A stretch of DNA of 64,000 bases, taken from a virus. How positions within the stretch are numbered: the stretch's first letter is position 1; each line of letters opens with the position of its first letter. This document shows, one piece after another, positions 1 through 64,000 of this stretch. Location of the stretch: the IMG/VR virus record IMGVR_UViG_3300031949_000019. One strand, given 5' to 3'. The notes beneath the pieces were generated by a model. It made no database searches and had not been told where the DNA came from. It saw nothing but the letters and a program-made list of their open reading frames with translations. The translations under genes were made by a program, and so were the position numbers.

Positions 1-350
1 TCTCACTTGCCTATTCTCAAGACAGCGGACGGGCTGGTGACAGCGGATTAACGAATATAATCCCGCTTGACAATAGAAATAAACGCTCTGTTTGGAACGT
101 CGCCACGCAATCATTTCCTGACGCGCACTTCGCAACCTTTCCGCCCGCGCTAATCACGCCCTGTATACTCGCTGGCAGCAAAGCAGGCGACACTGTACTC
201 GATCCGTTTGCGGGAAGCGGCACAACCGGAAAGGTAGCAATCGAACTTGGAAGAAAAGCAATCCTGATTGAACCAAAAGCGGAGTACGTGGAAATGATCG
301 AACGACGCTGCAAAACAACGATAGGGCTACCTTTAAGTGTAGAAGCATGA
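1..350 (+). CDS. DNA methyltransferase (N4-C/N6-A, N6_N4_Mtase type), 3' part, runs off window start
   Basis: Not in ORF track. Frame starting at base 3 is open to TGA 348-350 and reads NKRSVWNVATQSFPDAHFATFPPALITPCILAGSKAGDTVLDPFAGSGTTGKVAIELGRKAILIE (HFATFP and DPFAGSGTT SAM-binding motifs). Confidence 0.93.
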   Translation, partial: SLAYSQDSGRAGDSGLTNIIPLDNRNKRSVWNVATQSFPDAHFATFPPALITPCILAGSKAGDTVLDPFAGSGTTGKVAIELGRKAILIEPKAEYVEMIERRCKTTIGLPLSVEA

Positions 351-568
351 AGGACAAAGCTTATTTTGCAGAAGCACAAGCCCGCTTTCGGAGAAACAGA
401 AAGTCTCTGAATGAGTGGAAGGAATCACTTGGCACGGAAGAGGCTTCTGACCAGCACGGCGTTTCGCCGGAACAACCTAGCCCGATTGATGGGGGAGGGG
501 TTGCCTTCATTTCACCATTTGAGTTTGAGAAGAAACCAACCATTCAACCAAGATGGAAAATTACATAA
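347..568 (+). CDS. hypothetical protein
   Basis: 73-aa ORF, ATGA overlap with methylase stop. Confidence 0.55.
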   Translation: MKDKAYFAEAQARFRRNRKSLNEWKESLGTEEASDQHGVSPEQPSPIDGGGVAFISPFEFEKKPTIQPRWKIT

Positions 569-726
569 ATCTGAGTTAGTCAGCCAGTAATAGATTTCAA
601 CGACTGAGAACTTAAGAATTCAGTGAAGATGAAGAACACTACTCCTATTCCGAAACTTGATCGGTTGTACCCGCTGAAGCAGCGGTGTTAGTAACTCAAG
701 TTACCAACGAAACGAAAGGACAAAAA

Positions 727-1425
727 GTGAAAGAAACGATCATCAATGCACGCTACTACATCGAAGCGGGCGCGTTCACGTCCAAAGAAATATCGCGGTA
801 CGTGCTCTCTGCTGTTCGCGTTGAACCGCACCCAGAAGGCGGCGCGGTTGTGATTGCAACAGACGGGCACACAATGGGAATCTTCCATGACAAAGAAGGT
901 AAATGCGAGGAGCCTGTAACCATTGCCTATCGCTCTGAAATTGCGCGGCTGGCTAAAGCAAAGAAAGGCTTAACGCGGCGATTAAGAGTCAACGGTGATG
1001 TGGACATTCTTGAAGATGCTAAAGGTAAGGGTCTGACGCCAACGCCGTTAGTGAGGTTCTTCGATGCAATCCTAACCAACAGTTCTCAGTTCCCAAATTG
1101 GCGCATGGTTTTGCCGAACGCCGCAGAAGCTAAACGGCGTTCGGACTTCAACGGTGAATATCTCGCACGATGCGCGCTAGCAAAACGTGAATTCCGTAAC
1201 GAAGGCATCACTATTTTTCAGAAGGATGGCGATACTCAGGCAATTGTGCGGACGCAGCGAGAGGATTTCGTGGGGATTGTGATGCCAATGAAAATTGGCA
1301 CTGAGAATCCTTACCCATCTTACGTGCAGCCGTTACTCAAACCGAAAGCTGAACCACAGCCTGAAACGACAACGACGAAGCCAACGAAGGCCACGACAAA
1401 GAAGCGGCGTAATAAAGCCGCGTAA
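727..1425 (+). CDS. DNA polymerase III beta sliding clamp-like protein with basic C-terminal tail
   Basis: SRYVLSAVRVE...VIATDGHTM resembles DnaN R..L.GV..../ATDGHRL; C-terminal GIVMPMK resembles DnaN V(L)MPMR. Start set at GTG 727 after AAAGGA (ORF track starts 685). Confidence 0.7.
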   Translation: MKETIINARYYIEAGAFTSKEISRYVLSAVRVEPHPEGGAVVIATDGHTMGIFHDKEGKCEEPVTIAYRSEIARLAKAKKGLTRRLRVNGDVDILEDAKGKGLTPTPLVRFFDAILTNSSQFPNWRMVLPNAAEAKRRSDFNGEYLARCALAKREFRNEGITIFQKDGDTQAIVRTQREDFVGIVMPMKIGTENPYPSYVQPLLKPKAEPQPETTTTKPTKATTKKRRNKAA

Positions 1426-1537
1426 GCCTTCAACCTAACAATGATCGCAAAATAACAACCGTGGAAAGCCAAGATGTTTTGGGATTGAAATTAACCTAAC
1501 TCTTATTTTTCAAGTTGACTGATGGAGAGTATCCACA

Positions 1538-1738
1538 ATGAACATCGCAGCCCAACAGAAGGTAAAGATCAAAAAACAAGCTGGCAAGATTGTCGCTGAC
1601 TTCATGGACACGATAAGTGAAGGCGACGGTGATCATAGTTGCAATGAGTGTGAGTTGGACACCTACCTTTGTCCACACCTATTCGAGCGGTTGCAAAACA
1701 TGATTGCGGACGCTTTGAACGCGAAGGAAGCAGAATGA
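1538..1738 (+). CDS. hypothetical protein
   Basis: 66-aa ORF, GGAG upstream, CxxC...C motif. Confidence 0.6.
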   Translation: MNIAAQQKVKIKKQAGKIVADFMDTISEGDGDHSCNECELDTYLCPHLFERLQNMIADALNAKEAE

Positions 1739-1776
1739 GTGAAATCGAAAAGCGTTACTACACTGAGAAGCAATGA
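1735..1776 (+). pseudogene. 13-codon remnant of an Xis-like gene start (MSEIEKRYYTEKQ*)
   Basis: Read by hand; aligns with the start of the next ORF (MSELEEKFTDQE); ATGA overlaps on both sides. Confidence 0.55.
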
Positions 1777-2120
1777 GCGAACTGGAAGAAAAATTTACTG
1801 ATCAGGAATTCTGCCGAAAGTGGAAGATCAACCGGGCAACCTCGTTTCGTTGGCGAGAACTTGGAATTATCAGCTACATACAGCTTCCAAACGGACAGAT
1901 TCGTTATAGCAAGCGGCACATAGATGAACTTGAAACAAACTTCGCCAAGATGGAAAAGTTAGGCGTGACGCTCAAGGATGTCAGCCGCGCGCTCAAGAGT
2001 GGAGTCATCAGCGTTGGCGTACCGGAATGTAGTAGTGATGTTGGAGTGCCCGAGGATGCGAGAAATTTCGGCAATGGGAAGTCCGCCTTGCACGAGGCGG
2101 GTAGCGCAGGTGTGGCGTAA
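1773..2120 (+). CDS. excisionase-like winged-HTH protein
   Basis: FTDQEFCRKWKINRATSFRWRELGIISYIQLPNGQIRYS is a MerR/Xis-type HTH plus wing; convergent with the integrase. Confidence 0.75.
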   Translation: MSELEEKFTDQEFCRKWKINRATSFRWRELGIISYIQLPNGQIRYSKRHIDELETNFAKMEKLGVTLKDVSRALKSGVISVGVPECSSDVGVPEDARNFGNGKSALHEAGSAGVA

Positions 2121-3050
2121 ATCATGGAAACGAAGATCGGAAATTCCAGCAATTCTTTTTGCGGTAGCCCAAGAACGTTTGACCGTATCAGTGACACCAA
2201 AGACTCGCGTGGCTGGATCCCGCCGGGGGAGTTTCATCAACTCAACCAGCAATCGGGACGTGATAGCAACAGAACGCGGTCGTAAGGTTTTGGTGTTCAT
2301 GGCGAGAATGTTTATGCGCTTGTTTTTCAAATCCACGTCAGACCAGCGGAGTGAAAGAATCTCCCCGCGTCTCATTCCGGTATCGAGGGCGCAGATGATG
2401 ATCGGTCGCAGCTTGGAGCGATTCTCGTCGCAGGCGTCCAGCAACAATTCTTCGTCTGCGGCAGACAGCACGCGGATGCGCTTTGTCTCGTCTGACGATG
2501 AAATGAGCGTGTCGCTACCTGAAAACGGATGCCGGAGTATCCAGCCTTCGCGAAGGGCGATTGAAAACATTCTACGCAGGACAGTGAGTTCCCTGTTGAC
2601 CGTAGCTACGGCTCTTTGTCGCGACGGAGCGATCTTGAATTTTACCTTTGTGTCGAGGCGGTGGGTTTTGAAATGAAGGATGTCGCCGTGGGTTATCGAG
2701 CGGAGTCTTTTGGAGCCAAAATGAGTTTTCAGGATTTCAACAATGCGTTTGACTTCAGCGTGAGAGCGGAGTCCGGCAACTTTTCGGCTTTCGATAAACC
2801 TGGCCGGCGTGGCGTAGCGTTCTTTGTAGTGCTTTGCGAGCTGAGCAAACGACAGGCGCGAGGAATCCAGAGACGCTTCGCCGCGGTCTTCAATTTCCCG
2901 GAGCATGTCTTTGATGAGTTGGCGCGCGTGAGTTCGCGAGAGAGCTTTGCGCCGTTTGCTCTTGCGTTTACCAAATTCGTCGGTGTAAGTGATACGGCCA
3001 TAAATGTCCTTGCCGTCCATCCAGATCGAGCCTGTTCGCGGTCTGCCCAT
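1959..3050 (-). CDS. int: tyrosine recombinase / phage integrase
   Basis: Catalytic motifs LDTGMRRGEIL (R), KT (K), FHDLRH (HxxR), LGHS...TTFRY (H, Y). Start set at MGRPRTGSIW (3050) because the longer ORF runs into the att region. Confidence 0.96.
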   Translation of the reverse strand: MGRPRTGSIWMDGKDIYGRITYTDEFGKRKSKRRKALSRTHARQLIKDMLREIEDRGEASLDSSRLSFAQLAKHYKERYATPARFIESRKVAGLRSHAEVKRIVEILKTHFGSKRLRSITHGDILHFKTHRLDTKVKFKIAPSRQRAVATVNRELTVLRRMFSIALREGWILRHPFSGSDTLISSSDETKRIRVLSAADEELLLDACDENRSKLRPIIICALDTGMRRGEILSLRWSDVDLKNKRINILAMNTKTLRPRSVAITSRLLVELMKLPRRDPATRVFGVTDTVKRSWATAKRIAGISDLRFHDLRHTCATRLVQGGLPIAEISRILGHSNITTTFRYANADDSTLERAADILERHA

Positions 3051-3107
3051 AGGTGCACGTATCCCTGTCACGAACCGAGTGGGCGGGATGCTACCCCAGG
3101 CAGCAGG

Positions 3108-3147
3108 ATGCCGCAAGATTCCCGGACAAAAAAGCACGTTGCGGCAT
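3108..3147. repeat. 9-bp perfect inverted repeat between int and att core
   Basis: ATGCCGCAA (3108-3116) and TTGCGGCAT (3139-3147), 22-nt spacer. Confidence 0.6.
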
Positions 3148-3215
3148 GTTTTATTTGCGGCGTTCGCGCAGCGTGCGACATCGGGCAACATCCTGCAATA
3201 AGTGGCAGGCACACT

Positions 3216-3257
3216 CTTTTAACCAGTGGGTCGCAGGTTCGAGTCCTGCTCGGCTCA
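3216..3257 (+). mobile_element. attP core: 3' half of tRNA-Lys(UUU)
   Basis: CTTTTAA (anticodon loop, UUU)-CCAGT-GGGTC-GCAGG TTCGAGT CCTGC (T arm)-TCGGCTC-A. No D arm or pairing 5' half upstream; adjacent to int. Confidence 0.88.
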
Positions 3258-3441
3258 AGACAATTTAGACCTTCCTGTCACGTACTCCTGACACTTTCAG
3301 TTGAAAACACTTCCAGCCGGAGGTGTGCATGAGCGGTACAGCAACCGAAATATCAGGAGCAGGTGAGATGAAGAAAACTACTCGCAACTTAACCTTGAAG
3401 GAAACAGAGTCCGCCTACGGCGAGACGGCAGATTGAATCTG

Positions 3442-3984
3442 ATGAAAGCTCTAACACTAACGCAGCCGTGGGCAACCCTGATTGCGTGTGGCGCGAAACG
3501 TATTGAGACGCGCTCATGGTCTACATCCTATCGCGGCGCACTCGCGATCCATGCGGCGAAAGGTCTTGCACCAGTTGGCGGGAAACGTGGCTTTCAAGAA
3601 CAGTGTGCCACGCCTCCATTCGAGCAAGTTCTGTCGAAGTGGTTTGAAGAGTTTGGTGCGACGAAAAGCGCATACAAGGCTGGGTGGGTTATGCCGCTTG
3701 GTGCCGTAGTCGCGGTCGGTAGATTGGTTGCGGTCAAGCCAACAAGTATGGCTCTCCGCGCTGAACTTTTAGCGCAGACAATCACGCCGCACGAGATCGA
3801 CTTTGGCGATTATTCCAACGGGCGTTTCGCATGGTACTTAGAAAACGTCTCGTTTCTTGAACAGCCAATCGAGTGTAGTGGTGCCCTGAGCATTTGGGAC
3901 TTATCGCCGGAAATTGAAGCGGCGGTTACAGCGCAACTAACAAAACTCACCAAAGGAGTTAGCGTGATCACATGGAAACCATAA
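3442..3984 (+). CDS. ASCH domain protein
   Basis: MKALTLTQPWATLIACGAKRIETRSW...RGALAIHAAK and FGDYSNGRFAWYL signature. Confidence 0.9.
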   Translation: MKALTLTQPWATLIACGAKRIETRSWSTSYRGALAIHAAKGLAPVGGKRGFQEQCATPPFEQVLSKWFEEFGATKSAYKAGWVMPLGAVVAVGRLVAVKPTSMALRAELLAQTITPHEIDFGDYSNGRFAWYLENVSFLEQPIECSGALSIWDLSPEIEAAVTAQLTKLTKGVSVITWKP

Positions 3985-4238
3985 ACGCAAAAGCAGCAGT
4001 AGAGAAGTATGGGGAAAGTCTCATCGGCAACGTCTGTGACACGACCCGTTATGGAAACTGGCGTGGAGGGCTGGCCACGATTATTCAGATTGAGCCCGAT
4101 GCGAACGCGCCCGAAATCGTCTTTCAGGTCGAGAGCGTAACACCTGAGTTTGGCGAAATCGGCGTATTTGAACACGAAGAAGTTGGACTGTTCCCTCGGG
4201 GCATGGGGTCAACTTTAATAGAACGCGAGTCGCTATGA
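3972..4238 (+). CDS. hypothetical protein
   Basis: 88-aa ORF with GGAG RBS, coupled to neighbours. Confidence 0.65.
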   Translation: METINAKAAVEKYGESLIGNVCDTTRYGNWRGGLATIIQIEPDANAPEIVFQVESVTPEFGEIGVFEHEEVGLFPRGMGSTLIERESL

Positions 4239-4528
4239 CGTTTTGCCAGGGGATACCAGGAATCCCGGCTCATAGAGTACCTAACCCTGACGACTTGATA
4301 TTCGGTCGCTGCCAAGACTGTGAGGGAAAACTTATCTCAGCAAAGTCGTGGTCTTCTGCCAATCCTACTGAAAAGAAAAGCTCTGGAAAAGGTGAAGGAA
4401 TAATTATCAATCCAAGCAAACATCACCCAAGAGTGCCGACTGGTGCAAAGCAGATACGCTCCGATGCCCTTGCAGGCGCAGCGAAAAGGAAACGAAGTAA
4501 TTGGAGGAACTATCCTAATGGGAGATGA
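4235..4528 (+). CDS. hypothetical protein
   Basis: 97 aa, ATGA overlap, CxxC motif. Confidence 0.55.
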   Translation: MTFCQGIPGIPAHRVPNPDDLIFGRCQDCEGKLISAKSWSSANPTEKKSSGKGEGIIINPSKHHPRVPTGAKQIRSDALAGAAKRKRSNWRNYPNGR

Positions 4529-4673
4529 AAAACTCGTCACATTTGATCCTATTTGTCCTGTTTGTAACGAGATGTTTGAAACAGTGGTGGAACAGGGTGT
4601 GTTTTCAACTGTCGAGTGTCCTGCTTGTGGTGCAGAACTTGAAGTGACGCTGACTATTGAGCGGAAGAAATGA
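4518..4673 (+). CDS. small CPxC zinc-ribbon protein
   Basis: CPVC...CPACG; start at ATG 4518 after GGAGG. Confidence 0.65.
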   Translation: MGDEKLVTFDPICPVCNEMFETVVEQGVFSTVECPACGAELEVTLTIERKK

Positions 4674-5335
4674 GTTTTCAACCCCCAACCTACGAAGAAG
4701 CCCTTGAGAGAACCCAAAAGCGCCAAATCGCCTCTAGGACGCGTTTTTCCGTGGGGGGTAGCCACCTTACCACTCGGAACGGGCTGAAACGCAGCCGTGG
4801 CTTAAGCAGCAAGCAGCCTATAGGGCAAAACCGGAAGGCCAAACCCCAGAAACGGTCATCTGCTATCCCTTACGCCACAAATAGCCTGAAAGCGAAGAAA
4901 AGAGGCAAGAAGACCGGGCGGAAGAAGCTCCCCTCAATCAAGAACCTCAGAAAACGTGTTTGGGCTCAATTCTCCATTTTCATCCGCACTCGCGACGCTG
5001 ATGAATTCGGAGTGGTCTCATGTTGCACTTGCCCTGCTCGCCACCATTGGAATTCAGGTGAGATACACGCCGGCCATTGGATTCACGGTCGCTTGGACTT
5101 TGACGAGAGAAATATACACGGACAGTGCCGCAACGATAACTTCTACTCCCATACAAAGGTCAACACGGCATACGCTTGCTTTATGGCAAAAACCTACGGC
5201 GCAGAAGTCATGGACGAACTAAGGCTTCTCTCAAACACGACAAGCAATAAACTGAAGCGGGATGAACTTAACGAACTGCTTGAGAAGTACGAATCGCTTA
5301 ATGCCGCCAATCCGCTGCTTGCAAAAGATCGCTGA
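4670..5335 (+). CDS. NinG/Rap-like recombination endonuclease
   Basis: FSIFIRTRD...CCTC...HAGHW...FDERNIHGQC pattern of lambda NinG family, after a basic N-terminal extension. Confidence 0.85.
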   Translation: MSFQPPTYEEALERTQKRQIASRTRFSVGGSHLTTRNGLKRSRGLSSKQPIGQNRKAKPQKRSSAIPYATNSLKAKKRGKKTGRKKLPSIKNLRKRVWAQFSIFIRTRDADEFGVVSCCTCPARHHWNSGEIHAGHWIHGRLDFDERNIHGQCRNDNFYSHTKVNTAYACFMAKTYGAEVMDELRLLSNTTSNKLKRDELNELLEKYESLNAANPLLAKDR

Positions 5336-5396
5336 AGGAGCGGGGTGTCGAGAGACATCAGCCAAACGCGCGCAAACAGGCCCGCTCCTTTCAGCG
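5330..5396 (+). other. long stem-loop after ninG (terminator or structured RNA)
   Basis: CGCTGAAGGAGCGGG (5330-5344) pairs with CCCGCTCCTTTCAGCG (5381-5396) with a one-base bulge; internal TGTC-GAGA-GACA hairpin. Confidence 0.5.
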
Positions 5397-5441
5397 AGTT
5401 GAACCTAATCGCCATTCCGCACCTTACCCACGAAATAGTGC

Positions 5442-5470
5442 TTGACAATTATTATCGCTCGCGCTAATCT
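5442..5470 (+). promoter_or_regulatory. sigma70-type promoter, leaderless
   Basis: TTGACA-17 nt-TAATCT, ATG 8 nt downstream. Confidence 0.75.
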
Positions 5471-5478
5471 TTATCGCT

Positions 5479-5667
5479 ATGAACAACGGATACACTATCC
5501 ATCAAGCGGCGGTAATTCTTGGTGTTAGCCCACAGAGAGTACGCCAGCTTGCCCAGAAACTGTCGGCAGTGCGGAGGGTTGGCAATGTAATCGTTTTGTC
5601 AATCGCGCAGATTCAACGAATGGCGAAACGCAACACGAAGCCGGGTCCAAAGAAAGGGAAGGAGTAA
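5479..5667 (+). CDS. small HTH DNA-binding protein
   Basis: YTIHQAAVILGVSPQRVRQLA HTH_17-like motif. Confidence 0.85.
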   Translation: MNNGYTIHQAAVILGVSPQRVRQLAQKLSAVRRVGNVIVLSIAQIQRMAKRNTKPGPKKGKE

Positions 5668-5670
5668 TCA

Positions 5671-6390
5671 ATGCCAACTAAAACAGATTCAGTAGTAGCA
5701 GCGAAGGAGCCAAGGTTTCACGGACGACTTACGACCTTGCATAGACAAGGACAGTGTGATCACGGAGAAGTGCTGACTGCAACTTGTGATGAATGCCAGT
5801 CGGTAAATGAGGAACAGAACCTTGCTGTTCCATCGGGCCAGCTTTCCAAAGACATTTTGGCAAAGATTACGCCGCGTCCGTGGCGTCGTTACAGCGATAA
5901 ACTGCGACCTCAATTCTCAACGCGTGTCCATGAAATACACGATGCAAGAGGATGTACGTTAGTAAGTTGGGGCGGTTTTGACGGCGTGGACTTTTCATAC
6001 GATGAAATCGCTAGTTACATTGATCTGATCGTAGCCGCCGTCAACTCTTACTCCCCTGAGCGAGAAGCAGCGTACCAGGCATCCCAAGCAGAAATAGAAG
6101 CCTTCTGGACAATGCTTGATCGTTGCTGGGAGATCGAGCCGCGCGAATACTTTGAAACCGAAGCGCCTAAGAACGGCTTTGAACATGCAACCGCGATGGC
6201 CGTTCATTATATGTGGAAGCGAGAGACGAAACCTAGCGAGGCGTACCAGGAATTAGTAACAGCAGCGCGTGAAGTGATGACCTGGGGAGTTGAGCACGAC
6301 GATGCACGGCTCGACTACATCACGGTTCAAGTGGACAGAACCGCCATATCGAATTTGCAGGCTGCTATAGATAGACTGGAAGGAAAGTAG
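5671..6390 (+). CDS. hypothetical protein
   Basis: 239-aa ORF with GGAG RBS. Confidence 0.7.
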   Translation: MPTKTDSVVAAKEPRFHGRLTTLHRQGQCDHGEVLTATCDECQSVNEEQNLAVPSGQLSKDILAKITPRPWRRYSDKLRPQFSTRVHEIHDARGCTLVSWGGFDGVDFSYDEIASYIDLIVAAVNSYSPEREAAYQASQAEIEAFWTMLDRCWEIEPREYFETEAPKNGFEHATAMAVHYMWKRETKPSEAYQELVTAAREVMTWGVEHDDARLDYITVQVDRTAISNLQAAIDRLEGK

Positions 6391-6392
6391 TT

Positions 6393-6578
6393 ATGCCAAA
6401 TTGTACGAGTTGCGGATCGTCTATTCCAGAGGGGCAAGGCAAGTCTTGTTCGATGTGTTACGGCGACATCGACTACGGCAAAGACGGTTACTATCGTGCT
6501 GAGATGGAACGCGCAGAACAAGAACAGCGAGACATAGAGCAGGACTACTACGAGCATCAACCGGAGCAAACCAAATGA
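6393..6578 (+). CDS. small zinc-finger-like protein with acidic tail
   Basis: CTSCG...CSMCYG. Confidence 0.65.
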   Translation: MPNCTSCGSSIPEGQGKSCSMCYGDIDYGKDGYYRAEMERAEQEQRDIEQDYYEHQPEQTK

Positions 6579-6949
6579 ATCAGGATGACATTCGTAAATT
6601 GTATGGGCCTTTCTGGAAAGCTAACTCCCAATTCGTAAGTGATGAAGCCGTCGCGCTGATTGCTAAATTATCCGTAGAGTCTATTTCAGGACTTGAAGGC
6701 GCAGACTTCATCGCATTAACGCCAATACTCAGTGATGCTCTCACTGCTGCCAGAGAAGCACAGAGGGAAGCGTTGGCGGGAATTCAATTCGCTAAAGTCA
6801 TTCCGGTTGATCAAGGATGGACGGTAAGCATCGATTCGTTGGGAATCAAACTGTACGGGACTGAGAGCGCGGCACAACAAGTCTGTAGCGCAATCAACGT
6901 CAATGTCGCTGCTGCTATTCGGCAGGGGGTAAAGAACCAAAGTCCGTAA
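6575..6949 (+). CDS. hypothetical protein
   Basis: 124 aa, ATGA coupling. Confidence 0.65.
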   Translation: MNQDDIRKLYGPFWKANSQFVSDEAVALIAKLSVESISGLEGADFIALTPILSDALTAAREAQREALAGIQFAKVIPVDQGWTVSIDSLGIKLYGTESAAQQVCSAINVNVAAAIRQGVKNQSP

Positions 6950-6989
6950 AAGGAACGTGGGGTGATTCGTAATGAAGGGAGAGGGTAAA

Positions 6990-7247
6990 ATGGCTGAATC
7001 TGATAAAGACCGGGCTGACAGACTCGACGCTCAAGATCGCTTGATTGCTCGCGGCTATAAACGAGAGGAATGCCGCGCGTGCAAGGGCATCGGTACGCAC
7101 CCGCCAACTGATAGACCATGCTTGTCTTGTGATGGTCGTGGGTTTCATTGGCAAGCGCCAATAACAAAGTGCATCGTTGAAGAGCCTTTGGCTGTCGTAC
7201 CAACGCCTGAGAGTGATATGGACGATTTTTGGGGATTTGGAGGCTGA
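6990..7247 (+). CDS. small protein with DnaJ-type CxxCxGxG zinc-finger repeats
   Basis: CRACKGIG...CLSCDGRG; start chosen after GAGGG. Confidence 0.65.
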   Translation: MAESDKDRADRLDAQDRLIARGYKREECRACKGIGTHPPTDRPCLSCDGRGFHWQAPITKCIVEEPLAVVPTPESDMDDFWGFGG

Positions 7248-7937
7248 GTGATGATTGAACCAACAGAGAAGACAGTAGCAGGGGAGCAGGATTCTGGAAA
7301 TGAAAACAACCCCTCTCAACTTTCAACTATCGAGTCGGAAAGACATTCAGTTGAGGCTTGGCCGCCGGAGCGCGTATGGCTGCCAGAGGGTACGGCGGAG
7401 CTAGCCGCCGTTTCGCCGGAGTTACAAAACATCGAGGGTGCGTGGTGGGTAAAAGAAGGTGGCACCCGCCATCACCCCGAAGGCCAGCAGGGAGCAAAAC
7501 GCATCTTAGGAATCCCAACTGACGTGAACACCGTTGCATGGGCAGAAGAAGCAATTCAATTGCGAACCGCGTTAGAAGATTTGATGAACGTAATTCGTGT
7601 CGATGAATTGCTACCTGAAAGTGTCAGCTATATGCGGCAGGCCCAAGATGCGATTGATGCTGTACCGCCCGCTCTCCCCTCTCAGAGCGTAGTAGTTGGG
7701 GAACAGTGGCAGGATATTTCAACTGCGCCAAAAACCGGCGAGCACTTCTTAGCAACGGGCGGCAGTTTTGGGATTTGTGGAGGCAAAGAACAGCCGTGGG
7801 TAGACGTAGTTCACTATTGGGACGTTAAAGGCGAGGAAGGTTTCTATCCGAGCAACGGGCCTGACGAGCCGTATCTACACCTGACAGGATGGATGCCTTT
7901 CCCTTCAGTAGCAGAGGAAAAGGAGTTGGAGAAATGA
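7248..7937 (+). CDS. phage protein with C-terminal DUF551-like domain
   Basis: WQDISTAPKTG...VVHYW...LTGWMPFP pattern. Confidence 0.65.
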   Translation: MMIEPTEKTVAGEQDSGNENNPSQLSTIESERHSVEAWPPERVWLPEGTAELAAVSPELQNIEGAWWVKEGGTRHHPEGQQGAKRILGIPTDVNTVAWAEEAIQLRTALEDLMNVIRVDELLPESVSYMRQAQDAIDAVPPALPSQSVVVGEQWQDISTAPKTGEHFLATGGSFGICGGKEQPWVDVVHYWDVKGEEGFYPSNGPDEPYLHLTGWMPFPSVAEEKELEK

Positions 7938-8023
7938 GCAAAATCAATTTTCAATTTGGGTACGGGCATGCGATTTTCGTTGTGATAATCGTAGTCCTTA
8001 TTGCTCTAGCACAGAGATGTTAG
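7934..8023 (+). CDS. 29-aa hydrophobic mini-ORF
   Basis: Hand translation MSKINFQFGYGHAIFVVIIVVLIALAQRC*; ATGA overlap and AGGAG RBS. Confidence 0.4.
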   Translation: MSKINFQFGYGHAIFVVIIVVLIALAQRC

Positions 8024-8056
8024 GCTTTCAAATAAAGCGATTCAGGAGCAATCCAA

Positions 8057-8716
8057 ATGAGCGAAATCAATTCAGCACAAGCACCTTGTCCACATCTTCA
8101 TACAGACTTCTTCAGCAAGTTACTGGACAGGTGTTCGGACTGTGGATCGTTCATTGCTTCCTTTCAGGGTGGTGGAGAGCAGGAACTATTATCGGCATCA
8201 GAAATGATTGACCGTGAACTGGTAGAACTTGCGTTAGAGAGCCACGCACGAGCGTTAATGTACCCGGACAGCAAGATTCAGCACGACCGCGCTAACGAGT
8301 GCCGAAATGAATTGCTGAAACGTCTCACCCGCTATCAACCCAACCAAGCCGCAGCCAAAACACATCCAGAGGATTTCTGCCATCGCTGTGGAGGCCGCAA
8401 CGCTACATGGTTTGCGCCGTCGCCTTTATGGAATTTAGCTGTTCGGGCAAAAGGCGAACCAGAGATTCTTTGTCCCGTTTGTTTCATTCAACTTGCAGAA
8501 GAAGCCGGAATCAACGGAATGGCATGGAAGGTTGCACCCGAATCTTATGAATGGGCCTCCGCAGATATAAAACGGCTGGCAAGAGAAGTGATGGACAAGC
8601 TAAGAGCGCCGGGGTACTTCGACGAAGAATTATTCGACCACCCTGCTTTCAGTGATGAGGATGTTATTTCTATTATTGAATCAGTCCTTACTGGAGAAAA
8701 GAAAGAGGAAGGTTAA
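8057..8716 (+). CDS. hypothetical protein with CxxC motifs
   Basis: 219 aa, AGGAG RBS, CHRCG and CPVC. Confidence 0.7.
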   Translation: MSEINSAQAPCPHLHTDFFSKLLDRCSDCGSFIASFQGGGEQELLSASEMIDRELVELALESHARALMYPDSKIQHDRANECRNELLKRLTRYQPNQAAAKTHPEDFCHRCGGRNATWFAPSPLWNLAVRAKGEPEILCPVCFIQLAEEAGINGMAWKVAPESYEWASADIKRLAREVMDKLRAPGYFDEELFDHPAFSDEDVISIIESVLTGEKKEEG

Positions 8717-9570
8717 TGGAGAACAAAGATCAGAAATCGGTTAATGAAGAAACAGATACTAGTCTCCCAGACGTTGTTATTTCCAAAGACAACTTGGAGA
8801 GTGCTGATTTGCGACTAGCAAGAGAGGATCACGCCTATGCGGTGGGATTTGCTGAAGGGCTAAGGCTCGCTACAGCAGAAGAACAGTCTCGCATTCACCT
8901 GATGGGTGATGGTCTACATTTTGATGATTATTCAGAGGACTATAAAAACAGATTAGCGGCGGTGGAACGACAAAGAGCGGAGGCGTTGCGAGCGATGCGT
9001 CAAGAATCCGAGTCGAGCGAAGCGAGCTACACCCCTGACGATACGCCCGCGAGTTCTGTTCCGCATGATCCCAAATCTTCTGAATCTTCATCTATTCCCC
9101 TGCCTGCGGAGCGACCACAACTTGTCCACACGGCGCGGCAAATGTTTGAGACGCGATTGGCGAAGTACAACGATCCACACAATCTCGAATGGGATTTTGA
9201 TGACGTTACTGATAAGTGGGAGCGCCGCGCTTTCAGCGCGTTCATGGACTTAGTTGCAACCGAGGCGCGGTTAGCTGAAGCTCAACAGCAACTCAACCAA
9301 TTGCAAATCGTAAACAAACAGCTATCAGAAGGTTTAAGTGTTCGAGACGCGCAATATCAGACTCTACGCGCGCAACTCACTGGCTCAGACCGATTCGTGG
9401 CGGGAGTTGAAGCAGCAGCAAAATGTGCCGAATCCTTCATCTCAGTCAAGTACGAAAAGTTTACGGAATTGCGTGGAGAGGATTGGTTAATCGCAAATGT
9501 TGCAAATGGAATCCGTAGCGAACTCCTTCCTGCTGGCTACCAAGCACTACAACAAGAGAAGGAGAACTGA
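8716..9570 (+). CDS. hypothetical coiled-coil protein
   Basis: 284 aa, coupled on both sides. Confidence 0.7.
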   Translation: MENKDQKSVNEETDTSLPDVVISKDNLESADLRLAREDHAYAVGFAEGLRLATAEEQSRIHLMGDGLHFDDYSEDYKNRLAAVERQRAEALRAMRQESESSEASYTPDDTPASSVPHDPKSSESSSIPLPAERPQLVHTARQMFETRLAKYNDPHNLEWDFDDVTDKWERRAFSAFMDLVATEARLAEAQQQLNQLQIVNKQLSEGLSVRDAQYQTLRAQLTGSDRFVAGVEAAAKCAESFISVKYEKFTELRGEDWLIANVANGIRSELLPAGYQALQQEKEN

Positions 9571-9815
9571 TGCCTGATTACTCAGACGATCCAGAACGCG
9601 CGGCGGAAGAGCATGAAGACTGCGCTCGTAAGTTTGCAACTCTGAAACGCGAACTCGCGGATGCGATGTTTGTAGTCAATCTTGCTCGACGGTGGCGGGA
9701 TGATCCTACAAAGTTCAACTTACAATTACGAGACGTAGTAGATATTTACGAACATTGTGTCTTGACTACTTCAATGCCCCAATCAATGCTACGGCAATCA
9801 CGGTCAACCCGCTAA
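9570..9815 (+). CDS. hypothetical protein
   Basis: 81 aa, TGATG coupling; 3' end overlaps convergent gene. Confidence 0.55.
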   Translation: MPDYSDDPERAAEEHEDCARKFATLKRELADAMFVVNLARRWRDDPTKFNLQLRDVVDIYEHCVLTTSMPQSMLRQSRSTR

Positions 9816-10125
9816 TGACCGCCAAGATAATCTGGAGTATCTGATGGGCCGTGAAAGTCTTGCTTGGAGGCCGGTTGATCGAACGTTCGCGCGTTAGCCA
9901 ACCATCCCAAAAGATCGCAATCCCATATACCAAAAGCAAGACTGCTGTGGAGAAGGCCATTGGGGTATGGCCGAATATGATTAACCCAGACTCACCCTCC
10001 CAAGCATAACGTAGCGCAGTAATGAAGGAAAAAGAACTGCCGATTACGCCTGAGATCATGCAGCCTGTGCCAATCCACTTGGGTTGGAGGAAAAACCAGC
10101 GGTGGGGTGAGTTTGGATCGGTCAT
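9766..10125 (-). CDS. membrane protein with three predicted TM segments (holin- or Sie-like)
   Basis: Three hydrophobic stretches; last gene of the - strand structural arm. Confidence 0.6.
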   Translation of the reverse strand: MTDPNSPHRWFFLQPKWIGTGCMISGVIGSSFSFITALRYAWEGESGLIIFGHTPMAFSTAVLLLVYGIAIFWDGWLTRERSINRPPSKTFTAHQILQIILAVISGLTVIAVALIGALK

Positions 10126-10154
10126 TCACTATTGCGCCCGTCTTTCAGTGAGTC

Positions 10155-10535
10155 TCAAAAACCGTTGAAAACTAGATCGGCAGTAGTAGCTCCACCTGGC
10201 GCGTACAGCCAAATCTTCGCAGGATCGACAATCCCTCGGCAGAAATCTTCAAGGTTAAACTTGACCGTCCCTGACGCTAAGACACCCTTATACAATCGCG
10301 GTGGCCCTGCCGCTGCGGCGTTGCGGACAAACTCATCATGGCCCACATACACATCAGCGGCAGGTAACAGACTCCCGCTATTTCCAGTGAACGAATCGAG
10401 CGATGGTACGGTGCTGATTGCGTTGTTAGCATCCGATTGGAATCCCCAGCCTGCTGTTTTCATTATTGTTTCCATTGAAGTAACAGTGCCGGGAATCGCC
10501 ACGTTCTCACTGAAAAGTTTTCTACTCGTTGTCAT
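10155..10535 (-). CDS. putative virion structural protein
   Basis: 126 aa, AAAGGAG RBS, in tail cluster. Confidence 0.6.
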   Translation of the reverse strand: MTTSRKLFSENVAIPGTVTSMETIMKTAGWGFQSDANNAISTVPSLDSFTGNSGSLLPAADVYVGHDEFVRNAAAAGPPRLYKGVLASGTVKFNLEDFCRGIVDPAKIWLYAPGGATTADLVFNGF

Positions 10536-10544
10536 ATTTCTCCT

Positions 10545-11168
10545 TTATGCGCCTGACGCTCCGCTTGCGCCGGATTTGCCGCTAGATCCGCTTGCCCCAC
10601 TAAATCCAGATGCTCCAGAAAACCCACTGACGCCTGAGTAACCTGAGATGCCGCTGTAACCCGAATACCCCGAATCGCCCTTCGGAATACTTTGAATCAA
10701 AGCAACCGTCGCGCTTGCTGTCAAATAGAAGGGATATGTTGCCCCAAACTGCGCGGCGCCCTGATTGAAAACATCAAGTTGATCCCATGTTGTTGTTGCT
10801 CCCAAACTCGCTGGGATCATCCATCCTGCATTGGCTTGCGGAAACCCAAAGATTATTACGCTTGCAACATCGTCCACATATAGCTGTCCGGTGAACCGTG
10901 ATGTTTGAACGTCTACTCCATCGTCCGTGGTACGGATAGTAAATTGTGGGATCGTAAGGAAACCATCGACATCAACTGAGCACTGAACGTCGTAAAAAAA
11001 TCCGGTCTGCCCGTTTCCCGGCATGATCGGCGTCACGCCATCGCTGTCCAAGAATCGCTGCGAATAATATCCTCGGATATGAGGATCGCCTTCGCCTATC
11101 CATATAGGCGGTTCCGGCACTGTCTGGAAAATTAGAATCTCAGCCATAAGAACTAAGGCGACCCGCAC
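10545..11168 (-). CDS. virion protein with C-terminal (Gly-X-Ser)n tail
   Basis: Ends GDSGYSGYSGISGYSGVSGFSGASGFSGASGSSGKSGASGASGA*; true start may be MAEIL at 11147. Confidence 0.8.
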   Translation of the reverse strand: MRVALVLMAEILIFQTVPEPPIWIGEGDPHIRGYYSQRFLDSDGVTPIMPGNGQTGFFYDVQCSVDVDGFLTIPQFTIRTTDDGVDVQTSRFTGQLYVDDVASVIIFGFPQANAGWMIPASLGATTTWDQLDVFNQGAAQFGATYPFYLTASATVALIQSIPKGDSGYSGYSGISGYSGVSGFSGASGFSGASGSSGKSGASGASGA

Positions 11169-11219
11169 GGGAGCAGGCCGCCTAATGGTGGAAAGGCGCA
11201 GCCAAGCAGCCCTTCTCAG

Positions 11220-11531
11220 TTACACCTTCGATCCGGTGATGTACCACTGTGATAAGCCGTCCGATTCCGCGTAGCCTACATTCCCGTCTTCAATGACCGT
11301 GGTGGCGTCGGCAGTAGCGAGTGTATCCGGGCTTGTCGGCCCAACTGTAGCGTCGCCTCCTGAGCCAACTATTCGGATGACATTGTTTCCCTGCTCAAGT
11401 GTGCAGAGACGCGCGAGGGGTAAAGTGATAGCTTTCGCCGCCGTAACCTTCACCGCGTCTACTGGCTCAGTCAGCACCAAGTCATCAGCAGTGGTGACTA
11501 TCTGTTGAAAAGGACTCCCAAATAACGGCAT
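11220..11531 (-). CDS. small virion protein, stand-alone copy of a ~100-aa TLPxA domain
   Basis: ITLPLARLC...W; paralogous to N-termini of 11601-12308 and 19380-20693. Confidence 0.7.
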   Translation of the reverse strand: MPLFGSPFQQIVTTADDLVLTEPVDAVKVTAAKAITLPLARLCTLEQGNNVIRIVGSGGDATVGPTSPDTLATADATTVIEDGNVGYAESDGLSQWYITGSKV

Positions 11532-11555
11532 AGCAATTCTCCTTGAAAATAGGCT

Positions 11556-11584
11556 AGAGGGGCGACCGCAAGCATCGCCCTTCT
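11556..11584 (-). terminator. intergenic hairpin, possible weak terminator
   Basis: AGAGGGGCGA / TCGCCCTTCT arms around CCGCAAGCA. Confidence 0.4.
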
Positions 11585-11600
11585 ATCCATTAACTCAGCG

Positions 11601-12308
11601 TTACGCTGCTGCGCCAGATACGCCTGAGAATCCAGAAGCTCCGCTGGCTCCAGATGCGCCTGACTCACCCGAAGCTCCAGAGAAGCCCGAGGTTCCGCTG
11701 AACCCAGAGGCTCCAGAGGCTCCAGACTCGCCTGAAACACCCGAGAACCCAGAGGTTCCGCTGAACCCTGAGATTCCGCTTGCTCCGCTTGCGCCTGACT
11801 CGCCAGATACTCCACTGAATCCTGACGTTCCGCTGAATCCACTGGTTCCGCTGGTTCCGCTGGTGCCAGAGGTTCCACTAGCTCCGCTAGCTCCACTGAA
11901 CCCTGAGATACCAGAGAATCCGCTGACCCCGCTGAATCCAGACGTACCGGAAGTACCAGAGAATCCTGAAACGCCAGCCGCGCCTGTTCCGCCAACGCCA
12001 GTCCATACCCCAGCTCCGTTACTGGTCATTAACGCCGTTTCACCCGGAAGCAATGAGCCAATGCCAATCAACGCGTCCGAGCCTTGAACTAAAATCGTCA
12101 CGGCCTGATCTGCCGTTGAGCTAGCACTGTTGATGATCTCTTTTTGGAATTGACTTTGGCCGATCATTCCCGGTAGGCAGGTTGCGGCTAATGGCAATGT
12201 AGCGTTCTTGCCAGACGTAATCGTGAAAGTCGCTACATCGTCAGACACGGTTAGCGTGTATGAGTCAGTCTTAGTGACCATCTTTGTGTAAGTTGAATAA
12301 AGCGGCAT
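11601..12308 (-). CDS. TLPxA-domain protein with C-terminal (Gly-X-Ser)n repeat
   Basis: About 105-aa globular N-terminus followed by about 40 G-X-S triplets to the stop. Confidence 0.85.
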   Translation of the reverse strand: MPLYSTYTKMVTKTDSYTLTVSDDVATFTITSGKNATLPLAATCLPGMIGQSQFQKEIINSASSTADQAVTILVQGSDALIGIGSLLPGETALMTSNGAGVWTGVGGTGAAGVSGFSGTSGTSGFSGVSGFSGISGFSGASGASGTSGTSGTSGTSGFSGTSGFSGVSGESGASGASGISGFSGTSGFSGVSGESGASGASGFSGTSGFSGASGESGASGASGASGFSGVSGAAA

Positions 12309-12320
12309 AATTTGTTTCTC

Positions 12321-12767
12321 CTAAAGCGACAAAGGTGCGGCGGCTCCGGCTATACCAGCCGCAGTCTTCCACGGGCTTTCGCTTTGCGTGACTGTGCCCT
12401 GACCTGAAGAACTCATTGTTTCGTTAGTACCGCGGGTGAGTCCTGCAAGTGCTAGATTCTTGGATTGATTTAATCGGTTTACGTCGTATGCGCCTTCGCG
12501 GGTTTGCTGTCCCGCCTGTTGCATTAACTCGCGTTGGCCGGAACGACGAATAGCATCCCGGATTTGCGGGGTCACGTAGCCCCCTGTCGGACTAGCTAGA
12601 GATTCATCTAATTGTCTTTCTTTTTCGCCTAAGCGATAACCAATGGAAGGATCAATCTGGGCTTTACCAGCGCGAGCGGCAATAATATCGGGTGTGTCTG
12701 GAACGGTCTGCGAGGAAGTCCCTGTTGAGGACTGCGTGGATTTCTGTTTTGTGTCGGACATTCCCAA
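12321..12767 (-). CDS. putative ejection / DNA transfer protein
   Basis: S/T/Q-rich N-terminus, helical middle, C-terminal SPWKTAAGIAGAAAP; follows a GNAT-like gene as in podovirus internal-protein modules. Confidence 0.55.
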   Translation of the reverse strand: MGMSDTKQKSTQSSTGTSSQTVPDTPDIIAARAGKAQIDPSIGYRLGEKERQLDESLASPTGGYVTPQIRDAIRRSGQRELMQQAGQQTREGAYDVNRLNQSKNLALAGLTRGTNETMSSSGQGTVTQSESPWKTAAGIAGAAAPLSL

Positions 12768-12863
12768 GTAGGGCGTTACCTTTGGGTTGCATATTTCACG
12801 AAATTCCGCTCGTCAGACACGGAGTTTAGTATCATATTGTCCTGAGTGCAAGGGAAATCTGCG

Positions 12864-13331
12864 TCAGGATGACCCGCTACTGGGTTGGCGTGTTATTTGG
12901 TAACGAATGAATGGCTTTTGCTGGAATTCCTTTTCTTCGCCGGGTGAGAATCCCAACGCTTCCAAGTATCCCTTTAGTGCGATGTTTCTTTTTGTCACCC
13001 ATGCACACAGTTCCTGCGCTCCGTTTTCAAAGAAGGCATCGCGTATCAGTTTGCCGCCTTCAATCAATATCTCACGCGATGTGCCCCGTTTTGATGTGAA
13101 GTGGGCCTCAAAATGCTGCTCTTTCCACTCGTACAAAAGGAACGCCGCACAGAACTGACCATTAAATACTCCAACTACAATTTGGTGGGGATCGTCAGCA
13201 ATAAAAGCTTCAAAGGACGCGCGGTCGGGCTGTACATGTTTCTTTGCCGCTCGCCACTTGTACGCCTCTTGGAAAAGATCGAGGTCAGCGGTCGGATCAA
13301 GCAGTTGTAATTCTAACTTAGACAAGGGCAA
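12864..13331 (-). CDS. GNAT-fold protein (T7 gp13-like)
   Basis: EAHF...AWVTKRNIALKGYLEALGF..GEE resembles GNAT motifs A/B. Confidence 0.65.
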   Translation of the reverse strand: MPLSKLELQLLDPTADLDLFQEAYKWRAAKKHVQPDRASFEAFIADDPHQIVVGVFNGQFCAAFLLYEWKEQHFEAHFTSKRGTSREILIEGGKLIRDAFFENGAQELCAWVTKRNIALKGYLEALGFSPGEEKEFQQKPFIRYQITRQPSSGSS

Positions 13332-13812
13332 GCCTTCGCGTTAGCGGTAAGGGAGCGAGTTTGTAGACGTGCGGCACTATGTTCTCGGCGTACACAAAAG
13401 CCGTTGCGTCATAGTTGATTTCTTCCCACGTCTGGTACTGGTGCTGCCTTAGATAGTCTCTCCCGCGAATCAAATTGATATTTTCAGGATAGCCCCAAAC
13501 TGTAGGGTCACTCGGCCCCCACAGAACGATGCCGGGTTTCAATTTCTCGCAATGGCAGAAGTGGGCGAAGAAATTATCCACTGCGATCCACGTCGAACAG
13601 CCGTTCACCAAAGCTCGCAGGTCTACATAGGACAAGTTCAGGTAACAGTCCATTACACCTTCGATGCGATCCTCGCCGGCGACTCCAATCTGAATTACTT
13701 CGTAGCCATCGCGCTTCAGCAATGAGACAAGTTTTGGGAAGTAGGGATAATTCTTCGGGTTCTGATTTCCTGACCGGAGCTTTGAGCTGTAAGGGGAGAT
13801 AATGATGGTCAT
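13318..13812 (-). CDS. glycosyltransferase family 9-like, C-terminal Rossmann domain only
   Basis: IIISPYS...KNYP...VIQIG...LRALVNGCSTWIAVDNFFAH...GIVLWGPSDP..WGYP; start ATG 13812 overlaps upstream stop (ATGA). Confidence 0.8.
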   Translation of the reverse strand: MTIIISPYSSKLRSGNQNPKNYPYFPKLVSLLKRDGYEVIQIGVAGEDRIEGVMDCYLNLSYVDLRALVNGCSTWIAVDNFFAHFCHCEKLKPGIVLWGPSDPTVWGYPENINLIRGRDYLRQHQYQTWEEINYDATAFVYAENIVPHVYKLAPLPLTRRLALV

Positions 13813-15512
13813 TTCCAGAACGCCAACATGGCTTCCGTCATCGGCCGCTTCCAATTATTCCGCGCCATCCAAGCGTACAAATTTGAGTCAGAAAATCTTG
13901 CCCCAAGTCTTTGTTGGGCTTCAGCAATCGAGATGATCGGAATATCCTGATCGTCAAAGATTCCTTCATGGCTAACAGCGAGAACTAGACCACGTTCTTT
14001 ATGAATCTCTTTGAGTTGCGGCAAGATACTGAGGGCTGCAAAATGGTCGCCAATTCCTGCGTCCAAAACAACGAGCTTCGGTGAGTTATCTTCAACCCCA
14101 CACGATGCCAGCCATTCTCTAAATTTGGCGTCGTCTTGCGCCCACAAACTGCCATCGTTGAACGTTCTTACTCCACCCGTGCTTTGCTGGAGATGCCAAA
14201 CCGTAATCGTAGGATCAACAATCAACTTGTATCCGGCGCGCTTCAGTTTCATACTGAACCAACTGTCTTCGCGGAAACTAACATTGGTGAGCTTTGGATA
14301 GCCGCCAACTTCGCGGCCAGCCTTTACTCTGAAAAGATAGCAACTGTAAAGATGTTCCACGTCTCGTAGTCGATCACCATCAACAAACCACTGCAAGTTT
14401 GTTCCGTTGAAAATGTCTTCAACTTTCCCCTCAACGCCTTTTGGTAACGGAGCGATATGTCCCGGTTGCAGAACGAGCGGAGCAACCGCGCCTACCGTTT
14501 CATCCTCCATTACCTTCAACAGTTTCTCGATAATGTCAGGCTCAAGGATATGATCGTCATCGACACGGAGTAAAAAGTCGGTCGTACAATTCTCAAGGGC
14601 ATGTTGATGGTTTGCGGCAAGACCTAATCTCGGAGTCTTGAATGTCTCGAACGGAATTCCCGCGTCTTGGAGTAGGTGAAATAGTTCCGTATAAGGTGAG
14701 ACTCCTCGCAGTTCGTTTTGCTCACCATCGTCATAGAGAACTAGCTTGTCAGGCTTGCGAGTTTGAGTTGCAACCGAGGCGATGGCCATTGGAAGCGTGG
14801 TGAAGTAGCGATTGAGAGTTGAAATTTCAACCGTAACCGTTCGCGACTTTGTGACACGCTTCGCTGGTTCGTACTGGAATCGGACGCCCCGCTCCGTGAA
14901 TTCAGTTGCATTAGACGCAATCTCATTCATGGCCGCGAGGTTTTCACTCACATATTCCCTGTATTTACTTTCTATGGCTGACTGCACGGTGCCTGCTTGC
15001 TTGATTCCCGCAAAGTACAAATCAGCATGATCATTTCGGTAGCCGAGATAAGACTTGGAAAACAGTGTCGCGGGTAAGGCTGAGGCAAAATCTTCGGTTG
15101 AAATGTTCCGATAGTAATCAGAGGTAGACGGACTGGCCCATCCCCCATCTGTGCGGATTGTGCCGTGCTCTGCGCGCGTTGGGCCAGCACAGGTGATAAG
15201 CAATAGCCCCCCGGGCTTCAGTAGAGCGTGCATCTGCTTCAGCGACTCGTCCCATCGGCTATCGTGCTCCAATGCCTCGGTACTGATAACCACGTCCCAA
15301 AGGCCGTCTCCCCGAACTTGTGTGACGTGCTTTACCGCGTCAACGCCCGGGCCTTCGCCTAAGTCGATTCCGTGGTACGTGCAATCAGCGAAGTACTGGC
15401 GCACACTTCCGTTAATATCCAGCGAGCCGACTTCAAGAACCTTCTTGCCTGAAAAGAATTCAGGATATTCTCGCTTTACGCTGATAACGAATTGGTTTGC
15501 TTCTCGATGCAA
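13809..15512 (-). CDS. three-domain fusion: class I SAM methyltransferase + GT2 glycosyltransferase + GT9 N-terminal domain
   Basis: KVLEVGSLDING...DVVISTEALEHD (MTase); TVEISTLNR...LYDDG...FLLRVDDD (GT-A DxD); LDAGIGDHFAALSILPQLK (GT9 GIGD motif). Confidence 0.88.
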   Translation of the reverse strand: MHREANQFVISVKREYPEFFSGKKVLEVGSLDINGSVRQYFADCTYHGIDLGEGPGVDAVKHVTQVRGDGLWDVVISTEALEHDSRWDESLKQMHALLKPGGLLLITCAGPTRAEHGTIRTDGGWASPSTSDYYRNISTEDFASALPATLFSKSYLGYRNDHADLYFAGIKQAGTVQSAIESKYREYVSENLAAMNEIASNATEFTERGVRFQYEPAKRVTKSRTVTVEISTLNRYFTTLPMAIASVATQTRKPDKLVLYDDGEQNELRGVSPYTELFHLLQDAGIPFETFKTPRLGLAANHQHALENCTTDFLLRVDDDHILEPDIIEKLLKVMEDETVGAVAPLVLQPGHIAPLPKGVEGKVEDIFNGTNLQWFVDGDRLRDVEHLYSCYLFRVKAGREVGGYPKLTNVSFREDSWFSMKLKRAGYKLIVDPTITVWHLQQSTGGVRTFNDGSLWAQDDAKFREWLASCGVEDNSPKLVVLDAGIGDHFAALSILPQLKEIHKERGLVLAVSHEGIFDDQDIPIISIAEAQQRLGARFSDSNLYAWMARNNWKRPMTEAMLAFWK

Positions 15513-16822
15513 AAGAACCCTCCGAATCCTTCTACTGACTCAGTGATATTTGGTTTGTCTAATGCTTCCCAGATGCCTGTTTTGTCTGGTACGCGACTAA
15601 CCAGTAATTCGTTCACAGCTTGAACGACACCAGGATAGTCGGAACTGTAGTCGTGACCGCATAGTAATCCGCCTTCCACAAGCACTTGTTGCCAATTGAG
15701 AATATCTGCCCTGATCGCGTCGTAGTGATGATCGCCGTCTATGAAGATCATCGAAACGCCAATACCCTTTAGGAATTCCGCCGCATTCGCACTGCTTGTT
15801 CTTAGTGGGACAACCCTGCCTTCCAGTATGTGATCGGAAAGATTTCCGCAGAACTGAAGGTAAGCCGCATCCCCGTCACGTTCTTTTGCGGACTCAAACG
15901 CCGGATCGCCATTTGCTGCCCATGCGTCTACCGCAAACAACCTGCCACCTTCGGGAAGATTATCCGCGAGTGCTCGCGTGCTGCGTCCGTACCACGAACC
16001 AATTTCACAGATTATAGGGTGAAGTCTTGCTTGCGTTGCCAGCCAAATCAATTCATCGTGGCCCATCCAACCTTCAATTTGTTCTGCTCGCGCAATATTC
16101 ACGGGGCCATACCTCGCTCTTAGTTTTGCTTTATTTCGTTCAACTACTTCTACATGGTTCGGGAGTTGAGATAACGTGGTTTCCGCGTCATGCATCACCG
16201 GAAAGTTGCCAACCCATCGGTGACGCTTCCACTCTGGTAGATGTTCGCTGTCTGGAACTTCAACTAACTTGCATTCTTCACCAACTGGAACTTGTACCCA
16301 CTTCCATCCCGCTCGTTCAGCTCTGATAGTGAGGTCGATATCTTCCCCGTAGAACGGCGAGAGGTCTTCGTCCAATACCCCGACTTTATCCAGCATTGTT
16401 CGCCGGAGCATTGCGCAGAAAAAGATAATAAATTCATGTTGAGTATCGTTATCCCACAGTTTATGTGAGCCTGTGATTCCTACTTGTGGATCGGAGAATG
16501 GCCCAGAGAGTAAGTCGAGCCAATGGTTCTTTGGTTGGTCTAAAAGAACGCAGTCGTCGTTAAGTAGGCAAATTAAGTCGCAATGGCTCTCCTTGATTCC
16601 GGCGTTTACTGCTTTTGAAAATCCGATGGGCTTCTCAAACCAGAGCGTTATTCCATCCAGCCCTAAGTCCTGAAGGACGTTGCGAGTCTCAGGAGGTGCA
16701 CCGTTGGCCACAATGACTATTTCGCACTGCTCAAGGTCGGTATGCTGTTTGAGTGATTCGAGACAGGTGCGGAGGCCAGAGGAATTCAAAAACGAGGGGA
16801 TTACGATCGAGAAGCGCGGCAT
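15476..16822 (-). CDS. GT2 glycosyltransferase fused to class I SAM methyltransferase (Methyltransf_24-like)
   Basis: FSIVIPS...VIVANG...GFSKAVNAGI...LLNDD...YGEDIDL; C-terminal EIGSWYGRST...IFIDGDHHY...GGLLCGHDY. Confidence 0.9.
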   Translation of the reverse strand: MPRFSIVIPSFLNSSGLRTCLESLKQHTDLEQCEIVIVANGAPPETRNVLQDLGLDGITLWFEKPIGFSKAVNAGIKESHCDLICLLNDDCVLLDQPKNHWLDLLSGPFSDPQVGITGSHKLWDNDTQHEFIIFFCAMLRRTMLDKVGVLDEDLSPFYGEDIDLTIRAERAGWKWVQVPVGEECKLVEVPDSEHLPEWKRHRWVGNFPVMHDAETTLSQLPNHVEVVERNKAKLRARYGPVNIARAEQIEGWMGHDELIWLATQARLHPIICEIGSWYGRSTRALADNLPEGGRLFAVDAWAANGDPAFESAKERDGDAAYLQFCGNLSDHILEGRVVPLRTSSANAAEFLKGIGVSMIFIDGDHHYDAIRADILNWQQVLVEGGLLCGHDYSSDYPGVVQAVNELLVSRVPDKTGIWEALDKPNITESVEGFGGFFCIEKQTNSLSA

Positions 16823-17015
16823 CCTGCGTACTTTATCATTGGAATAACGTGGAAGTCACGCGGAATGTCGTGCTTCTAACTTGTTGGCAAACTGAATCCA
16901 TAAGTATTTGTTCAAGTAGGTGTTCACGATTGGCCCACGCTCTGTTGCTTGATCCAGCACACGGCTGGTACATAATTGGGGCTTCCACAACCCTTATCTA
17001 CTAATTGAAGTTCAC

Positions 17016-17156
17016 CTAGAGAGGCTTGTGTAACTTTCCATCCTGTATCTTCTGCGCGACAGCAAAGATCGCAATCTTGATGATTGATTCACAACAGGGA
17101 ATAAGACAGTCTATCAAATGACGGTAGGTGGGAATTACAATACTGAATTTAGACAT
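17016..17156 (-). pseudogene. truncated GT2 N-terminus fused to unrelated tail (46 aa)
   Basis: Hand translation MSKFSIVIPTYRHLIDCLIPCCESIIK-IAIFAVAQKIQDGKLHKPL*; first 27 aa parallel the downstream GT2 start MPRFSIVIPSF...LRTCLESLK. Confidence 0.75.
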
Positions 17157-17162
17157 GACTCT

Positions 17163-19022
17163 CTAACGCATCCGAATGTTAGTAAAACCGTGGCTCAGGC
17201 CACGGGCAGCAGTGGTGCGCGTTTCAACCTCAAAATAATAATCCCCTATCGATCCTGTTGGTAAGTTGGTTGTATGAGTTGCCACCAATGAAAAGCTAAC
17301 CCCAACATCGGTAGAAATATAAAACTTGATGGAGGATGTACTTTCTACGACTATCACAAGAATATAAGCTGTGCTAAGTGAAACCGTAATACCTGTATCG
17401 GTAATAGTTCCACCTCCTGAGTTATCGTTAGTAAATGCCTGCCAAGTGGTGTCGCTCGCAACGGTACTGAAACGAAATCCCATCCCATCTAATGTTGGAT
17501 CATCTGAACCTGCCGGATTGCTGCTAAAACTGCCAACCCATATTCGCGTTGATGTAATGTCAGTAAAGGTCATCAACTTAGTAAATATCTGAGGTAGCCA
17601 GTCCACCCAGATAAACGCACCATTGTTAAAATTAAATCCCGCCGTGTTACCAACTGAGGCTCCCGTATTGCGCCGAAGCCAAGGCCCACTTGCGTTATCT
17701 ATATTGGCAGAAACATCAAAAAAAGCAGTGATAGCGCAACCATAAGCGTCAGTGGCGGTACTGTTAGGCCGAGCGTTGACACCCATTAGACGATAGGTTT
17801 CAAACTGCCCACCAATGAACGTACTGCTTGCACCTGTACCGCTAAAACCACTAAAGCCGGATGTTCCTATACCTGAGAATCCAGAGTACCCACTGATTCC
17901 GGAATCACCAGAGAAGCCAGAGACGCCGCTGTACCCGCTTTCACCAGAAGCCCCGCTAGCCCCGGATGCGCCACTCGATCCCGGCCCTCCGGCCTCTGCG
18001 GAAAAACCAGAAGTGCCGGAGAACCCTGATACGCCGCTAAATCCTGAAATACCCGAGTAGCCTGACTCTCCCGATGCTCCGCTGAATCCGCTGGTGCCTG
18101 TTCCAGAAGCACCACTCGCCCCGGAGAAGCCTGACTCTCCACTAAAACCTGAAGCTCCTGAAACCCCAGACTCGCCGGAGAATCCAGAAACGCCAGAGGT
18201 TCCTGAAGTTCCCACTGCTCCGCTAGTTCCAGAAAACCCACTGACGCCGGACGCTCCACTCGCCCCACTTGCCCCTGAAGCGGCTATAGCTCCCGCTGCG
18301 CCTGAAACACCTGAGTATCCACTCTGGCCCGAAGCCCCAGATGCGCCAGAAAACCCACTCTTACCCGGCTTGTTTCCTGAGAATCCAGAGAATCCACTTT
18401 TACCAGAAGTCCCTGAATAGCCACTGAAGCCTGATTTACCAGATGCCCCGCTCGCTCCGCTTGCGCCTGATGCGCCCGACGTTCCCGAGAATCCGCTTGT
18501 ACCCGAGAAACCGGAAGTTCCTGAAAATCCGCTAACCCCAGAAAACCCGGATATTCCACTCGCGCCTGACGCCCCACTTTCACCGGGGGTAGCCCCGGAA
18601 ACACCTGAAGCCCCTGATGCGCCTGACGATCCAACATTGTCGCCGGAGAAACCACTAACACCTGAGAAGCCTGAAGTTCCTGTGGCCCCACTAACCCCGG
18701 AGGTGCCAACTCCTGACGTACCAGACGCCCCAGAGGCGCCTGATTCTCCCGACGTGCCTGAGAAGCCGGACACCCCGCTAAATCCGCTTGTGCCGGGGTT
18801 GTCGCCACTGAAGCCTGAGACTCCAGAGTATCCTGAAACGCCACTCTCACCGGAGAAGCCAACACCGCTTGCACCACTAAATCCAGATGCGCCAGAGTAG
18901 CCGGACGTACCAGGATTGTCGCCGCTAAATCCTGAAACACCTGACGCACCACTTGCGCCGTCGCTGCCCGGAATGCCGACTTCAACTATCCGAATATTGG
19001 TGTCGTCAGAAATTATCGTCAA
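17163..19022 (-). CDS. long (Gly-X-Ser)n collagen-like fibre protein with C-terminal globular (possibly lectin-like) domain
   Basis: About 120 G-X-S triplets with short interruptions, then about 220-aa beta-rich domain. Confidence 0.85.
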   Translation of the reverse strand: MTIISDDTNIRIVEVGIPGSDGASGASGVSGFSGDNPGTSGYSGASGFSGASGVGFSGESGVSGYSGVSGFSGDNPGTSGFSGVSGFSGTSGESGASGASGTSGVGTSGVSGATGTSGFSGVSGFSGDNVGSSGASGASGVSGATPGESGASGASGISGFSGVSGFSGTSGFSGTSGFSGTSGASGASGASGASGKSGFSGYSGTSGKSGFSGFSGNKPGKSGFSGASGASGQSGYSGVSGAAGAIAASGASGASGASGVSGFSGTSGAVGTSGTSGVSGFSGESGVSGASGFSGESGFSGASGASGTGTSGFSGASGESGYSGISGFSGVSGFSGTSGFSAEAGGPGSSGASGASGASGESGYSGVSGFSGDSGISGYSGFSGIGTSGFSGFSGTGASSTFIGGQFETYRLMGVNARPNSTATDAYGCAITAFFDVSANIDNASGPWLRRNTGASVGNTAGFNFNNGAFIWVDWLPQIFTKLMTFTDITSTRIWVGSFSSNPAGSDDPTLDGMGFRFSTVASDTTWQAFTNDNSGGGTITDTGITVSLSTAYILVIVVESTSSIKFYISTDVGVSFSLVATHTTNLPTGSIGDYYFEVETRTTAARGLSHGFTNIRMR

Positions 19023-19025
19023 ATT

Positions 19026-19361
19026 TCAACAGTCCTTTGCGAACATCAATCCTGAGATAATGCAGGGGATCGTAAAGCCACTCGTATCAACTACGCTGAC
19101 GTGGTAATGTCCCGCGTCCCACGTCAATGCCGTAGTGGCAGCTTCATCCAGATTAAACCGCCAAACACCGGGGCTTGCCTCGACGAACAAGTTGTTGCCT
19201 GTGTTCCAAGTAAACGCTGAAGCACCGTTAGGCTCACCAATAAATTCGGCTGAGAGCACGGGGATGACAACACCGTCAGCATCGGTGAACGTAATTGTGG
19301 GTTGATAAATCCCGCCTCGGGTAATTACCACGGTGAAACTAGCAATGAATACATCGGCCAT
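19026..19361 (-). CDS. putative fibre-anchoring / BppU-like beta-sandwich protein
   Basis: ITRGG...TITFTDADG...WRFNL..A.T..L.W..G.Y pattern; precedes fibre gene. Confidence 0.5.
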   Translation of the reverse strand: MADVFIASFTVVITRGGIYQPTITFTDADGVVIPVLSAEFIGEPNGASAFTWNTGNNLFVEASPGVWRFNLDEAATTALTWDAGHYHVSVVDTSGFTIPCIISGLMFAKDC

Positions 19362-19379
19362 ATTTAAGGTTCTCTTAAG

Positions 19380-20693
19380 CTATTGTGCTTCCCAGACGAA
19401 GTTCTGCGCGGCGGCAGTCCCGGTCTCCGTCCATACTATATCGAATGTTGTAGCCCCCACGTTCTGAATTATTCCCGACACCGTGTTTCCGCTTGAAGTT
19501 GCAAGGAACACCGCAAAGGTCGATGATGTTTGGCTTGCCTGTGCTGCCGTTCCCGCCGAGGTCATATACACACATCTGTTTCCACTTGAATTCCAGATGC
19601 CCATAGAAAACGGAGTCGGAGTAGCAGAGTTGCTATTTACAAACGCCCCAATACCGTAGATGCGAACAATTACGGGTGTCTTGCCCAAACCATGGGTGAT
19701 TGTCTGCGTGCCCGTGGCCGTGGGTGATGCTTCTACGCCAGCAGTCGATAAGGGAGTACCAGAGAGTCCACTCGTTCCACTGAAGCCTGATGTACCACTT
19801 GCGCCCGCTGCCCCGGAAGTGCCTGATGTTCCGGCACCCGTCGCACCTGAAACTCCCGATGTCCCCTGACTACCTGTTTCACCACTGAATCCGCTAATCC
19901 CTGAAAATCCACTTATTCCCGATGCGCCCGTTGCGCCAGATGTCCCGCTCGTTCCTGCTCCTGTCGCTCCCGACACTCCCGAAGCACCCGCAACACCACT
20001 GTCCCCAGAGAACCCTGATTCTCCACTAAAACCTGAAACCCCACTTGTTCCTGAGAATCCAGACGTGCCAGAATCGCCAGAAGCACCACTCGCTCCGTCA
20101 ATTCCTGTGGCCCCTGAAATACCGCTCATCCCCGAATAGCCACTTTGTCCGCTAGTTCCCGACGCTCCATCGGCACCGGCGCCCCCAGCCTCACCTGAAA
20201 TACCTGATTCCCCGCTGAAACCAGATGTTCCACTCGTACCCGCTCCTGTAGCCCCACTTGTTCCAGAAGTACCCGATGTACCTTGCGTACCCATCGCCCC
20301 TGACGTGCCGCTTGCGCCGATAGCACCTGAAACCCCAGACTCGCCTTGAGTTCCAGTCGCTCCGCTAACACCCGAAAATCCTGACTCCCCACCCACACCA
20401 GTACTGAGTGTGGTAATTATCGCCGTCCATGTATTAACCTCGTCACTTGACAGAGCCATGGTTTGGTTAGGCTGTAGTGTTGGTGTGCCAACAAAAATAT
20501 CTCCACCCTGAATTTCAAGGGTTAACACATCAAGAGATTGCGCACTATTGACAACGGTTTTTTGGGCTTGAGCACCTATGCAGGCTGAGGCCGCAGGCAA
20601 CGTGCCAGTCGCAGCAATCGAAAGAACGAAGCCTATGTAATCGTTATCTGGCACGATTGTATAGTCAGCAGTTTCGATTACGCGAGATGCCAT
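19380..20693 (-). CDS. TLPxA domain + (Gly-X-Ser)n repeat + C-terminal tail-fibre tip domain
   Basis: N-terminal TLPAASAC domain, about 70 triplets, C-terminal TQTITHGLGKTP typical of fibre tips. Confidence 0.85.
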   Translation of the reverse strand: MASRVIETADYTIVPDNDYIGFVLSIAATGTLPAASACIGAQAQKTVVNSAQSLDVLTLEIQGGDIFVGTPTLQPNQTMALSSDEVNTWTAIITTLSTGVGGESGFSGVSGATGTQGESGVSGAIGASGTSGAMGTQGTSGTSGTSGATGAGTSGTSGFSGESGISGEAGGAGADGASGTSGQSGYSGMSGISGATGIDGASGASGDSGTSGFSGTSGVSGFSGESGFSGDSGVAGASGVSGATGAGTSGTSGATGASGISGFSGISGFSGETGSQGTSGVSGATGAGTSGTSGAAGASGTSGFSGTSGLSGTPLSTAGVEASPTATGTQTITHGLGKTPVIVRIYGIGAFVNSNSATPTPFSMGIWNSSGNRCVYMTSAGTAAQASQTSSTFAVFLATSSGNTVSGIIQNVGATTFDIVWTETGTAAAQNFVWEAQ

Positions 20694-20695
20694 CT

Positions 20696-21532
20696 TTAAC
20701 CTTTCGGGAAAATGTCAACAATCATTGCGTAAACAACAATGTGATTGTCAACAATCTGATTTTGGTCGATACTGATGGCTTGAATAGAAGTCCAATCAAA
20801 TCCAGCGACATTTACCGCTGCAATCGCAAGATCAAGACTTCCGCCAGCCATCGCAATAATGTTTGCGTGAGTTGAGTCAATATAATGCAGCCATGCCTCA
20901 GTAATTTGCAGACTTGCTGCGCCAGAGTCTGTAGTTGCTGCTACCGTGACCCCGTTTACTATAGTTGTGCCGGTGATAGGCGATCCAGTATCACCCTTCC
21001 AGTAGGATCGCACCCTAAGACGATCATCAACTTGTGTTAAAGTATTAGCGGGCAGATTCGCGGAAACTACAACTTGGGCTGTGTTGTCTACGCCCGCCGT
21101 GCCTGTGCCGCTAATGTAGGTAGCCGATGAGCTAAGGTGAACACCGATAGGAAGAACTCCAGAGAACCCACTGGCCCCGCTGAAACCACTTGTCCCGGAA
21201 TCCCCACTTGCTCCTGAATACCCTGAAACACCGCTTGTTCCAGAAAAACCAGATATACCTGAAAATCCGCTAGCCCCAGAAAAACCTGATGCACCCGAAA
21301 ATCCAGATACACCAGAAAATCCAGATGTGCCCTCTGCACCAACTGCCCCGCTAACGCCTGAAAATCCAGACTGCCCAGAAAATCCGCTTGTGCCGGAGGT
21401 TCCGCTTGCGCCTGAAGCACCCGGATTAGCACCAGAGAAACCAGATTTACCAGAGGCTCCTGAAGTTCCAGAAGTACCTACCCCAGATGCGCCACTCAGA
21501 CCGATATTGATTTCTATTATGCGAATCGGCAT
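20696..21532 (-). CDS. (Gly-X-Ser)n repeat protein with C-terminal globular domain
   Basis: About 37 triplets after MPIRIIEINIG. Confidence 0.82.
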   Translation of the reverse strand: MPIRIIEINIGLSGASGVGTSGTSGASGKSGFSGANPGASGASGTSGTSGFSGQSGFSGVSGAVGAEGTSGFSGVSGFSGASGFSGASGFSGISGFSGTSGVSGYSGASGDSGTSGFSGASGFSGVLPIGVHLSSSATYISGTGTAGVDNTAQVVVSANLPANTLTQVDDRLRVRSYWKGDTGSPITGTTIVNGVTVAATTDSGAASLQITEAWLHYIDSTHANIIAMAGGSLDLAIAAVNVAGFDWTSIQAISIDQNQIVDNHIVVYAMIVDIFPKG

Positions 21533-22039
21533 TTAGGTTTCGACGATTCCCGGCGCAAGTAGCGCGGCGACCAAAAACATCATAAATTCCGTCACGTCTT
21601 GCATCTTGTCCATTAGCCCCTGCATCTCGGCCTGAACATATCCAACTGAAGCAACCGTAGCAGGGTAGGTTGATTGCGCGCTTCCGTTTGGCGTCCCTGT
21701 CCACGGATTTACGCTGCCGTTTCCCGTCAGCGCGGTGAATGAGGTAATGTCAGAATTTGTGCCGCTCTGTGCCGCACTGATGCTTGCCCGCACCGTGGCC
21801 GCATTGGCAACAGCCAGCGTTACAAGCCCCATCCCTGCGATAAACTCATAGCCCGTAGCTCCTCCACTTAAGGTAATCGTCGGGCCTGTGGCTTGCCCAG
21901 AGTTTCCATTGATTGTGTTGATAACCGTAGTTGTATCGCCCGCGATATTGGTAATCGAGGCGGTGATTAGGGGAGGCGAATACTGCTGATAAGTATAGTC
22001 AGACACCAAGCCAAAGTTCTCGTCACCTATGTATGCCAT
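21533..22039 (-). CDS. putative tail fibre/needle protein
   Basis: AAQSGTNSDITSFTAL resembles the GANSDITSL fibre motif; C-terminal helix. Confidence 0.55.
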   Translation of the reverse strand: MAYIGDENFGLVSDYTYQQYSPPLITASITNIAGDTTTVINTINGNSGQATGPTITLSGGATGYEFIAGMGLVTLAVANAATVRASISAAQSGTNSDITSFTALTGNGSVNPWTGTPNGSAQSTYPATVASVGYVQAEMQGLMDKMQDVTEFMMFLVAALLAPGIVET

Positions 22040-22359
22040 TAGATTTCTACCTCCGTGATGTCCGCGCCTTTGAACTGCTCTTTGATCTGAATCAGAGCCT
22101 TGGCTTTCTCGTTTTCCATCAACAGTTTACTATACATCGTTGTCTCTCCGAGCTTTATTGTGTAGCGGTACATTGGGACTTTGTTAGGCACTTTTGAGTC
22201 TCCGGTGCGTTCGATTCGATAGGCGTAATTTCCGCCCATGCGTTTGCGAATGTCAGCTAAAGCGTCCGGCGCACAGTTGCGTGTTGTTTCTGGAACCCAT
22301 TCTCCGATGTGGATAAGGTTGTTACCGTCGTAAACTGAGAAGCGAATTTGATTGCTCAT
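22039..22359 (-). CDS. hypothetical protein
   Basis: 106 aa, coupled to neighbours. Confidence 0.65.
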   Translation of the reverse strand: MSNQIRFSVYDGNNLIHIGEWVPETTRNCAPDALADIRKRMGGNYAYRIERTGDSKVPNKVPMYRYTIKLGETTMYSKLLMENEKAKALIQIKEQFKGADITEVEI

Positions 22360-22826
22360 CTTCTAACACCTTGATCTGAAATTTCCATACAAATCTGATC
22401 GAGACGATCTCTCGCTGCGTTCCCTGTATCGTCACCAGAGACACGGCAAGTTTGTAACGTCCCTACGATGTTAATAGGCTTGCGCTTCGTCTGTGTTACG
22501 TGCGTGGTATCAGGAAACGACTGAGGTCGTGTAATGTTCGTAGTGTTCGTTCTTACTCCATCTTCTAAGTCGGCAACGACAATAGGTTGCTCCACGTCAT
22601 ACGCATATCCCATTGCCTCACAGTTAGTCACACGGCCAACCAAGTAGATTGACTTTGTGTTTTTCGTGGTCAACTCATTGCCGCTGTCTGACAACTGAGG
22701 GACAATCCACCACGCACTGCCTTCGCCTGCGTCAAACGTAAGTGTGTCTGCCGTTCCCGCTGTGGTTGTATCCACAAACGGAACCATAATTTCGGCAACT
22801 ACTTGTGTGACGTTTACCTGACTCAT
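22356..22826 (-). CDS. putative tail protein (may be a detached C-terminal part of the nozzle protein)
   Basis: 156 aa, beta-rich; WWIVPQLSDSGNE...K.I...GR pattern. Confidence 0.5.
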   Translation of the reverse strand: MSQVNVTQVVAEIMVPFVDTTTAGTADTLTFDAGEGSAWWIVPQLSDSGNELTTKNTKSIYLVGRVTNCEAMGYAYDVEQPIVVADLEDGVRTNTTNITRPQSFPDTTHVTQTKRKPINIVGTLQTCRVSGDDTGNAARDRLDQICMEISDQGVRR

Positions 22827-25423
22827 ATTCCAAACCGAGTAATTAGCGCGGATTCTATGCTGGCTAAATCCGCTGGTTGCAACTCAATCGACCAAATCTT
22901 TGTGAATGGTACTTGCCCCTGCGGTGCGTCGTTTCCATCCCCTCCGTCAAACCCTGCTCCGCTCTGAAGGAAATTCAACTGATTGTTTATTATCGGCTCA
23001 GTGCCAACCGCGTAGGTGTCCGAAGCCTCTTCCACGCTATTGATGCGTATTGAAACTGTGGCACCGTCGCAAATAACCGTCACTAAATAGGTGGTATTCT
23101 CAGCGATCACTGTAACGGCTTGAGCGACGCAGATAGTCGAGCCAACCGAGTTGACTCGCTGAAAATAAATGAGTCCCGTGCCACCCGGATCTCCGCTGCC
23201 CCCCAAAGCCAATAGCCAACCCGTTAAATCTCCTCCTGTATTTCCTTTGCGGTCAATAATCTTCGGCTCGCCGTTCTGCCAACAGCCTTGGAATTGCGTG
23301 AGATTAAACACGCACATTAAAGTAAAGGCGCTGGGTAGAAACAAGTCGCTGGCAGTTCCCGTCCCCGTGTTCAGGTAGCCCGCGTTGCGAGTTGTTGGTA
23401 GACAGTCCAGCGGTTCAGTAAACCCAACGATACTAGGCTCGTTGTTGACGGCAGGTGAGCTGGTATCAAACGTCTGTTCTACCCAGTCTCCCGAAATCAC
23501 ATGGGCCAGAGAGAGCGTGTACCCGTGAATTCCGGTTTCCACGATTGAGGTAATTGGATCACCGTCACCATAAGTTCCGGTATAATTCGCCGCGTCTACC
23601 TCAAAGATTACAGCTTCTTCAGGTGGTGGTGGAGGTGGCGGAGGCACTGGTGCGTCGAGTGCATAGCCAAACTCGCTTCCGTTGAACTTCGCTGTTGACC
23701 ACACACCTGTATCCGGGGCAGTTTCATAAGGGAACTGATAGATCAAGTAATCTGTTGACGGCGTAATTCCGTCGCTTTCACTGTCAGTAGAACTTTGTCT
23801 CGCCACCGCTCCTACTGTATGACCTGCTTCGTCTACCTTTGTGCAAAGATTGACCACCACGGCATCAACACTGGCCGATGTTGTATCCTGCGTGGCAAAC
23901 GTATCCTTACCCCCAGTCACAATCTGCGCCCGCGCTTTTACCGACACGCAGGATGTACCCCAAGTATCCGGCGCTGCCATCGTTGTACTGGGAGGGATTT
24001 CACCGCCAGTGGTAGCCTTCAATTTCGATGAGACGTTGATTAGACCACTTGAGTGACGGTTGATATAACCAGACGGGGTTGCAGGCGCCTGGGATTCAGT
24101 CATTTCAATAGCGATGATCAGATCATTGTCTGTAAGGCTGTTTACCTGCGCAAAAGTAATGGTATCGGTTGGAGGCGGCTGTGTTGTTAGTGCCCCTCCC
24201 ACGCTGGCAGAACTGCCCTCAATAGGGATAGCCTGATTCACTCCAGTAAAGCAGAGCACGACAATTTCATTGACTTGTTCTAATGGCTCCCCGTTATGAG
24301 GCAGAGAAGTTAGAAACGTCCAACTCGCTGGTTCGGACGCTCCAGCCAATTTCATAACCACAGTAGAACACCAAAGAATCGCGCTATAAGAACCGGGGAC
24401 AACAAATGGATCGAACAAAAATAGGCCGCCAACCCCTCCTCCTTCACTTGATGTGGGTATTGGGGTGCCAGTAGTGGTAAAGGGTGATGCGTCGGGAACG
24501 ACGTTGCTGCTTTCCGAACTCCCGCTAGTGCGAATGATCAGCACCATTAAATCGCCTTCGGTAATTCCTGCTGGAGCGGAGACAGTGGGCGAGAGGGTAG
24601 AACTGGACACGCTAACAAATGTTGGCGCGGAACTTGGATCGGTATCAGGAGCAAAGTTGTATGACGTATCGCCATCAGGCGGGTTTTCATCTACGTTACC
24701 GTAGTTTGGAATTCCCGGCACGGGCACCCAGTTGGTGTAAAAACCTGCCCCATTGGGAAAATAGGCTCGGAGGTGTTTATTCCCCTGAAAGTCGTTAAAA
24801 GCCGAGCCTGTGTCATCACAGGTATAGAAGTCATCCCAACTCGCGGTCGGCGGTACCGCGTCTGTAAGCGTATTGCCATCTGCCCCGTAGCCTACAACGG
24901 AGAGCAATCCTGTGCCGCCATTTTGTGTGTCCCCAGTGAAGTCAATAATGGTAGTGACGGTTGTAGAATCCAACCAGAGTTTTATTACAACGCGGCCAGC
25001 AACATCGTCGATAAAACCTTGAACCTCAATATAGTAGTACGTTCCAACTTCAACAGGGTCAATAGCGCTCGCTAATAATGCTCCCGCCTGTGTGCCCAAA
25101 TACGCCTCAATAATTCCAATGCTATCGACCGTGATAGCAATATGAGGCGTAAAGTCCGATTCCATAAACTGAAGAATCGTCGCTCGTCCTGATGGTGGAA
25201 GTGCCCCAAGTCGGAATGCGATCCCCTTGAATAAAGTGAGTGATTCCACCGTCTCGCCAAAGAGTTTAAGTTCTTCCAGGAAGTAAGTTGTCCCGTAAAA
25301 AGTGACTGCTCCCGAACTGCTATTGCGACCCGCGCCCGCACTGATTATCGCCGTCGATGCAGCCGCGTACTTCTGCGTGATGTCGTTATAGTAATCAAAA
25401 CTGTCAGTGCTAATTAGTGCCAT
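22823..25423 (-). CDS. multi-domain tail spike/adhesin with poly-Pro linker and C-terminal LamG/ConA-like domain
   Basis: 866 aa; PVPPPPPPPPEE linker; FTLMCVFNL...YLVTVICDGATVSIRINSVE LamG-like strands. Confidence 0.7.
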   Translation of the reverse strand: MALISTDSFDYYNDITQKYAAASTAIISAGAGRNSSSGAVTFYGTTYFLEELKLFGETVESLTLFKGIAFRLGALPPSGRATILQFMESDFTPHIAITVDSIGIIEAYLGTQAGALLASAIDPVEVGTYYYIEVQGFIDDVAGRVVIKLWLDSTTVTTIIDFTGDTQNGGTGLLSVVGYGADGNTLTDAVPPTASWDDFYTCDDTGSAFNDFQGNKHLRAYFPNGAGFYTNWVPVPGIPNYGNVDENPPDGDTSYNFAPDTDPSSAPTFVSVSSSTLSPTVSAPAGITEGDLMVLIIRTSGSSESSNVVPDASPFTTTGTPIPTSSEGGGVGGLFLFDPFVVPGSYSAILWCSTVVMKLAGASEPASWTFLTSLPHNGEPLEQVNEIVVLCFTGVNQAIPIEGSSASVGGALTTQPPPTDTITFAQVNSLTDNDLIIAIEMTESQAPATPSGYINRHSSGLINVSSKLKATTGGEIPPSTTMAAPDTWGTSCVSVKARAQIVTGGKDTFATQDTTSASVDAVVVNLCTKVDEAGHTVGAVARQSSTDSESDGITPSTDYLIYQFPYETAPDTGVWSTAKFNGSEFGYALDAPVPPPPPPPPEEAVIFEVDAANYTGTYGDGDPITSIVETGIHGYTLSLAHVISGDWVEQTFDTSSPAVNNEPSIVGFTEPLDCLPTTRNAGYLNTGTGTASDLFLPSAFTLMCVFNLTQFQGCWQNGEPKIIDRKGNTGGDLTGWLLALGGSGDPGGTGLIYFQRVNSVGSTICVAQAVTVIAENTTYLVTVICDGATVSIRINSVEEASDTYAVGTEPIINNQLNFLQSGAGFDGGDGNDAPQGQVPFTKIWSIELQPADLASIESALITRFGI

Positions 25424-27139
25424 TTAAGTTCTTCGCCCACTTACCAGTAATTTCAGAGAATCACCTACGGTTGCCACACCGCACACGATCATGTCTTTAG
25501 TGTCATTTGTTATTACCCTGCTAAAACACCAAAAGTTTTGCGATAGTCCAAACCCCAACATTCTCGTTGTCCAGAATCCCGCGTCATTCAAATGGTCGGC
25601 AATGTGAAATAACACAATCAGGTTGTTCTTCGGATCGTGAGCAATCAGCGACTGGCCCGGATTCCAGTTTCTAGTTATCTCATAAACATCTGCCGCCCAG
25701 TCGTGCTCGATATAACTTTCATCTCCATCTCCTGCTGAACGTGTTGGCCCGGCTACCGGAATCATGTAGAGAACGCCGTTGACGAAAACCACTTGTTCCC
25801 ACGTCGCAAACCCACTGTGGTATAAAGGTCGAATAATGATCGGAACTAAATCACTTGGGGTTGACTGAGCAATCTGCAAGTGATTCGTAGTTTCAAGATA
25901 GATGCGTCCTTGTGCTCCAGCTATCGTGCCGATGATCGTTTCAGGCGGTGAGGAGCTAATCGCTAATTCCAACGGAGCAGCTTCAATGTTATTTGGTTTC
26001 GCCGGAGAGAGAAACGGCCCCGGTGACGTAGCTTCTGGATTAGTAGCAAACCCTTGTCCCTGAACGCTTGTCCAGATGAGATTCGTATTCATGGACTCGA
26101 CGCCCATTGCATCTGTAGGGGCATCGTTGTTGAATGAGACGAGAATGTTGTTTTCAACTTCTGCGTCGTAGTATTCAATGTTGACCGTACCCCCGGCGGA
26201 TGAGACTTCCGTGTCGTCAATCATTCGCAGTCGATGCCACGGGCCATTGAGGTAATTCAGGTCGGCGCCGAGAGTGTCCGTGAAAGTCGTTACCCAGACG
26301 ATCCAAGCATTCTGCCCGTTCGCTGTGTCCATCGCCGGGAACAAACATGCAATCAGATCGTTGGTGGCGATCGTGACATCAGCCCGATCAGATGGATTGT
26401 TATAGCCTACGGTTTCTTTTCTTGCGGGAGTAATGACAAATGAATAATTCCCTCCCTGCATCTTCGATCCACCGCCCACTGCTGAGAGTGTCGGAGGCGC
26501 AGAAGTATTCATTCCCAACTCAAACACCGTGTAGGTATTAGTGACCGGATCGTAAAGAGCAATCGTGGGACGGCGGGTAAGAGTTAAAGACGTTCCAGGC
26601 AACGTTTGACCATCAAGATAAAATGGCCCTAATCCCGCTCCGACGATTGAACCACGATCAAGTTTGTTGACGTTGCCCCATATCGAGACGCCAAGCTGTT
26701 CGTTCACCGCATAGGCGCGCGGCATCAACCATCCAATGAGTCCTAAAACCGTAGCAGTTTGGTCAGCCCACACAGTCATATGTTCATTGTCTATAACGCG
26801 CCGGACAAAGATTGGATAGTTGGCTGAATTGTCTGTTGGAATACAAGAAATCCGCATTCCAATGTAAGGGCATTCGGTGAGGAATAAAGTCCCTGAACCA
26901 ATTACCGCATTTGAACCTTCAGTGAGAGTGATGGTTCCGGTCATCTGAACCATTGGGGCAGACTGTCCGGTGTCGCCTTCGCCTGAATAAGTTTCCCAGT
27001 AATATTGATCTTCAATACGGCCACGGACAATCAGGCTGTCCATACGAAAAGAGCCGCGATCACCTGTGTTTCCGGTGTGGGCTACGGTAGGCCGATATGG
27101 GCCAGCTTTTATTGTCCGAGGCGGAAGTCGTTCGCCCAC
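25424..27139 (-). CDS. putative tail nozzle / tubular protein B-like
   Basis: 571 aa, beta-propeller-like repeats, position after adaptor-like genes. Confidence 0.55.
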   Translation of the reverse strand: MGERLPPRTIKAGPYRPTVAHTGNTGDRGSFRMDSLIVRGRIEDQYYWETYSGEGDTGQSAPMVQMTGTITLTEGSNAVIGSGTLFLTECPYIGMRISCIPTDNSANYPIFVRRVIDNEHMTVWADQTATVLGLIGWLMPRAYAVNEQLGVSIWGNVNKLDRGSIVGAGLGPFYLDGQTLPGTSLTLTRRPTIALYDPVTNTYTVFELGMNTSAPPTLSAVGGGSKMQGGNYSFVITPARKETVGYNNPSDRADVTIATNDLIACLFPAMDTANGQNAWIVWVTTFTDTLGADLNYLNGPWHRLRMIDDTEVSSAGGTVNIEYYDAEVENNILVSFNNDAPTDAMGVESMNTNLIWTSVQGQGFATNPEATSPGPFLSPAKPNNIEAAPLELAISSSPPETIIGTIAGAQGRIYLETTNHLQIAQSTPSDLVPIIIRPLYHSGFATWEQVVFVNGVLYMIPVAGPTRSAGDGDESYIEHDWAADVYEITRNWNPGQSLIAHDPKNNLIVLFHIADHLNDAGFWTTRMLGFGLSQNFWCFSRVITNDTKDMIVCGVATVGDSLKLLVSGRRT

Positions 27140-27711
27140 TACACTTTTTCTCCTGCAACAGTAGCTAATTGACCTTTCAGAGCTTCTGACAATGCCTCAG
27201 TTAAATCACTGATAATCACATCAGGCGCATCCACATCGGTTGTGGCTAACGCTGGTTTGGTGACCACGCATGGAGTAATGAGTGTTCTCGCTCCCGTCGC
27301 TGTCAGAGGTACAACGAATTGCTGATTAGGCTCCCGCACCAGCAACTCCATACCACCCTGAATCGTAAACACTCCTAAGCGCGGATCGCTTCGTCGAACA
27401 AACTGAGGATAGTCGCGCCATGCATATTTCTTGCTTAGGGAAGCGGGGTCAAACAACGTCGCATCAGCTATGTATCGTACAAGCACATCATCAGCAAGAG
27501 TTGCTGCTCCGGCCACTAAAACAAGAGACTTCTCACGTCGCAGAAATGAACGTTTGAATTCATCCGCCGCCGCGCCCTCACTAACCGCTTGCGCCACCTC
27601 TGGAAACAAGGTGTCGGCAATTCCAATCGCATCTACCGCCGCAGACTGTTCTGGTAATACGCCTTGTAGAGCGTTGTTGACCGCCGCTAACAATAAATCC
27701 GTGTAGATCAT
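27139..27711 (-). CDS. putative head-tail adaptor / tail tubular protein A-like
   Basis: 190 aa, helical termini; position. Confidence 0.5.
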   Translation of the reverse strand: MIYTDLLLAAVNNALQGVLPEQSAAVDAIGIADTLFPEVAQAVSEGAAADEFKRSFLRREKSLVLVAGAATLADDVLVRYIADATLFDPASLSKKYAWRDYPQFVRRSDPRLGVFTIQGGMELLVREPNQQFVVPLTATGARTLITPCVVTKPALATTDVDAPDVIISDLTEALSEALKGQLATVAGEKV

Positions 27712-27713
27712 AA

Positions 27714-28403
27714 TTATGCGGCCTGCCCTTCCATCTTAGCAGGCGGAATGCTCGCTAAGGTTGTTCCAAAATATGTCGCCCACCTGCCCGACTGTTCAAC
27801 GAATTCATCGTCTCTAACCAACATCGCGCAACCGCCACAAATCACTGCTTCAGCTAAAGAGTCTGCCAACGTAAAGGTTCCATTATGGTCATAGACTTCT
27901 GTTTGTGCGTCCGCATCCCACACACAACACTCTAAGATTGCCGTTGTGCGAGTGTGGAGTATCTGTCCACTTGCTAGTGCAAAGTAATATGCAGGAGCGA
28001 GAAAGATTCCAGTTGAAAGCAAGCGATTGCGAACTACGGCAACCGGCATACGAGTGAGAATCTTTGTTTGGTCTGTACCGTCTAATACCGCTCCGAAATT
28101 ACCAATAATCGGTGCGCCTGCTAAGTCTACCGACGGTAAGTCAGCGCCACTGACAAGCGGATCGGTTTCACTTCGGAGATATGCGCGCAACACTCGGTTG
28201 TCAGACAACGCAATGGTCTCTGCCAGCTTTCCTGTCGCCCAAACTAAACTGTCTCGAATTGCATTCATTGGGAGAATGCTGGACTGGAATACCTCGTCCG
28301 TGAGCGGACGTTGTGAGTAAGTAATCTGCAACTCTACCGGGTCTGTGCCCTGTAGAGCATTGATTCGGATACTAGCTCCAGCGAGCAAGTCGTGAACGTT
28401 CAT
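27714..28403 (-). CDS. putative virion protein
   Basis: 229 aa, coupled in tail operon. Confidence 0.6.
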   Translation of the reverse strand: MNVHDLLAGASIRINALQGTDPVELQITYSQRPLTDEVFQSSILPMNAIRDSLVWATGKLAETIALSDNRVLRAYLRSETDPLVSGADLPSVDLAGAPIIGNFGAVLDGTDQTKILTRMPVAVVRNRLLSTGIFLAPAYYFALASGQILHTRTTAILECCVWDADAQTEVYDHNGTFTLADSLAEAVICGGCAMLVRDDEFVEQSGRWATYFGTTLASIPPAKMEGQAA

Positions 28404-28672
28404 AAGCTCTGCATTCCCCCACCTGATCCTTCACCCGATCCCCCGCTCATTCCTGTAGTACGCGGCCTCACTGCCCTTGTTCCTCCCGGTGTGTACGTGC
28501 TCCCGCCACCTAAGTCAGCCGCTTTATTGCCCATCATTCGCTTTTTCAATAAGTCCACGAAGGAGCCTGTGGCTTGCGCTGTTTGATCCTCTTGATCATC
28601 GTCGCCCATCGGCACCCACTGGGGAAGTTGGACTTGAAAGTCGGGTCGAAGTCTTCTGTTATCGTCGTACAT
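28400..28672 (-). CDS. Gly-rich small protein (putative ejection protein)
   Basis: SFVDLLKKR and RPRT motifs shared with 35992-37476. Confidence 0.55.
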   Translation of the reverse strand: MYDDNRRLRPDFQVQLPQWVPMGDDDQEDQTAQATGSFVDLLKKRMMGNKAADLGGGSTYTPGGTRAVRPRTTGMSGGSGEGSGGGMQSL

Positions 28673-28764
28673 TAGAGTTTCCTTTTGACTGCTTCGTTCA
28701 TAATTCCGTGCGCGGGACTCGAATTTCCGTCTCTGTGAGAATAGCTAATTAGTAAACTAAGGGC

Positions 28765-28770
28765 TAGCAT
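28765..28770 (+). promoter_or_regulatory. -10 box of leaderless antisense promoter
   Basis: TAGCAT, ATG 7 nt downstream; no good -35. Confidence 0.4.
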
Positions 28771-28777
28771 TTCGGAC

Positions 28778-28990
28778 ATGAAGGAAGAAAAGAACCCTCC
28801 GTCAGACTTTAATGGAGCCAGTTACGCTCTGTGGCTGGAAACGCAGCAGACTGATGCGTTAGCCGAAAAGCGTGCTACTTCTCGCGGGGTAGACCGGATG
28901 GTCTCTACATCGAACGCCGTTCTATTCCTGATTTTCATACTGGGAGTTGGCGGGCTGCTCTGTTATATCGGCTACCGCCTTCTGTTCTAA
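28778..28990 (+). CDS. small single-TM membrane protein, antisense moron
   Basis: 70 aa with C-terminal hydrophobic helix AVLFLIFILGVGGLLCYIGY; opposite to the structural operon. Confidence 0.6.
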   Translation: MKEEKNPPSDFNGASYALWLETQQTDALAEKRATSRGVDRMVSTSNAVLFLIFILGVGGLLCYIGYRLLF

Positions 28991-31900
28991 AACGGACTCG
29001 CAAAAGCTCCCTGTCGTCGTGGGCGACCAAATGCAGCCTTGAAGCCAGTTGGTTTATCTCTGGCAATGCCCAGTTTGTCGCGGAGCTTATTCATCTCGTC
29101 TTTCGTAATTACCCCTGATTGCTTAGAAAGCTCGTCTTGTGCGTCGTCCTCTGTCATTGTGTCCAGCTTTTGCTGGTTATCCTTGATCCATTGCTTCATG
29201 CGTGGCCCCGTCTTGGAGAGCAAATCGTAGTATTCTTCCGGTGTAATTCGTCGTCCCTTCGAAACCTCGCCAGTCTTGCTTGGCACTGGCACGCGTAAAC
29301 CTTTACTGATTACGAATCGCCACGATGGGTCACTCGTCAGTACGTCAAAAAATCTCTGCCGCTGAAGTCTTACTGGTTCACCAAAGGCATTGAGAGTTGG
29401 CTTTAGGTAAATAGACGCGAAAGGCGTGCTGCGCACCAAGTCCTCCATCAGGGTGTTGGACTGGTAACTCTTATTGTCAAACAGTCGGTAGATATCTCTG
29501 GCGATGTTTGGGGTTGTTGCCGCTGCGGCGGTCGAACTGAGCGTCTGCTTTACGGCCGTGATAGATTTAGCGGGTTCATTTGAGAGAGCGTCAAACAGTC
29601 GGCTCAATCCAGAAAGGAAACTCTGACTGAATACTGTGCTGCCGAGTCTAGCGATCGCGTAAGCTCCGCGCGTGGCTGCGTCCTTTTGCTCTAACTCGTG
29701 ATACCGCTGAGAATCAGTCATATTCCCCACCACGGAAAGTCCCAAACTGAGCGGCGTGTAAACATAGGAAATGTATTTATCGCCAATTTGAATGCTGTAA
29801 GGGCGCCAGCCCGCACCTTGTAACTGTCGGCGTTTTTCTCGATCACTTGGCCCGTTGCCATGAATTTGAATTAGCCCTGCAGCTTGCAGCGTCCCAAGGC
29901 CCACTAAGCCGACCGTTCCCATTGTCGCTCTGGTAATCATCAGCCGACGCGCTTCAGGCGTAAGAACCTCACCATGACTGTAGCCCATGAAAGCTCGTTT
30001 ATAGCCGTAGGGCGTATAATTCAACCCTCTGTTCGTTACGTTCGCGACGATTCGGGTAAATGGGACAAATAATTTCAAGGCTTTGTATTTCTGAGCCCAG
30101 TTGCCGATAACCTCTGAGGCGTAACCGAGCGCGCCATGCGGCGTATGGTTGTAGGTGGCTTCCCCCGCAAACTCTGCAGCGTCACTCGAAATATCTTTGT
30201 CGCGAACCATCTCGACAAGTTCCGCGGCCCGCACTTTAGCCTCGGCGCCTGTGAACCCTTCCCTCTCTGCTTGCTTGAGAAAGTCAGCGCGACGGTCAAG
30301 CGCAAGTATGTCCCGAACGCGAGCGTCCAGCTCGTCGCCACGTAGCCCCTCGTTGCGCGCCATACGATCTGCCAGCAGAGACGCGCGCGCCTCCTTGGCT
30401 GAACGGAAGAACACAGCGTCACTGGCTGCCAGCAATCGCGTAACGTACTTATAAGCGTTTAGCGGAGTGCCGATGGGAGACTCGGCTATCAGTTTTGTGG
30501 CGCGGCCTACTCGGGTGTCCGTCCTGATCGGCACTCCGCCTTTCTTCCCAAACTTGGAGATGTCCATAAGGCGCGGGACTTCCAGCCATTTTCCGTCCGT
30601 AACCATGCGGCCTTGTGTCAGTGCGAGTAGTGCGTCCAACTTGCCATCGGAGAAGCCACGCAGCATTCCTCCGTAAATCTTCGCAGCGGCGCGCGGGTTA
30701 TTCATCGCCAGCCCGTTGACTTCTGAGATCACATTAAACGCCGTGTCTATCGTGTTGACGATGTGAGTGTTGTACCCGGAAAGAATGTTGCCGTAGTAAA
30801 TACCTATCGGAAGATCCTCGGCCCCAAACCCTTTCTGTTGAGCGATGAACTTATTCAACTCCAGAACGGCTTTGTCCTTTGGCATGCCTTCGGGAGCCTG
30901 CTCGATCAAGTCGGCCAGTTCAGTGATTCGCCGTGCAATCTCCTTGCTGTAGCCCGGAAGACCCAACCTATCCCCCACAATGTCATAGAACAATGTGTCC
31001 GTGAGCTTTCCGTCCTTGGCTGCCTCGATCAGCTTTTGCCACGATGGCCGGGCTTTTCTAACGGTTGCGTTCTTCTTGAATAGTTTGTTCAGTTCTGCCA
31101 AGCGTTCTTCGTCAGTCAAGCCTTTCTTGTTCAACGTGTCTACCGCCTCACGCACCTCCGGCTCGGCAAACTTCATGTGGCGCTGACGTGCTTTATCTAC
31201 AGCCCGCTTATAAGAGAGCAGCTTTCCTTGGGGGGTTAGTTTTGCCCACATTGCGAATGACTGAACTCCTTGACCCAACCTCGTTCCATAGTCCATTTGC
31301 CACTCAGCGAGATCGGTAGCCTGATCCAGTACGAATTCAGCTTCCTTTGGATTGCTCGTTTTCAGGTTGCGATAGGTTTGGTTGAGTCGCTGGATGACGA
31401 TCTGCCCCATTGTGGAGCGCACGTGGGGGGCAAGTGCGTTGTTCTCGTCCTTGATGATTTTTATGCTGTCACCGATTCCGCGAGATTCAACTAACTTCGA
31501 GGCTTCTTCGGCAGTGACTTTATTAGGGATTGGCTCATAGTATTTTGCTGTCCCGATAGAGTCACGCAGTTCTTGAACCATGCGCTCATCTTCAACAAAC
31601 CGAGTACCAAACTTTCGCTCTTTTACTTCAGGAAAGGGTTCTTTAGCGGATGCTGCACCAGGGCCAAACTTACCAGGACGTTCTTCAGTAAAAGGCGCGG
31701 GCATGTCCCCCACACCCGCACCTTTGCTTGATTCAGGAACAGTTATTTGAGTTTTCGCCAGTTCTACTTTAGTAGTAGTGGCACGTTGTTCTCCTTTCTG
31801 TGCGCGAGATTCTTCGATCAATTTTGTCCAATAGGGGATCGAGCCGCGCCTGTTAATGGTAAATCCTTCAGCGCGCGCCATATCGTGTGCTTCTTTTAAT

Positions 31901-34900
31901 GTACGTGGTAGCGGTTCTAGTGCTTTCGACTTAGTGGATAAAGGTAATTCAGAACTATACACACCAGTAGCACGACTAGAAGTGTCTGCATTAGGCGCTC
32001 CTTTCAAATCAGGATAGTCTGCTAATACTTCAGGGGGCACAGGTTTCCCTTCGCGCAGTGCTTGTTCGACAGATTGTCGATGGTTGCGGAACCGAGCTTC
32101 AGAGGTGCCGCTTCCCCACTTGCCTCGAATGTAAAGCGAGACTGGAACTTGCCAATCTTCTTTGCTGCGCTGGGCAGCCATCGCTTTCACTTCCGACGGA
32201 TATTCTGTACGTCCTCGCTTAAGAGCCGCTTGAAATGTAGTCGGTTCTTTAGCGGTACTCTCCGAAACTGATTCAGAAACTTTTACTTCAGGAGCGGCGG
32301 TTTTCCGTTCGGTGGCGGCGGAGTCTCGTGGTAGAATGCGCGGTGTGCCCGACTTGAGATCAGGCACACCCGACACATTGCTTTCAACCAAAGGAGCAGC
32401 AACATGCCGTTGATTGATTGTATCTGCCTGAACTGCGGGATTCAATTTAGCCGCTACCCCACCAACATCGCCAAAAGCGGAAGAACCTTTTGCAGCAGAC
32501 CCTGCCACTGCGCGTACGAGCGTGTCGGCTACGTCAATGGGAATGGATATCGTATGGTCAGGATTGACGGTCACGCCGTCAGGGAGCACCGACTTATCAT
32601 GGAGCGACACGTCGGACGCAGACTTGACGCGCATGAGATTGTCCACCACATCGACGGGGACAGACTCAACAACAGCGTCTCGAATCTTCGGATCACGGAT
32701 TTCGCGGAGCACCAGCGCCATCACCGCCCGTTGACTTGGGACATCGAGGCCGCGAAGGCCATGCTCGCGGAAGGGCTGACTCTCCGTCAAGTCGGCAAGC
32801 GCCTGAGGCTTGATATCTCCCACATCCGAACCGCGTTCAAAAGCAGGGGGCTGCCCCTGTGATGGACTAAATACTTTTGGTTCTCCTTTAGGGGAAGGCT
32901 TGACCGTGAGAGACGGTTCGCTTTCTAAAACCGGCGCTCCAAATGAAACACCCTTTTGCGTTTGTTCGCGTTTCCAGTCTCTAATAGCATTGATGTCCTC
33001 AATTAACTGCCTGCCTCGTGTAATCTGTTCGGGCGAAGCCTCTCCCACAACCGCCGCACGTCGAATGTTCATTAAATCTTTCCGCATCGAGCCTTCAAGC
33101 ATGTTAACTGCTTTAGTTTGAGGCGTTGTCGGCTCGTAGCCAAGATGAGAAAGCGATTTCGCTAGCGACTCGTCAAGGTTTTGTTGTCGAGCAAGTTCAG
33201 CTAACCCTTCAGCGGAGATTTCAATACCTGCACGTTGGGGGAGAAGCGCCGCAAGATTTTCTCCTACAGAAGGCTCAACAGGTTGGGAAGGCGCGATTTG
33301 TTTTGGTTGTGGCCTTGTTGGCGTGGTTTCCTTCTTAATAAAGCGATCAAGCATGAATGCGGCGTCTTCAGGGTCGCTAAACCGTTGACCCGCTGCTTTT
33401 ATCGCCTCGCGTGAGATTGCCTGCGTGTCCCAACCGTTCTCATGTGCGATTCTTGCGGCTTCTCGAAGTGTCCCATACGCAACTTGCTGATCGTGGTTCA
33501 TCTTTACCGGATCAGTTTCGTTGCCAACTCGACTCACTGCCCAGCGCATACTTTCAGCAAGAGATTGCGGACTGGAATCATCAAGGTTTCCAAGGGACTG
33601 CCGATAGCTGCGGAGTTCATCAACCTGTGGGCCGGTTTCACCAATACCGTAGAGACGGTTGCGATCCGTTTCCGATAATGCGGCCTCGATCTTCTCGACT
33701 TCCTTGTAGGCAGCATCCGCTTTCTCCGTGTCCCATCCGTTTGCCGTGCGCTGAAGTCGTGCATAACGCTTCGCTAGTTCAGGGCCAAGAATGCTCGCCT
33801 CAAGGTTGTTGTCCTCGGCCTTCTTGCGTTGAAACTCTTCTTCGATCTGGGGACGAGTCATCTCCCACGGTTTTACAACTTCTGCTTCTCGGGCAGGTTC
33901 AACAGAAGTCTGTGCAGCATTAACCTGTTCGGGTTGGGAAGGCGTACTTACTTTCGCTTGTACGCCTTCTACTGGTATGGTTTCAGCAGGTGGAATAGCA
34001 GCTTCCAGCGGAGGTGTTGGTTCCGCTTTGCGGGCTTCAACGGCAGGAACTTCTGGCTTGATTGGGAGTAGTTGAGCGTTTCCCCTTCCTTGTAAATCAG
34101 CTTTCTTCACGTAGTGAATAGCTTCGGGATTATTTACTTCTGCAACTCGTAGTTTTCCAGCACGCGCACCTTCTTGAGACGCAGTTACTTCAACGTCACC
34201 GAAGCGGAGGGAATGAAATCGCTGCGGTGCTGTCCTTTCCGCAATAACATCAGCAGCCAATTCTGGCCCACCTGTTTCGATTTTGGCTTCAGGGTATTGT
34301 TCGGCCATCACCTCAGCTTGCTTACCAACATTCTCAGGTGAAACAGCCGATGATTGAATTTCATTGCCTTGTGCGTCTCGCGCCACAACAGCCTCAGTTG
34401 TTGCTGCCGACTTGGGTTGAACGTGGCCTAATAGTTCAGTGGTTGGCGTATTTCTTATCGTTTCTCGGCTGATACGATTAGGATCGTAATAGACAACTCC
34501 ATCGGGAGTTTTCTCGGTACGATAGCCACGCGGAATAGACGGACGCGGAGTATTATTAGGAATCAACGAATAACCACGTACCTGTAATTGTGCGAAAATT
34601 GTTTCAGGACGTTCGGGTACACTGTCTCTCCCTCTTATTGTTTCTGGGTTAAACTTTGGTGTCGGTCGCCACTTAGCTCCACTGGTCAACGCAAATCCCA
34701 AAGTAGTTAAGGCATTTGGTATCGCTTGTTCTAGCGGCGTTCCCCTCCCTACGTCTACAGCGACTTGCGGAGCAAGGAAAGCGACTATCTGCCGTTTCAT
34801 GCTCGGATTCACCCCAGCAATACCGCCCATTGCCGCTCCCATTGCTGTTGACACAGCAATATCTGTGGGGCTCATCGGTTCGCCCGTCTTGGCCGCTTTA

Positions 34901-35991
34901 ATCGCTTCTCTCGCCGTCTCAACTCCACCAAAGGTCAAGGCGGTACGAACAATGTGTGCTCCCCTAGTAGCTCTCGCTAAAGCAGGAATCTTGCTTAATA
35001 GTTTTCCTGCCCCAATGTAAGGTGCGACACCAGCTATTGTTTCCCCTGCGCCCATCGCAAGATTTTGCTGCGCTTCAGCATTAGGATTAACAAGACGTTC
35101 TTCAGGCGTAATCTCCCGTTCCGCGTCCACGGCCCCCAAAGTTAGCCCGCGTATCGCTCCACGTATCGGGTCGGTCTTAATTCCCATTGGAGCATCAAGA
35201 CTTGTCAAACCGGGAACATAAGGCTTAATCGCCTCTGTTGCTCGCTCAATAATTCCCGGACGGCGAGCTTGCATCGCAGGTCCACGATCACGTGGTATTC
35301 CCGGTTGGCCCCGTTCTGTCTCGGTAAACCCACCAGGGGCTTCAATAGTCTGCGGAGAAACGCCTTTTACTCCTGCTCTTGCTCTTGCAAAAGGATTAAC
35401 TCGTTTGGTAGGCGCTGTCGGTGCGGCGGTATCCAGCGAATCTAACAATGCATCGTAAGGGTCTACTTGTGTGGCCTTGGAGGTTTCGCCAATACTATCC
35501 AACAACTGGTCGTACTTGTCACCCTTTGGCGCAATCTTCTGTACATATCCTCTCGTTTCAGGAATACGTTGGGCAGACCGTCTCGCTTGCTCTGAAGTTT
35601 TGTTGTGACCTGAATTATAAGCCGCTAACGCTAACGTTGCATCGCCATGCTTGGCGATCAAGTCCTTCATCATGCGCGCTTGAGCATCCGCAGCTAACCG
35701 AGGGTTATAACGGTCATCGCGGCCCTTCCCCACGTAGAGTCCATACTGTCTCGCGGTATTCGGCATAAACTGACTGAGACCAGCCGCACCTTTTGACGAC
35801 TTTCCCGGCCCAAATACATAATGAGGACTAAAGTTTACTGATTCTTGTTTGGCTTGGTTATAGAGAAGATCGGGATCAACGCCATGCTTTTTGCCGACCT
35901 CCTGATAGAGCGCACGATAGTCCATCGGAGGCTTCGCTTTTTTGGCTGGACTTCCGAGATTATCTATCAGGTCATCGTAAGCATCTGGCAT
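28987..35991 (-). CDS. giant internal virion/ejection protein: N-terminal lytic transglycosylase (SLT), C-terminal LPD38-like domain
   Basis: GVDPDLLYNQAKQES...GAAGLSQFMPNTARQYG...ALAAYNSG (SLT); ALREGKPVPPEVLADYPDL motif; GWRPYSIQIGDKYISYVYTPL (LPD38-like). Confidence 0.88.
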   Translation of the reverse strand: MPDAYDDLIDNLGSPAKKAKPPMDYRALYQEVGKKHGVDPDLLYNQAKQESVNFSPHYVFGPGKSSKGAAGLSQFMPNTARQYGLYVGKGRDDRYNPRLAADAQARMMKDLIAKHGDATLALAAYNSGHNKTSEQARRSAQRIPETRGYVQKIAPKGDKYDQLLDSIGETSKATQVDPYDALLDSLDTAAPTAPTKRVNPFARARAGVKGVSPQTIEAPGGFTETERGQPGIPRDRGPAMQARRPGIIERATEAIKPYVPGLTSLDAPMGIKTDPIRGAIRGLTLGAVDAEREITPEERLVNPNAEAQQNLAMGAGETIAGVAPYIGAGKLLSKIPALARATRGAHIVRTALTFGGVETAREAIKAAKTGEPMSPTDIAVSTAMGAAMGGIAGVNPSMKRQIVAFLAPQVAVDVGRGTPLEQAIPNALTTLGFALTSGAKWRPTPKFNPETIRGRDSVPERPETIFAQLQVRGYSLIPNNTPRPSIPRGYRTEKTPDGVVYYDPNRISRETIRNTPTTELLGHVQPKSAATTEAVVARDAQGNEIQSSAVSPENVGKQAEVMAEQYPEAKIETGGPELAADVIAERTAPQRFHSLRFGDVEVTASQEGARAGKLRVAEVNNPEAIHYVKKADLQGRGNAQLLPIKPEVPAVEARKAEPTPPLEAAIPPAETIPVEGVQAKVSTPSQPEQVNAAQTSVEPAREAEVVKPWEMTRPQIEEEFQRKKAEDNNLEASILGPELAKRYARLQRTANGWDTEKADAAYKEVEKIEAALSETDRNRLYGIGETGPQVDELRSYRQSLGNLDDSSPQSLAESMRWAVSRVGNETDPVKMNHDQQVAYGTLREAARIAHENGWDTQAISREAIKAAGQRFSDPEDAAFMLDRFIKKETTPTRPQPKQIAPSQPVEPSVGENLAALLPQRAGIEISAEGLAELARQQNLDESLAKSLSHLGYEPTTPQTKAVNMLEGSMRKDLMNIRRAAVVGEASPEQITRGRQLIEDINAIRDWKREQTQKGVSFGAPVLESEPSLTVKPSPKGEPKVFSPSQGQPPAFERGSDVGDIKPQALADLTESQPFREHGLRGLDVPSQRAVMALVLREIRDPKIRDAVVESVPVDVVDNLMRVKSASDVSLHDKSVLPDGVTVNPDHTISIPIDVADTLVRAVAGSAAKGSSAFGDVGGVAAKLNPAVQADTINQRHVAAPLVESNVSGVPDLKSGTPRILPRDSAATERKTAAPEVKVSESVSESTAKEPTTFQAALKRGRTEYPSEVKAMAAQRSKEDWQVPVSLYIRGKWGSGTSEARFRNHRQSVEQALREGKPVPPEVLADYPDLKGAPNADTSSRATGVYSSELPLSTKSKALEPLPRTLKEAHDMARAEGFTINRRGSIPYWTKLIEESRAQKGEQRATTTKVELAKTQITVPESSKGAGVGDMPAPFTEERPGKFGPGAASAKEPFPEVKERKFGTRFVEDERMVQELRDSIGTAKYYEPIPNKVTAEEASKLVESRGIGDSIKIIKDENNALAPHVRSTMGQIVIQRLNQTYRNLKTSNPKEAEFVLDQATDLAEWQMDYGTRLGQGVQSFAMWAKLTPQGKLLSYKRAVDKARQRHMKFAEPEVREAVDTLNKKGLTDEERLAELNKLFKKNATVRKARPSWQKLIEAAKDGKLTDTLFYDIVGDRLGLPGYSKEIARRITELADLIEQAPEGMPKDKAVLELNKFIAQQKGFGAEDLPIGIYYGNILSGYNTHIVNTIDTAFNVISEVNGLAMNNPRAAAKIYGGMLRGFSDGKLDALLALTQGRMVTDGKWLEVPRLMDISKFGKKGGVPIRTDTRVGRATKLIAESPIGTPLNAYKYVTRLLAASDAVFFRSAKEARASLLADRMARNEGLRGDELDARVRDILALDRRADFLKQAEREGFTGAEAKVRAAELVEMVRDKDISSDAAEFAGEATYNHTPHGALGYASEVIGNWAQKYKALKLFVPFTRIVANVTNRGLNYTPYGYKRAFMGYSHGEVLTPEARRLMITRATMGTVGLVGLGTLQAAGLIQIHGNGPSDREKRRQLQGAGWRPYSIQIGDKYISYVYTPLSLGLSVVGNMTDSQRYHELEQKDAATRGAYAIARLGSTVFSQSFLSGLSRLFDALSNEPAKSITAVKQTLSSTAAAATTPNIARDIYRLFDNKSYQSNTLMEDLVRSTPFASIYLKPTLNAFGEPVRLQRQRFFDVLTSDPSWRFVISKGLRVPVPSKTGEVSKGRRITPEEYYDLLSKTGPRMKQWIKDNQQKLDTMTEDDAQDELSKQSGVITKDEMNKLRDKLGIARDKPTGFKAAFGRPRRQGAFASPF
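32329..32396 (+). promoter_or_regulatory. extended -10 promoter, hairpin and RBS of the nested HNH gene
   Basis: TG-g-TAGAAT (32329-32337), GGTGTGCC/GGCACACC stem (32342-32370), AAGGAG (32391-32396), ATG 32404. Confidence 0.7.
32404..32862 (+). CDS. HNH homing endonuclease nested antisense inside the 2334-aa gene
   Basis: CxxC...FCSRPC zinc module, GYRMV...REHRLIMERHVGRRL...EIVHHIDGDRLNNSVSNL (HNH_3), C-terminal HTH; strong RBS. Confidence 0.9.
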   Translation: MPLIDCICLNCGIQFSRYPTNIAKSGRTFCSRPCHCAYERVGYVNGNGYRMVRIDGHAVREHRLIMERHVGRRLDAHEIVHHIDGDRLNNSVSNLRITDFAEHQRHHRPLTWDIEAAKAMLAEGLTLRQVGKRLRLDISHIRTAFKSRGLPL

Positions 35992-37476
35992 TTAGAGTCT
36001 GCCTTTGGCCTTAGCACGTCGTACTGCTTCATCAGGATCAAGGCCCGCATCAATGGCAGCTTGTCGAACTGTCCCTTCACTTAACTTCAGCTTGTTACCA
36101 ACGGGCTTCCCGTAAATAGGTTTGTCTAAATCGCTTCCACCCATCTGCACTTTTGGTTTGCTGTAGGGATAGCCACCTTCGCCTGAACCCCATTCATTAT
36201 CCGGGTCAATCCTGTTCAACTTGTCAGCCTGCAATGCGCCTTGCGCTACCAATTCTTTGCGCTTGCGCCCCAACACTGGCAATTCTGGATCGGAAGGATT
36301 ACCTCGCTTGTTAACTTCCCCAATCTGCGCGTCAATGTCTGTTAATTGCCGATGAACTTGGTTGATTATAGCTGCCGTCTCCGCAATGTCTTTTCTCTCC
36401 CCTGCGGTTATCTTCCGCCCTTGACCTGTTGTTCCACGTAATCCTGCACGATAATTTGCGCCTGCCTGAGCATTCGCCGCCCGCGTATTTGCCGCTCCTA
36501 ATTGCGTTTTAGCAAAAGAGCCTTGTGGTACGCCTTCCGCAGTTGTTACTGGAGTTGCTATCCCTGTTTGCTGGTTTATCTGAATCTGATTGCCATTCTC
36601 ATCAATCGCGCCGCGCATCCGGCCTGCAATAAACTTCTCCCTTATTGGCCCACTGAGTCCCAATTCATCTGCTGCGTATTCCAGTAACTCGGGGCTATTC
36701 AATGCGCCAGAATTGTATTCCGAGAGAATCAACCGTTTCCGCCTATCGGTATCCATGCTACCCCAGTGAGCAACCCGTGCTTCATCCATCTTTTTACGGC
36801 GCGCACCTTCTGCGTTCTGCTGACGGATTCGCTGTTGTTGGCTCTGAAGCGGCCCCGCACTTCTAGCCGGAGTTTGCACTATCGTTCCATCCTCAAGTTG
36901 AACAGGAACCATCTGAGTTAAAGCCTGCTTTTGTAAATCTACATCTAATCCTAGATTCTGTTCCGCACGTTGTAACTCTCGTTCTCTTTTAGTAAGGGTC
37001 GTTCGCGGCTTATTTCCAAACCCTGCATTCACTGCGTCAATAATGCTCATTGCGATGTCTTTTTTGCCGCGAGGTTGGTTCTGTAAATCGCGAAGATACT
37101 GAGCATCGTCTGCAACCATATCTCTCGGTTGCGTTCTTCGTTGGCGAGTCGATCCGAACGGTTCATCACTTGAACCAAAACCTTCTTGTTGTGGTTGAGA
37201 TTGGAAACGACGTTTCAGAGCATCGGTAAATGAAGGTTGCGCAGCCTTCCCTTCAATCACTTCAGGCTGTGGGGTTACTGTGCGTGGGCGTGTAATGGGC
37301 TGTTGGTTTTGCGGGGTCAGTATTTGACCGTTCGGACTCTGCGCTAACGCGCCTTGGTTGAGTGGAACACGCGGAGCATTTATATCACCAGAGGGAAATA
37401 GTTGTTCTTCCAGCGTTCCACCAGCATAACCGGGGGTCTGTCGAAATCTTCGTCTCAATTCATCAAGAAACGCCAT
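35992..37476 (-). CDS. putative ejection / DNA transfer protein
   Basis: 494 aa, Q/R/G-rich, helical, between portal and giant ejection protein. Confidence 0.6.
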   Translation of the reverse strand: MAFLDELRRRFRQTPGYAGGTLEEQLFPSGDINAPRVPLNQGALAQSPNGQILTPQNQQPITRPRTVTPQPEVIEGKAAQPSFTDALKRRFQSQPQQEGFGSSDEPFGSTRQRRTQPRDMVADDAQYLRDLQNQPRGKKDIAMSIIDAVNAGFGNKPRTTLTKRERELQRAEQNLGLDVDLQKQALTQMVPVQLEDGTIVQTPARSAGPLQSQQQRIRQQNAEGARRKKMDEARVAHWGSMDTDRRKRLILSEYNSGALNSPELLEYAADELGLSGPIREKFIAGRMRGAIDENGNQIQINQQTGIATPVTTAEGVPQGSFAKTQLGAANTRAANAQAGANYRAGLRGTTGQGRKITAGERKDIAETAAIINQVHRQLTDIDAQIGEVNKRGNPSDPELPVLGRKRKELVAQGALQADKLNRIDPDNEWGSGEGGYPYSKPKVQMGGSDLDKPIYGKPVGNKLKLSEGTVRQAAIDAGLDPDEAVRRAKAKGRL

Positions 37477-40073
37477 TACGCTACCTTCTTTGCTGCTGGC
37501 TTAGGTTTAGGTTTTGCTTTTTGCACACGCACGGCATTGTCGCCCGCTATCCGGGTCGTTTTCTCCGCGTTTTCACCCTGAATGCGAGTCACTGATTCTT
37601 GTCCAGCAATCTCTTTGTCTTTCATTTTCGACTCATGCTCTTGCTCGCTATCCTGCATCGCCTTTTCGGCTTCCAGTTCCAACTGTTGATCGTCACCCTG
37701 CTCCTGTGGCTGTTGTTGTTGAAGCATTGCGCCACCGATTGCCGCTGGCGCGGCTCCCACAGCCTGAATAATTCCCGCATTCACAGCCTGTGGTAGCTGG
37801 CTCTGCGTCTCAAGGTTCATGTGGAGATTCACCATCGCCTCCGCAGTTTGTCGTAACACCAACGGGGATTTCTGCGCCGAATCAAGATCCAGCCAATCTC
37901 GCCACCATTGCTGTTTCTCGGGCTGCTTGGGTTCGTACATACTGACAGGCGGTTGAAGCATCTGTGTAAGCATGGCCGGATCATCCACGCCACCTTCTAG
38001 CTGTTCTTTCATCTGTTGCAAGCGAGAGAGACACAATGTTGAAATGTCGTCGTCTGACTCGTTACCCCAATCGATATTATAGGGCCGCGAGGTAGCACGG
38101 AAGAATTCCGGGTCTTGTTTCTTAATTCCCAGCGCAACTTCAGCCCCACCGTATGCAAGAAACATATTTTGCACATCACTCTGTTGGCTAAACGGAGTAA
38201 CGGGCAACTGCGAGTTTTGCACAAGCTCGAAAATTACCTTCCCTCTCAAGTCTTGCCCTGACACTGAGCGGCCCCGCGCATTACCTTTGCCGGGGAAAAA
38301 TCTTGCTGCTACTCCATACCTGCCCAAAAGACGGACGATCTTCTTTGCAATCTCAACCCGCGATTCACCCTTGCTTATCAGCATAGGGCCATAAAGGGAG
38401 TTTGCAAGTTGGGCTGTAATCTGCGCTCCTGTTGCCGTCCGGTTGTCTACAGGCAGCACGTTCTCGGAGAAGTCTACGGACAGCGCAGACATAGTGAGCA
38501 TCTGCATCAGGAACTGCCCGCCGTATTGAATGTACTGTTGAGACACCGCACCGGGAGCAGGCATGTAGATGGCATCTGGCAACTTCATTCCCACCGGCAA
38601 CATGGAAAGATTTACCGCGTGGTTTACTCCCGGCTTGAATAGGTACTGTCCGTTGTCCTCTTGCAGCATTCGCGTATCAACAAACACTGGAGGAGTAGCT
38701 GTCGTTGCCAACCCTTTGTAGATATGGCCATCGACGGCGTTGAATCGCTTTTGAACCCCAGCCGTATCTTCCATCCCTCTGCCAGCGCCAGACTCGGCAT
38801 CCATGAACCATTGCGCGGTGACTACTTCATCCTGATGCGATTCGCCTGCGTAAACTCCGACAATGAGCGACATATCGTTCAGACCAACAATGCAAACGGG
38901 CGCACCTTTGAACACATCAGAGAGTCGGCCTTTCGGCATCTTCACTCCCGCAACGGTGTCGCCCTCATCCACTTCAATTTCTGCTTGGTCTTCTGCGGAT
39001 AGCCAGAACTCTGCCATCGTTGGTCGTTTATCAATCAGGCTTTGATTACCACGATATTGGGTAGCCGAATTTCCTTGAAATGCTTGGCCCGCATAGGCGA
39101 GCGCGTGAAGAATGTCCAACCCATAGTCCCCGCTGCTTTGGCTGTCTGGAATAGTGACGTTTCCAAGCATGAGATTGATAGCACCTTGAGAGATTCTCTG
39201 ACGTTTAATCGCCCACGGAGACTCTTCCAACTGCTTTGAAAGTTCCCATCGCCATGAAGCGAAGGCTGATGAAATTAGCTCCGGCTCACCAACAGGCTTT
39301 GGTTGGCCCATGCCTATCTGTGCCATACTCTGTGTCTGCGCTGGCCTTACATCTACAGCCTCGCTTCCACACTGAGGACATTTATTACCGTAGTCGGTTG
39401 GCTCAAACTCCTCTGCTTCTCCCTGGTGCTGGCAATCCGCACAAGTACCTTCGCCCGGATCAATTTGCTGATCACGTCGTGAGACGGTGCGCTCTGCTAC
39501 TTGCGCTTCACCTTTGAAGGGATTCCAGCGCACTTGATGAATGAACATTCCGTCAGTAAGGAGTCGGATAGCTTCGCGGCGAGAAAACTTTGCTGTGTAC
39601 CAATCACTTTCGTAACAGTCTACGGTAGGACGACATGCCTGAGCACTTGCAATGGCTTCAGGGGTATCGTCACCTGGCCGCATGTTCACATTCGGATTTG
39701 AGGCAATGACCTTCGCTTCGCACACCTGCGCGTGGAAAGTCATTAGGTTCATCGCTGTCATGCGATCTGTAGTGTCGTTTGGAAAGGGGCGAACGTAGTA
39801 GCCAATACCAGATGGATTGCGCTGAAGTAACTGCTGGCCTTTTCGGAACAAGCTGACCAGCGACGCCATAGAAATCATTTCAGCCCATGCAAGTTTCTCG
39901 TAGTTCAGTTTGGCTTGATAGACCTTGCGAACGGCGTCTTCAAATTTCGAAGGGTTCTTTAGGTCTACTTTCTTGTTCTTGATTGTTTCCGCGATTGGAC
40001 GTGCGGGGGCAAAGTTGGGACTCGTTCTAGCGAGTGGAATGGATAACTGCGTGAAGTATTCTTGAGGCTGCAT
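37476..40073 (-). CDS. portal protein (P22-like, long C-terminal helical tail)
   Basis: 865 aa downstream of TerL; typical GRG...ED...Q...N...D..TATGAQI layout and Q/E-rich barrel tail. Confidence 0.72.
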   Translation of the reverse strand: MQPQEYFTQLSIPLARTSPNFAPARPIAETIKNKKVDLKNPSKFEDAVRKVYQAKLNYEKLAWAEMISMASLVSLFRKGQQLLQRNPSGIGYYVRPFPNDTTDRMTAMNLMTFHAQVCEAKVIASNPNVNMRPGDDTPEAIASAQACRPTVDCYESDWYTAKFSRREAIRLLTDGMFIHQVRWNPFKGEAQVAERTVSRRDQQIDPGEGTCADCQHQGEAEEFEPTDYGNKCPQCGSEAVDVRPAQTQSMAQIGMGQPKPVGEPELISSAFASWRWELSKQLEESPWAIKRQRISQGAINLMLGNVTIPDSQSSGDYGLDILHALAYAGQAFQGNSATQYRGNQSLIDKRPTMAEFWLSAEDQAEIEVDEGDTVAGVKMPKGRLSDVFKGAPVCIVGLNDMSLIVGVYAGESHQDEVVTAQWFMDAESGAGRGMEDTAGVQKRFNAVDGHIYKGLATTATPPVFVDTRMLQEDNGQYLFKPGVNHAVNLSMLPVGMKLPDAIYMPAPGAVSQQYIQYGGQFLMQMLTMSALSVDFSENVLPVDNRTATGAQITAQLANSLYGPMLISKGESRVEIAKKIVRLLGRYGVAARFFPGKGNARGRSVSGQDLRGKVIFELVQNSQLPVTPFSQQSDVQNMFLAYGGAEVALGIKKQDPEFFRATSRPYNIDWGNESDDDISTLCLSRLQQMKEQLEGGVDDPAMLTQMLQPPVSMYEPKQPEKQQWWRDWLDLDSAQKSPLVLRQTAEAMVNLHMNLETQSQLPQAVNAGIIQAVGAAPAAIGGAMLQQQQPQEQGDDQQLELEAEKAMQDSEQEHESKMKDKEIAGQESVTRIQGENAEKTTRIAGDNAVRVQKAKPKPKPAAKKVA

Positions 40074-40079
40074 TCATTC

Positions 40080-40484
40080 TCAATTTGAATACGGATCGTC
40101 CTGTAATGGCTGACGCCGGGGGAGTATTACCTCACTAAGGAATCTTTGTTTTTGTTGTTGAGCCGTTACTATTCCAGCATCTACCTCGGGCTTCCACATC
40201 AAGTCGTACTCTTGCCTGTCTGCCCACGTCAAGGTTTCCCACGGATCGGTCGCCGCATTTAATGAGGGCCGCTGATTGATCTGCTTGACTGGCGGAGCCG
40301 GAGCCTCGCGCGCTGGCATCCCCCACAAACCAGCCATTCTCATTGGCACTGTTACCAAAGTGTCTTCGCGTTCAAGATTACGATAACGCTCGGCTTCGAG
40401 TTGCCCTTCTGCTTTCAATGCGCGGCCACGCCAAAACTTTGCTCGCGCTCGCCAGTGTCGCCATCTGAAGAACCGTCTGATCAA
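40080..40484 (-). CDS. hypothetical protein
   Basis: 134 aa, coupled. Confidence 0.6.
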   Translation of the reverse strand: MIRRFFRWRHWRARAKFWRGRALKAEGQLEAERYRNLEREDTLVTVPMRMAGLWGMPAREAPAPPVKQINQRPSLNAATDPWETLTWADRQEYDLMWKPEVDAGIVTAQQQKQRFLSEVILPRRQPLQDDPYSN

Positions 40485-40666
40485 CGCTTCTTTGCTCCTT
40501 TCTTCGTTGACTTCACAGCTTTCTTTCGAGGTGCGCGTTTTAGTTTCACTTCAGCAACTACCTCAGCTACCAACTCGGCTTTTACTTCAGGAGGCGTCGA
40601 AACTGATAACGCAAACGGTCTCGTTATCTTCTGCCACGCATCTCTACAGATTCCAACGATGTTCAT
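40481..40666 (-). CDS. small basic protein
   Basis: Lys-rich C-terminus, coupled. Confidence 0.5.
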   Translation of the reverse strand: MNIVGICRDAWQKITRPFALSVSTPPEVKAELVAEVVAEVKLKRAPRKKAVKSTKKGAKKR

Positions 40667-41011
40667 TTATCCAAACAGCGTCGGCCCGAGATAGCCTGTT
40701 GGAAATTCCGAGGCCCAGGTGTCCTGCACCAAACCCTCTACCGTGGTGGCGGCTTGGATTCTGCTGTCAGACAGATCGCCAAGACGCGCACCCTCACGAA
40801 TTGCAGCGATGATGTTCTGCCGTTGGGCTTCGGCTTCTGCGCCTGCTGAAACAACCGCTCCCTGCACGTCAGTCACAAGGTCTTCCGCAGTTGTCGCTGC
40901 GGCAACTTGTACGTCAGTCAAGTAGCCAGCAACGTCTGCCTGCCGTAGCGCAAAGCCAACAAGCTGTGATGGAACGCGATTCCCTGCTGTGTAGGTCAAA
41001 AGTCCAGACAT
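40667..41011 (-). CDS. hypothetical protein
   Basis: 114 aa with internal repeat AAT(T)AEDLV / AATTVEGLV; GGAGG RBS. Confidence 0.7.
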   Translation of the reverse strand: MSGLLTYTAGNRVPSQLVGFALRQADVAGYLTDVQVAAATTAEDLVTDVQGAVVSAGAEAEAQRQNIIAAIREGARLGDLSDSRIQAATTVEGLVQDTWASEFPTGYLGPTLFG

Positions 41012-41013
41012 CG

Positions 41014-41211
41014 TTATTTTCCTCCAATATGTTTCAGACCGCGCTTTTTCTTGGGCGCAGATTCGGGAAGTCCTTTGCGCGGAGTCGCAGCAAAGTCGTG
41101 TAATTGCCCGCGCGACATCTTCCGCAACCCTTTGTTGCGAGCAAACAGTTTACTTGGCGCGTGCTCGGCAATCGCCATCGCAATCTGTTGCTTCTTAGAT
41201 ACCGCGGGCAT
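41014..41211 (-). CDS. DUF3008-like small basic protein
   Basis: MPAVSKKQQ...MS..QLHDFAATPRKGLPE pattern. Confidence 0.65.
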   Translation of the reverse strand: MPAVSKKQQIAMAIAEHAPSKLFARNKGLRKMSRGQLHDFAATPRKGLPESAPKKKRGLKHIGGK

Positions 41212-41257
41212 GTCGGTGCACAGTATGGCGCATTATTCCGTTCTATGGCAACGCTTT

Positions 41258-43249
41258 TTAGCGTGGGAGTGGCTGGCCGTAGTCATCAAGCGGTGGTGGC
41301 TTCTTCAAATTCAGGGTTCTCTTGGCAAGCCATGTGGCTATCTCGCCTGTCATTGCGGCTACATCTGGAGGAATGTTTCGCTGCGCTAATTCTTGGCGCG
41401 TATAGCCAGACGGTATCAAGGCGTTGAGCTTTTGCTCTTGAGTTAAGGGCATGTCTGTAGGGCCGAACGTGCCGCCCGCAAGCAACATGCGAGTGCTGTC
41501 GTTCTCATCATCATCGCGCTTTATTGGCTCATCTACTGTCAGACCGCCTTCTGTGTGTTTCACTGGACGACGTCGCCAGTTGAACGCCCCGTCACGATGT
41601 CGCCTCAAGCCATAGTCATCTATTGGAGAAAAGAATTGATCGTCGGCAACAACATCAAACCATGCTGGACAGCCAATCTTCCACAGTCCAGTATTCGTGT
41701 TTTTTTCGTCACGATGGAAAGGATGTGGTTTGTTGTGATCGCAGGTTAGAAGGTGTCTCCATTGGGCGAGTCCTGCGGTTTTTGCTGAATCGCATGGTTG
41801 GAAGTGCCATGCGTGCTTGGAATTCAAAACCATCCTCTCACCCAGCTTTTCGTGGCTCATAAAGTGGCGTTCTATCATTTCCCCTGGCCAGATTGCCGCT
41901 CTTATCGCAATTGACTGCTCGTCAATTCCTACTGCCTGAAAGCTACGACCACGATAGCGAAACACCGAACCTGATAGTTCAGCAACTTGCGGCGCACGCG
42001 CGAGAAACGTCCACGCGCTTCGATGTCCAGTGGAATAACCAATATCTAACCCAACATCACACGGCCAATCAGAGGGAATGCGTCTCATGCCGTACTTTGC
42101 GTCGAACTGTGACCATGAAATAACGTTCGCGCGAGTAACGCGATCATCATATTCAGGTAAAACTCGTTCTTCTTCGGTCGCGGTGAGGTCATGCATGTAC
42201 TCCGCTTGGAACGCTTCAAGACCCGAGCGATCAAGAAATACCTGGCACTTCTTGATATCCATGTCTGCCCATGTTGGGGTACCCTTTTTGATGATATGCC
42301 GAGGGCCGTGCTCGGTCTGCTCAAACTCGATTTGAAGGTCTTCCTTGAAGGCTGGCACAGGGCCACCCCCGATAACACGTCTTACGGCCAGAACCGAGCT
42401 GATTCGAGTAATAATGCGGTTCATCACTGAGTTTGAGTGAATCGGGTTCTGATCGAAGATGATTCGCGTCGAAGCATTGCCCATTGGGAGGATCGAACGC
42501 GCAATCATCATCTCCTTGCCTTCAACTATTACAATCGAGTCTCCAATTTCATCTACATCGGAAAAGACAATAAGCGTCGGGCGCATGTCGAGCACCTTGC
42601 CGCCGCGCAAGGCGACGTTCAGGCCAGCAGGTCGCACCGCCCATCCGCCACCCCGAGGATCGCCAGTCATCAGGAACTCTCTGCCCCATCCAAACTTATT
42701 CCCATGCGCACCGAGCTTTGGTTTGCTCATCCACGGGTAAACTTTGCCGATTTGCTCCGACTCAATACGATCTCTAATGGAAATGACGTGTTCTTCAGCT
42801 TGCTCCTGCTTGCCTGATACCCAGAGGACGTAGCCCCGACGCACCAAACATCCTTCTGCTATCGCGCTCCACTCGCTATGGCTCGATTTTCCCGTGTCCC
42901 GTGCCCACGGTAGCAGCGCAACCAGATCATCAGAATTCAACTCTTTCCCTTCGCGTAGTCGCATGGCTATAGGCCAATACCAAGCCCAAAACTCGTGGTG
43001 AAAGAAAGAGAACGAACCTGTGAAGGTATGCGGGCCAAACTTCCGTAGCCACCATTCGTAGCCTTTGGCTTCATCCAGCATCCCTTTGTTAGCTTGGGCG
43101 TACTGATTGAGCTTTTTGTAGCCTTCGGGATTGTTCTTTTCCAGCCAGTCGAGACGTTTCTGAATTTCTTCAGGCGAACGCGAGAAAAACTCACGAGCTA
43201 TTTCATGGAATGTTGGGGTTGGGGTGTCAGACAATAGGAGCCTCCACAC
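41258..43249 (-). CDS. terL: terminase large subunit
   Basis: PWARDTGKS (Walker A-like), LIVFSDVDE (Walker B-like), GLDIGY...SAW (RNase H/RuvC-like nuclease), DDENDSTR. Confidence 0.85.
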   Translation of the reverse strand: MWRLLLSDTPTPTFHEIAREFFSRSPEEIQKRLDWLEKNNPEGYKKLNQYAQANKGMLDEAKGYEWWLRKFGPHTFTGSFSFFHHEFWAWYWPIAMRLREGKELNSDDLVALLPWARDTGKSSHSEWSAIAEGCLVRRGYVLWVSGKQEQAEEHVISIRDRIESEQIGKVYPWMSKPKLGAHGNKFGWGREFLMTGDPRGGGWAVRPAGLNVALRGGKVLDMRPTLIVFSDVDEIGDSIVIVEGKEMMIARSILPMGNASTRIIFDQNPIHSNSVMNRIITRISSVLAVRRVIGGGPVPAFKEDLQIEFEQTEHGPRHIIKKGTPTWADMDIKKCQVFLDRSGLEAFQAEYMHDLTATEEERVLPEYDDRVTRANVISWSQFDAKYGMRRIPSDWPCDVGLDIGYSTGHRSAWTFLARAPQVAELSGSVFRYRGRSFQAVGIDEQSIAIRAAIWPGEMIERHFMSHEKLGERMVLNSKHAWHFQPCDSAKTAGLAQWRHLLTCDHNKPHPFHRDEKNTNTGLWKIGCPAWFDVVADDQFFSPIDDYGLRRHRDGAFNWRRRPVKHTEGGLTVDEPIKRDDDENDSTRMLLAGGTFGPTDMPLTQEQKLNALIPSGYTRQELAQRNIPPDVAAMTGEIATWLAKRTLNLKKPPPLDDYGQPLPR

Positions 43250-43514
43250 ATCTCACGTCAATCGTAACCAAACGGCGGGTATGGAAGATTTTCTTGTCCC
43301 TGAGCACGTAGAGATATAAATGGCCGAGTCCACCTACTTCACCATTCATCAACATCCTGATTTCGTTTTCGTGAAGTTTTCCAGTTTCGAGTGGACGGCC
43401 GTCGCCATCATCAAAGACTTTTCCGAATTCAATGATTCGCAGAGCGGTAGTGTTGGCAGGATGGTCGGGGAGTGCGGCGCCGTTCGGTAAAGGTTCGGTT
43501 GTTTCTTCGATCAT
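43227..43514 (-). CDS. hypothetical protein
   Basis: 95 aa, ATGA coupling. Confidence 0.6.
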   Translation of the reverse strand: MIEETTEPLPNGAALPDHPANTTALRIIEFGKVFDDGDGRPLETGKLHENEIRMLMNGEVGGLGHLYLYVLRDKKIFHTRRLVTIDVRCVEAPIV

Positions 43515-44272
43515 CCTGAGTTCATCGTGGGGTCGTAACGATTGTAAATTCTTGGGCCTGAGAAATTCAGCGCGGCCGCTTCGAACTGGCGCGAAAGTTC
43601 CCCTTCCTCTGCGCTCAGACTTACAGCCAGATCGCGACGCCGTTCAGCGTTGTACGCTCGCCCTTCCTTGGTTGTTGGATCATTCCATTCAGTTTGCCAT
43701 ACTAGAGCGATGGCACTACGCACTTCGATTAGATCGCAGTCTTCACCCCACGCTGGCGAGCTTGCTAACGCAGCATCGTATGTGTTCAGGGAATTCTGAA
43801 GGTATTTCACCTTGTAGGACGCTTGATACATCGGAGTTGGTTGAAACTCGATGTATGGCGTGTTATCGCGCCAGTAGAATGCACAACGCTGGGCTGTACA
43901 AAAACTTCCATCACCGGGCAGATAGCCATACGCTGCGAGATTATTTGGCAGTCCCCAGTTGTAGGGCATATTCTGTGGCAGAAAGAATGGAATTAGTCGC
44001 GCAATCCAAGTGGGCAATGTCGGAGCATAGGAAATAACCGCCAAGGGAGTTCCAAAGTCTGTTTCATTGATCGTGTAAACCGAAAGATTTGGCTGGACGC
44101 TCACTACCAGATCGTTGAAGTTCCACGGGAGCGAAGTGTTGTGCTTGTGACGAAGTACGGTCCTTGTCTGAGTGCAGACCTGATTGAGAAGTTGGGAGTA
44201 GCCTGGGCGATTCGCGCGCGGATCACCCAATCGCAAGGCCACGTTGTCCATCATCTCAGTTATGCTGGGCAC
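43511..44272 (-). CDS. putative head-tail adaptor / head completion protein
   Basis: Helical N-terminus (ITEMMDNVALRLGD), beta middle, helical C-terminus as in adaptor proteins. Confidence 0.55.
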   Translation of the reverse strand: MPSITEMMDNVALRLGDPRANRPGYSQLLNQVCTQTRTVLRHKHNTSLPWNFNDLVVSVQPNLSVYTINETDFGTPLAVISYAPTLPTWIARLIPFFLPQNMPYNWGLPNNLAAYGYLPGDGSFCTAQRCAFYWRDNTPYIEFQPTPMYQASYKVKYLQNSLNTYDAALASSPAWGEDCDLIEVRSAIALVWQTEWNDPTTKEGRAYNAERRRDLAVSLSAEEGELSRQFEAAALNFSGPRIYNRYDPTMNSG

Positions 44273-44443
44273 TTAATGCGTCTCCCAATACCTTACGAAA
44301 TACTGAATTACTGCTTCCTTCCCGTCGATTTTTACCCACAGGGGATCAAGTTTAATACGTCCCTGTTCCACATATTTTCTAACGGTGTGATCTGCGCCGT
44401 TGACAGCTAGACTAAGCCTGAATCTTAACCAAGAATATGTCAC
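44273..44443 (-). CDS. 56-aa cargo ORF
   Basis: GTG start behind the AAGGAG carried by the duplicated gene end; MTYSWLRF...YWETH*. Confidence 0.5.
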   Translation of the reverse strand: MTYSWLRFRLSLAVNGADHTVRKYVEQGRIKLDPLWVKIDGKEAVIQYFVRYWETH

Positions 44444-44448
44444 GGCAA

Positions 44449-44598
44449 TTACTCTCCTTGCTGCGCAGCCTGTGCTTCGCGCTCGCGTTTGGCTTTTGTA
44501 CAAACGGTATTTAAGGCTTGGGCATAGCCGGGGCGATTCGCGCGCGAATCGCCCAATCGCAAGGCCACGTTGTCCATCATTTCAGTGATAGTTGGCAT
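44449..44598 (-). pseudogene. 49-aa chimeric mini-ORF: adaptor-gene start fused in frame to end of 45319-46569
   Basis: MPTITEMMDNVALRLGDSRANRPGYAQALNTVCT-KAKREREAQAAQQGE*; 44449-44499 matches 45319-45369 at 49/51 nt. Confidence 0.85.
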
Positions 44599-44604
44599 TT
44601 AGAT

Positions 44605-44817
44605 TCACCAGCGAATCATAAGACCTCCAATTGGCTGGACATCACACTCGAAACCACGCCGTTGAAGTTCGTTGACCACGCCTTCCTGAACCGCCAGGAC
44701 TCGGCAACTATTTAAGGTGCGTGCGCACCCGGCTATCAATCTTAAAGTTTCTTCAAGAGAGCATATAGGGGGTTCGTACAACTCTCGTGCTTTGGCCGCC
44801 GTCATATCCTCTAACAT
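44605..44817 (-). CDS. hypothetical cargo protein
   Basis: 70 aa, AAAGGAGG RBS. Confidence 0.65.
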   Translation of the reverse strand: MLEDMTAAKARELYEPPICSLEETLRLIAGCARTLNSCRVLAVQEGVVNELQRRGFECDVQPIGGLMIRW

Positions 44818-44932
44818 TGTCCCCTCCTTTCAAGATAGGCCGCGTCTCCGGCTTTTACGGAGTAGCGGGATGTGTAAATCAAAAAAGCGTCCACCCTTCG
44901 GTTCTGTCCAAAACGCCCTCCGACACGATTCG

Positions 44933-45319
44933 TTACCTACTCGCCATCCCGCACGACTGCTCGTCACGGCCCGCAAACATTTTCAACCGACGTTGGTGTA
45001 TCGGCGTTCGGAATTGAAATCCCATTGAACCCTGAGCGCGGATCGTCATACAGCAATTACCCGGCTCACTCCCACACGTCGGGCACTTCGTTGTTGCCAC
45101 TACCTGATCGTCGGCAATTATCACTTCAGGTTTGGGTGCGGGAGAGGCAAGCACATCGTCGCGCGTCCACGGAACATCGTTAGCTCTTAGCCATTCCGTG
45201 ACCAGTTTTATCACATCTTCCGCGCACGTTACCTTTGTATCACGCGAGGCCGCACGGCCAAGTTCAATAGAGAGAATCGTGCGAGTCACGCCGCCATGCT
45301 CAAATAGCCCGATCTTCAT
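44933..45319 (-). CDS. hypothetical cargo protein with CPTCG zinc ribbon
   Basis: Start MKIGLFE overlapping upstream TAA (TAATG); CPTCGSEPG..C...H. Confidence 0.65.
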   Translation of the reverse strand: MKIGLFEHGGVTRTILSIELGRAASRDTKVTCAEDVIKLVTEWLRANDVPWTRDDVLASPAPKPEVIIADDQVVATTKCPTCGSEPGNCCMTIRAQGSMGFQFRTPIHQRRLKMFAGRDEQSCGMASR

Positions 45320-46569
45320 TACTCTCCTTGCTGTGCAGCCTGTGCTTCGCGCTCGCGCTTGGCTTTTGTGGCCCAATGCTCCTTTGCTGGAATCACTGGA
45401 TTAGGTAACGGATCATCAATCACCGGGATTTCACCGGCCATGAACGCCCCACTTGCCCCGCTCGCTCCTGACGCACCGGATGCGCCTGACGCTCCGGCTT
45501 GGCCGGGAGCACCTGTCTCAGCCTTCATCGTGTCTTCGTCGATTTGCACTCCAGTCGCGGTGCGGTTGTCAAACACTGGCTCCAACACCGCTGCGGCGCG
45601 GCGGTCGGCTTCGATACGTGCTTGTTTTTCCTCGATTGTCGTTTGCATCCATGCCTTGAACATCTCGCGGAGTTCCGGATCAGTTCCCGCACTTGCAGCC
45701 TTCTGAATCTCGCGATCCTGTCGCGCCATGCCCAGCTGTTCGAGTAATACAAGGTCGGTCGCGGTATAGCGCGGAATGTAGCCTTGTGTCTTTGAACCGA
45801 TCTCTCTCATTTTTGCGTGAGAGTTTTGAATAGTTGCTGAGGCGTAGTCGCGAAATGCCGTGAACGATTCCATGAACTTGTCTACGATTCCCCGGATCAT
45901 CGTGTGAGCAGTGGCATCATCAAGCAACTGTCCGATGTCATCGAGCAGAACCGGGACAAACGGGTACTGCGGGAAGATCGTTCGCTGGATTTCCCAGACG
46001 GTTGGGTCAACGTCAACCCTCAATCCTCCGCCTACGTCTATCGAGCGAGGAACGTAATTCTGAGCTTTCAGGTCTGAGAGTTCAACGATGCCAAGCCGTG
46101 TGTTCTCCATGATGTTGTGATGGTCGAGAATCCAGCGGATTTGGTCGCCGGGATAAGCGAGTTTACCCATCATGCTGCCCACCGGGGAAGGTGTGGTGCT
46201 GATTCCTGTACCGCGCGCCGGAGGTAACATGGGCGGAACATAGCCGGGAGGTATCGGTGTTGGGAAATAACTGCCATCACCCTCACTGGCTTTCTTTACC
46301 CAGTCTGCCGGTCGTGGATCGTGGGTATCCTTCAGGAGTGGAGTAATGCGCCCTTTACGCAGGAAGTTCTTCACGTAGCGAAGGCAGGGATTTGTGACTT
46401 CCAGCCCTCCCGCTTTTGTCCACGGGCGATCTGAAGCCGTTTGCGGATCGATTAAACTCCCGACAAACGTCAGATAGCGTGGTGCCTCGTTGTCGAGGTT
46501 GGATTGAGGTGGCTCAAATATCCGGCCCTCAGTTGCAATACCTTCAGAAACTTCCATTACTTGACTCAC
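45319..46569 (-). CDS. conserved head-region hypothetical protein with short GASGASG tract
   Basis: 416 aa in capsid operon. Confidence 0.75.
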   Translation of the reverse strand: MSQVMEVSEGIATEGRIFEPPQSNLDNEAPRYLTFVGSLIDPQTASDRPWTKAGGLEVTNPCLRYVKNFLRKGRITPLLKDTHDPRPADWVKKASEGDGSYFPTPIPPGYVPPMLPPARGTGISTTPSPVGSMMGKLAYPGDQIRWILDHHNIMENTRLGIVELSDLKAQNYVPRSIDVGGGLRVDVDPTVWEIQRTIFPQYPFVPVLLDDIGQLLDDATAHTMIRGIVDKFMESFTAFRDYASATIQNSHAKMREIGSKTQGYIPRYTATDLVLLEQLGMARQDREIQKAASAGTDPELREMFKAWMQTTIEEKQARIEADRRAAAVLEPVFDNRTATGVQIDEDTMKAETGAPGQAGASGASGASGASGASGAFMAGEIPVIDDPLPNPVIPAKEHWATKAKREREAQAAQQGE

Positions 46570-46868
46570 GAATTATCTCCTTTGTTGTCGCTAAAACTGG
46601 CTGTTAACCGTGGAATCGCGTTAATGGACACACGGCGCAAATGGATGTCTATATTTTCGCGCCCCGGCACATTGCTCATTAGCTCAATCAGCATGTTGAG
46701 GCTTGACTGAGTAAGGCAGGCTCCTGCAAAATCCATCTCGACACTTGGGTTCCTGATCGTAGCCCACGCGAACTCTTTGTTAAGTTGCTCTCGCCTGCGA
46801 AGGTAGTGTTTCAAATAGAACGCAGGCGTCCTAAATCTTGGAAACCATTCTTGAAAAGTCGCAATCAT
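46566..46868 (-). CDS. hypothetical protein
   Basis: 100 aa, AAGGAG RBS. Confidence 0.6.
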   Translation of the reverse strand: MIATFQEWFPRFRTPAFYLKHYLRRREQLNKEFAWATIRNPSVEMDFAGACLTQSSLNMLIELMSNVPGRENIDIHLRRVSINAIPRLTASFSDNKGDNS

Positions 46869-46880
46869 TTCACTCCTTTA

Positions 46881-47648
46881 CTAGTTCAAAAGATACAAGC
46901 CTGATTCGGTCCTTCGAAGTCCACTTGTTGTCACTGGCTTTCTGGCCCAGAACTCGGCCATCTGCCGCGTGAAATCATCAACGTCCGCTACTTGCCGATC
47001 TGCTCGATACTGTTGCGCGTTCACCGCATCTCGTTGCGCTTGCGGGGCACTGAAAAACCTAATGTCGCGTGTCGGCTGAACGTCCGTGTCATTTCGCGCC
47101 TCGTATACCGTTTTGCGAACCCAGTCCAACAGCCTCTCATTCGGATCGAGATACTTACCCCAACAATGCGCGTATTGCTCGCCGCACTCACAAGTATCAC
47201 CATTACAGGGACAACACTCGCCATCGTGATAACTGTGCGCTCGGAGTTCGATGTAGCGTTCAGATGGACATGGGCCTTTCCAGTCCCAAACTGTCCCGTC
47301 ATAAACGCTGTACCGGCCCATCTCCCATGTCGATGCGTACTGCTCTGGCTCAAGCCGTTCCAGCAGCACCCAGCGAGGAGCAGCTACCTTTTCTCCGTTG
47401 GCATCGTTACCGTATACAAAGATCGGAAGTGTGTATCCAATCGGATCTTCGGTCATCCGGTGCGGATACCACCGTAGTTCATCCGGCGCCCACGCAAGTT
47501 TGATTAACGGTCGCTCATCGCGTGTTCCGGTAATGCTGTCAATGCGCTTCTGAAACGCTGTTGCGTCCAGCCGAGAATAGCTGGCAGGTGGCCCCATTCG
47601 CGGCGACCACCTACTAGCATTATCCAAAGAGTCGTCAAGCTCGCTCAT
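46881..47648 (-). CDS. hypothetical protein with Cys/His cluster
   Basis: Start set at MSELDD (TAATG overlap); H..ECCPC...CECG...HCWG. Confidence 0.7.
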   Translation of the reverse strand: MSELDDSLDNASRWSPRMGPPASYSRLDATAFQKRIDSITGTRDERPLIKLAWAPDELRWYPHRMTEDPIGYTLPIFVYGNDANGEKVAAPRWVLLERLEPEQYASTWEMGRYSVYDGTVWDWKGPCPSERYIELRAHSYHDGECCPCNGDTCECGEQYAHCWGKYLDPNERLLDWVRKTVYEARNDTDVQPTRDIRFFSAPQAQRDAVNAQQYRADRQVADVDDFTRQMAEFWARKPVTTSGLRRTESGLYLLN

Positions 47649-47896
47649 TAGGCGTAACCGAAAATCCGAGCCATTGATACGCCTGTAAACGCGGCACTCG
47701 TCAGCGTCACTACTTGCCCGCTGATTGAATACTCGCCTGCCCACAGCACCCGCTGTGGCTGCTTGACGAATTTGGTTGTGTAAGCCCCTGTCGTACCAGC
47801 CGTGCCAGTAACTAACACGTCCTCGAAAATCAGACCGCTATCGTCTGGTGATGGGCCACCCAGAGGGGTTGCTAAAGCTATTGCGTGATCTGCCAT
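47648..47896 (-). CDS. putative capsid decoration protein
   Basis: Small beta-rich protein directly after the capsid gene; GGAGG RBS. Confidence 0.5.
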   Translation of the reverse strand: MADHAIALATPLGGPSPDDSGLIFEDVLVTGTAGTTGAYTTKFVKQPQRVLWAGEYSISGQVVTLTSAAFTGVSMARIFGYA

Positions 47897-47911
47897 TTCG
47901 ACCTCCAAGTT

Positions 47912-47988
47912 TGCTATAATGCAAAGCGAGCGAGAGAAAAGTTCAAGGCTTCTCTCCCGCTCTAAACACCGAATCCCAGATTAAGGAG
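47912..47988 (+). promoter_or_regulatory. extended -10 promoter, hairpin and RBS of HNH gene
   Basis: TG-c-TATAAT (47912-47920), GAGCGAGAGAA/TTCTCTCCCGCTC stem around AAGTTCAAGGC, AAGGAG 47983-47988. Confidence 0.75.
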
Positions 47989-47995
47989 ATATTCG

Positions 47996-48682
47996 ATGCC
48001 TGAGCTGAATCTTACCATCCTGTCAAAACTTCGTCGCCCAACTTCTAAACACGTCAAACGAGTTAGCCTTGCGAGGCAAAAGTTTCATCGTCTTACTGTG
48101 TTCGGTCTTATGGGCTATCACGTTAAGACCCTCCATCCGTACTGGCTCTGCCGATGCAGATGCGGCAACTGGAGCATCGTGCTCGGCCAGAAACTAAAGA
48201 ACGGTAAAACCAAGTCTTGCGGCTGCTACAAGGATGAAAACACAGGCAACAGAAACCGCACTCATGGTATGTCAAAGACCTTGGCGTATAGCCGATGGTC
48301 GGACATGCACAGTCGCTGCTACAACGCTAAAGTAAAACATTTCCCCGATTACGGTGGTCGCGGAATCACTATCGAAACCCGATGGCACAGTTTTGAAAAT
48401 TTCTATGCCGACATGAACGAGCCACCTAATCCGTCCTACGAAATAGAGCGCAGAAACAACGATGGAAACTACGGCCCTGCTAACTGTTATTGGGCTACCA
48501 AAAAGCAGCAGGCTCGAAACAAGCGCGGTACTCGATGGATTACCATTAACGGCATTACAAAATGCATGGCCGAATGGTTAGATTCCTCCAGCGTCAAGCA
48601 ACCCGTCGCTTGGAAGCGCCTAGATCGTGGCTGGACGCCGGAGGAAGCCCTTGGTTTCAAAGAACGTGTAAACCGTTCGTGA
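47996..48682 (+). CDS. free-standing HNH-type homing endonuclease, antisense in capsid operon
   Basis: WLCRCRCG...KSCGC...HGMS...RC...YGGRGI...W..FENF..DM...IERRNNDGNY.P.NC.WAT..QQARN family signature. Confidence 0.92.
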   Translation: MPELNLTILSKLRRPTSKHVKRVSLARQKFHRLTVFGLMGYHVKTLHPYWLCRCRCGNWSIVLGQKLKNGKTKSCGCYKDENTGNRNRTHGMSKTLAYSRWSDMHSRCYNAKVKHFPDYGGRGITIETRWHSFENFYADMNEPPNPSYEIERRNNDGNYGPANCYWATKKQQARNKRGTRWITINGITKCMAEWLDSSSVKQPVAWKRLDRGWTPEEALGFKERVNRS

Positions 48683-48697
48683 TAAACGGGTTACGGG

Positions 48698-49984
48698 TTA
48701 ATTCCCAGCGCCCGTGCTGACCTGGGTAATAATCCCGGAAAGCGATGCCCGCTTGCAGGTGCTTGCCGCCAGCGTGTTATCAATCGCCAACGTCCAAGAA
48801 GTTCCAAAAAACCTGTAGAAGTTGCGCGATCCGGTTGCGTTCACACCCGGCAGGTTTCTCCACTGAAGATCGTCAGGAGCAATGTCTCCAAACGGGAGTT
48901 CAGTGTGCTTCTGGAGATTCTGTTGGAACATCGTTACCCGATCTTCATCGAAGTTTGCGATCTCCATTGTGCGGGTTCCCCCGCTATCCTTGTAGATTGG
49001 GGAAATACCCACAACCGCATCGTCTCCCTGAGTGCGATGGAAACCGTAGCCCTGTTTACGAATGTCAGACATCAGACCGGGAGTAGTGATCATGGTTAGA
49101 CCGCTACGCGCGCCTTTGTCCAAGTTCAAAACCACAAGCATGGTTCTAATCGTTTCCAAGTCAGAAACGGTGAACTTGTTGCCGTTCAAATCAATGGTCG
49201 GGCAATTAAGGATCGTGTCAACAGCCGTATCACGCCCTTGCATGATGCGATTCGTGTCGTCGATCAGTCCGGTGATACCCATTGGCACGGCGTTGTAGGA
49301 ACCAACGTCAGTGATAATGTTTCCCGAAGTGATCACGCCGGAAAGCAATGTGATCGTTGCTGTCGTCTTGTTGTTAGACGAGGTGACGAGGAATGTGCCT
49401 TCAGGCAGTCCAGATGCCCAACTCTGGTAATACTGGTTCTGCTTCAGTCTAACCGCGCCTTTGGTGTGACCAGGATCGGCTGCCGCTGCGGTTGAGCAGG
49501 TTAGTGTCAGCCCCGCGCCAACAACAGCATGGCTGCTCGCCGCGTAAGCAAGTCCTCCATTGCCAGGACCGCAAGCGTAGAATTCCTGACGTTGTGCGGC
49601 TGCATCCGTGGTTTCGCGAATGATTCTCTGAGCAGAGAACATCGCATTGGCTTTCTTCGGTCCCTTGGCGCCGCCGGCGTCAAGAAGCAGAAGATAGTCA
49701 ATCTCAAGTGGGATGGTGTAGAGCTGGGGAACCGCAAACATGGAATCAGATTGCGGGGGAATGGCGCGGTTGTTGTCCGGCTGTGAAAGGGTCGGGTTGC
49801 CGTGACCGCCGGCCTGGGTTTTCATAAAGTACATTCTGACGCCGCGCTGCGAAACTACCTCTGCGGAAGTGATCTCATCGATCGCGTTCCAGAGCGGGGC
49901 TTTCAGAACGTACCAGTCTTTTGCTTCGATTAACTGCTGGGAATAGAAGTCCAGCCAGTTAGTTACAGTCTCAACTTCTGGCAT
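48698..49984 (-). CDS. major capsid protein
   Basis: 428 aa after scaffold-like gene, AAGGAG RBS, HK97-like size and layout. Confidence 0.7.
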   Translation of the reverse strand: MPEVETVTNWLDFYSQQLIEAKDWYVLKAPLWNAIDEITSAEVVSQRGVRMYFMKTQAGGHGNPTLSQPDNNRAIPPQSDSMFAVPQLYTIPLEIDYLLLLDAGGAKGPKKANAMFSAQRIIRETTDAAAQRQEFYACGPGNGGLAYAASSHAVVGAGLTLTCSTAAAADPGHTKGAVRLKQNQYYQSWASGLPEGTFLVTSSNNKTTATITLLSGVITSGNIITDVGSYNAVPMGITGLIDDTNRIMQGRDTAVDTILNCPTIDLNGNKFTVSDLETIRTMLVVLNLDKGARSGLTMITTPGLMSDIRKQGYGFHRTQGDDAVVGISPIYKDSGGTRTMEIANFDEDRVTMFQQNLQKHTELPFGDIAPDDLQWRNLPGVNATGSRNFYRFFGTSWTLAIDNTLAASTCKRASLSGIITQVSTGAGN

Positions 49985-49999
49985 ATTAGCTCCTTAGCC

Positions 50000-51562
50000 T
50001 TAGTAGGCTTGTCGCTCAATGGCGCTGCGATCCCATATTTCACTGGGTTGTCGAGCGGGCCGTTGAGTGGCTTCCCTAGTCGGGTCGAAAGCTGATCCAG
50101 TTATCGAGGGTCTGACTGAGGGGGTGCCGTTCAAGGTTGCATTGTAGTTGCCAGCTTTCATCTCAAAATACTTACTCATCAACTCAAACAGCGGCTTGGA
50201 GATAATGTTAGCAAAGCCCTTCATGTCTTTCATCGCCCTAGTGGCATTGGACTGTGGGGTCCCTATGTCGGCACGAGGCTGTGCGTTTTCGTTTCCATTT
50301 GGCTGTTGTGCTGAATAGTTCAGTTCGCCGTACATTCGAGCGTTGTTGGCATATTCAATGCGAGCCTTGTCGTATTTCTGAAGCATTTGGTCGTCTACTC
50401 CAACCGACTTCAAAAACGGCTCCATCATCCAGCGTGTGTCTGGATGCGAGATCGCCGCCGTGATAGCGGCGATCATCTTGCCAACTCCCGTGTTTATTTG
50501 TTCGGCTTGCTGGTTGTATTGTTGCAAGACCTGCGGCTCCATTTGCCTTGCGGCATCGGATTGCGGGTCGAGCGGCTGGATGAACTTGCTTCTTTCTACA
50601 ATAGATTTTTCGAACTCGGTCATTGCCTGTCGAAAACCCTGCTCGACATACTGATTGCCAGCCTGCTCAGCTTGTTGTCGCTGATATTGCTGGCGCACTT
50701 GTTCCTGTCGAGTCTCGCGCTCCTGAGCAACACGATTCTGCTCCATTAGGCTCTGCTGAAATTGTTCTTTCTTCAGATAGTTCCTAATAAAGTCAGGGTC
50801 GTTTAGTTTCAGGGATTCGGCTTCATCGTAGGGCAGTTTCTTATAGACTTCCTGCAAGGCCAATTCTTCTGTCGTTGGTTTGCTGGGGTCTCGTAAAATT
50901 GCCTCAAGGTCTTCGGCAGAGCGTTGCCAAGTAGGTGCAATCGAACTCGGCTCAACCCCTCCCAGTATTTTTAGAGCTTTCGCACGCTCTACCGGATCAT
51001 CCCGCATACCTTCCAAAGCTACATCTATTCGTGGAACCATTTGGCCCGTTTCAGGATGTTGCGTTAGTCCTTCAGCCATATCGGCCCAAAGGAAATTGGC
51101 ATGTTGGGGATATTTTTCGGTTAGATACTGAGCAGCACTTTCGGTAGAAGGTACGAGCTGATTTCGATCATCTCGACTCCAACCGAAAAGTTTGTCCTTC
51201 AAATCAACGATTTCCTGAACTTCTTCCGGCGAGCTGAAGCGATCCGCGTAGTTCGCAAATTTGGAATAGTTCTGGGTAAGTTCGTCGAGCTGGGGTTTTA
51301 CCTTGTCATACACACCGCGCAAATTAACAAACGCTTCCTTGGATACCGTGTCGCCTGTGATTTCCTCGATTGAGGGAATACCAGCAAGCGGATCGGCTTC
51401 TTGGGTTGTTTGTTGACTTGCGCCTTCTTGAATCGGCGGAGTGGTTGTTACGTTGTCCGACGAGCTTGACTCCGTACCTTGTGTCGATGGCGAATCGACC
51501 GCTGTGGAAGCGCCAGCGTCAGGCATCGCGCTGGGTACGCCTATAGAGGCTTGGTCTTGCAC
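50000..51562 (-). CDS. putative capsid scaffolding protein
   Basis: 520 aa, disordered acidic N-terminus, Q-rich coiled coil, directly upstream of capsid. Confidence 0.6.
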   Translation of the reverse strand: MQDQASIGVPSAMPDAGASTAVDSPSTQGTESSSSDNVTTTPPIQEGASQQTTQEADPLAGIPSIEEITGDTVSKEAFVNLRGVYDKVKPQLDELTQNYSKFANYADRFSSPEEVQEIVDLKDKLFGWSRDDRNQLVPSTESAAQYLTEKYPQHANFLWADMAEGLTQHPETGQMVPRIDVALEGMRDDPVERAKALKILGGVEPSSIAPTWQRSAEDLEAILRDPSKPTTEELALQEVYKKLPYDEAESLKLNDPDFIRNYLKKEQFQQSLMEQNRVAQERETRQEQVRQQYQRQQAEQAGNQYVEQGFRQAMTEFEKSIVERSKFIQPLDPQSDAARQMEPQVLQQYNQQAEQINTGVGKMIAAITAAISHPDTRWMMEPFLKSVGVDDQMLQKYDKARIEYANNARMYGELNYSAQQPNGNENAQPRADIGTPQSNATRAMKDMKGFANIISKPLFELMSKYFEMKAGNYNATLNGTPSVRPSITGSAFDPTREATQRPARQPSEIWDRSAIERQAY

Positions 51563-51568
51563 GGCGGG

Positions 51569-51598
51569 AGTGTAGTCCCACTACTCAGCCGAATGCAA
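51569..51598 (-). promoter_or_regulatory. sigma70-type promoter, leaderless, for scaffold/capsid operon
   Basis: TTGCAT-18 nt-TACACT, GTG 6 nt downstream. Confidence 0.65.
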
Positions 51599-51637
51599 GC
51601 GAAATCGTGTCGAAGTGACGCGGAATAACGTGCGGCG

Positions 51638-51719
51638 TGTTAGAATGAGGCGAGTTAAAGCCCCTCCAGACTCTTGAGAAGCCTAGAGGGGCAACACAAC
51701 ATGAAGCCGTATTAAGGAG
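51638..51719 (+). promoter_or_regulatory. extended -10 promoter, hairpin and RBS of HNH gene
   Basis: TG-t-TAGAAT (51638-51646), GCCCCTC/GAGGGGC stem (51660-51692) with CTTGAGA in loop, AAGGAG 51714-51719. Confidence 0.72.
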
Positions 51720-51727
51720 ATCATGTC

Positions 51728-52258
51728 ATGTCTAACCCCTATCTTATCGTCTGTCCAATCTGCGAGACAACTTTTGAAAGTTTGCATTCCTTTCAAAAAT
51801 ATTGCAGTTCAATTTGCAGACATAAATCAATTAACCGTCGATACAAGGTACGGAATGGCATAACACGCGCTACATCATCTCGGAAGAAAAATCGTGCGAA
51901 GGGGTTGTGCCACTGTGGAAATGCTGTTTTAGCGGGGCGCGCTCGATGTGTGAAGTGTGCTGAACAAACCAAAACAATGCTCCGCATTTTGAGACAAAGC
52001 GTAATCAACGGCTACGGGAGACTGTGTGAGTGCTGCGGAGAAGATCAGTGTGAATTTTTAACCATTGATCACGTTAACAACGACGGAAAAGACGAACGAA
52101 AGAAATCGAACTTTGCCGCCGCGAGCCTGCATAGACAAATCAAAGCCGAGAACTTTCCTCCTCGCTATCGACTCCTTTGTTACAACTGCAATATTGGGCG
52201 ATACAAAAACGGCGGCGTCTGCCCTCACGAAGAAGCCCGATTGGCATTGGTGGCGTAG
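51728..52258 (+). CDS. free-standing HNH endonuclease, antisense
   Basis: CPIC...YCSSIC; CECCGE...FLTIDHVNNDG...RLLCYNCN. Confidence 0.88.
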   Translation: MSNPYLIVCPICETTFESLHSFQKYCSSICRHKSINRRYKVRNGITRATSSRKKNRAKGLCHCGNAVLAGRARCVKCAEQTKTMLRILRQSVINGYGRLCECCGEDQCEFLTIDHVNNDGKDERKKSNFAAASLHRQIKAENFPPRYRLLCYNCNIGRYKNGGVCPHEEARLALVA

Positions 52259-52320
52259 CGTGTGTCAGAATGTCAGAATGGGCCGAATTTTACCGCTGGG
52301 GGAACACGGAATAGCGCGGT

Positions 52321-52548
52321 CTATCTTAGCCGTTCGTAGACGCTTGGGACGTTCCGGTGCTTGGCGCATCGACTGACTTCGTACTTTTCGGTAACAGTCC
52401 CGTCCTTGTCCACCGAGACTCCGTGTGAGTCGTGGCAAGCGCAAGCGCGCACGAGCATCGCGGTAGGACGGACGGCGGGTTCCTTGCTTCTGCGTTCCAA
52501 GTCGGCGACCTGCAACCCAATCAGGGCAGCTACCGTTTTCTCGCTCAT
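52321..52548 (-). CDS. hypothetical protein
   Basis: Start set at MSEKTV after AAGGAG (ATGA overlap with upstream mini-ORF). Confidence 0.55.
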   Translation of the reverse strand: MSEKTVAALIGLQVADLERRSKEPAVRPTAMLVRACACHDSHGVSVDKDGTVTEKYEVSRCAKHRNVPSVYERLR

Positions 52549-52721
52549 AGGCTCCTTATCCAGTGTGAGAGTCGATTCAAAAGGCGACGCCAACGGGATG
52601 GATGCCGAATCAGATCGCCTTTATGGAAAGTGTAGTATGGACGCTCCCGCTCATATTGCCCGACGACTTCATCGACACATTGAGTTATGCGATCCATCAA
52701 GTTTTCTTTTATCTCAGCCAT
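52545..52721 (-). CDS. 58-aa hypothetical protein (below ORF-track cutoff)
   Basis: MAEIKENL...SHWIRSL*, GGAGG RBS, coupled both sides. Confidence 0.5.
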   Translation of the reverse strand: MAEIKENLMDRITQCVDEVVGQYERERPYYTFHKGDLIRHPSRWRRLLNRLSHWIRSL

Positions 52722-52890
52722 CTATTACCTCCGCATCCAGAATGTCTTCGTAGATGATTTCAGCGTCCAAGGGGTCGGACTGCTTAACATGTTGGGCGCT
52801 TAGTTCCGCCATGCTTAATTCCGCCATTCGTTCGGCATAGTACCGCAGCCAAGCGTCAAACTTCTCTTGATTAGGCGTTATACAAGCCAT
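52714..52890 (-). CDS. 58-aa acidic protein (below ORF-track cutoff)
   Basis: MACITPNQ...EVIDG*, AAGGAG RBS, internal MAELS-MAELS tandem duplication. Confidence 0.55.
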   Translation of the reverse strand: MACITPNQEKFDAWLRYYAERMAELSMAELSAQHVKQSDPLDAEIIYEDILDAEVIDG

Positions 52891-52914
52891 CAATCCTGCT
52901 CCTTCTCTACCTGC

Positions 52915-53229
52915 TCACGAGGGACACTTGCAAAACTTAAACGGCTTGTGAAACCAATCGTCACAAACGGGGCAAATATAATGCGGAAAGGGAACGTCTG
53001 GACGCGAATGTTCTACTTTCTCTCTTGCTGCAATAAGAGCGTCAACTGCTTTTCCCCACGCTTCACACAGCGGCAATAATGAAGGCCAGTCAGTGTCCAG
53101 CTTATTTGCCATCGCGTTGGCTGCTTCTCGATACGCGACGCTGGCAGAAACCACTCTTTCTTCTAAATTAGAGATTTCAGAGTTGCGGTCCATGTGGGAA
53201 TTGGGAGCGATGTCAATTCGGGCACTCAT
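52915..53229 (-). CDS. hypothetical protein with C-terminal CPVC zinc motif
   Basis: Start set at MSARID (TGATG overlap). Confidence 0.55.
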   Translation of the reverse strand: MSARIDIAPNSHMDRNSEISNLEERVVSASVAYREAANAMANKLDTDWPSLLPLCEAWGKAVDALIAAREKVEHSRPDVPFPHYICPVCDDWFHKPFKFCKCPS

Positions 53230-53372
53230 CAAAATACTCCGTTCGGTAAAATCTTGGTCACAAATCGGCGTAGAAGCGGTTCGGCTGTAAATAAGAGTCG
53301 CTCCCACCAACTAAGACGTGGCTGAGTATTTAGAATGTCAATGCACTTTTGAATAACCGTTCTCTCACTCAT
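53229..53372 (-). CDS. 47-aa hypothetical protein
   Basis: MSERTVIQ...PNGVF*, GAGG RBS in junction repeat. Confidence 0.45.
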   Translation of the reverse strand: MSERTVIQKCIDILNTQPRLSWWERLLFTAEPLLRRFVTKILPNGVF

Positions 53373-53599
53373 TGGTCAACCTCACGAATGAATTCATCAC
53401 ACAACCACGAAAAACTAGCGCGGTCAAATTTCTCACAAGTCTCGGGCAAGAATTCGTAAGTAGTATCAACAACAGCGGGAACATAAAACACACACACACC
53501 ACAACAGTCTGGGAAGTCGATCTCCCGATAATTTGGCGGACTAGCTTTTTGTTCCATTTTCAGCACCTTGCCGCGCTGTTTCAGCAATCGAGCCGGCAA
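53369..53599 (-). CDS. small Cys-rich protein
   Basis: DCCGVC...CEKF...WLCDEF; true start probably internal. Confidence 0.55.
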   Translation of the reverse strand: MPARLLKQRGKVLKMEQKASPPNYREIDFPDCCGVCVFYVPAVVDTTYEFLPETCEKFDRASFSWLCDEFIREVDQ

Positions 53600-53777
53600 T
53601 AAAAGATCGTAGCGCGATAAGTCTTACTAGATTCTTGCGCCCCGTAGAAAATTCCACCAAGCAAGACTTCCCTTGTTTGGAAGATTCCCACGCGCCGAAG
53701 TATTTAACAAATGTTGTTATAAGGAGTTGCTCTCGCTGCTCATTCGTAAAGTTGTTTATTCGTTCCATGCCACTCAT
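53541..53777 (-). CDS. hypothetical protein
   Basis: 78 aa, GAGG RBS in junction repeat. Confidence 0.5.
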   Translation of the reverse strand: MSGMERINNFTNEQREQLLITTFVKYFGAWESSKQGKSCLVEFSTGRKNLVRLIALRSFIAGSIAETARQGAENGTKS

Positions 53778-53786
53778 TGGTTAACC

Positions 53787-53951
53787 TCAACCGTCTATAA
53801 ATTCTTCGTCAATCACTTCGAACATTTTGCAGGGCTGAGAGCCATCTTTGATAACATCACAGAGCCAAGGGCGGTCACAGTCTTGGCAGTGCCCGTGACA
53901 CTCTATTGTGGCATGGCGTTGCTGCTCATTGATGTCTGCTTCAGTTATCAC
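53787..53951 (-). CDS. 54-aa Cys-rich protein (below ORF-track cutoff)
   Basis: MITEAD...CHGHCQDC...WLCD...PCKMF...EFIDG*. Confidence 0.5.
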   Translation of the reverse strand: MITEADINEQQRHATIECHGHCQDCDRPWLCDVIKDGSQPCKMFEVIDEEFIDG

Positions 53952-53978
53952 GGAATAGTATTACTCCCTCAATCAATT

Positions 53979-54176
53979 CTACTGCTCCTCTGCTGAAGTA
54001 GATGGAGTGGAAAATAGTTCGGGAAATAAATCTACCGCTTTCATTTTGACGGTGTACCGATAGGTACGCTTCGGGAAAAAGTAGTCGATTTCAATTTCAT
54101 CTTCCACTACATCATCATCGACGTAAATTTCCACGGCGTCTATAATTCGAGTACTGTAAACTAATTCCTTTCCCAT
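53979..54176 (-). CDS. small acidic protein
   Basis: 65 aa, purine-rich RBS. Confidence 0.55.
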   Translation of the reverse strand: MGKELVYSTRIIDAVEIYVDDDVVEDEIEIDYFFPKRTYRYTVKMKAVDLFPELFSTPSTSAEEQ

Positions 54177-54239
54177 TTCCCCTCTCCCCTTGAATTCCTG
54201 AATTCTGATTGACTACTCACGCCTTCGCTTCGCCTCGAT

Positions 54240-55058
54240 CTAAGCATTCGTCAAAGCGGCCTGATTAGATTGAATCAATTGCTTGCAGTATTCAGTCTTT
54301 CGGTCCCATACTTGAAATTCCCAAGTGCGTTGCGCTTCAGCGTCAGCCTTTGAGTGAAATAGGCAGTTACCTAATTGATGTGGGTCAATCGTCTCGATCT
54401 TGTTGTGGTGTCCCTCAAAGGCCCAGTCTTTTGCGGTCTTGGCAATCAGCCTGACTGGGTAACCTCTACTCAAGTCACGGTTGATGCTGCCCCAAAGCAC
54501 GTACATTTCCGCGCCAATTTCAGGCTCCGACTTGTCGATTTCAGGCGTGTCTTCCTGAAACATATTTTCCAAGCTGTGGTAAATGTCCGACGATAACGAA
54601 GCCTCGCGAGTGCACTCCGTTTCAACGATAGTGGTCAAGATTCCGTCAACAAAGGTGGCCTCGTAAGTAACGCCTTCGTGGTCGCACCCGTCCGGGGTGA
54701 ACGTCATTCCATAAGACATCGAACTCCAATTGCTGTGATAGAACTCCAGCACGCCGTGGAATCGCTGCTGCACCCATCGCTTATTAACGCGTGACATGCA
54801 GCCAACAAATCCCGACAAGGGGTTATCCGCTAACTCCTGCGGCAGTTCTTCGTTAGGGTGTTCGGCTTTCCACTTAGCGCGCTCGCTGTGGTCTTCAGTG
54901 TCATATTCTTCAATCCATAGTGTGCCGTCATCTCGGATTTCATATAAATCCATCCGACAGCCCAAGCTTTTGGTCTGATACTGATAGTCAGGCGTGGCCC
55001 ACGCTGGCGGCACAGTCGGCAGCGGATACCGACAGACGATATGATCGTACATTCCCAT
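54240..55058 (-). CDS. conserved phage hypothetical protein
   Basis: MGMYD.I.C..PLP...YQTKSLGC.MDLYEI..DGTL pattern common in uncharacterised phage proteins. Confidence 0.7.
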   Translation of the reverse strand: MGMYDHIVCRYPLPTVPPAWATPDYQYQTKSLGCRMDLYEIRDDGTLWIEEYDTEDHSERAKWKAEHPNEELPQELADNPLSGFVGCMSRVNKRWVQQRFHGVLEFYHSNWSSMSYGMTFTPDGCDHEGVTYEATFVDGILTTIVETECTREASLSSDIYHSLENMFQEDTPEIDKSEPEIGAEMYVLWGSINRDLSRGYPVRLIAKTAKDWAFEGHHNKIETIDPHQLGNCLFHSKADAEAQRTWEFQVWDRKTEYCKQLIQSNQAALTNA

Positions 55059-55088
55059 CTACTCCACCTTCTTCCCTTTCTCCTCCAG

Positions 55089-55370
55089 TCAGTGATTCAA
55101 ATTCGCCAACTTGCGCCAGATCGCGCACACGTCCTCAAATAGTTCCCAAGTACGCTCGTAGTAACGCCACATCGCCGCCAAGTTCTCTTCGGTCGGATTC
55201 GCGTGATAACGTTGGCAGGCAGTTTTATGTTCTGCCAGCGCGACTTCGTGGCGACTGTCAGCGTCTTTCCAATCTCGTTCAAGTTGCGCCTTTCGCAACC
55301 GTTGATTCTCCGCCACGCTTGCCCGATCCCGTACGCGCTGGATAAATTTACTAACGTATGGAATGTTCAT
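55089..55370 (-). CDS. hypothetical coiled-coil protein
   Basis: 93 aa, GGAG RBS. Confidence 0.6.
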   Translation of the reverse strand: MNIPYVSKFIQRVRDRASVAENQRLRKAQLERDWKDADSRHEVALAEHKTACQRYHANPTEENLAAMWRYYERTWELFEDVCAIWRKLANLNH

Positions 55371-55532
55371 TTCTTACCCCGCTCCTTCAGCTTCAATAAA
55401 ATCTTCCACCACAACACCAACGGAAGCAGAAAAGCATACCAGCCATTAACCCAGTCTCCTCGCAGAAAAATGTAACGCGGTCGTTCGCCCATCGCGTCTT
55501 ATCCCCTTTCTCCTTCTGTGGTAAAGTATCAG

Positions 55533-55742
55533 TCAGTTATTTGACACCTCGGATGCAGGCGCAAGTAGGTTGTGATCAAGAATTGATTCTAACCTCTCTA
55601 TCCAGAAATGCGCCGGATCGTCAACCGAAAGCGGATCGGAAGAGAACAATTTCCAGATTCGTAGGGCACATTGCTGGTATCGCTCAACCAAGTTCGGAAC
55701 CCTATCCGCCTCTGGCGGCAGAAAAGATTTATCAGCGCTCAC
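55533..55742 (-). CDS. hypothetical protein
   Basis: 69 aa, GTGA overlap. Confidence 0.5.
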   Translation of the reverse strand: MSADKSFLPPEADRVPNLVERYQQCALRIWKLFSSDPLSVDDPAHFWIERLESILDHNLLAPASEVSNN

Positions 55743-56083
55743 CGTGTCTTATCTCCCTCTACAGCAGTGTTTAGCTTACGTACTATGCCCTCGCATTCAT
55801 CGCCGCCCACGATAACTCTCCATTTATCGCCCTTGCTCCAACGCCGGATGTTCCATTTTAAGGTAGAGAGGAACGCTTCGTCAGGAATATATGTCGGAAT
55901 GTCCAAATTTTTACAGTGAACACAAGTCCAGTTACCGTTCTTGCCGCGATGTACATCCGGCTCCGCTAAGGTGAGATGGTCAATACACTCAGGAAGTACC
56001 CACATATCAGGATATTCGTCCGACTCTCCGTAGAAAATCGCCACAGTATTTGTTCCATCCCAACCATATTTTGAAACTGGCAT
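55739..56083 (-). CDS. hypothetical protein
   Basis: 114 aa, TAATG coupling. Confidence 0.6.
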   Translation of the reverse strand: MPVSKYGWDGTNTVAIFYGESDEYPDMWVLPECIDHLTLAEPDVHRGKNGNWTCVHCKNLDIPTYIPDEAFLSTLKWNIRRWSKGDKWRVIVGGDECEGIVRKLNTAVEGDKTR

Positions 56084-56631
56084 TATCTGGACTTATCTCC
56101 CTTCTCCCGAACGCCCCCAGTATTACCGGCGCCCCCACTCTTCGACAGGTCGTCGGCCAGCGCCTTCTCATCTTCATAACGGCTCATCGGCAGCCCCTTA
56201 TCAACCCGCATCCGACTCCCCGCCTGGTACTCCGGCGTCGTCTTGTAAATCCGTGCGCGCGCTACACCCAAAGCCGAAACCTGATCTCGATCTCCAACCC
56301 GCCCCGACGACTCCCGTATCACACTCGTAATCGCGTCCGCCAGCTCGTCCCGACTCTTTGGTGTCGGAATTTGTATTACACTTTGCGCCCCAGATTGTAT
56401 TTCACCTGCCCTTTGTATTTCACCGCTCGACGAATTTGTAATACGTTTCTCGTCCCCAGCAGCCTCCCGCACGCAAGTTGTAATACAACCCGCAATGCTC
56501 TTCTGCCCCGTTTCCTCTTTCCACCGCTCCAGTATCTCAATCACATCCACCGGAAGCCGCACACTCGTTGCCTTTGTCTCTATTTGTTCAAGATTTTCCA
56601 TGTACCACACCCTATCAGAAATGTATTTCAC
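56083..56631 (-). CDS. ribbon-helix-helix (CopG/Arc-like) DNA-binding protein with disordered tail
   Basis: TKATSVRLPVDVIEILERWKEETGQKSIAGCITTCVREA. Confidence 0.6.
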   Translation of the reverse strand: MKYISDRVWYMENLEQIETKATSVRLPVDVIEILERWKEETGQKSIAGCITTCVREAAGDEKRITNSSSGEIQRAGEIQSGAQSVIQIPTPKSRDELADAITSVIRESSGRVGDRDQVSALGVARARIYKTTPEYQAGSRMRVDKGLPMSRYEDEKALADDLSKSGGAGNTGGVREKGDKSR

Positions 56632-56901
56632 GCGTCAACATAATTCCGCACTCCCTTAACGAAATTCTAAAATTTGCGAAATTTATTTTTAGGATGACGT
56701 CCGTCTGGAATAGCTGTGCAGCGATGTATAGCCGAGCCGTGGAAAGCCGCCGGCCTCGCGAAAGGGCCGGGGTCAAACTCCGTTCGCCAGGGAACGATCA
56801 AGGCCGGGGAGGGGTCGCCAAGCGCAAGCGAGCACCTAACCGGTTGCTCACCTAAGCGCATGGTGCGCAGTAAGATAGCGCGTTATAACGTGTGCGATGT
56901 G

Positions 56902-56910
56902 TGGTATAAT
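56902..56910 (+). promoter_or_regulatory. extended -10 promoter, leaderless
   Basis: TG-g-TATAAT, ATG 7 nt downstream. Confidence 0.65.
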
Positions 56911-56917
56911 GTGCGCC

Positions 56918-57433
56918 ATGAGTCGATACTTCCGGGCAGCAATGATCATGTGTGAAGGATGTAAGGAATGGATACCTAAGCGGCGTAGGCCGTGCCACAG
57001 GTGCGGTGTAATACCGCTCATTCCCGGCCCTCAGCGCCCAGTCAAAACCCGACAGACACACACGGCTAAGCCTCGAATCATGCTCCCCACGCTGACAGAT
57101 AGGTCACTGACGTTCGTTTACCTGATAACGGATGGTAAGTTCTGCAAGATAGGGTTTGCAAAGGATTTAGCGCGACGATTCCAAGCGCTTCAGAATGCAA
57201 CCCCTTACGAGCTGCGTCTCGTTGACTCCGTAGAGACGAACGATCCGCGGGCGCTGGAGGCTTTCCTGCATGGACTCTTTGCGGCCAAGCATCACCGGAA
57301 CGAACGGTTCAGACTGATTGGGATTGACGAATGGAAGGTAAAACTCGGTGAGGCGCAATCACTACTCACGACCACAATATCTAGTGCAATTTCATCCGCG
57401 CAACAAGACTCGTTAAACACTGGCTCAATCTAA
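56918..57433 (+). CDS. GIY-YIG (T5orf172/MUG113-like) protein with N-terminal zinc ribbon
   Basis: FVYLITDGKFCKIGFAKDLARRFQALQ...LEAFLH..F; CEGC...CHRCG. Confidence 0.85.
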   Translation: MSRYFRAAMIMCEGCKEWIPKRRRPCHRCGVIPLIPGPQRPVKTRQTHTAKPRIMLPTLTDRSLTFVYLITDGKFCKIGFAKDLARRFQALQNATPYELRLVDSVETNDPRALEAFLHGLFAAKHHRNERFRLIGIDEWKVKLGEAQSLLTTTISSAISSAQQDSLNTGSI

Positions 57434-57485
57434 ACAGCTTACCTCGATAACGCCTTACATAATAACAATTATCAGCCACCAGACG

Positions 57486-57971
57486 TTAAACCGTGCCGTC
57501 CGTGATACACCTCGGATCCGGTTCTGGCGTCACATCGATCACTTCCCCTTCCAAGCCGGCTGCCAGTGCTGATTGCAGGATAATTACCAGCTCCTGGCGC
57601 TCTACTTCCGCGCTGATTGAGGTCGGAAGGCCCAATATAAGCTGCCTTTTCTCGATACTTTGCCCCATTGCCCCAACGACTTCGCGCACAGACGCGGACG
57701 GAAGCATCGCAGGAAGCATATCAGCGCATTGGTGAGCGATATTATGGAGCTTTTCAGCGAGGTCTATTTGTTTACTCTGCCGAATTTTAGCAAATCGGTC
57801 CGAGTTGGCTAACCAGTATTGGATAGTGGCGTGATGGATGCCGGTTTCTTTGGATGTCTGCAGAACGTTGCCGCCATTGGCTTCTACAAGGGCGAGAACT
57901 TCGGCTTTGCGGTCCAGTGAATAATCCTGGTAGATAGTTTGAGAGGGGCTGGATTCCAGAACTGCGCTCAT
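57486..57971 (-). CDS. terminase small subunit-like HTH protein
   Basis: YSLDRKAEVLAL...GNVLQTSKETGIHHATIQYW HTH, then helices ending EKRQLILGLPT. Confidence 0.55.
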   Translation of the reverse strand: MSAVLESSPSQTIYQDYSLDRKAEVLALVEANGGNVLQTSKETGIHHATIQYWLANSDRFAKIRQSKQIDLAEKLHNIAHQCADMLPAMLPSASVREVVGAMGQSIEKRQLILGLPTSISAEVERQELVIILQSALAAGLEGEVIDVTPEPDPRCITDGTV

Positions 57972-57978
57972 GGGCGAG

Positions 57979-57987
57979 AGAATAACA
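57979..57987 (-). promoter_or_regulatory. extended -10 promoter, leaderless, head of the late arm
   Basis: TG-t-TATTCT, ATG 7 nt downstream. Confidence 0.55.
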
Positions 57988-58229
57988 TAAGAGAGATTCT
58001 GGGCGATATAGCAATGTTTTGGGATTGTAGATTGACCTGTGCGGGGTTTTTAGGAAGTGAGTAAGGGGTTAGTATGGCCTAATTCTACCTGTTTGTAACA
58101 ACTTACGAGCGTTTAGGTTTCAGGACGAGCACACATTCCACGTTCAGGTACGCCGCGAGACTTGACGCGCTCGCTTTCCGCTCGCAAAGACCTTTAAGTA
58201 GATTCTTAGATTTATTTCGCCTTACCCTA

Positions 58230-58259
58230 TTGACAGACCGATATACCTTCCTGTAGATT
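58230..58259 (+). promoter_or_regulatory. sigma70-type promoter, leaderless
   Basis: TTGACA-18 nt-TAGATT, ATG 7 nt downstream. Confidence 0.7.
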
Positions 58260-58266
58260 GCTTGAC

Positions 58267-58491
58267 ATGGCAAAGCGAACAAAGATTGAAGCGGAAATCA
58301 AAGGGCTAACGGCGATTGTCCGCGAAGTCTACGTTGATTCAGGCCGCACAAAGCGCGTGATAGCAAAGCTTGATTGCCGTAATGATTCAGTCGAAGATTT
58401 CCAAATGCAGCTGGAAGGTTTCCTGAAGGCCGCGAATGAAACCGAAATAGGCCGGACATTGGATTTAGTCTTAGGCCGCATTTACAACTAA
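58267..58491 (+). CDS. hypothetical protein
   Basis: Start set at ATG 58267 behind promoter. Confidence 0.65.
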   Translation: MAKRTKIEAEIKGLTAIVREVYVDSGRTKRVIAKLDCRNDSVEDFQMQLEGFLKAANETEIGRTLDLVLGRIYN

Positions 58492-58502
58492 AGGAGATAA
58501 CA

Positions 58503-58718
58503 ATGCATTACTGGAACGATAACAATCACGTAACCGCGCAAGGCCCTGAAACACAAATGGATCTCTACCTCGGTGACAGTCTCATTCTTGACGGTGATGA
58601 GTATAAAATCATTGAGATCGGCGACGAGGGTATCAACTTGCAAGCCGTTCGTGATTGTATTTACCCGGCCCGCACGCGCCGTCTGTCACCTAATCAGGTT
58701 GACGCTCTACAGTTCTGA
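58503..58718 (+). CDS. hypothetical protein
   Basis: 71 aa, AAAGGAG RBS. Confidence 0.7.
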   Translation: MHYWNDNNHVTAQGPETQMDLYLGDSLILDGDEYKIIEIGDEGINLQAVRDCIYPARTRRLSPNQVDALQF

Positions 58719-58825
58719 CTGGAATCAAAGCACCTGAACGTGTCTACCGTGGCCGAGTTTCAGCTTATGGCGACTGGGCAATAATCGCTAAAATCAACCA
58801 CATTCGTTAAAGGAGCGTTTTACTT

Positions 58826-59104
58826 ATGGACACGCAAACAATCGAGATAGTAAGCGTAAGAGACGGAAAGTTTCACCGGCCTGACAGCACGTCATTTACC
58901 GGACGCGGCAACGACTTAAGAGACGCAAGGCTGATGCGTTGTGGCCGCTCGCTAGTGCCAGACAATTTCTTTGAAACGGTTGCCGATGCCGATAGGTATA
59001 CCGGCGGGCGATTAGAGAACCATATCTGTCAGCAGTGCGAGAGGAAAGTCAGCCATTTGTGGCGAGTGCCCGCAGTGCTGAAGAGCGGAATCCCCATGTT
59101 CTAA
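58826..59104 (+). CDS. hypothetical protein
   Basis: 92 aa, AAAGGAG RBS. Confidence 0.7.
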   Translation: MDTQTIEIVSVRDGKFHRPDSTSFTGRGNDLRDARLMRCGRSLVPDNFFETVADADRYTGGRLENHICQQCERKVSHLWRVPAVLKSGIPMF

Positions 59105-59149
59105 TCCGTTACTCCAATTCACGGCCAAACTCACTAGGGAGCAAATAAA

Positions 59150-59428
59150 ATGAATCGCACAACCAGGGCACAGAGAATCAACAAACGATATGATGCTATT
59201 TGGGAGCATTACGATAAACAGCGAAACGAGCATTTTACTTGTGACTGTAATAGCGGCGCGACTCGCATCCTGTCCGCTGATCGGGTTGAGCATAAATGCG
59301 GGTTTCGGCCAAGTGCCAACTATGGAACACTAGGCAGTTGGGTGCCTTATCGTCGCGTGCAAATCAATGGTACTGACCGCTTCAACTGGTTTGTTGACTA
59401 CCAGTCTACTCCGAAGGTGCAAGTATGA
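59150..59428 (+). CDS. hypothetical protein
   Basis: 92 aa, GGGAG RBS. Confidence 0.65.
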   Translation: MNRTTRAQRINKRYDAIWEHYDKQRNEHFTCDCNSGATRILSADRVEHKCGFRPSANYGTLGSWVPYRRVQINGTDRFNWFVDYQSTPKVQV

Positions 59429-59619
59429 AACGCGAAAATTCTCAAAACGACGCGATCGCCAACGGCATACTTAAAGCCATTGAGATGCGAGCGATTGTGC
59501 TAGTGCATCCGCGATACTTGCCGCAGGTTCTTGCGCTTCAGGTGCAGGGGTTAGTCGATCAACAAATAGGTAGTCTGAAACTGATTGAGGTTCGCAAGAC
59601 GAACGCAAAAAGACAGTAA
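59425..59619 (+). CDS. hypothetical protein
   Basis: 64 aa, ATGA overlap. Confidence 0.55.
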   Translation: MKRENSQNDAIANGILKAIEMRAIVLVHPRYLPQVLALQVQGLVDQQIGSLKLIEVRKTNAKRQ

Positions 59620-59630
59620 AGGAAAGACAG

Positions 59631-59996
59631 GTGTTTCGGAGCGTGAATAACCTAACCGTCGAACTTGGCCCCAAAGATAACGTAATCAGCATTGAGGTTA
59701 AGCGCAAGCATAGATTCCAGCGCAATGCTTGTCAGCACCACAGAGTTGACGTTGACGAAACTTTAGCCAACGTAATGTGCCGAGACTGTGGAAAAGAAGT
59801 AAACGCTATCGCGTGGATCGTGATGATGACAACAGAATGGTGGCGAGTAAAAGACCTCTATCAGTTGTATAAGGATGCCGCTGAGGTGTGGGAGGCAAAG
59901 CAGCGAACGCAATGCCAGCATTGCAAGAAACTAACGCCCGTCAATGCACCGTCAGAGTTTAGCCAGAAAATGAGAGAGCGAGGACACGTCGTATGA
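59631..59996 (+). CDS. conserved phage zinc-binding protein
   Basis: CQH..V.VDE....V.CRDCGKEVN...CQHC. Confidence 0.7.
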   Translation: MFRSVNNLTVELGPKDNVISIEVKRKHRFQRNACQHHRVDVDETLANVMCRDCGKEVNAIAWIVMMTTEWWRVKDLYQLYKDAAEVWEAKQRTQCQHCKKLTPVNAPSEFSQKMRERGHVV

Positions 59997-60217
59997 AAAT
60001 AATTGAAGCAAATTCCGCATCCGAACTGTACTCGACACTTGAAAACCTCTACGGCGATTTGTTTTTACTGGGCCTTGCCGAAATTACCCTAGAGTCCATT
60101 TACGAAGGCTCATTCCGAGACGCGGGGAAGGCTCTCAAGCGGTTACAGTCTCACCGTTCCGATACGTTAATAGAACATGCTATCGGTTGCGCAAGACGCG
60201 ACGGCCAACGAGTTTGA
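59993..60217 (+). CDS. hypothetical protein
   Basis: 74 aa, ATGA overlap. Confidence 0.55.
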   Translation: MKIIEANSASELYSTLENLYGDLFLLGLAEITLESIYEGSFRDAGKALKRLQSHRSDTLIEHAIGCARRDGQRV

Positions 60218-60220
60218 GAA

Positions 60221-60595
60221 ATGCAAAAATTGAGGGATCGGCTGCCCAAACTCCGGCCAACGATTGATACCGGCGAGGTTTACGTGCTAAAGCGTGGCGA
60301 TGCTTACAAGATAGGTTTCTCGCGATCAGACGTGGACAGACGCGCGCGCGCTAATCAGGGCGAGCTACTTTTCACTATTCCGACCGGCCAGCAGCCCGGA
60401 CAGCTAGAGTGCATCATAAACCATCGCTTTGCGGCCAAGCGAATGAGAGGTGGCAAACGAGCATGGTTCGCGCTCGATACCTCAGACCTTGAATGGTTGC
60501 AGGGATTAGCGCATTTCATGGCTGACACGGTTAGCTATCTACCTGACAAAATAAAGGCAAACCGCATAGCAAACAAAGGAGTGGATCATGACTAA
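60221..60595 (+). CDS. GIY-YIG (T5orf172-like) protein
   Basis: GEVYVLK...YKIGFSR...RR...LE..I.H.FAAKR...WFAL. Confidence 0.8.
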   Translation: MQKLRDRLPKLRPTIDTGEVYVLKRGDAYKIGFSRSDVDRRARANQGELLFTIPTGQQPGQLECIINHRFAAKRMRGGKRAWFALDTSDLEWLQGLAHFMADTVSYLPDKIKANRIANKGVDHD

Positions 60596-60767
60596 CGAGA
60601 TAGAGCAAATAATTAAGATTGAGCACGAAATCTTAATCGCCGTGTTCTGCGATTCCTGCCAGAAGCCCGTCGGCGTTTCAAATGTTGTTCAGTTCATAAC
60701 CACGGACACCGGGAAGAAAGACGGGATGGAGCTACACGTCCAGCCTTGCGAGTGTAAAACAAAATGA
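60588..60767 (+). CDS. 59-aa Cys-containing protein (below ORF-track cutoff)
   Basis: MTNEIEQ...FCDSCQK...PCECKTK*, AAAGGAG RBS. Confidence 0.55.
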   Translation: MTNEIEQIIKIEHEILIAVFCDSCQKPVGVSNVVQFITTDTGKKDGMELHVQPCECKTK

Positions 60768-60940
60768 CTGAAACTCTCAAACAACTCCTCTGCCTCCGCT
60801 GTGGTCATAAATGGTGGCCCAAGTCACCAGCTAAACCACGAACGTGCGCGAGTTGTAATTCACCTTACTTTTCAACGCCCGCGAAGCATACAAACAGGGC
60901 AACTTGTAAGTGTGCTGCCTGTAAGAAAAAGATTGCGTAA
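60764..60940 (+). CDS. 58-aa zinc-ribbon protein (below ORF-track cutoff)
   Basis: CLRCGHKWWPKSPAKPRTCASCNSPYF...CKCAAC; ATGA overlap. Confidence 0.65.
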   Translation: MTETLKQLLCLRCGHKWWPKSPAKPRTCASCNSPYFSTPAKHTNRATCKCAACKKKIA

Positions 60941-60961
60941 CTATATCGCTTGCCCTACAAT
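60933..60961 (+). promoter_or_regulatory. sigma70-type promoter, leaderless
   Basis: TTGCGT-17 nt-TACAAT, in-frame GTG 7 nt downstream. Confidence 0.65.
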
Positions 60962-60968
60962 GTTGGGC

Positions 60969-61592
60969 GTGAACAAAGAACGTGAATTACTAAGTTACCT
61001 AGCTGGGCTTTTAGATGCTGACGGGAGTTTTAGCATTATCTTGAACACTTCAATTCAAAAGAAGTTCGGTCGGCCTAACCCACAGTGGTATGAGTCTATA
61101 GCATTCAAACAGGTCACTGCGGTTGGGACAAAACTCCTGAAACGGACATTCGGGGGCTGTGCCTACTCGGAAAAACCTAGTATCGCGGGAGGTAAGCCGC
61201 TTTTTTGTTGGCGAGCTAATGGGCGGACGGGCGCTAAAGCATGCGAGCGTCTTATTCCATTCTTGCGCATCAAAAAACGCCAAGCGCGGCTTCTGCTTTT
61301 ATTGTCAGTACGCAAGGCCGCGAACGGCACTAAGCGTCTCAGTGTGCGAGAGGTGGCAGCAAGACAACGATTGCGCAACCAAGTGCGAAAGCTCAATTCC
61401 ACCGGAACCGCACCCCGCATCCAGAGACAAAGGAAGTTCAAAGAAGGCAGCATCCACCGGGTAGTAGAATTTCAGGGAACCAAAAAGACCGTTGAGCAAT
61501 GGGCACACTTGAAGGGAATGAAGCCGCACACCTTGGTTACGCGATTGCGCAGAATGTCCTCAGAACGCGCGCTCATTATGAAAGCGGCTTAA
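60969..61592 (+). CDS. free-standing LAGLIDADG homing endonuclease
   Basis: LSYLAGLLDADGSFSI motif, FGG...PFLRIKKRQA; start set at GTG 60969 (track ORF starts 60801). Confidence 0.9.
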   Translation: MNKERELLSYLAGLLDADGSFSIILNTSIQKKFGRPNPQWYESIAFKQVTAVGTKLLKRTFGGCAYSEKPSIAGGKPLFCWRANGRTGAKACERLIPFLRIKKRQARLLLLLSVRKAANGTKRLSVREVAARQRLRNQVRKLNSTGTAPRIQRQRKFKEGSIHRVVEFQGTKKTVEQWAHLKGMKPHTLVTRLRRMSSERALIMKAA

Positions 61593-61676
61593 AGGCTATT
61601 GGGACCTTCCCAAACGAGCAAAGAAGTTTAAACAATAAGTCCCTACTGGGGATATACCGAAGAAGGAGAAGAAGCA

Positions 61677-62054
61677 ATGACATTCCAGACGCAAACCGAT
61701 AAGAACCGCGCATGGAAAAAGGTGCTAATCGCTATCGACAAAATGATTGACCTTGAGGATATGGGCGCAGGATGCGATGCGGTAGCTCGTTTGCTGGATT
61801 CACTTCGCGGCCTTGAGTCAACTATTGCAGCAGCCGATGTTCACCTTCAGGAGAATGTGATGCGCAAGCAAGATGTTATCGGACGAAAAATCGTGGGCAT
61901 TAAGCGAGAAGGTCTACATACAACCGCAGGCTATGAGAACTGCGTTGTGTCGCTAATCCTAGACAACGGCAACATGATTTATGCGCGGGCTCACGAAATG
62001 CAGGATGTTGCTGCGGCGTCACTAGAACTCGTAGATACTAAACCTAAAAGCTAA
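61677..62054 (+). CDS. hypothetical protein
   Basis: 125 aa, AAGGAG RBS. Confidence 0.65.
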   Translation: MTFQTQTDKNRAWKKVLIAIDKMIDLEDMGAGCDAVARLLDSLRGLESTIAAADVHLQENVMRKQDVIGRKIVGIKREGLHTTAGYENCVVSLILDNGNMIYARAHEMQDVAAASLELVDTKPKS

Positions 62055-62079
62055 GGCCCGATGCCTTAAAGGAGATGAA

Positions 62080-62271
62080 ATGAAATACGAAGAAACACCT
62101 ATTGGCGAAGTTACAACCCGCGCCAAAAACGATATGGCTTTGATTCAGCAAGACGTTGAGCAAAAACGCTGGTCCTCAGTTATTGAAGGCGTGAAGTATC
62201 AAGTCAGTGCTTTCACCGAATTGCTGGCAGACTTAGAAACGCTGCAAAAGCGCGGAGTCCTTCGCGGCTAA
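62080..62271 (+). CDS. hypothetical protein
   Basis: 63 aa, AAAGGAG RBS. Confidence 0.65.
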   Translation: MKYEETPIGEVTTRAKNDMALIQQDVEQKRWSSVIEGVKYQVSAFTELLADLETLQKRGVLRG

Positions 62272-62399
62272 ACAATAAAGGCCCTGGAAACCTCCAAGTA
62301 AAGTGATTAAGATACTTATTTTGTGCGCAATAGCTTGGATTAGTGGATTGCTTTTCGGAATTGGCACCGGAATAAAGTGGGCAAACCGACGGCGCGAGG

Positions 62400-62660
62400 C
62401 TAACAGTTCCGAAATGCCTTGCATTGATCTGGAAACAGCAAAACATCATGGCGGCGAGGATTGATTTTATCATCAAGGAACAGGAAACAGTCTTCAGTTC
62501 CCTCTGGAACTTTGTCCATAGTGACCCAAGCCCCATCGTCTTGTATGCGTAAGTTGGATACAGTTCCAGTCACACCGTATAACACATGCTTGCTTTCGCC
62601 CACTTGAATCCGTTGGTTATTTTGAAAACATTTCATTGGCCGCCTTCCCTCAACTCCCAA
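62400..62660 (-). CDS. small SH3/KOW-like hypothetical protein
   Basis: IQVG...GVTGTV...AWV pattern; likely start MKCF. Confidence 0.5.
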   Translation of the reverse strand: MGVEGRRPMKCFQNNQRIQVGESKHVLYGVTGTVSNLRIQDDGAWVTMDKVPEGTEDCFLFLDDKINPRRHDVLLFPDQCKAFRNC

Positions 62661-62664
62661 TTTC

Positions 62665-62928
62665 TCAAAGAGCTTTTATTTCCTCAACTGTCATCAAACA
62701 GAGCGGCCAGCCGTGCTCCCCGTGATAGCCCATTCCTTCAATCACCGCTCGCTGGAATTCAAACGCCGCATTCTCGGCTACGATTAGTTTCTCAATGATC
62801 GTCCCAACATTTTCCAGTGTGCCGCCATTGTCCTGAAACCGCTCGATTGATTCGCAGGTAGAAGTAAAAAGACTCGCAACCAAGTCGCCGTCCAACACGA
62901 CCTTACACTCTGGGCATGGTTTAGGCAT
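62665..62928 (-). CDS. hypothetical protein
   Basis: 87 aa, AAAGGAG RBS, CPEC. Confidence 0.65.
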   Translation of the reverse strand: MPKPCPECKVVLDGDLVASLFTSTCESIERFQDNGGTLENVGTIIEKLIVAENAAFEFQRAVIEGMGYHGEHGWPLCLMTVEEIKAL

Positions 62929-62938
62929 TGAAACTCCT

Positions 62939-63427
62939 TTACTGAGATAGTCGAATTCCTTTTTGACTCATTGCGGCTTTCACGTCGCGCATCTCGTCTC
63001 TCTGCTTCTCACGCTGAAGCTCTGCAACTCTGCGCTCAGTAGCAAGATCATTCTTAATTTCGGCCTGCTGTTCCTTGAATGTTTGGGTACGTTCATTTAG
63101 CAGCGTTTTCATCTCGATTATGGCGTCCCGCGTGTCACGCTGATCCGAGGTGTTTGATTTGTAAGCCCAGCCAACCGCGCCGATAAATGCTGCTAACAGC
63201 ACCGCCGCGATAGTGGGCGTCAATACAAAACCCTTCTCTAGGTTTCTGCCTGCCACGGTGAGGTTCTCCCATTGGAAATACTTGCGCCACCATTCTGTTG
63301 ACGCAGTAAGGATTGGGATAGAATGCAAAGGACGTTGCCCATTGCTACTAGCACGCGCTCTTTCTGTCGCTCGAATAGAGTGTCGTGTTGCATCCACGTT
63401 TTCTACCAGATCGTCTTCTGCTCGCAT
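62939..63427 (-). CDS. single-TM protein with C-terminal coiled coil
   Basis: TIAAVLLAAFIGAVGWAY then heptads; TATGAT 6 nt before ATG. Confidence 0.7.
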   Translation of the reverse strand: MRAEDDLVENVDATRHSIRATERARASSNGQRPLHSIPILTASTEWWRKYFQWENLTVAGRNLEKGFVLTPTIAAVLLAAFIGAVGWAYKSNTSDQRDTRDAIIEMKTLLNERTQTFKEQQAEIKNDLATERRVAELQREKQRDEMRDVKAAMSQKGIRLSQ

Positions 63428-63608
63428 AAGCCTATCATAAACTGTTTATTCTGCCAGCGAGGTTTCAATTGTCTTTCATTTCGCTTATTTAAGCGGGCCA
63501 ACCAGTTCGTGCCAGTCGGCCCGCCCCTCATGAAGTTCCCCAACACGGCTATTCACCTGTCAAAGAACTATCTGCATCACGTAGATGCTCCTTGGTTTTA
63601 GCCACTTG

Positions 63609-63785
63609 TCAAATGTTTGGCTCCTCTGCATGGACTGGGGACGCCAACTCCTCGATAACTTCTGAATAATCTATGATGCTTTGCACTATTTTCCAGCCAC
63701 AGAAGGGACAAAGGATCTCAACATCGGGATAGTCCGACACGTCTACCGTGGGCATTTGACAGCGAGGACAAAAGTATTCAGCCAT
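63609..63785 (-). CDS. small zinc-ribbon protein
   Basis: CPRC...CPFCG; start MAEYF after GGTGAG. Confidence 0.6.
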   Translation of the reverse strand: MAEYFCPRCQMPTVDVSDYPDVEILCPFCGWKIVQSIIDYSEVIEELASPVHAEEPNI

Positions 63786-63806
63786 AAAACACACTCACCA
63801 AATTAT

Positions 63807-63971
63807 TCATGTCCTTCGGTTAATATAAACAGCCCACAGAATTAGACCCGCAGGCAGCGTTGCTGCTATCAAAACAATATTAAGAATTGGCTGGACAGAA
63901 CCCGACCACAAGATAGCGACATTCGCGAATGCGATTAAAACCAACAGAAGCGCCAACATTTTCATTAACAT
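63807..63971 (-). CDS. 54-aa two-TM membrane protein (below ORF-track cutoff; holin-like candidate)
   Basis: MLMKMLALLLVLIAFANVAILWSG...ILNIVLIAATLPAGLILWAVYINRRT*, GAGG RBS. Confidence 0.55.
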   Translation of the reverse strand: MLMKMLALLLVLIAFANVAILWSGSVQPILNIVLIAATLPAGLILWAVYINRRT

Positions 63972-64000
63972 ACTGGACCTCACATAAACACACTCACCAT

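Follow-up and report, generated by a model that had tools for sequence, protein, structure and literature searches.

The window analysed here is a 64,000-nt stretch of viral DNA, the IMG/VR record IMGVR_UViG_3300031949_000019. On its minus strand lie five genes (A to E) that encode proteins with Gly-X-Ser repeats, all of them reported in a first-pass annotation made from the sequence alone and recovered here at the same positions (Table 1). The window carries terminase and major head matches, the genes of the fibre region abut tightly, and the five genes form part of a tailed-phage late operon. Gene context suggests that the fibre proteins are part of the virion. An enzyme block separates genes B and C; a family search with the 155-aa gene at its end gave no match. 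A sixth, short tract occurs elsewhere in the window, in an open reading frame that sits between the terminase and major head genes.

Table 1. Features of the fibre region and the sixth tract (window coordinates)
Feature	Positions	Strand	Description or basis
Fibre protein A, 207 aa	10545..11168	-	N-terminal domain 1-162, then 15 triplets of the Gly-X-Ser type up to the C-terminus
A repeat tract	10548-10682	-	ORF translation
Stand-alone 103-aa paralogue of the B/D N-terminal domain, without repeat	11220..11531	-	Alignment
Fibre protein B, 235 aa	11601..12308	-	N-domain 1-105, then a single unbroken 43-triplet run up to the C-terminus
B repeat tract	11604-11993	-	ORF translation
155-aa gene, end of enzyme block	12864..13331	-	Homologue in 1/120 loci fetched
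Small GT9-like protein (C-terminal half of GT9 heptosyltransferases)	13318..13854	-	Profile comparison
Methyltransferase + GT2 glycosyltransferase fusion, 567 aa	13809..15512	-	Family matches
GT2 glycosyltransferase + Methyltransf_24 fusion, 448 aa	15476..16822	-	Family matches
Fibre protein C, 619 aa	17163..19022	-	Short N-terminal peptide IRIVEVG, repeat domain, ConA-like lectin jelly roll
C ConA-like lectin jelly roll (C-terminal)	17166-17837	-	
C repeat domain	17838-18977	-	380 residues, 118 triplets, 11 breaks
111-aa gene between D and C	19026..19361	-	44% identity to the gene before the L067 single fibre gene
Fibre protein D, 437 aa	19380..20693	-	N-domain 1-98 (paralogue of B's), repeat domain, C-domain 315-437
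D C-domain 315-437	19383-19751	-	
D repeat domain	19752-20399	-	216 residues, 70 triplets
Fibre protein E, 278 aa	20696..21532	-	Short N-terminal peptide IRIIEINIG, repeat domain, C-domain 128-278
E C-domain 128-278	20699-21151	-	
E repeat domain	21152-21493	-	114 residues, 36 triplets
Sixth tract, GAPGQAGASGASGASGASGASGAF, (GAS)5	45442..45513	-	Near the C-terminus of ORF 45319-46569

Modular fibre proteins with a Pro-poor repeat

The fibre proteins are modular. The N-domains of B and D and the stand-alone 103-aa protein share 33-36% identity with 14 invariant columns (alignment A1). The tip of C is predicted to fold as a ConA/legume-lectin-like jelly roll (pLDDT 88.8); its homologues P0012, P0013 and P0019 are mounted on Pro-rich collagen shafts, whereas other homologues have fibre shafts that are not collagen, one of them including an Mtd_N domain. 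The single fibre of the relative L067 begins like C, continues with a Gly-X-Ser shaft that has GANPG breaks, and ends in a tip resembling that of D.

Counted in runs of at least four, Gly-X-Y triplets number 15, 43, 118, 70 and 36 in A to E, and Gly-X-Ser triplets 14, 41, 112, 50 and 35. The earlier estimates of roughly 14, 40, 120, 70 and 37 G-X-S triplets thus hold for Gly-X-Y but are too high for Gly-X-Ser in D. Similarly, Ser had been described as fixed at Y; it takes 86-93% of Y positions in A, B, C and E (about 84% over all five tracts) but only 67% in D, where Thr, Ala, Gly and Gln fill the remainder. At X, the residues A, F, T, V, E, Y and I predominate, as first observed, and the commonest triplets (n=281) are GFS (56), GAS (54), GTS (42), GVS (28), GES (14) and GYS (12). 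Phe and Tyr together make up 24% of X, and the bulky residues F, Y, V and I about 40%. Across the 885 repeat residues, Gly accounts for 33.7% (33.2-34.7% per tract, X and Y being almost never Gly), Ser for 28.4%, Lys plus Arg for 0.8% and Asp plus Glu for 3.2%, so that about 4% are charged; KGD occurs once. With 0.9% Pro, the repeats are indeed Pro-poor.

Synonymous variation in the codons was also confirmed: all six Ser codons (TCN 64%, AGY 36%) and all four Gly codons are used, and the DNA copies are mutually only about 60-75% alike. Selection on the repeat acts at the protein level. A DNA pattern for G-[FY]-S-G-x-S-G-[FY]-S-G has 27 matches in the window, all within the five fibre genes, against none in 100 shuffles, so the repeat is not a product of chance. 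The recurrent G-X-G and G-DNP-G breaks of the first-pass annotation correspond to 8 Gly-x-Gly and 6 Gly-x-(N/T/K)-(P/V)-Gly interruptions (e.g. GDNPG, GANPG), and 2 further breaks have five residues between glycines. The longest runs comprise 15 triplets in A, 43 in B, up to 24 in C, up to 31 in D and 30 in E; only the first third of C is broken every 5-10 triplets (15-30 residues).

The Gly-X-Ser stalk is a widespread yet undescribed type. It accounts for 41 of the 150 best matches in a search of 1.84 billion representatives and is found at 61 IMG/VR loci. A cultured representative is gene 0023 of the Methylophilaceae phage P19250A (KX815270.1), whose 1201-aa product is annotated as 'tail length tape-measure protein' and contains 281 triplets, with Ser at Y in 225 and 4 Pro. 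Like the window's genes, it has the same repeat type, belongs to a tail-fibre region, where host-specificity protein J is encoded four genes upstream of it, and has a homologue of the window's GT2 gene behind it; it differs in belonging to a cultured siphovirus of a freshwater methylotroph, in forming one very long fibre and in its more aromatic X (Y/I/F/A/E/L/W; aromatic X 46%, in adjacent triplets). The literature discussing P19250A, as far as it is searchable, does not mention the repeat. The longest unbroken runs among relatives reach 138 and 127 triplets in P19250A and 177 in IMG/VR; stretches of 414-531 residues in relatives are free of any break.

Structural class of the repeat

All five proteins pass the Pfam Collagen model (PF01391, gathering cut-off 27.2 bits) with 29.4, 68.2, 143.4, 96.9 and 53.1 bits for A to E, although these scores are weak evidence of common descent because they are largely driven by the Gly period. 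PHROG collagen-like tail-fibre families match all five as well, C scoring 193.9 bits against phrog_6320. When PDB sequences were searched with B, the best 60 of 74 matches consisted of collagens, collagen peptides, the Bacillus anthracis exosporium protein BclA (1wck, a weak match, E 0.002) and a few chance hits, with no antifreeze, gp38 or Obg chain among those 60. The five tracts are nevertheless a collagen variant rather than plain members, since the known collagen stabilisers (imino acids at X/Y, Lys-Gly-Asp/Glu salt bridges, Thr/Gln at Y) are absent. As published so far, viral and bacterial collagens have Pro at X and Thr, Gln or Lys at Y, and EPclPs are free of aromatics (PMC3368898; PMC8968730). 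These comparisons support a distinct composition class of collagen-like fibre without Pro and charge pairs, with Ser at Y and with aromatic or aliphatic X, as the first-pass annotation had proposed in calling it a distinct fibre type.

EPclA and EPclB, side-tail-fibre proteins of E. coli O157:H7 prophages, are likewise modular: globular modules at the N- and C-terminal ends flank a Gly-X-Y shaft (Ghosh et al. 2012, PMC3368898). EPclA has been shown to be trimeric, gives the CD signal of collagen and looks like a dumbbell in EM (PMC3368898). In EPclPs, Pro occupies about half of the X positions and Lys/Arg/Gln/Thr stand at Y; charged residues amount to about 22%, while Phe, Tyr, Trp, His and Cys are lacking, and recombinant EPclA is unglycosylated (PMC3368898). 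The window's fibres depart from them in their scarcity of Pro and charge, in Ser at Y, in Phe and Tyr at X and in a linked glycosyltransferase cassette.

The first-pass annotation had left two folds open, a modified triple helix or a polyglycine-II bundle with Phe/Tyr packing and possible ice or surface binding. In the latter, the chain would fold back on itself into an antiparallel PPII stack resembling snow-flea antifreeze proteins or S16 gp38, the latter itself a phage fibre tip. These bundles share with the tracts a Gly-rich, period-3 sequence and a PPII-type backbone. In its first third, C is frequently interrupted by G-x-N-P-G and G-x-G breaks that look like turns, and Gly, Asn, Thr and Pro abound in known connecting turns (bioRxiv 10.1101/2023.11.25.568672); as G-x-N-P-G breaks are good turn formers, a fold-back in this much-interrupted part is conceivable. 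However, known bundles are compact stacks of short antiparallel helices and turns with Gly well above one third (bioRxiv 10.1101/2023.11.25.568672) and inner helices entirely of Gly, whereas the tracts are long, unbroken and bulky at X, with exactly one Gly in three and turn-free runs of 90-130 residues (129 in B, 93 in D, 90 in E) that extend to 531 in relatives. The absence of such proteins from the best PDB matches to B and the use of C's tip domain by ordinary Pro-rich collagen also argue against a bundle. As to ice binding, we found no sign of it and no indication of a cold habitat: the cultured relative infects a freshwater methylotroph, and the sole public run with the window's DNA, which may be its source, is labelled soil metagenome. 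A polyglycine-II bundle is therefore very improbable, and of the two folds the triple helix fits best; judged from sequence, a collagen-like shaft of three chains is the preferred interpretation of the repeat.

Glycosyltransferase genes linked to Gly-X-Ser fibres

The cassette between the fibre genes, which the first-pass annotation did not mention, is the strongest functional lead at the locus. The 61 Gly-X-Ser loci were compared with 59 control loci of Gly-X-Thr, mixed or other type fetched with the same pattern. Homologues of the GT2 part (residues 220-567) of the 567-aa fusion occur at 36 of the 61 Gly-X-Ser loci and at 0 of the 59 controls (Fisher 2e-14), an association that may be inflated by common ancestry of the loci. 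The small GT9-like protein has homologues at 32/61 and 0/59, respectively, and the second GT2 at 23/61 and 1/59. Glycosyltransferase genes are thus specifically linked to Gly-X-Ser fibre genes. The GT2 homologues form 16 clusters at 70% identity and 6 at 50%, i.e. six deep lineages, and in many loci the small GT9-like gene lies directly downstream of the GT2 gene. In L067 the cassette comes just after the fibre gene, and in P19250A a GT2 homologue (gene 0025; 30% identity, E 2e-44) is located two genes after it. About 40% of the Gly-X-Ser loci show no cassette gene, partly because the fetched loci are short; L003 has two Gly-X-Ser fibres and no glycosyltransferase within 12 kb. The small protein (profile A3) weakly matches residues 180-293 of WaaC, LPS heptosyltransferase I (2h1f, E 0.005); the listed matches include no protein-heptosyltransferase structure, and the NCBIfam matches fall far below the cut-offs.

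Because the cassette accompanies Ser at Y in this way, Ser at Y is probably an O-glycosylation site, and the helix may be stabilised by a sugar in place of Pro and salt bridges. Precedents exist among collagens. In BclA and vent-worm cuticle collagen, Thr at Y is glycosylated (PMC11923368; PMC8968730), the collagen region of BclA being O-glycosylated (PMC8968730), and (Gly-Pro-Thr)10 stays a random coil unless its Thr residues carry galactose (PMC11923368). Both the worm collagen and Ac-(Gly-Pro-Thr(Gal))10 are stabilised by a glycosylated hydroxy residue at Y instead of hydroxyproline, as would be the case here; they differ in using Thr and keeping Pro at X, and glycosylation is demonstrated there and inferred here. 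BclA also resembles C and E in its short N-terminal peptide, collagen-like region with a hydroxy residue at Y and C-terminal beta-sandwich, but it is a bacterial spore protein with (Gly-Pro-Thr)n, Pro at X and Thr at Y. Its tip is TNF/C1q-like, in contrast to the ConA-like tip of C. In mycobacteriophages, Freeman and colleagues reportedly found in 2023 that phage-encoded glycosyltransferases modify the phage's own capsid and tail-tube subunits; those targets are not collagen-like fibres, and the enzymes are not known to be related to the cassette.

The triple helix could also do without sugar if enough stability came from water bound to the Ser hydroxyls and from aromatic contacts linking chains or neighbouring fibres; the substrate of the cassette would then lie elsewhere, for instance in the capsid, the host envelope or sugars attached to DNA. 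Polar Y residues and water networks stabilise Pro-poor bacterial collagens (PMC8968730), and the loci without a cassette gene fit this explanation. But specificity for Ser at Y would not be expected of enzymes that serve something other than the fibre. The cassette is also placed inside the fibre operon in the window and follows the fibre gene closely in both L067 and P19250A, which makes an unglycosylated helix unlikely. In host-guest propensity scales for the triple helix, Ser ranks low at Y, as do Phe and Tyr at X, so an unmodified Gly-X-Ser helix might be marginal.

Conversely, the sugar could be there without the helix: the tract would be an extended, densely O-glycosylated, mucin-like tether, with Gly-X-Ser as the recognition motif of the transferase. 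The dedicated cassette and the absence of all known collagen stabilisers agree with such a spacer, as does an AF2 monomer model of the repeat without confidence, although a monomer model cannot reveal a trimer. Yet the Gly period never slips over dozens to 177 triplets in lineages whose enzymes are only 30-40% identical, and Gly-X-Thr tracts with the same aromatic X are equally strict in their Gly periodicity without a cassette. In addition, the breaks resemble collagen interruptions (one-residue, G1G type), bulky hydrophobic X would be unusual in a solvated mucin-like spacer, and phage fibres are trimeric as a rule (PMC3368898). We regard a helix-free spacer as improbable.

A glycosylated collagen-type shaft as the proposed reading

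Taken together, we infer that the products of the five genes are fibres or whiskers of an uncultured, tailed phage from soil, built from a trimeric, triple-helical Gly-X-Ser shaft and exchangeable modules, with Ser O-glycosylated by the cassette; we give this joint reading a probability of roughly 0.6. Three chains would form a triple helix of the collagen type, in which the glycines line the axis while X side chains and Ser hydroxyls face outwards. A rise of 0.286 nm per residue gives expected shaft lengths of about 13 (A), 37 (B), 109 (C), 62 (D) and 33 nm (E), with the G-x-G and G-x-N-P-G breaks probably serving as hinges. The N-terminal domain of about 100 aa in B, D and the stand-alone copy would be one exchangeable module; the short IRI(V/I)E-type peptide of C and E presumably anchors the fibre to the virion, and distal binding domains would be provided by the lectin-like fold in C and by different beta-rich domains in D and E. 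Ser at Y most likely accepts O-glycosylation and sugar methylation from the GT2/GT9-like/methyltransferase cassette, and would be retained there because Y is the most exposed position. The glycan would provide the stability that other collagens owe to Pro/Hyp and to salt bridges of the Lys-Gly-Asp/Glu type; shielding of the fibre may be a further role.

A more far-reaching version, which we put forward tentatively and hold to be the lesser chance, is a collagen without imino acids or salt bridges that folds only after the cassette has placed (methylated) sugars on every Y Ser. Contacts between glyco-Ser at Y and Phe/Tyr at X of the neighbouring chain would then clamp the helix in the Y-Gly-X geometry of Lys-Gly-Glu bridges. 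If such a sugar-dependent helix exists, it would be a third way to build collagen, and many environmental phages would carry sugar-coated collagen fibres up to hundreds of nm long.

The Gly-X-Ser tracts of the five fibre proteins

The five open reading frames with Gly-X-Y repeats proposed in the first-pass annotation are all present between 10545 and 21532, on the minus strand and with identical coordinates (proteins A-E in the table). Ser had also been described as fixed at the third triplet position, Y; this holds for A, B, C and E, in which it fills 86-93% of the triplets, but not for D, in which it fills 67%. The 885 repeat residues comprise 33.7% Gly, 28.4% Ser, 10.3% Ala, 7.0% Thr and 6.7% Phe, with 0.9% Pro, 0.8% Lys+Arg and 3.2% Asp+Glu, and Lys-Gly-Asp occurs once. 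The tracts contain 16 breaks, of which eight are Gly-x-Gly, six have three residues between glycines (pattern G-(D/A/N)-(N/T/K)-(P/V)-G) and two have five; Pro within the tracts is found almost exclusively inside breaks.

Within the tracts, Ser is encoded by each of its six codons (TCN 64%, AGY 36%, two boxes that are not interconvertible by one synonymous change) and Gly by each of its four, and the repeat copies are only 60-75% alike as DNA, with a few short local tandem units. This codon variety and divergence indicate that selection keeps the repeat at the level of the protein. At the DNA level, a pattern encoding G-[FY]-S-G-x-S-G-[FY]-S-G has 27 matches in the window, all of them within A-E, and none in 100 shuffles. 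Aromatic residues at the second position, X, seldom follow one another in adjacent triplets (0.06, with a base rate of 0.24) and prefer a spacing of two triplets (0.47), giving a six-residue G-F-S-G-x-S super-period that is not seen in P19250A, a cultured Methylophilaceae phage. Long open reading frames in other phases also run across the tracts, with PEKPEVPENPE as an example of a plus-strand frame; they are by-products of a stop-free repeat of period 9 and are not to be called genes.

Features of the window, with triplets counted in runs of four or more
Feature	Position	Strand	Gly-X-Y triplets	Gly-X-Ser triplets	Organisation
Fibre protein A	10545-11168	-	15	14	N-terminal domain, then repeat to C-terminus
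Stand-alone ~100-aa domain	11220-11531				Just upstream of gene A
Fibre protein B	11601-12308	-	43	41	N-terminal domain, then repeat to C-terminus
~100-aa domain of B	11994-12308	-
Cassette gene, 155 aa	12864-13331
Cassette gene, small GT9-like protein	13318-13854
Cassette gene, first GT2	13809-15512
Cassette gene, second GT2	15476-16822
Fibre protein C	17163-19022	-	118	112	Short N-terminal peptide IRIVEVG, repeat, C-domain
Fibre protein D	19380-20693	-	70	50	N-domain, repeat, C-domain
~100-aa domain of D	20400-20693	-
Fibre protein E	20696-21532	-	36	35	Short N-terminal peptide IRIIEINIG, repeat, C-domain
866-aa protein	22823-25423				Upstream of fibre block
Sixth repeat protein	45319-46569	-			Short C-terminal tract
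Tract of sixth protein	45442-45513	-	8		Five triplets Gly-Ala-Ser
Other-phase frame	10132-10641	+
Other-phase frame	11498-11995	-
Other-phase frames (three)	17815-18900	+
Other-phase frames (two)	17867-18985	-
Other-phase frame	20126-20398	-
Other-phase frame	21088-21432	-

All five proteins exceed the Pfam Collagen gathering score and have matches among PHROG families whose annotation is collagen-like tail fibre or minor tail. In a search of PDB sequences with B, the 60 best of 74 matches were to collagens, to collagen peptides and to BclA, apart from a few chance hits. Since these scores rest mainly on the Gly period, gene context weighs more: the fibre genes sit in a single tightly packed minus-strand operon that continues through large structural genes to the large terminase and the major head protein. 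A-E represent a variant of collagen-like phage fibre that is free of Pro and charge and rich in Ser and aromatic residues, and the first-pass view of a distinct fibre type stands to that extent. The PDB match 8zxl ('spindle/axial fibril') was rejected as a relative, as its sequence is (GAPGSQGAPGLQ)n and the alignment is at Gly only. A sixth protein, encoded between the genes for the terminase and the major head protein, ends in the short tract GAPGQAGASGASGASGASGASGAF and may be a fibre or decoration protein of the head with the same type of repeat.

Fold of the repeat and modularity of the fibres

The first-pass annotation had offered two folds, a modified triple helix and a polyglycine-II bundle. 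Known bundles of the latter kind stack short antiparallel helices with turns between them, and their Gly content exceeds one third and rises with the number of helix neighbours, up to inner helices made entirely of Gly (bioRxiv 10.1101/2023.11.25.568672). In every A-E tract, however, Gly makes up 33.2-34.7%, which matches the need of a three-chain collagen helix and is too low for a bundle. Bulky residues (F, Y, V, I) occupy X in about 40% of triplets, and runs extend unbroken for 129 (B), 93 (D) and 90 (E) residues, for 414 and 381 in P19250A, and for up to 531 in IMG/VR. Folding back into a bundle is conceivable solely in the initial third of C, which has turn-like breaks (G-x-N-P-G and G-x-G) every 15-30 residues; we read these breaks as hinges. 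The bundle is thus not supported, and the composition and run lengths favour a collagen triple helix, with a probability of about 0.7. Structure prediction of E was uninformative either way for three copies folded without an alignment (score 0.00), and the AlphaFold2 monomer from the single sequence had a mean pLDDT of 32.5, its C-domain being included in the unusable part. Nothing found here points to binding of ice or surfaces by these fibres, and the suggested ice binding is not supported. The sole public DNA run that contains the window DNA, possibly its source, is labelled soil metagenome, and no RNA sequencing run is listed as containing it.

The domains flanking the repeat are combined in several ways (table). 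The N-domains of B and D have a third, stand-alone copy with 33-36% identity; their profile gave only chance-level matches in the PDB, atlas look-ups for the N- and C-domains led to unnamed viral clusters alone, and the C-domains of D and E showed no relationship to each other when compared. The C-domain of C has 19 homologues, in which the shaft is either of a non-collagen fibre type (one of these has an Mtd_N domain) or ordinary Pro-rich collagen (e.g. GPTGATGAQGPAGMDGEEGPEGPQGPPGPTG). Predicted from the alignment of these homologues, it is a jelly roll (pLDDT 88.8) whose best structural matches are SO2946 and legume lectins, a resemblance that makes a sugar-binding fibre tip plausible. Furthermore, a close relative in IMG/VR (L067, UViG_3300000440_000131) has a single fibre gene (1075-2541) in place of three. 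Its product begins with an N-end like that of C, continues as a Gly-X-Ser shaft interrupted by five GANPG breaks and ends in a tip like that of D; directly after the fibre gene comes a copy of the GT2-methyltransferase gene, 67% identical to that of the window. The fibre gene shows putative tip swapping through recombination within the repeat. Taken with the modular architectures and the homologues of the C tip, it suggests that the repeat acts as an exchangeable shaft, a role played by collagen and coiled-coil segments in phage fibres already described (PMC3368898). The 866-aa protein combines an N-terminal phrog_2448 match with a weak C-terminal match to Laminin_G_3 (ConA-like) and may be a second lectin-like module of the same operon; no relatives of it were found in IMG/VR.

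Occurrence of Gly-X-Ser fibres and the glycosyltransferase cassette

A phmmer search with B against 1.84 billion representative sequences retrieved 46,015 proteins at E <=0.001, and 41 of the best 150 of these 46,015 matches carry Ser at half or more of their Y positions, are nearly devoid of Pro and show Y/F/I/T/A at X. Scanning IMG/VR with a Gly-[FY]-[ST..] pattern yielded at least 120 stretches, including 61 loci of the Gly-X-Ser type (on average 87% Ser at Y, 0.8% Pro and 50% aromatic X) and 44 of the Gly-X-Thr type. The eight contigs from giant-virus metagenome-assembled genomes in this sample (L006, L009, L017, L033, L038, L039, L054 and L058) are all Gly-X-Thr, with Phe/Tyr leading at X in six and Pro or Asp in L006 and L058; homologues of the window's first GT2 and of its small GT9-like protein are absent from all eight. 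Judged by their repeats, these tracts are the Thr counterpart of the phage Ser type.

In P19250A, gene 0023 (KX815270.1, L124:4750-8355) encodes 1201 aa, and 225 of its 281 triplets are Gly-X-Ser. The gene belongs to the tail-fibre region, with host-specificity protein J encoded four genes upstream of it. Its annotation as 'tail length tape-measure protein' is probably wrong, the gene being a candidate collagen-like fibre. The repeat is unmentioned in the searchable papers that discuss P19250A. Searches of 50,697 phage records with C (tblastn) and with its repeat DNA (blastn) gave no match, the low-complexity filter and codon variety making both blind to the repeat. Surveys in the literature depict viral and bacterial collagens as free of aromatics, with charge pairs, Pro at X and Thr/Gln/Lys at Y (PMC8968730, PMC3368898, PMC11923368). 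Literature searches for Gly-X-Ser, GXS-repeat or proline-free phage collagen, limited to the searchable library and thus not proof, returned only lipase motifs and general collagen papers. The Gly-X-Ser fibre variant is widespread and apparently undescribed.

Between B and C lies a cassette of four genes, whose two GT2 proteins are a methyltransferase-GT2 fusion and a GT2-Methyltransf_24 fusion. The profile of the small protein has a weak match (E 0.005) in the C-terminal half of LPS heptosyltransferase I, the 155-aa gene has no family match, and the profile of the GT2 part had no match in the PDB at E 0.1. Homologues were searched for in 120 IMG/VR loci selected by repeat pattern alone and of similar length in the Gly-X-Ser (n=61) and other (n=59) groups. 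The first GT2 was found in 36 Gly-X-Ser loci and no other locus (Fisher p 2e-14), the small GT9-like protein in 32 and none (p 1.9e-12) and the second GT2 in 23 and one (p 2.9e-07), p-values that are inflated by shared ancestry of the loci. The 36 first-GT2 homologues fall into 16 clusters at 70% identity and 6 at 50%, so the association does not stem from one clone. In many loci, as in the window (13318-13854/13809-15512), a GT2 gene of about 321 aa abuts or overlaps a small gene of about 147 aa; this layout is common to many unrelated contigs (L012, L043, L047, L052, L064 and others), which argues against a frameshift in the window. P19250A has the same pair close behind its fibre gene, its GT2 homologue being 30% identical over 341 residues (E 2e-44).

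By gene content, Gly-X-Ser fibres are thus linked to a putative dedicated glycosyltransferase cassette. As the cassette tracks fibres with Ser at Y and not those with Thr, the simplest explanation would be that the Ser residues are its substrate. Known precedents include (Gly-Pro-Thr)10, which is unfolded before galactosylation of its Thr residues (PMC11923368), vent-worm collagen, which is stabilised by glycosylated Thr at Y (PMC8968730, PMC11923368), and BclA, whose collagen region is glycosylated (PMC8968730). We consider the odds somewhat in favour of fibres of the A-E type being glycosylated; that glycosylation is what stabilises the helix is the less secure proposition.

Implications for collagen folding and phage fibres

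In the collagen field, the triple helix is held to require imino acids, charge pairs, or Thr that is glycosylated or hydrated. A survey from 2025 argues for convergence on Lys-Gly-Asp/Glu salt bridges among viral collagens and those of every domain (PMC11923368), and a 2026 peptide study asks whether a Pro-free helix is stable at all (PMC13673506). The phage tracts, which run to tens or hundreds of triplets with many aromatics and neither Pro nor charge, make the question of a helix without Pro testable on natural sequences, and the cassette points to a candidate for the missing stabiliser. Such repeats may also serve materials use as a collagen scaffold that is Pro-free and hydroxylase-independent. 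In a cultured phage, a gene of this type currently carries the label of a tape measure. If the reading is true, fibre glycosylation would be a common trait of environmental phages, affecting host recognition, particle stability and annotation.

Follow-up and report, generated by a model that had tools for sequence, protein, structure and literature searches.

The closest known systems to the gene cassette described here are SgtA-BclA3, BAHT and SRRP glycosylation. The glycans of BclA bear methylated sugars. SgtA, a GT-A enzyme encoded beside bclA3, attaches O-glycans to Thr of collagen-like repeats (PMC7157674), TibC acts in the cytoplasm, where it heptosylates repeat proteins (PMC4358343), and the serine-rich repeat adhesins are glycosylated stepwise in the cytoplasm with a glycan that may be O-acetylated (PMC5207161, PMC5578698). 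No paper describing the present cassette was found. It lies in a 64,000-nt stretch of DNA, termed the window, from a temperate soil phage (integrase at 1959-3212). As the same enzyme set adjoins genes for Gly-X-Ser (G-X-S) proteins in many unrelated phages, the most likely reading is that the phage coats its own fibres with sugar, and we assign a probability of about 0.55 to a cytoplasmic, late-expressed protein-glycosylation cassette dedicated to its Ser-rich collagen-like virion fibres.

Within positions 10545-21532, five co-directional minus-strand genes encode collagen-like runs with a total of 282 Gly-X-Y triplets (runs of at least five triplets counted), and all five exceed the Pfam Collagen gathering score of 27.2 bits (Table 1). 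Ser occupies Y in 235 triplets, in line with the more than 200 repeat serines announced by the initial annotation, while Pro is found at three Y positions and at no X position, X being mainly A, F, T or V. All six Ser codons are in use at Y (AGY 80, TCN 155), which argues that Ser is maintained at the protein level and does not stem from homogenisation of a DNA repeat. The start of the 278-aa gene, whose product has a non-repeat C-terminal domain, abuts the stop of an upstream structural gene. The 437-aa and 235-aa proteins have an N-terminal domain of ~95 aa in common, and the C-terminal 113-aa domain of the former is conserved (54-61% identical in the loci L003, L008/9/11 and L112) at the end of cassette-preceding G-X-S proteins of other lineages. 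The C-terminal domain of the 619-aa protein (~180 aa) may be lectin-like, a lead taken from an Atlas feature search that returned ConA-like and SO2946-like_C viral clusters at 0.96-0.97. In the 207-aa protein, 160 non-repeat N-terminal residues with homologues in L001, L002 and L089 are followed by the G-X-S triplets at the C-terminus.

Table 1 Genes and open reading frames of the fibre and enzyme region, in order of position.
Feature	Position	Strand	Basis
G-X-S gene, 207 aa	10545..11168	-	Pfam Collagen 29.4 bits; 14 triplets
Repeat-less protein like fibre N-terminal domain, 103 aa	11220..11531	-	BLASTP vs 235-aa protein, E 1e-4
G-X-S fibre gene, 235 aa, immediately downstream of enzyme block	11601..12308	-	Pfam Collagen 68.2 bits; 43 triplets, 40 Ser at Y
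Ser/Thr/Gln-rich protein, 148 aa, beside cassette in close relatives	12321..12767	-	Position; no match in family search
Candidate GNAT-like acetyltransferase, 155 aa	12864..13331	-	phrog_1249 acetyltransferase, E 7.9e-6
GT9-like C-half, 164 aa from ATG at 13812	13318..13812	-	Profile vs PDB (WaaC, WaaF); ATGA overlap with upstream gene
Methyltransf_23 + GT2b + GT9-like N-half, 567 aa	13809..15512	-	Pfam Methyltransf_23 34.3 bits, GT2 50.4 bits
GT2a + Methyltransf_24 fusion, 448 aa	15476..16822	-	Pfam GT2 51.4 bits, Methyltransf_24 66.9 bits
Stub ORF, 46 codons, begins 6 nt past fibre gene stop	17019..17156	-	Comparison with GT2a N-terminus
Largest G-X-S fibre gene, 619 aa	17163..19022	-	Pfam Collagen 143.4 bits; 118 triplets, 102 Ser at Y
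Small conserved protein between two fibre genes, 111 aa	19026..19361	-	Same-position homologues in L001, L003, L004
G-X-S collagen-like fibre gene, 437 aa	19380..20693	-	Pfam Collagen 96.9 bits; 70 triplets
G-X-S collagen-like fibre gene, 278 aa	20696..21532	-	Pfam Collagen 53.1 bits; 36 triplets, 32 Ser at Y

The two GT2 domains, the split GT9 and the two methyltransferase domains that had been annotated between the G-X-S genes were all recovered at their positions on the minus strand, in the order GT2+Methyltransf_24, then Methyltransf_23+GT2+GT9 N-half, followed by the GT9 C-half as a gene of its own. Among 21 homologues of GT2a-MT24, N88-D89-D90 and the E273/G275/G279 SAM motif are invariant, as is D104-D105-D106 of GT2b among 24, and no transmembrane segments were found in the cassette enzymes, which are predicted to be soluble; judged by these sequence features, the enzymes look active and soluble. 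A GT2b homologue was modelled as a GT-A fold (Z 18.6), with fold neighbours that comprise polysaccharide synthases and protein O-glycosyltransferases alike and do not discriminate between them. The solved relatives nearest to the cassette transferases are LPS heptosyltransferases and generic GT-A enzymes, and the closest solved methyltransferase to the MT24 domain is 6g7d (E 2.4e-8). Searches for signatures of known initiating protein O-glycosyltransferases were negative, with no TPR domain in Pfam and no TibC match at E<=10 for the GT9C profile. Sugar-nucleotide synthesis families, reported as not visible by the initial annotation, were likewise absent among the scanned ORFs of at least 150 aa in the 64-kb window of the 79.4-kb contig.

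The GT9 pieces of the window remained below the Pfam GT9 threshold and gave no Pfam match. A 20-sequence profile of the 164-aa protein retrieved the C-domain of the LPS heptosyltransferases WaaC (E 3e-5) and WaaF (E 3e-3), with invariant residues K20, D79 and H84 aligning to the K-H-W-P and V-D-T-G-L-S-H motifs of WaaC. The GT9-like N-half forms a tail of ~100 aa at the end of the 567-aa protein and contains a G-x-G-D motif with invariant G26, G28 and D29, and the genes for the two halves overlap by ATGA. Binding of the halves was predicted with a score of 0.84 compared to 0.34 for the best control, a mark reached by 51/78 solved complexes and 2/108 mismatched pairs. Natural fusions were found in L014 and in 29 of the best 150 representatives of the GT9C family, which counts 329 representatives at E<=1e-30 among 1.84 billion. 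The predicted binding and the natural fusions indicate that the annotated split GT9 is a genuine enzyme in two pieces.

The 155-aa protein is possibly a GNAT-like acetyltransferase; it matched Pfam Acetyltransf_8 at E 0.046 only, gave no PDB match with a six-sequence profile and co-travels with the cassette in L001-L004, L012 and L088/89. The stub ORF shares 7 of its first 11 residues with the GT2a N-terminus (E 0.001 in a single comparison) and so probably remains from an older GT2 gene that once abutted the fibre gene. Between the 619-aa gene and the first enzyme gene intervene a 340-nt gap and a terminator-like hairpin (17205-17188), promoter-like sites do not exceed their frequency in shuffled sequence, and no RNA runs containing window sequence were found.

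The co-occurrence of G-X-S with GT2, GT9 and methyltransferase genes, which the initial annotation had put forward as a check, was observed from both directions. Among IMG/VR loci retrieved by GT2a-MT24 alignment and having at least 3 kb of upstream sequence, 14 of 15 carried Pro-free G-X-S genes compared to 0/58 loci without GT2b/GT9 (Fisher p = 4e-14, the loci being related and not independent). Retrieval via the G-X-S protein yielded the cassette in 36 of 78 loci, with no cassette within the retrieved flanks of the other 42; two of five seemingly cassette-less contigs carry it more than 10 kb away, and most of these records are fragments, with related loci as non-independent samples. In 26 of 56 cassette loci, no more than 40 nt separate the cassette from a G-X-S ORF, and G-X-S genes are often present on both sides. 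Three of six evenly sampled GT9C representatives had nearby G-X-S genes, two were on contigs too short for a judgement and one was without, while the available sequence of L172 (14 kb) and L084 (13.6 kb) contains the cassette and no G-X-S gene. The repeat composition does not differ between fibres with and without a cassette nearby and thus offers no hint that unglycosylated fibres compensate. Together with the 42 cassette-less flanks, this speaks against the strict glycan dependence of the fibre that had been envisaged, although some cassettes lie farther along the contig.

The backbones bearing the cassette vary and include podo-like phages, SU10-type and HK97-type capsids and contigs of 100-150 kb, and the remaining structural proteins of the window recur in L001-L004 and L012 only. 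In L095, with an SU10-type capsid gene, the cassette directly follows the major capsid gene and is at once followed by a G-X-S gene of 412 triplets; in L173 (HK97-type capsid, S78 protease) it adjoins the prohead protease and capsid genes. The linkage between fibre and enzymes persists to 30-45% enzyme identity on unrelated backbones. GT2b fused to the GT9-like N-half is always part of the cassette, together with the matching C-half, in most cases a small protein of its own, and one or more SAM methyltransferases; the second GT2 (GT2a) often joins them. The methyltransferase families vary (MT23/11/12, FkbM/RfbT-like, MT24), and such interchangeability fits a selected methylation step. As the co-occurrence holds in both directions and on differing backbones, it supports a functional link of enzymes and fibres; this part of the claim that the phage glycosylates its own fibres thus held, while the Ser O-link, the methyl cap and the helix stabilisation drew no support from the computations.

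A cultured siphovirus, Methylophilaceae phage P19250A (KX815270), bears the cassette in minimal form in genes 23-26, in the order G-X-S protein, SAM methyltransferase, GT2b+GT9N and GT9C. Its G-X-S protein of 1201 aa contains 281 triplets, 225 with Ser at Y, and its GT9C is 44% identical to that of the window. In contrast to the window phage, P19250A lacks GT2a and MT24; it has a 38.7-kb genome and its host is a freshwater Betaproteobacterium. These genes are annotated as 'tail length tape-measure protein' and 'hypothetical', and no mention of glycosylation in this phage was found in the accessible literature.

According to our proposal, fibre chains and enzymes would be produced from one late transcript, and one transferase would place the first sugar, taken from a host-made nucleotide sugar, on the Y-position Ser hydroxyls. 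By analogy to the autotransporter heptosyltransferases, we would guess that this is the split GT9-like enzyme. The GT2 enzymes would then lengthen the glycan, the methyltransferases would O-methylate its sugars and the 155-aa protein may add acetyl groups. Such a glycan coat would probably hydrate and shield a fibre surface whose X residues, largely Phe, Tyr, Ile, Val or Ala, would otherwise make it very hydrophobic. We favour fibre glycosylation because of the linkage from both ends, the tight spacing, the varied backbones and the GT9C sampling, and because of the active-looking soluble enzymes, the two-piece GT9, the interchangeable methyltransferases, the six-codon Ser and the SgtA and TibC precedents. 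Counted against it are L172 and L084, the 42/78 loci, the equal repeat composition, the gap and the hairpin, the unspecific enzyme relatives and the absence of an initiating-enzyme signature.

The seroconversion genes of P22 and Sf6 sit beside tailspike genes, and by this precedent the cassette might act on the host envelope, altering LPS core, O-antigen or capsule glycans for superinfection exclusion or against progeny re-adsorbing to lysed cells, and owe its place near the fibre genes only to a clustering of receptor-related genes. The temperate lifestyle, the gap ahead of the enzyme block, the match of the GT2 domains to polysaccharide synthases and the proximity of the GT9-like half to WaaC and WaaF are compatible with this. 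However, the enzymes are all soluble, the scanned window ORFs include no GtrA/GtrC, Wzx/Wzy or other membrane partner, the acceptor-side N-half is reduced to ~100 aa, unlike in WaaC, and the block is located inside a co-directional late structural array with fibre genes on both sides and no excess of promoter-like sites. As the linkage is moreover specific to G-X-S proteins and not to general tail fibres (0/58 controls), we regard host modification as unlikely, if the least improbable of the alternatives. Slightly less probable is that the cassette, as in Che8, glycosylates another virion protein (capsid, tail tube or decoration), with the fibres as neighbours and not substrates. The capsid proteins of Che8 and Rita carry glycans (PMC11256854; PMC12619734 citing Freeman 2023), the cassette adjoins capsid genes in L095 and L173, and L172 and L084 offer no nearby G-X-S gene. 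Yet the L095 cassette also directly precedes a G-X-S gene, and a G-X-S gene is the sole partner that recurs across unrelated capsids and tails.

Equally doubtful is a linkage without enzyme-substrate meaning, in which fibre and enzyme genes recombine together as a single host-range module, or the enzymes synthesise a methylated oligosaccharide, free or lipid-linked, for other use. Signs of module exchange may be seen in the GT2 stub, the many fusion and order variants of the cassette and, in L003, the insertion of a GIY-YIG endonuclease gene between the two GT9 halves, but hitch-hiking by itself would not preserve the persistent abutted arrangement, stop against start at 26/56 loci, at such low enzyme identity and on unrelated backbones, and transport or lipid-carrier genes are absent. 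Glycosylation and methylation of phage DNA against restriction appears very improbable. DNA hypermodification by phage glycosyltransferases is documented (bioRxiv 10.1101/2023.12.21.572611), the MT24 domain matches phrog_2675, annotated as 'DNA methyltransferase', phrog_842 gave a weak match (E 0.0025), and Pfam TAGT matched a relative (E 9e-4). Against these stand the nearest relatives of MT24, which are small-molecule or sugar O-methyltransferases, the position of the enzyme genes in the structural module and the lack of a hydroxymethylase, TET or other base-modifying gene in the scanned ORFs; DNA modification would also leave the G-X-S linkage without reason.

Among solved structures, WaaC and WaaF are closest in sequence to the C-half, with the donor-motif Lys and Asp and, in the N-half, the G-D motif conserved; however, the acceptor half comprises ~100 aa instead of ~170 aa and the enzyme is split in two and phage-borne, which makes a lipid A-Kdo acceptor unlikely. 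The cluster F mycobacteriophages Che8 and Rita also decorate their own particle by phage-encoded glycosyltransferases, but in these phages capsid and tail tube proteins are modified at their C-termini (PMC11256854; PMC12619734 citing Freeman et al. 2023), and the glycosyltransferase genes are located at the right genome end, apart from the structural genes. Since no homology of the GT domains to GenBank mycobacteriophages was found at E<=1e-5, this comparison is one of concept only.

The Gram-positive serine-rich repeat adhesins (GtfA/B, GalT1) likewise have a dedicated multi-GT cluster beside a Ser-rich repeat gene, and the GalT1 GT2 domain (5hea) is among the fold neighbours (Z 17.4), whereas their initiating GT4 pair GtfA/B is absent here and Ser-X dipeptide repeats take the place of collagen-like triplets. 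TibC/Aah resemble the cassette as soluble, GT9-related enzymes that act in the cytoplasm, hyperglycosylating Ser of a repetitive surface protein encoded beside them (PMC4358343), but the GT9C profile does not match TibC at E<=10, and the window enzyme is divided into two polypeptides with its N-half fused to GT2. In SgtA-BclA3 of Clostridioides difficile, and also for BclA of Bacillus anthracis, a GT-A gene adjoins a collagen-like gene, and in the SgtA system a hydroxy amino acid at Y is O-glycosylated in the cytoplasm (PMC7157674). That system, however, serves a bacterial spore surface with Gly-Pro-Thr repeats and an SgtA with a TPR domain, whereas the window belongs to a phage with Pro-free Gly-X-Ser repeats, in which X is aromatic or aliphatic, and combines, in place of a TPR domain, three transferase domains with methyltransferases.

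Thirteen co-directional ORFs run from 21532 to 10545 on the minus strand with small gaps or overlaps, among them five genes for Gly-X-Ser collagen-like fibre proteins (G-X-S; 278, 437, 619, 235 and 207 aa) and an enzyme block whose layout agreed with the initial annotation. The window comes from a phage contig of 79.4 kb in a soil metagenome and contains an integrase gene (1959-3212) together with a long structural array on the minus strand. Products of this array include the large terminase, a putative major head protein and an internal virion protein of 2334 aa that has a transglycosylase domain; tRNA genes were absent from the window. Searches with the enzyme block and with 20 kb of structural genes returned no GenBank phage relatives at the DNA level, homologues of the tail proteins were restricted to five fetched loci (L001-L004 and L012), and the soil metagenome was the sole dataset containing the sequence, with no RNA runs found.

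Enzyme genes of the array, with domain content
Feature	Position	Strand	Basis
448-aa protein, GT2 + Methyltransf_24	15476-16822	-	Pfam
567-aa protein, Methyltransf_23 + GT2 + tail of ~100 residues	13809-15512	-	Pfam
164-aa protein	start at ATGA overlap (13812)	-	

Promoter and terminator scans of the region gave results at chance level. A terminator-like hairpin at 17188-17205 (-), with a 7-bp stem of 6 GC pairs followed by TTTT, falls inside the final 40 nt of the gene for the 619-aa fibre protein; through it, the enzyme genes downstream might be expressed less strongly than the fibre. Six nucleotides past the stop of the same gene starts a 46-codon ORF (17019-17156, -), the first 11 residues of which resemble the N-terminus of the 448-aa protein; it looks like the remnant start of an older, fibre-abutting GT2 gene since replaced by the present one 190 nt on.

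The five G-X-S proteins all matched the Pfam Collagen family (PF01391; 29.4-143.4 bits, gathering cut-off 27.2). Counting runs of at least five triplets, they contain 282 Gly-X-Y triplets with a longest run of 43, and Y is Ser in 235 of these, which bears out the more than 200 evenly spaced serines claimed at the outset. Codons for these serines are drawn from both boxes (AGY 80, TCN 155), so Ser appears to be maintained at the protein level and not through homogenisation of a DNA repeat. Position X is occupied by Ala (78), Phe (56), Thr (46) and Val (33), then by Glu, Ile and Tyr, charged residues make up about 6% of the X and Y positions, and Pro was found at 3 of 564 such positions, all of them Y. 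In those bacterial and phage collagens that have been characterised, stability comes from Pro at X, from Thr/Gln or from many charged pairs (typical bacterial values in PMC8968730, PMC11923368). The G-X-S proteins of the window do not show this usual make-up of Pro at X, Thr/Gln or abundant charged pairs. For the 437-aa fibre, a model of the conserved domain at the C-terminus reached a pLDDT of only 54.8. Elsewhere in the window, a 416-aa protein encoded between the terminase and head genes (45319-46569, -) carries a short Gly-Ala-Ser tract of ~6-8 triplets near its C-terminus and could be an additional Ser-repeat virion protein.

On the enzyme side, the GT2 domains of the 448-aa protein (GT2a) and the 567-aa protein (GT2b) scored 51.4 and 50.4 bits against PF00535 (cut-off 23.3), their DxD-type motifs (N-D-D and D-D-D) are invariant, and the model of a GT2b homologue adopted the GT-A fold (Z 18.6 against solved GT-A enzymes). 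NCBIfam returned only generic GT2 matches far below threshold (best MftF, 60.7 bits, cut-off 280), and PADLOC gave no match for any cassette protein. Catalytic motifs are invariant throughout the cassette enzymes and none of them contains a membrane segment, which points to a cytoplasmic substrate. As noted initially, sugar-nucleotide synthesis families were absent among the scanned window ORFs of at least 150 aa, with ~15 kb of the contig lying outside the window. In locus L168, a gene for an NDP-sugar epimerase/dehydratase (1061-2005; GDP-mannose 4,6-dehydratase-like, E 7e-49) adjoins the cassette, suggesting that some phages tailor the donor sugar as well.

With regard to the proposed split GT9, PF01075 matched neither window piece, even at E<=10, whereas a profile of the 164-aa protein (GT9C, the C-terminal half; 20 homologues) matched solved C-domains in the PDB, namely those of WaaC from E. 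coli (E 3e-5), WaaF (E 3e-3) and 3tov (E 0.025). Invariant residues of GT9C are K20, D79 and H84, of which the Lys and the Asp align with the WaaC motifs K-H-W-P and V-D-T-G-L-S-H, and the tail of the 567-aa protein (GT9N, the N-terminal half) has invariant G26, G28 and D29 (G-x-G-D), like the start of GT9 enzymes. The two Rossmann-like domains do not reside in a single polypeptide here; they are split at the ATGA overlap, with the ~100-aa N-half fused to GT2b. Binding between GT9N and GT9C was predicted with a score of 0.84 (best control 0.34), a value that 51 of 78 solved complexes and 2 of 108 mismatched pairs also attained. GT2b, GT9N and GT9C form one ORF in locus L014 (Pfam GT9 18 bits, below the cut-off of 22), where the GT9N stretch of the lineage was modelled poorly (pLDDT 35-68). 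Among the best 150 GT9C representatives, 29 are fusions and 121 stand alone (~150-170 aa); the partners in the checked fusions are GT2 or methyltransferase domains, and no enzyme-substrate fusion to G-X-S repeats was found among them. Profile matches, the G-x-G-D motif, predicted binding and fusions thus uphold a two-piece, divergent GT9-like protein, while regular GT9 membership falls below the Pfam threshold, and we accept 13318-13812 together with the tail of the 567-aa protein as a putative split, divergent GT9-like enzyme, not a regular member of the family. The relative L003 (65% identical) has a homing endonuclease gene of the GIY-YIG/NUMOD3 type (12927-13901) sitting exactly between the genes for the two halves.

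Across loci, the constant parts of the cassette are GT2b fused to GT9N, GT9C and at least one SAM methyltransferase, with GT2a frequent and an extra GT17 domain in phages of 100-150 kb. The methyltransferase belongs to the MT23/11/12 type in most loci, is FkbM/RfbT-like in L102 and MT24 (Methyltransf_24) in the clade of the window; this replacement of one family by another argues that the methylation step itself may be under selection. PDB 6g7d, the nearest solved methyltransferase to the 448-aa protein, is probably a mycobacterial sugar 1-O-methyltransferase. Two small proteins encoded downstream of the enzyme block, of 155 aa (12864-13331) and 148 aa (12321-12767), accompany the cassette in close relatives only. 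A GNAT assignment of the former, based on a PHROG match with no Pfam or NCBIfam match and no PDB match by profile, was dropped, and the protein may, on this weak evidence, be an acetyltransferase.

The proposed co-occurrence of G-X-S genes with GT2, GT9 and methyltransferase genes was found across phages. The 567-aa protein alone retrieved no IMG/VR loci, and an alignment was required as query; with 21 aligned GT2a-MT24 homologues, 80 loci were fetched. Separate tblastn searches of these with the individual domains placed GT2a, GT2b, GT9N and GT9C together in ~25 loci. Among the cassette loci with at least 3 kb of upstream sequence, 14 of 15 carry Pro-free genes with Ser at Y, most of them placed immediately ahead of the first enzyme gene and some downstream as well. 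In contrast, G-X-S genes were found in none of the 58 control loci, which match through the methyltransferase only or lack GT2b/GT9, and 3 of the 58 have G-X-T or Pro-rich collagen-like genes (Fisher's exact test for the linkage, p = 4e-14, with related loci not being independent samples). Long Gly-X-Thr collagen-like genes lie near stand-alone Methyltransf_24 genes in L062 (3765-7637; 168 Thr at Y) and L075 (11688-13631; 72 Thr at Y), two loci without the GT2b/GT9 cassette. Directly upstream of the cassette in L015, a giant ORF (568-9711; >3000 aa) contains 553 Gly-X-Y triplets with 461 Ser and 58 Cys at Y.

The reverse query with the 235-aa G-X-S protein yielded 78 loci, 36 of them with cassette genes in their flanks, and many of the remainder stop within or just past the fibre gene. 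Whole-length searches of five long contigs that seemed to lack the cassette recovered it complete in two, at a distance of >10 kb, and other GT2 genes in two more; the fifth, a fragment 37% complete, had none. At E<=1e-30, 1.84 billion proteins yielded just 329 representative clusters of the GT9C family, and the presence of so rare a family in about half of the G-X-S loci amounts to an enormous enrichment. Six evenly sampled GT9C representatives gave three loci with G-X-S genes beside the cassette (L168, L169, L173), two contigs too short to judge and one without (L172, 14 kb). Besides the cassette, L172 has a gene (7125-9119) whose 664-aa product contains repeats rich in Ser, Thr and Gln (S-S-Q-Q-P-V-T units) and might serve as acceptor instead. 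Grouping the 56 GT2b+GT9C loci at 60% GT9C identity produced 21 clusters, 14 of which have a G-X-S gene within 1.5 kb, and in 26 loci the fibre ORF lies no more than 40 nt from the cassette. Phage backbones differ: an SU10-type capsid gene immediately precedes the cassette in L095, L173 has an HK97-type capsid, S78 protease and portal, and several contigs measure 100-150 kb. A scan of cellular genome contigs gave just five weak loci, indicating that the cassette is rare in cellular genomes.

The sole match among 50,697 GenBank phage records was the Methylophilaceae siphovirus P19250A (KX815270), in which genes for a G-X-S protein, a SAM methyltransferase, GT2b+GT9N and GT9C follow one another. 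Its gene 23 (locus L166, 3797-7402) encodes 1201 aa with 281 triplets and 225 Ser at Y and is annotated as 'tail length tape-measure protein', probably wrongly judging from these repeats. As P19250A and its host strain IMCC19250 are a cultured pair with a minimal cassette, a direct test is possible.

Comparative genomics thus lends good support to a functional link between enzymes and fibres, the part of the original proposal that held, whereas the glycosylation chemistry and the stabilising role are what we infer. We favour the reading in which the G-X-S fibres are glycosylated by the cassette, at a probability of roughly 55%. The most serious rival is modification of a host glycan, since the GT9 relatives are LPS enzymes and the phage is temperate; seroconversion genes, moreover, commonly lie beside tailspike genes. 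Against this stand the embedding of the enzyme block among late genes, the specific link to G-X-S repeats, which host modification leaves unexplained, and the absence of membrane partners: the gtrABC seroconversion families (membrane-bound GtrB-type GT2, GtrA flippase, GtrC) were missing from the scanned ORFs and the window enzymes have no TM segment. A match to phrog_841 was weak (E 2.6e-4). We regard it as less likely that another virion protein is the target, that the linkage involves no enzyme-substrate relation, or that the enzymes modify phage DNA.

Across loci, the Tyr/Ile/Phe-rich X positions of the G-X-S proteins are odd for a solvent-exposed collagen surface, and this hydrophobic composition lends plausibility to a coat that hydrates or shields; it may also be compatible with a fold other than the triple helix, e.g. 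a polyglycine-II bundle. As summarised in PMC11923368, Gly-Pro-Thr peptides become triple-helical only once galactosylated (citing Bann 2000), and the cuticle collagen of Riftia uses glycosylated Thr (citing Mann 1996). The suggestion that the glycan stabilises the helix drew no support from the composition test, as the make-up of G-X-S proteins is the same whether or not a cassette lies nearby (X ~70% Tyr/Ile/Phe, Y 86-90% Ser, Pro <1%), with no difference in Pro, charge or aromatic content. We consider it unlikely that the glycan is structurally required, i.e. that Pro-free, nearly uncharged Gly-(aromatic/aliphatic)-Ser chains would need dense O-glycans on Y-position Ser before they could fold into a stable, soluble triple helix, with the split GT9-like initiator, as a heterodimer with the GT2, representing a new class of protein Ser O-glycosyltransferase. 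Were it true, a glycan-dependent, Pro-free collagen would be widespread in environmental phages. Fibre glycosylation by the cassette, the favoured reading, would extend virion glycosylation beyond a few mycobacteriophages to a common modular trait of environmental phages, marked by one recognisable cassette in hundreds of sequence clusters. It would also define a collagen type lacking any stabiliser known so far, with a bearing on triple-helix folding and on the design of collagen-like materials, and glycan-coated fibres would alter views of phage adsorption, protease resistance and immune recognition.

Our literature search found no paper on Gly-X-Ser phage collagens or on this cassette. Phage enzymes glycosylate the virions of Che8 and Rita (PMC11256854), with enzymes and targets unrelated to those described here. 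Cluster F phage glycosyltransferases showed no homology to the window enzymes, the tblastn search with GT2a-MT24 (50,697 phage records) having reached mycobacteriophages through the methyltransferase domain only. A link to the Che8-type cluster was dropped, as MT24 matches methyltransferases at the genome ends of mycobacteriophages and the gene in Patt has no GT neighbour. The GT2 domains are about equally similar to chondroitin synthase, SpsA, TarP/TarS, hyaluronan synthase, polypeptide GalNAc-transferases, ColGalT1 and GalT1, and the GT-A domain dominated a fold search with the L014 GT2b-GT9 model, in which polysaccharide synthases had a Z similar to that of polypeptide GalNAc-transferases, of the collagen enzyme ColGalT1 and of the SRRP enzyme GalT1; with likeness spread so evenly, neither sequence nor fold neighbours single out the acceptor. 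TibC/Aah enzymes (BAHT) possess an iron-finger motif and an N-terminal beta-barrel and form a dodecamer (PMC4358343), and the GT9C profile, run against the PDB, retrieved no TibC chain at E<=10; a role of the GT9-like enzyme as initiating protein transferase would accordingly be an analogy, not a finding. In C. difficile, the GT-A enzyme SgtA is encoded beside the collagen-like gene bclA3 and O-glycosylates Thr in the repeats (PMC7157674), and the window likewise has a GT-A gene adjoining a collagen-like gene, although its enzymes lack the TPR substrate-binding domain of the SgtA type (Pfam). By function, SgtA-BclA3 ranks with the closest systems, together with the autotransporter heptosyltransferases (PMC4358343) and the glycosylation of serine-rich repeat adhesins (PMC5207161, PMC5578698).

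Follow-up and report, generated by a model that had tools for sequence, protein, structure and literature searches.

The window analysed here, a 64,000-nucleotide stretch of viral DNA (IMG/VR virus record IMGVR_UViG_3300031949_000019), very probably carries a selfish, I-HmuI-like HNH_3 element at about 32308-32865 that lies antisense and codon-aligned within a linker of a giant virion or injected protein, and that does without splicing. The arrangement recurs in hundreds of uncultured phages: we located 29 antisense HNH genes, in 28 giant phage genes that are unrelated to one another, and not one has an antisense stop, a pattern that is not due to chance. The antisense HNH layout is a widespread, almost undescribed lifestyle of a selfish gene within another gene.

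According to our proposal, the lack of TTA, CTA and TCA codons in the element would allow a ribosome to read the giant gene through it. Such read-through would add about 185 largely inert residues to the giant protein, and neither RNA splicing nor protein splicing would be required. The HNH protein would be expressed from its own extended -10 box, 5' hairpin and Shine-Dalgarno sequence within the host coding sequence. The enzyme may cut element-free alleles and spread via homing or recombination repair, the location in a linker may make the insert tolerable to the giant protein, and embedding may guard the element against imprecise deletion.

The nested gene, its host and its signals

Table 1. 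Coordinates in the window of the nested gene, its putative signals and its host
Feature	Position	Strand	Description
Giant host ORF	28987..35991	-	2334 aa; late (terminase-side) operon
Giant host protein, architecture			N-terminal SLT lytic transglycosylase; polar linker-rich middle; C-terminal part like PHROG 'internal virion protein'
SLT transglycosylase domain of giant protein	35569..35904	-	aa 30-141; Pfam SLT, E = 2.3e-18
Putative mobile segment	32308..32865 (approximate borders)	.	about 185 codons, giant aa about 1043-1228; HNH gene, promoter and leader; delimited as the only part common to other giant genes and by GC/AT-skew anomaly
Extended -10-like box TGGTAGAAT	32329..32337	+	putative promoter element; reads ILP in giant frame
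5'-UTR hairpin	32342..32370	+	8-11 bp stem; at predicted 5' end of HNH mRNA
Shine-Dalgarno AAAGGAG	32390..32396	+	7 nt 5' of ATG
HNH endonuclease gene	32404..32862	+	152 aa, ATG start, wholly within giant ORF; Cys4 zinc module, HNH_3 catalytic core, C-terminal three-helix HTH-like domain

The ORF list confirms what the sequence-only reading had described, namely an HNH ORF of 152 aa wholly inside an opposite-strand ORF of ~7 kb (Table 1). Further details of that reading were also borne out: an intact HNH motif (VHHIDGDRLNNSVSNL, found in this ORF) with a zinc module and an HTH; an extended -10 box, a hairpin and AAGGAG, all in the sequence; a codon register shared by the two frames; no TTA, CTA or TCA among about 20 Leu/Ser codons; and a segment richer in GC.

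The HNH gene is antisense to about aa 1044-1196 of the giant protein. Since (35991-32404) mod 3 = 2, the two frames have common codon boundaries, and therefore an antisense stop can arise solely from the sense codons TTA, CTA or TCA. None of these occurs among the 14 Leu and 7 Ser codons of the HNH gene; 4.56 antisense stops are expected from the giant gene's own codon usage (P(0) = 0.0055). The composition of the segment is anomalous, with a GC content of 0.60 over 32500-32799 versus about 0.50-0.54 in the flanks, and with a switch in the sign of AT skew that is confined to 32350-32950. Similarity to the giant protein of one relative (L169), whose HNH is 52% identical, is confined to aa 1065-1228 of P0002, and other giants match only across aa about 1046-1227. 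No flanking direct repeats or target duplication were found around the element.

The giant gene lies downstream of the gene for the terminase large subunit (41258-43249). SLT is the sole Pfam family that the giant protein matches; it has long linkers and none of the signature polyvalent Pfam domains, and a PHROG search matched phrog_6651 at aa 1971-2157 (E = 1.5e-20). We regard the host as a virion or polyvalent-type protein; that it is essential is an assumption of the sequence-only reading.

The window's HNH protein matches Pfam HNH_3 (E = 3.2e-11), as do all HNH sequences in our set (33/33), and it matches 14 PHROG HNH families. Across the 33 relatives, the four cysteines (C8, C11, C30, C34) and the residues H62, H81, H82, N90, N94 and H103 are unvarying. 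The Pfam families HTH_23, HTH_7 and HTH_38 are matched in 14-18 of the 33; the tail of the window's HNH scores below the HTH Pfam threshold, and in the AF2 model it forms three helices, with matches to HTH domains of the resolvase and LuxR types. This model has a mean pLDDT of 92.9, with strands at 78-82 and 95-99 followed by a helix at 100-107, and its top fold match in the PDB is I-HmuI (1U3E, probability 0.98); a sequence search of the PDB gave weak matches only. The element can be assigned as an HNH_3, I-HmuI-like HNH endonuclease gene, and its patchy distribution suggests homing activity.

Signals that could drive expression of the nested gene were compared among the 29 nested relatives. 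TGnTAnnnT occurs within 70 nt upstream in 16 of them, versus 4.3% in background (p = 5e-15), and an SD-like motif occurs in 19, versus 6.4% (p = 2e-16). The hairpin is an inverted repeat (32342-32352 / 32360-32370) with a fold of -23 kcal/mol (z = -3.0), and it is kept in the L169 relative via two compensatory pair changes. Two free-standing nuclease genes of the same phage are preceded by a promoter-hairpin-SD cassette of identical type, with the same -10 box. A promoter scan requiring both hexamers called no promoter on the + strand, and a search for the window's sequence in RNA runs gave no match.

Recurrence and selection on the two frames

Genome and metagenome scans were run with an alignment of the four closest sequences (A3), the A1 alignment being too diverse. 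Among the 23 full-length family members recovered by six-frame searches that ignored gene calls, 19 are nested antisense, in uninterrupted antisense frames of 931-3397 aa. In these 19 genes the aligned antisense frame has 0 stops, while the other two antisense frames have 2-24. The expected number of stops per nested gene ranges from 0.7 to 13.7, and none was seen; the joint probability of zero stops is about 1e-52 for the first 17 genes, and about 1e-30 for the ten found without gene calls. Across relatives, the nested overlaps span 150-240 codons.

The layout was also found by starting from the host frame, which led to six further giant proteins, each with an intact antisense HNH (6/6). A profile of the antisense peptide matches 3202 cluster representatives at E <= 1e-3, 495 at E <= 1e-10 and 120 at E <= 1e-30; the 495 are almost without exception giant proteins, and the top 150 matches are nearly all 1000-5000 aa in length. 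Inspected as DNA, the matches ranked 1 and 150 have intact antisense HNHs, with two copies in the first. A database search for HNH ORFs antisense to open frames, an idea of the sequence-only reading, was in this way productive (29 cases, 495 clusters at E <= 1e-10). Its idea of a strategy independent of splicing is supported by the 28 unrelated giant genes with this layout and zero stops, and by the lack of any intron or intein signal.

The hosts of relatives bear ART-PolyVal, RadC, InPase, MuF_C, PBECR and LPD domains and are located among late genes. Pfam searches of antisense or same-strand host frames around five distant HNH genes (L064, L073, L132, L177, L119) found nothing. Among deposited phage genomes we found no full-length relative of the antisense type, and query coverage of at least 80% was reached only by methylase inserts of the ShiLan type (see below). 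When 30500-34800 was compared as DNA with 50,697 phage records, no match was obtained, and no relatives of the giant protein were found in IMG/VR.

The sequence-only reading had suggested dN/dS in both frames, and this analysis singled out the HNH frame as the selected one. Omega is about 0.19 for HNH and about 0.78 for the antisense frame, with only 17 changes in the SS class; observed/expected ratios in the closest pairs are 3.70 for SS, 2.90 for SN, 0.69 for NS and 0.28 for NN. At the first, second and third positions of HNH codons, nucleotide identity is 0.456, 0.571 and 0.378, so that variability peaks at HNH position 3, corresponding to host position 1. The amino-acid sequences have an identity of 0.354 when read in the HNH frame and of 0.249 when read in the antisense frame. 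At the level of sequence comparison, these codon-position patterns and an omega of about 0.2 show the HNH frame to be under purifying selection.

The host-frame peptide is nearly neutral, save for the avoidance of stops and for a single Pro codon that is fixed. This codon faces the Gly codon of the HHxxG motif, which is GGG (antisense Pro) in 25/25 nested genes having Gly there, versus 32/174 free-standing controls (p = 2.5e-16); in 6/7 checked family members that are not antisense-nested, it is GGA, GGT or GGC. The fixed Gly codon and the avoidance of stops support a host frame that is presumably translated. The mean AF2 pLDDT is 58.5 for the antisense frame versus 92.9 for the HNH frame, the antisense model having a helical core of moderate confidence, and the language-model recognition scores are 1361 and 3351. 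A Pfam search of 17 antisense peptides gave no family at cut-off, and no look-alike of the antisense peptide was found in the Atlas. The sequence-only reading had also proposed a route to de novo protein sequence; a peptide that is near-neutral (omega about 0.8), with one clearly constrained site, favours this idea only weakly.

Mobility and alternative explanations

One slot in the L013 host family is empty in P0190, filled by the HNH segment in P0178 and P0165, and occupied by other cassettes elsewhere; alignment and an HMM search indicate that P0171 and P0209 have a different cassette there, not the HNH segment. Relative to the empty allele, the filled one has a 3n insertion of about 176 codons. 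The sequence-only reading had anticipated an empty allele and an insertion of such length among homologues, and this proved right for the L013 family but not for the window's own giant gene, for which no element-free allele was found among 5.8 billion proteins. The segment is carried by 14/120 homologues of the host family; on a tree of the flanks, at least 7 changes are required to explain where it is present, and non-carriers are found next to carriers at a distance of 0.03-0.05. The flanks of the slot show recombination breakpoints. More generally, the host flanks of nested copies are mostly unrelated, the positions vary, and some genes have several copies.

The window's giant gene is itself a mosaic: the match to its best flank relatives (P0006-P0011) ends at aa about 900-1009, and relatives on the C side (P0013, P0016, P0017) share just a short repeated motif. 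It is important to consider that ordinary recombination, by shuffling the modules of polyvalent genes, could relocate the segment with no nuclease activity involved. Moreover, none of the HNH copies found exceeds 52% identity to that of the window, and therefore no recent transfer is documented. The short repeated motif, which is GKPVPPEVLADYP-like, was considered as a target site and rejected; it adjoins the HNH in L001 and L005 and is missing beside most other copies.

The selfish-element explanation must be weighed against the idea that the HNH is a domesticated module, kept because it is useful to the phage (for example, in excluding competing phages, degrading host DNA or promoting exchange of polyvalent cassettes), with the host-frame peptide as a functional spacer. 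The two genes would then be a co-adapted overlapping pair, and the HNH would not be a parasite. The HNH is intact in 29/29 nested copies and under strong purifying selection, signs of some selection on the host-frame peptide come from the Pro codon that is fixed and from bias in the codons for Glu, Ile and His, and the antisense peptide has its moderately confident helical core. The element also sits at a cassette-exchange slot with recombination breakpoints in the flanks. We nevertheless consider domestication unlikely, given the patchy occurrence among close host homologues (14/120 carriers, at least 7 changes), the empty allele in the L013 family, the varying positions and the several copies in some genes. 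The host-frame peptide, nearly neutral (omega about 0.8), without a Pfam family at cut-off and with a low language-model recognition score, also speaks against a functional spacer.

Homing endonuclease genes are commonly borne by introns or inteins, and group I introns may escape covariance models, so it could be imagined that an intron, an intein-like reaction or a translational bypass that went unrecognised removes the segment, and that the open frame is incidental. This is very unlikely. Removal would leave stops unselected, yet 29/29 nested copies have none where 0.7-13.7 are expected, and the Gly codon shows selection on the host frame. Rfam at E <= 1 over 31000-34500 gave 0 matches, and no Hint or intein domain was found in the host frame (giant protein and 17 antisense peptides). 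Also, because the element consists of the HNH ORF, a leader of about 95 nt and little more, there is no space for a ribozyme. It is extremely improbable that the HNH-like ORF is a silent relic or by-product and that giant proteins have the minus-strand peptide as an ancestral domain, although chance leaves the codon-aligned antisense frame open more often than the others and gene callers annotate the giant ORF alone. The sequence-only reading had named a dead HNH with an ancestral minus-strand peptide as something that would overturn it; this view is already contradicted by comparative data, as catalytic and zinc ligands are unvarying in 33 sequences, omega contrasts at about 0.19 (HNH) versus about 0.78 (antisense), and variability is highest at HNH position 3. 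In addition, the start codons are accompanied by SD or leaderless -10 signals, the AF2 pLDDT values differ as given above, and free-standing and same-strand relatives of the HNH exist. Misassembly, about which the sequence-only reading had also cautioned, or the wrong fusion of two neighbouring genes into one ORF, is barely credible. The source is a soil metagenome contig, and low-depth variant contigs branch at 32881-32900 and 33259-33292; however, an independent Logan contig of 26.5 kb, from another assembler, covers 30500-33288 with zero differences, and the site is therefore not a misassembly. The same layout is also seen in many independent samples and assemblers.

Relation to known systems and significance

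The closest precedent for the window's layout is the ShiLan domain, an HNH endonuclease described as 'hidden' inside the mycobacteriophage DNA methylase gp65 (Arsenault, Gosselin & Gogarten, Genes 2025, PMC11855218; earlier PMC9957025). In both cases, an HNH_3-type gene with zinc fingers lies inside a protein-coding gene whose frame is free of stops, there is no detectable intron or intein, the distribution is disjunct, and the in-frame insert is helix-rich and poorly predicted. The window's HNH is 30% identical over 95% of its length to an insert of the ShiLan type, and one relative (L020) has the ShiLan layout with an N6_N4 methylase as host. However, the ShiLan gene is on the same strand as gp65, in the third frame (both +), whereas the window's element is codon-aligned on the opposite strand. 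The hosts also differ (methylases versus giant virion or polyvalent proteins for the antisense elements), and the ShiLan authors found no RBS while the elements described here carry SD and -10 signals. In a tree of HNH sequences, two same-strand cases fall in the opposite half from all 29 antisense ones. The ShiLan paper never mentions antisense, reverse or complement (PMC11855218). We found no description of the antisense form of a read-through HNH in the literature, and the earlier belief that nothing comparable had been described holds for this form but must be tempered by the same-strand, out-of-frame ShiLan precedent.

Other systems resemble the element in part. Free-standing phage HNH genes (I-HmuI family; T4 mobE-type) share the HNH_3 catalytic family and a modular DNA-binding tail, and two close relatives (L090 and L173) are themselves free-standing, but such genes lie between genes or split a gene in two, while the window's gene is within an uninterrupted ORF. 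Homing endonucleases borne by introns or inteins likewise reside in an important gene that is undamaged, and their imprecise loss would harm the host gene; in the window there is no ribozyme or Hint domain, and harmlessness would come from antisense-frame read-through, with the insert staying in the protein. Rickettsia palindromic elements, reportedly described by Ogata et al. in 2000 as inserted in frame in protein genes, are also selfish DNA that is tolerated in ORFs, keeps the frame open and is translated as an extra peptide, but they are short non-coding repeats, whereas the window's insert encodes a full enzyme on the other strand. A survey of polyvalent proteins, which are predicted to be cut into pieces, lists 131 domains and no antisense gene; HNH is mentioned once, and homing, overlapping genes and the opposite strand never are (Iyer et al. 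2017, PMC5512222). The hosts of the relatives resemble these proteins in their polyvalent-type domains and late-gene setting, but there is no Pfam family that the antisense peptide matches.

Whether long overlapping genes in antisense orientation exist in bacteria and phages is disputed, since a single case is indistinguishable from an open frame that arose by chance. The comparative signal here is unusually clean, with 29 independent stop-free copies, opposite selection signatures, the elements' own expression signals and a census that runs to hundreds of protein clusters. With this finding, introns and inteins are joined by a third means by which a homing-type nuclease can occupy a gene harmlessly, and what was observed for ShiLan in 2025 is extended to the opposite strand and to a class of hosts that is far larger. 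Nested nuclease genes are systematically missed by gene callers, which favour the giant ORF. A pseudo-domain of 150-240 residues that is the shadow of an opposite-strand gene is present in hundreds of giant phage proteins, with implications for how domains are annotated and structures predicted. The elements also mark recombination slots in polyvalent effector proteins.

A bolder reading is possible, although we lean slightly against it. It posits a clade of HNH genes specialised in antisense, codon-aligned life within phage genes for giant injected proteins, with both strands translated over 150-240 codons in hundreds of lineages and both readings selected, the nuclease strongly and the host frame for the avoidance of stops and for at least one residue; the nuclease, at cassette slots, may drive the exchange of modules to which polyvalent proteins owe their mosaic nature. 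If this reading is true, prokaryotic viruses would have in this clade their largest family of long antisense overlapping genes with evolutionary support.

The HNH gene within the giant reading frame

The sequence-only reading had claimed that a complete HNH gene lies antisense within an essential gene that stays in frame. Both ORFs were located, and the small ORF, which has the complete motif, is an HNH_3 nuclease (Pfam E = 3.2e-11; 14 PHROG HNH families match). As claimed, the two ORFs share codon boundaries ((35991-32404) mod 3 = 2), and the giant residues opposite the HNH are about 1044-1196. The upstream features that had been described, i.e., the TGGTAGAAT box, the stem-loop and AAAGGAG, were all found, and the segment is indeed GC-richer (up to 0.60). 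The AT skew flips its sign only over 32350-32950, as expected of a piece that codes on the opposite strand. The N-terminus of the giant protein is an SLT transglycosylase domain (Pfam), the C-terminal part is similar to a PHROG 'internal virion protein', and its gene forms one minus-strand operon with the large terminase gene.

Coordinates of the nested gene, its signals and related features
Feature	Position	Strand	Remark
Giant ORF, 2,334 aa	28987-35991	-	ORF listing
HNH ORF, 152 aa	32404-32862	+	entirely within giant ORF
TGGTAGAAT box	32329-32337	+	present in sequence
Stem-loop upstream of HNH	32342-32370	+	inverted repeat, fold
AAAGGAG	32390-32396	+	present in sequence
HHxxG motif	32644-32658	+	same column in 25 nested relatives
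Free-standing nuclease gene 1	47996-48682 (with cassette 47911-48682)	+	PHROG HNH E = 8e-60
Free-standing nuclease gene 2	51728-52258 (with cassette 51638-52258)	+	no family match
L013-family slot	between GQQFDQ and ARGSFNP		L013 gene 1843-8235 (-), homologues P0165-P0284

In the shared register, the only HNH codons that can give a stop in the host frame are TTA, CTA and TCA. The earlier statement that the HNH gene avoids them is correct: they account for none of its 14 Leu and 7 Ser codons, where 4.6 are expected from the giant gene's own codon usage (P(0) = 0.0055). For a single locus, this result is suggestive of more than chance, and the weight therefore rests on relatives.

Recurrence of the antisense arrangement

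A search with the central part of the giant protein found six further giant proteins that resemble it in the antisense-HNH stretch only. The contigs of all six carry an intact opposite-strand HNH ORF (34-43% identical) that keeps this register and has a start codon of its own. Because this set was obtained via the open host frame, we ran a six-frame HNH search that ignored gene calls in IMG/VR, GTDB genomes and JGI metagenomes. This search, of the kind that the sequence-only reading had proposed for HNH ORFs antisense to open frames, found 23 full-length family members, and 19 of them are nested in an uninterrupted antisense frame (931-3397 aa, many ended by the contig edge). In these 19, the aligned frame has no stops and the remaining two antisense frames have 2-24. 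Per gene, 0.7-13.7 antisense stops are expected among the first 17 of the nested genes, and none is observed; the joint probability is ~1e-52, or ~1e-30 for the ten nested genes located independently of gene calls. The nested antisense HNH arrangement is real.

Among the other four members, L090 and L173 are ordinary free-standing HNH genes, contig L020 has its HNH within a DNA methylase, out of frame on the same strand, and contig L019 has its HNH between two distinct ORFs, InPase (222 aa) and RadC (380 aa). At L019:4715-7176, the HNH's antisense frame is fully open (234 aa) and begins directly after the InPase stop; this locus could reflect the recent splitting of a polyvalent gene at the borders of the element, or an error in the sequence. 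Four distant HNH_3 genes (L064, L073, L132, L177) lie inside opposite-strand open frames of 441-625 aa, and a fifth (L119) lies on the same strand inside a 610 aa frame, at +2. Pfam gave no matches on these five host frames, so they are candidate genes only.

For a census, a profile built from 17 antisense peptides was compared with 1.84 billion cluster representatives. At E <= 1e-3, 1e-10 and 1e-30, there were 3202, 495 and 120 matches, respectively. Almost all of the top 150 are 1000-5000 aa long and match in an interior stretch. Ranks 1 and 150 were examined as DNA, and both have intact antisense HNH genes; rank 1 has two different ones (L249:3337-3954 and L249:4501-4989, minus strand) within one 1296-aa ORF (L249:1501-5391). 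Several census proteins have 2-4 matched stretches, e.g., four in P0019. Full-length antisense-type relatives are absent from the deposited phage genomes searched, which is probably why the layout has been overlooked so far.

The nested genes are accompanied by putative expression signals. An SD-like motif occurs at -18 to -5 in 19 of 29 (background 6.4%, p = 2e-16), and TGnTAnnnT occurs up to 70 nt upstream in 16 of 29 (background 4.3%, p = 5e-15). In most nested genes that lack an SD, the box is at -15 or -16, i.e., a leaderless layout; the window HNH's own box is at -75. The closest relative of the window's HNH, that of contig L169 (52% identical), keeps box, hairpin and SD, and its hairpin has two compensatory pair changes. 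The window's two free-standing nuclease genes occupy gaps in the minus-strand late operon, and both share the nested gene's cassette: TGnTAnAAT, a GC-rich hairpin and AAGGAG 7-8 nt before the ATG.

Selection on the two frames

Nucleotide identity among 17 genes is 0.456 at the first HNH codon position, 0.571 at the second and 0.378 at the third; the most variable site is thus the HNH wobble base, which is the host codon's first base. At the amino-acid level, identity is 0.354 for the HNH frame and 0.249 for the host frame. For the four closest pairs, we scored single-base codon changes as synonymous (S) or nonsynonymous (N) in the HNH frame and then in the host frame, and obtained observed/expected ratios of 3.70 (SS), 2.90 (SN), 0.69 (NS) and 0.28 (NN). 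The dN/dS analysis of both frames, which had been proposed earlier, puts omega at ~0.19 for the HNH versus ~0.78 for the peptide of the host frame, with 17 changes in the SS class. The zinc and catalytic ligands are invariant in 33 sequences, and Pfam assigns all 33 to HNH_3; on 17 antisense peptides, Pfam finds no family at cut-off. AF2 gives a mean pLDDT of 92.9 for the HNH frame, whose best PDB match is I-HmuI, and 58.5 for the antisense peptide, whose helical core is moderately confident. On the Atlas language-model recognition score, the HNH reaches 3351 and the antisense peptide 1361, the latter being within the range of shuffled sequences.

The selection pattern contradicts a dead HNH, which is excluded. 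Misassembly is also excluded, as an independent 26.5-kb Logan contig covers 30500-33288 with zero differences. Removal of the segment by splicing is unlikely: Rfam has no matches around the element and Pfam finds no Hint domain in the host frame, the element is scarcely bigger than the HNH ORF, and removal would erase the observed selection against stops. Most of the probability goes to a selfish element, and the remainder to a nuclease that has been domesticated and is beneficial.

One codon bears on whether the host frame is read. All 25 nested genes with Gly in the HHxxG motif encode it by GGG, a host-frame Pro, versus 32 of 174 free-standing controls (p = 2.5e-16). Among seven relatives checked that are not antisense-nested, only L090 uses GGG; GGA, GGT or GGC is found in L019, L020, L173, L134, L189 and ShiLan, a same-strand HNH insert. 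The motif's Ile (ATC), Glu (GAG) and His (CAC) codons are biased too, and the predicted model of the antisense peptide places the Pro between two helices. We read the fixed GGG as probable selection on a translated host-frame peptide, but it may also have been fixed by a constraint on the DNA or RNA.

Probable mobility and precedents

The host genes have little in common outside the segment, and hosts that share domains differ in its position. An alignment of homologues had been proposed earlier as a way to find an empty allele and an insertion. Protein searches found no element-free allele of the window's own giant gene, but an empty allele was located in the L013 host family, a well-populated family of LPD22-type polyvalent proteins. 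In its slot, whose bordering strings GQQFDQ and ARGSFNP are conserved, P0190 has two residues, P0178 and P0165 have an antisense HNH of about 176 codons, and P0240, P0171 and P0175 contain other, unrelated cassettes. Alleles with the HNH have SPRATFNP where others have ARGSFNP, a difference that arises because this host motif includes the antisense of the element's AGGAG. The segment is carried by 14 of 120 L013-family homologues, its presence needs at least 7 changes on the C-side flank tree, and the carriers' non-carrier neighbours on this tree are at distances of 0.03-0.05. A mobile element that occupies a recombination slot would be expected to show such patchiness. However, this pattern does not by itself show nuclease-driven movement.

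The slot is just N-terminal of a zincin-like HESGH domain, and its unrelated modules include ART-like ones. Flank identity changes abruptly at the slot, e.g., from 59% on the N side to 95% on the C side in P0168, which suggests recombination breakpoints there. In the same soil sample as the window, low-depth contigs (8-9x versus 22-28x) branch at 32881-32900 and 33259-33292 and swap 358 and 639 bases for 148 and 165 others, so co-occurring strains differ in the linker beside the element. A short motif resembling RxxHxxSVxxALxxGKPVPPEVLADYPxL occurs in the window's giant protein at aa 1300-1333 (about 31993-32094) and 1003-1030; it recurs within and between giant proteins (P0003, P0004, P0013, P0016, P0017, L014 and L016), in many cases where modules meet.

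The closest precedent found in the literature is the ShiLan domain, an HNH in mycobacteriophage methylase gp65 (Arsenault, Gosselin & Gogarten 2025, PMC11855218). There too, the host frame is open across the HNH without an intron or intein. However, ShiLan is encoded on the strand of its host gene, in the third frame, whereas the window's element is antisense; the ShiLan authors found no RBS, and their paper does not mention antisense arrangements. The two HNHs are distant relatives (30% identical), and the HNH tree puts the two same-strand cases in the opposite half from all 29 antisense ones, with moderate support (SH-aLRT 85). Such genes are also unmentioned in a survey of polyvalent proteins (Iyer et al. 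2017, PMC5512222). L020, an IMG/VR contig, has the ShiLan-type layout: an HNH gene (L020:5947-6564, plus strand) within an N6_N4 DNA methylase gene (L020:5264-7414, plus strand) whose Pfam match is broken into two parts. In Cylindrospermopsis phage Cr-LKS3, an HNH match lies beneath an annotated DNA methylase.

The claim that the layout was undescribed therefore stands for the antisense form, for which no description was found, but must be qualified by the same-strand precedent. The interpretation in the sequence-only reading is supported, with essentiality of the host gene assumed and homing something that we infer. The antisense layout is a form of read-through HNH insertion element, a kind already known from ShiLan, and it provides a case of long antisense dual coding that is very widespread and has unusually good support.
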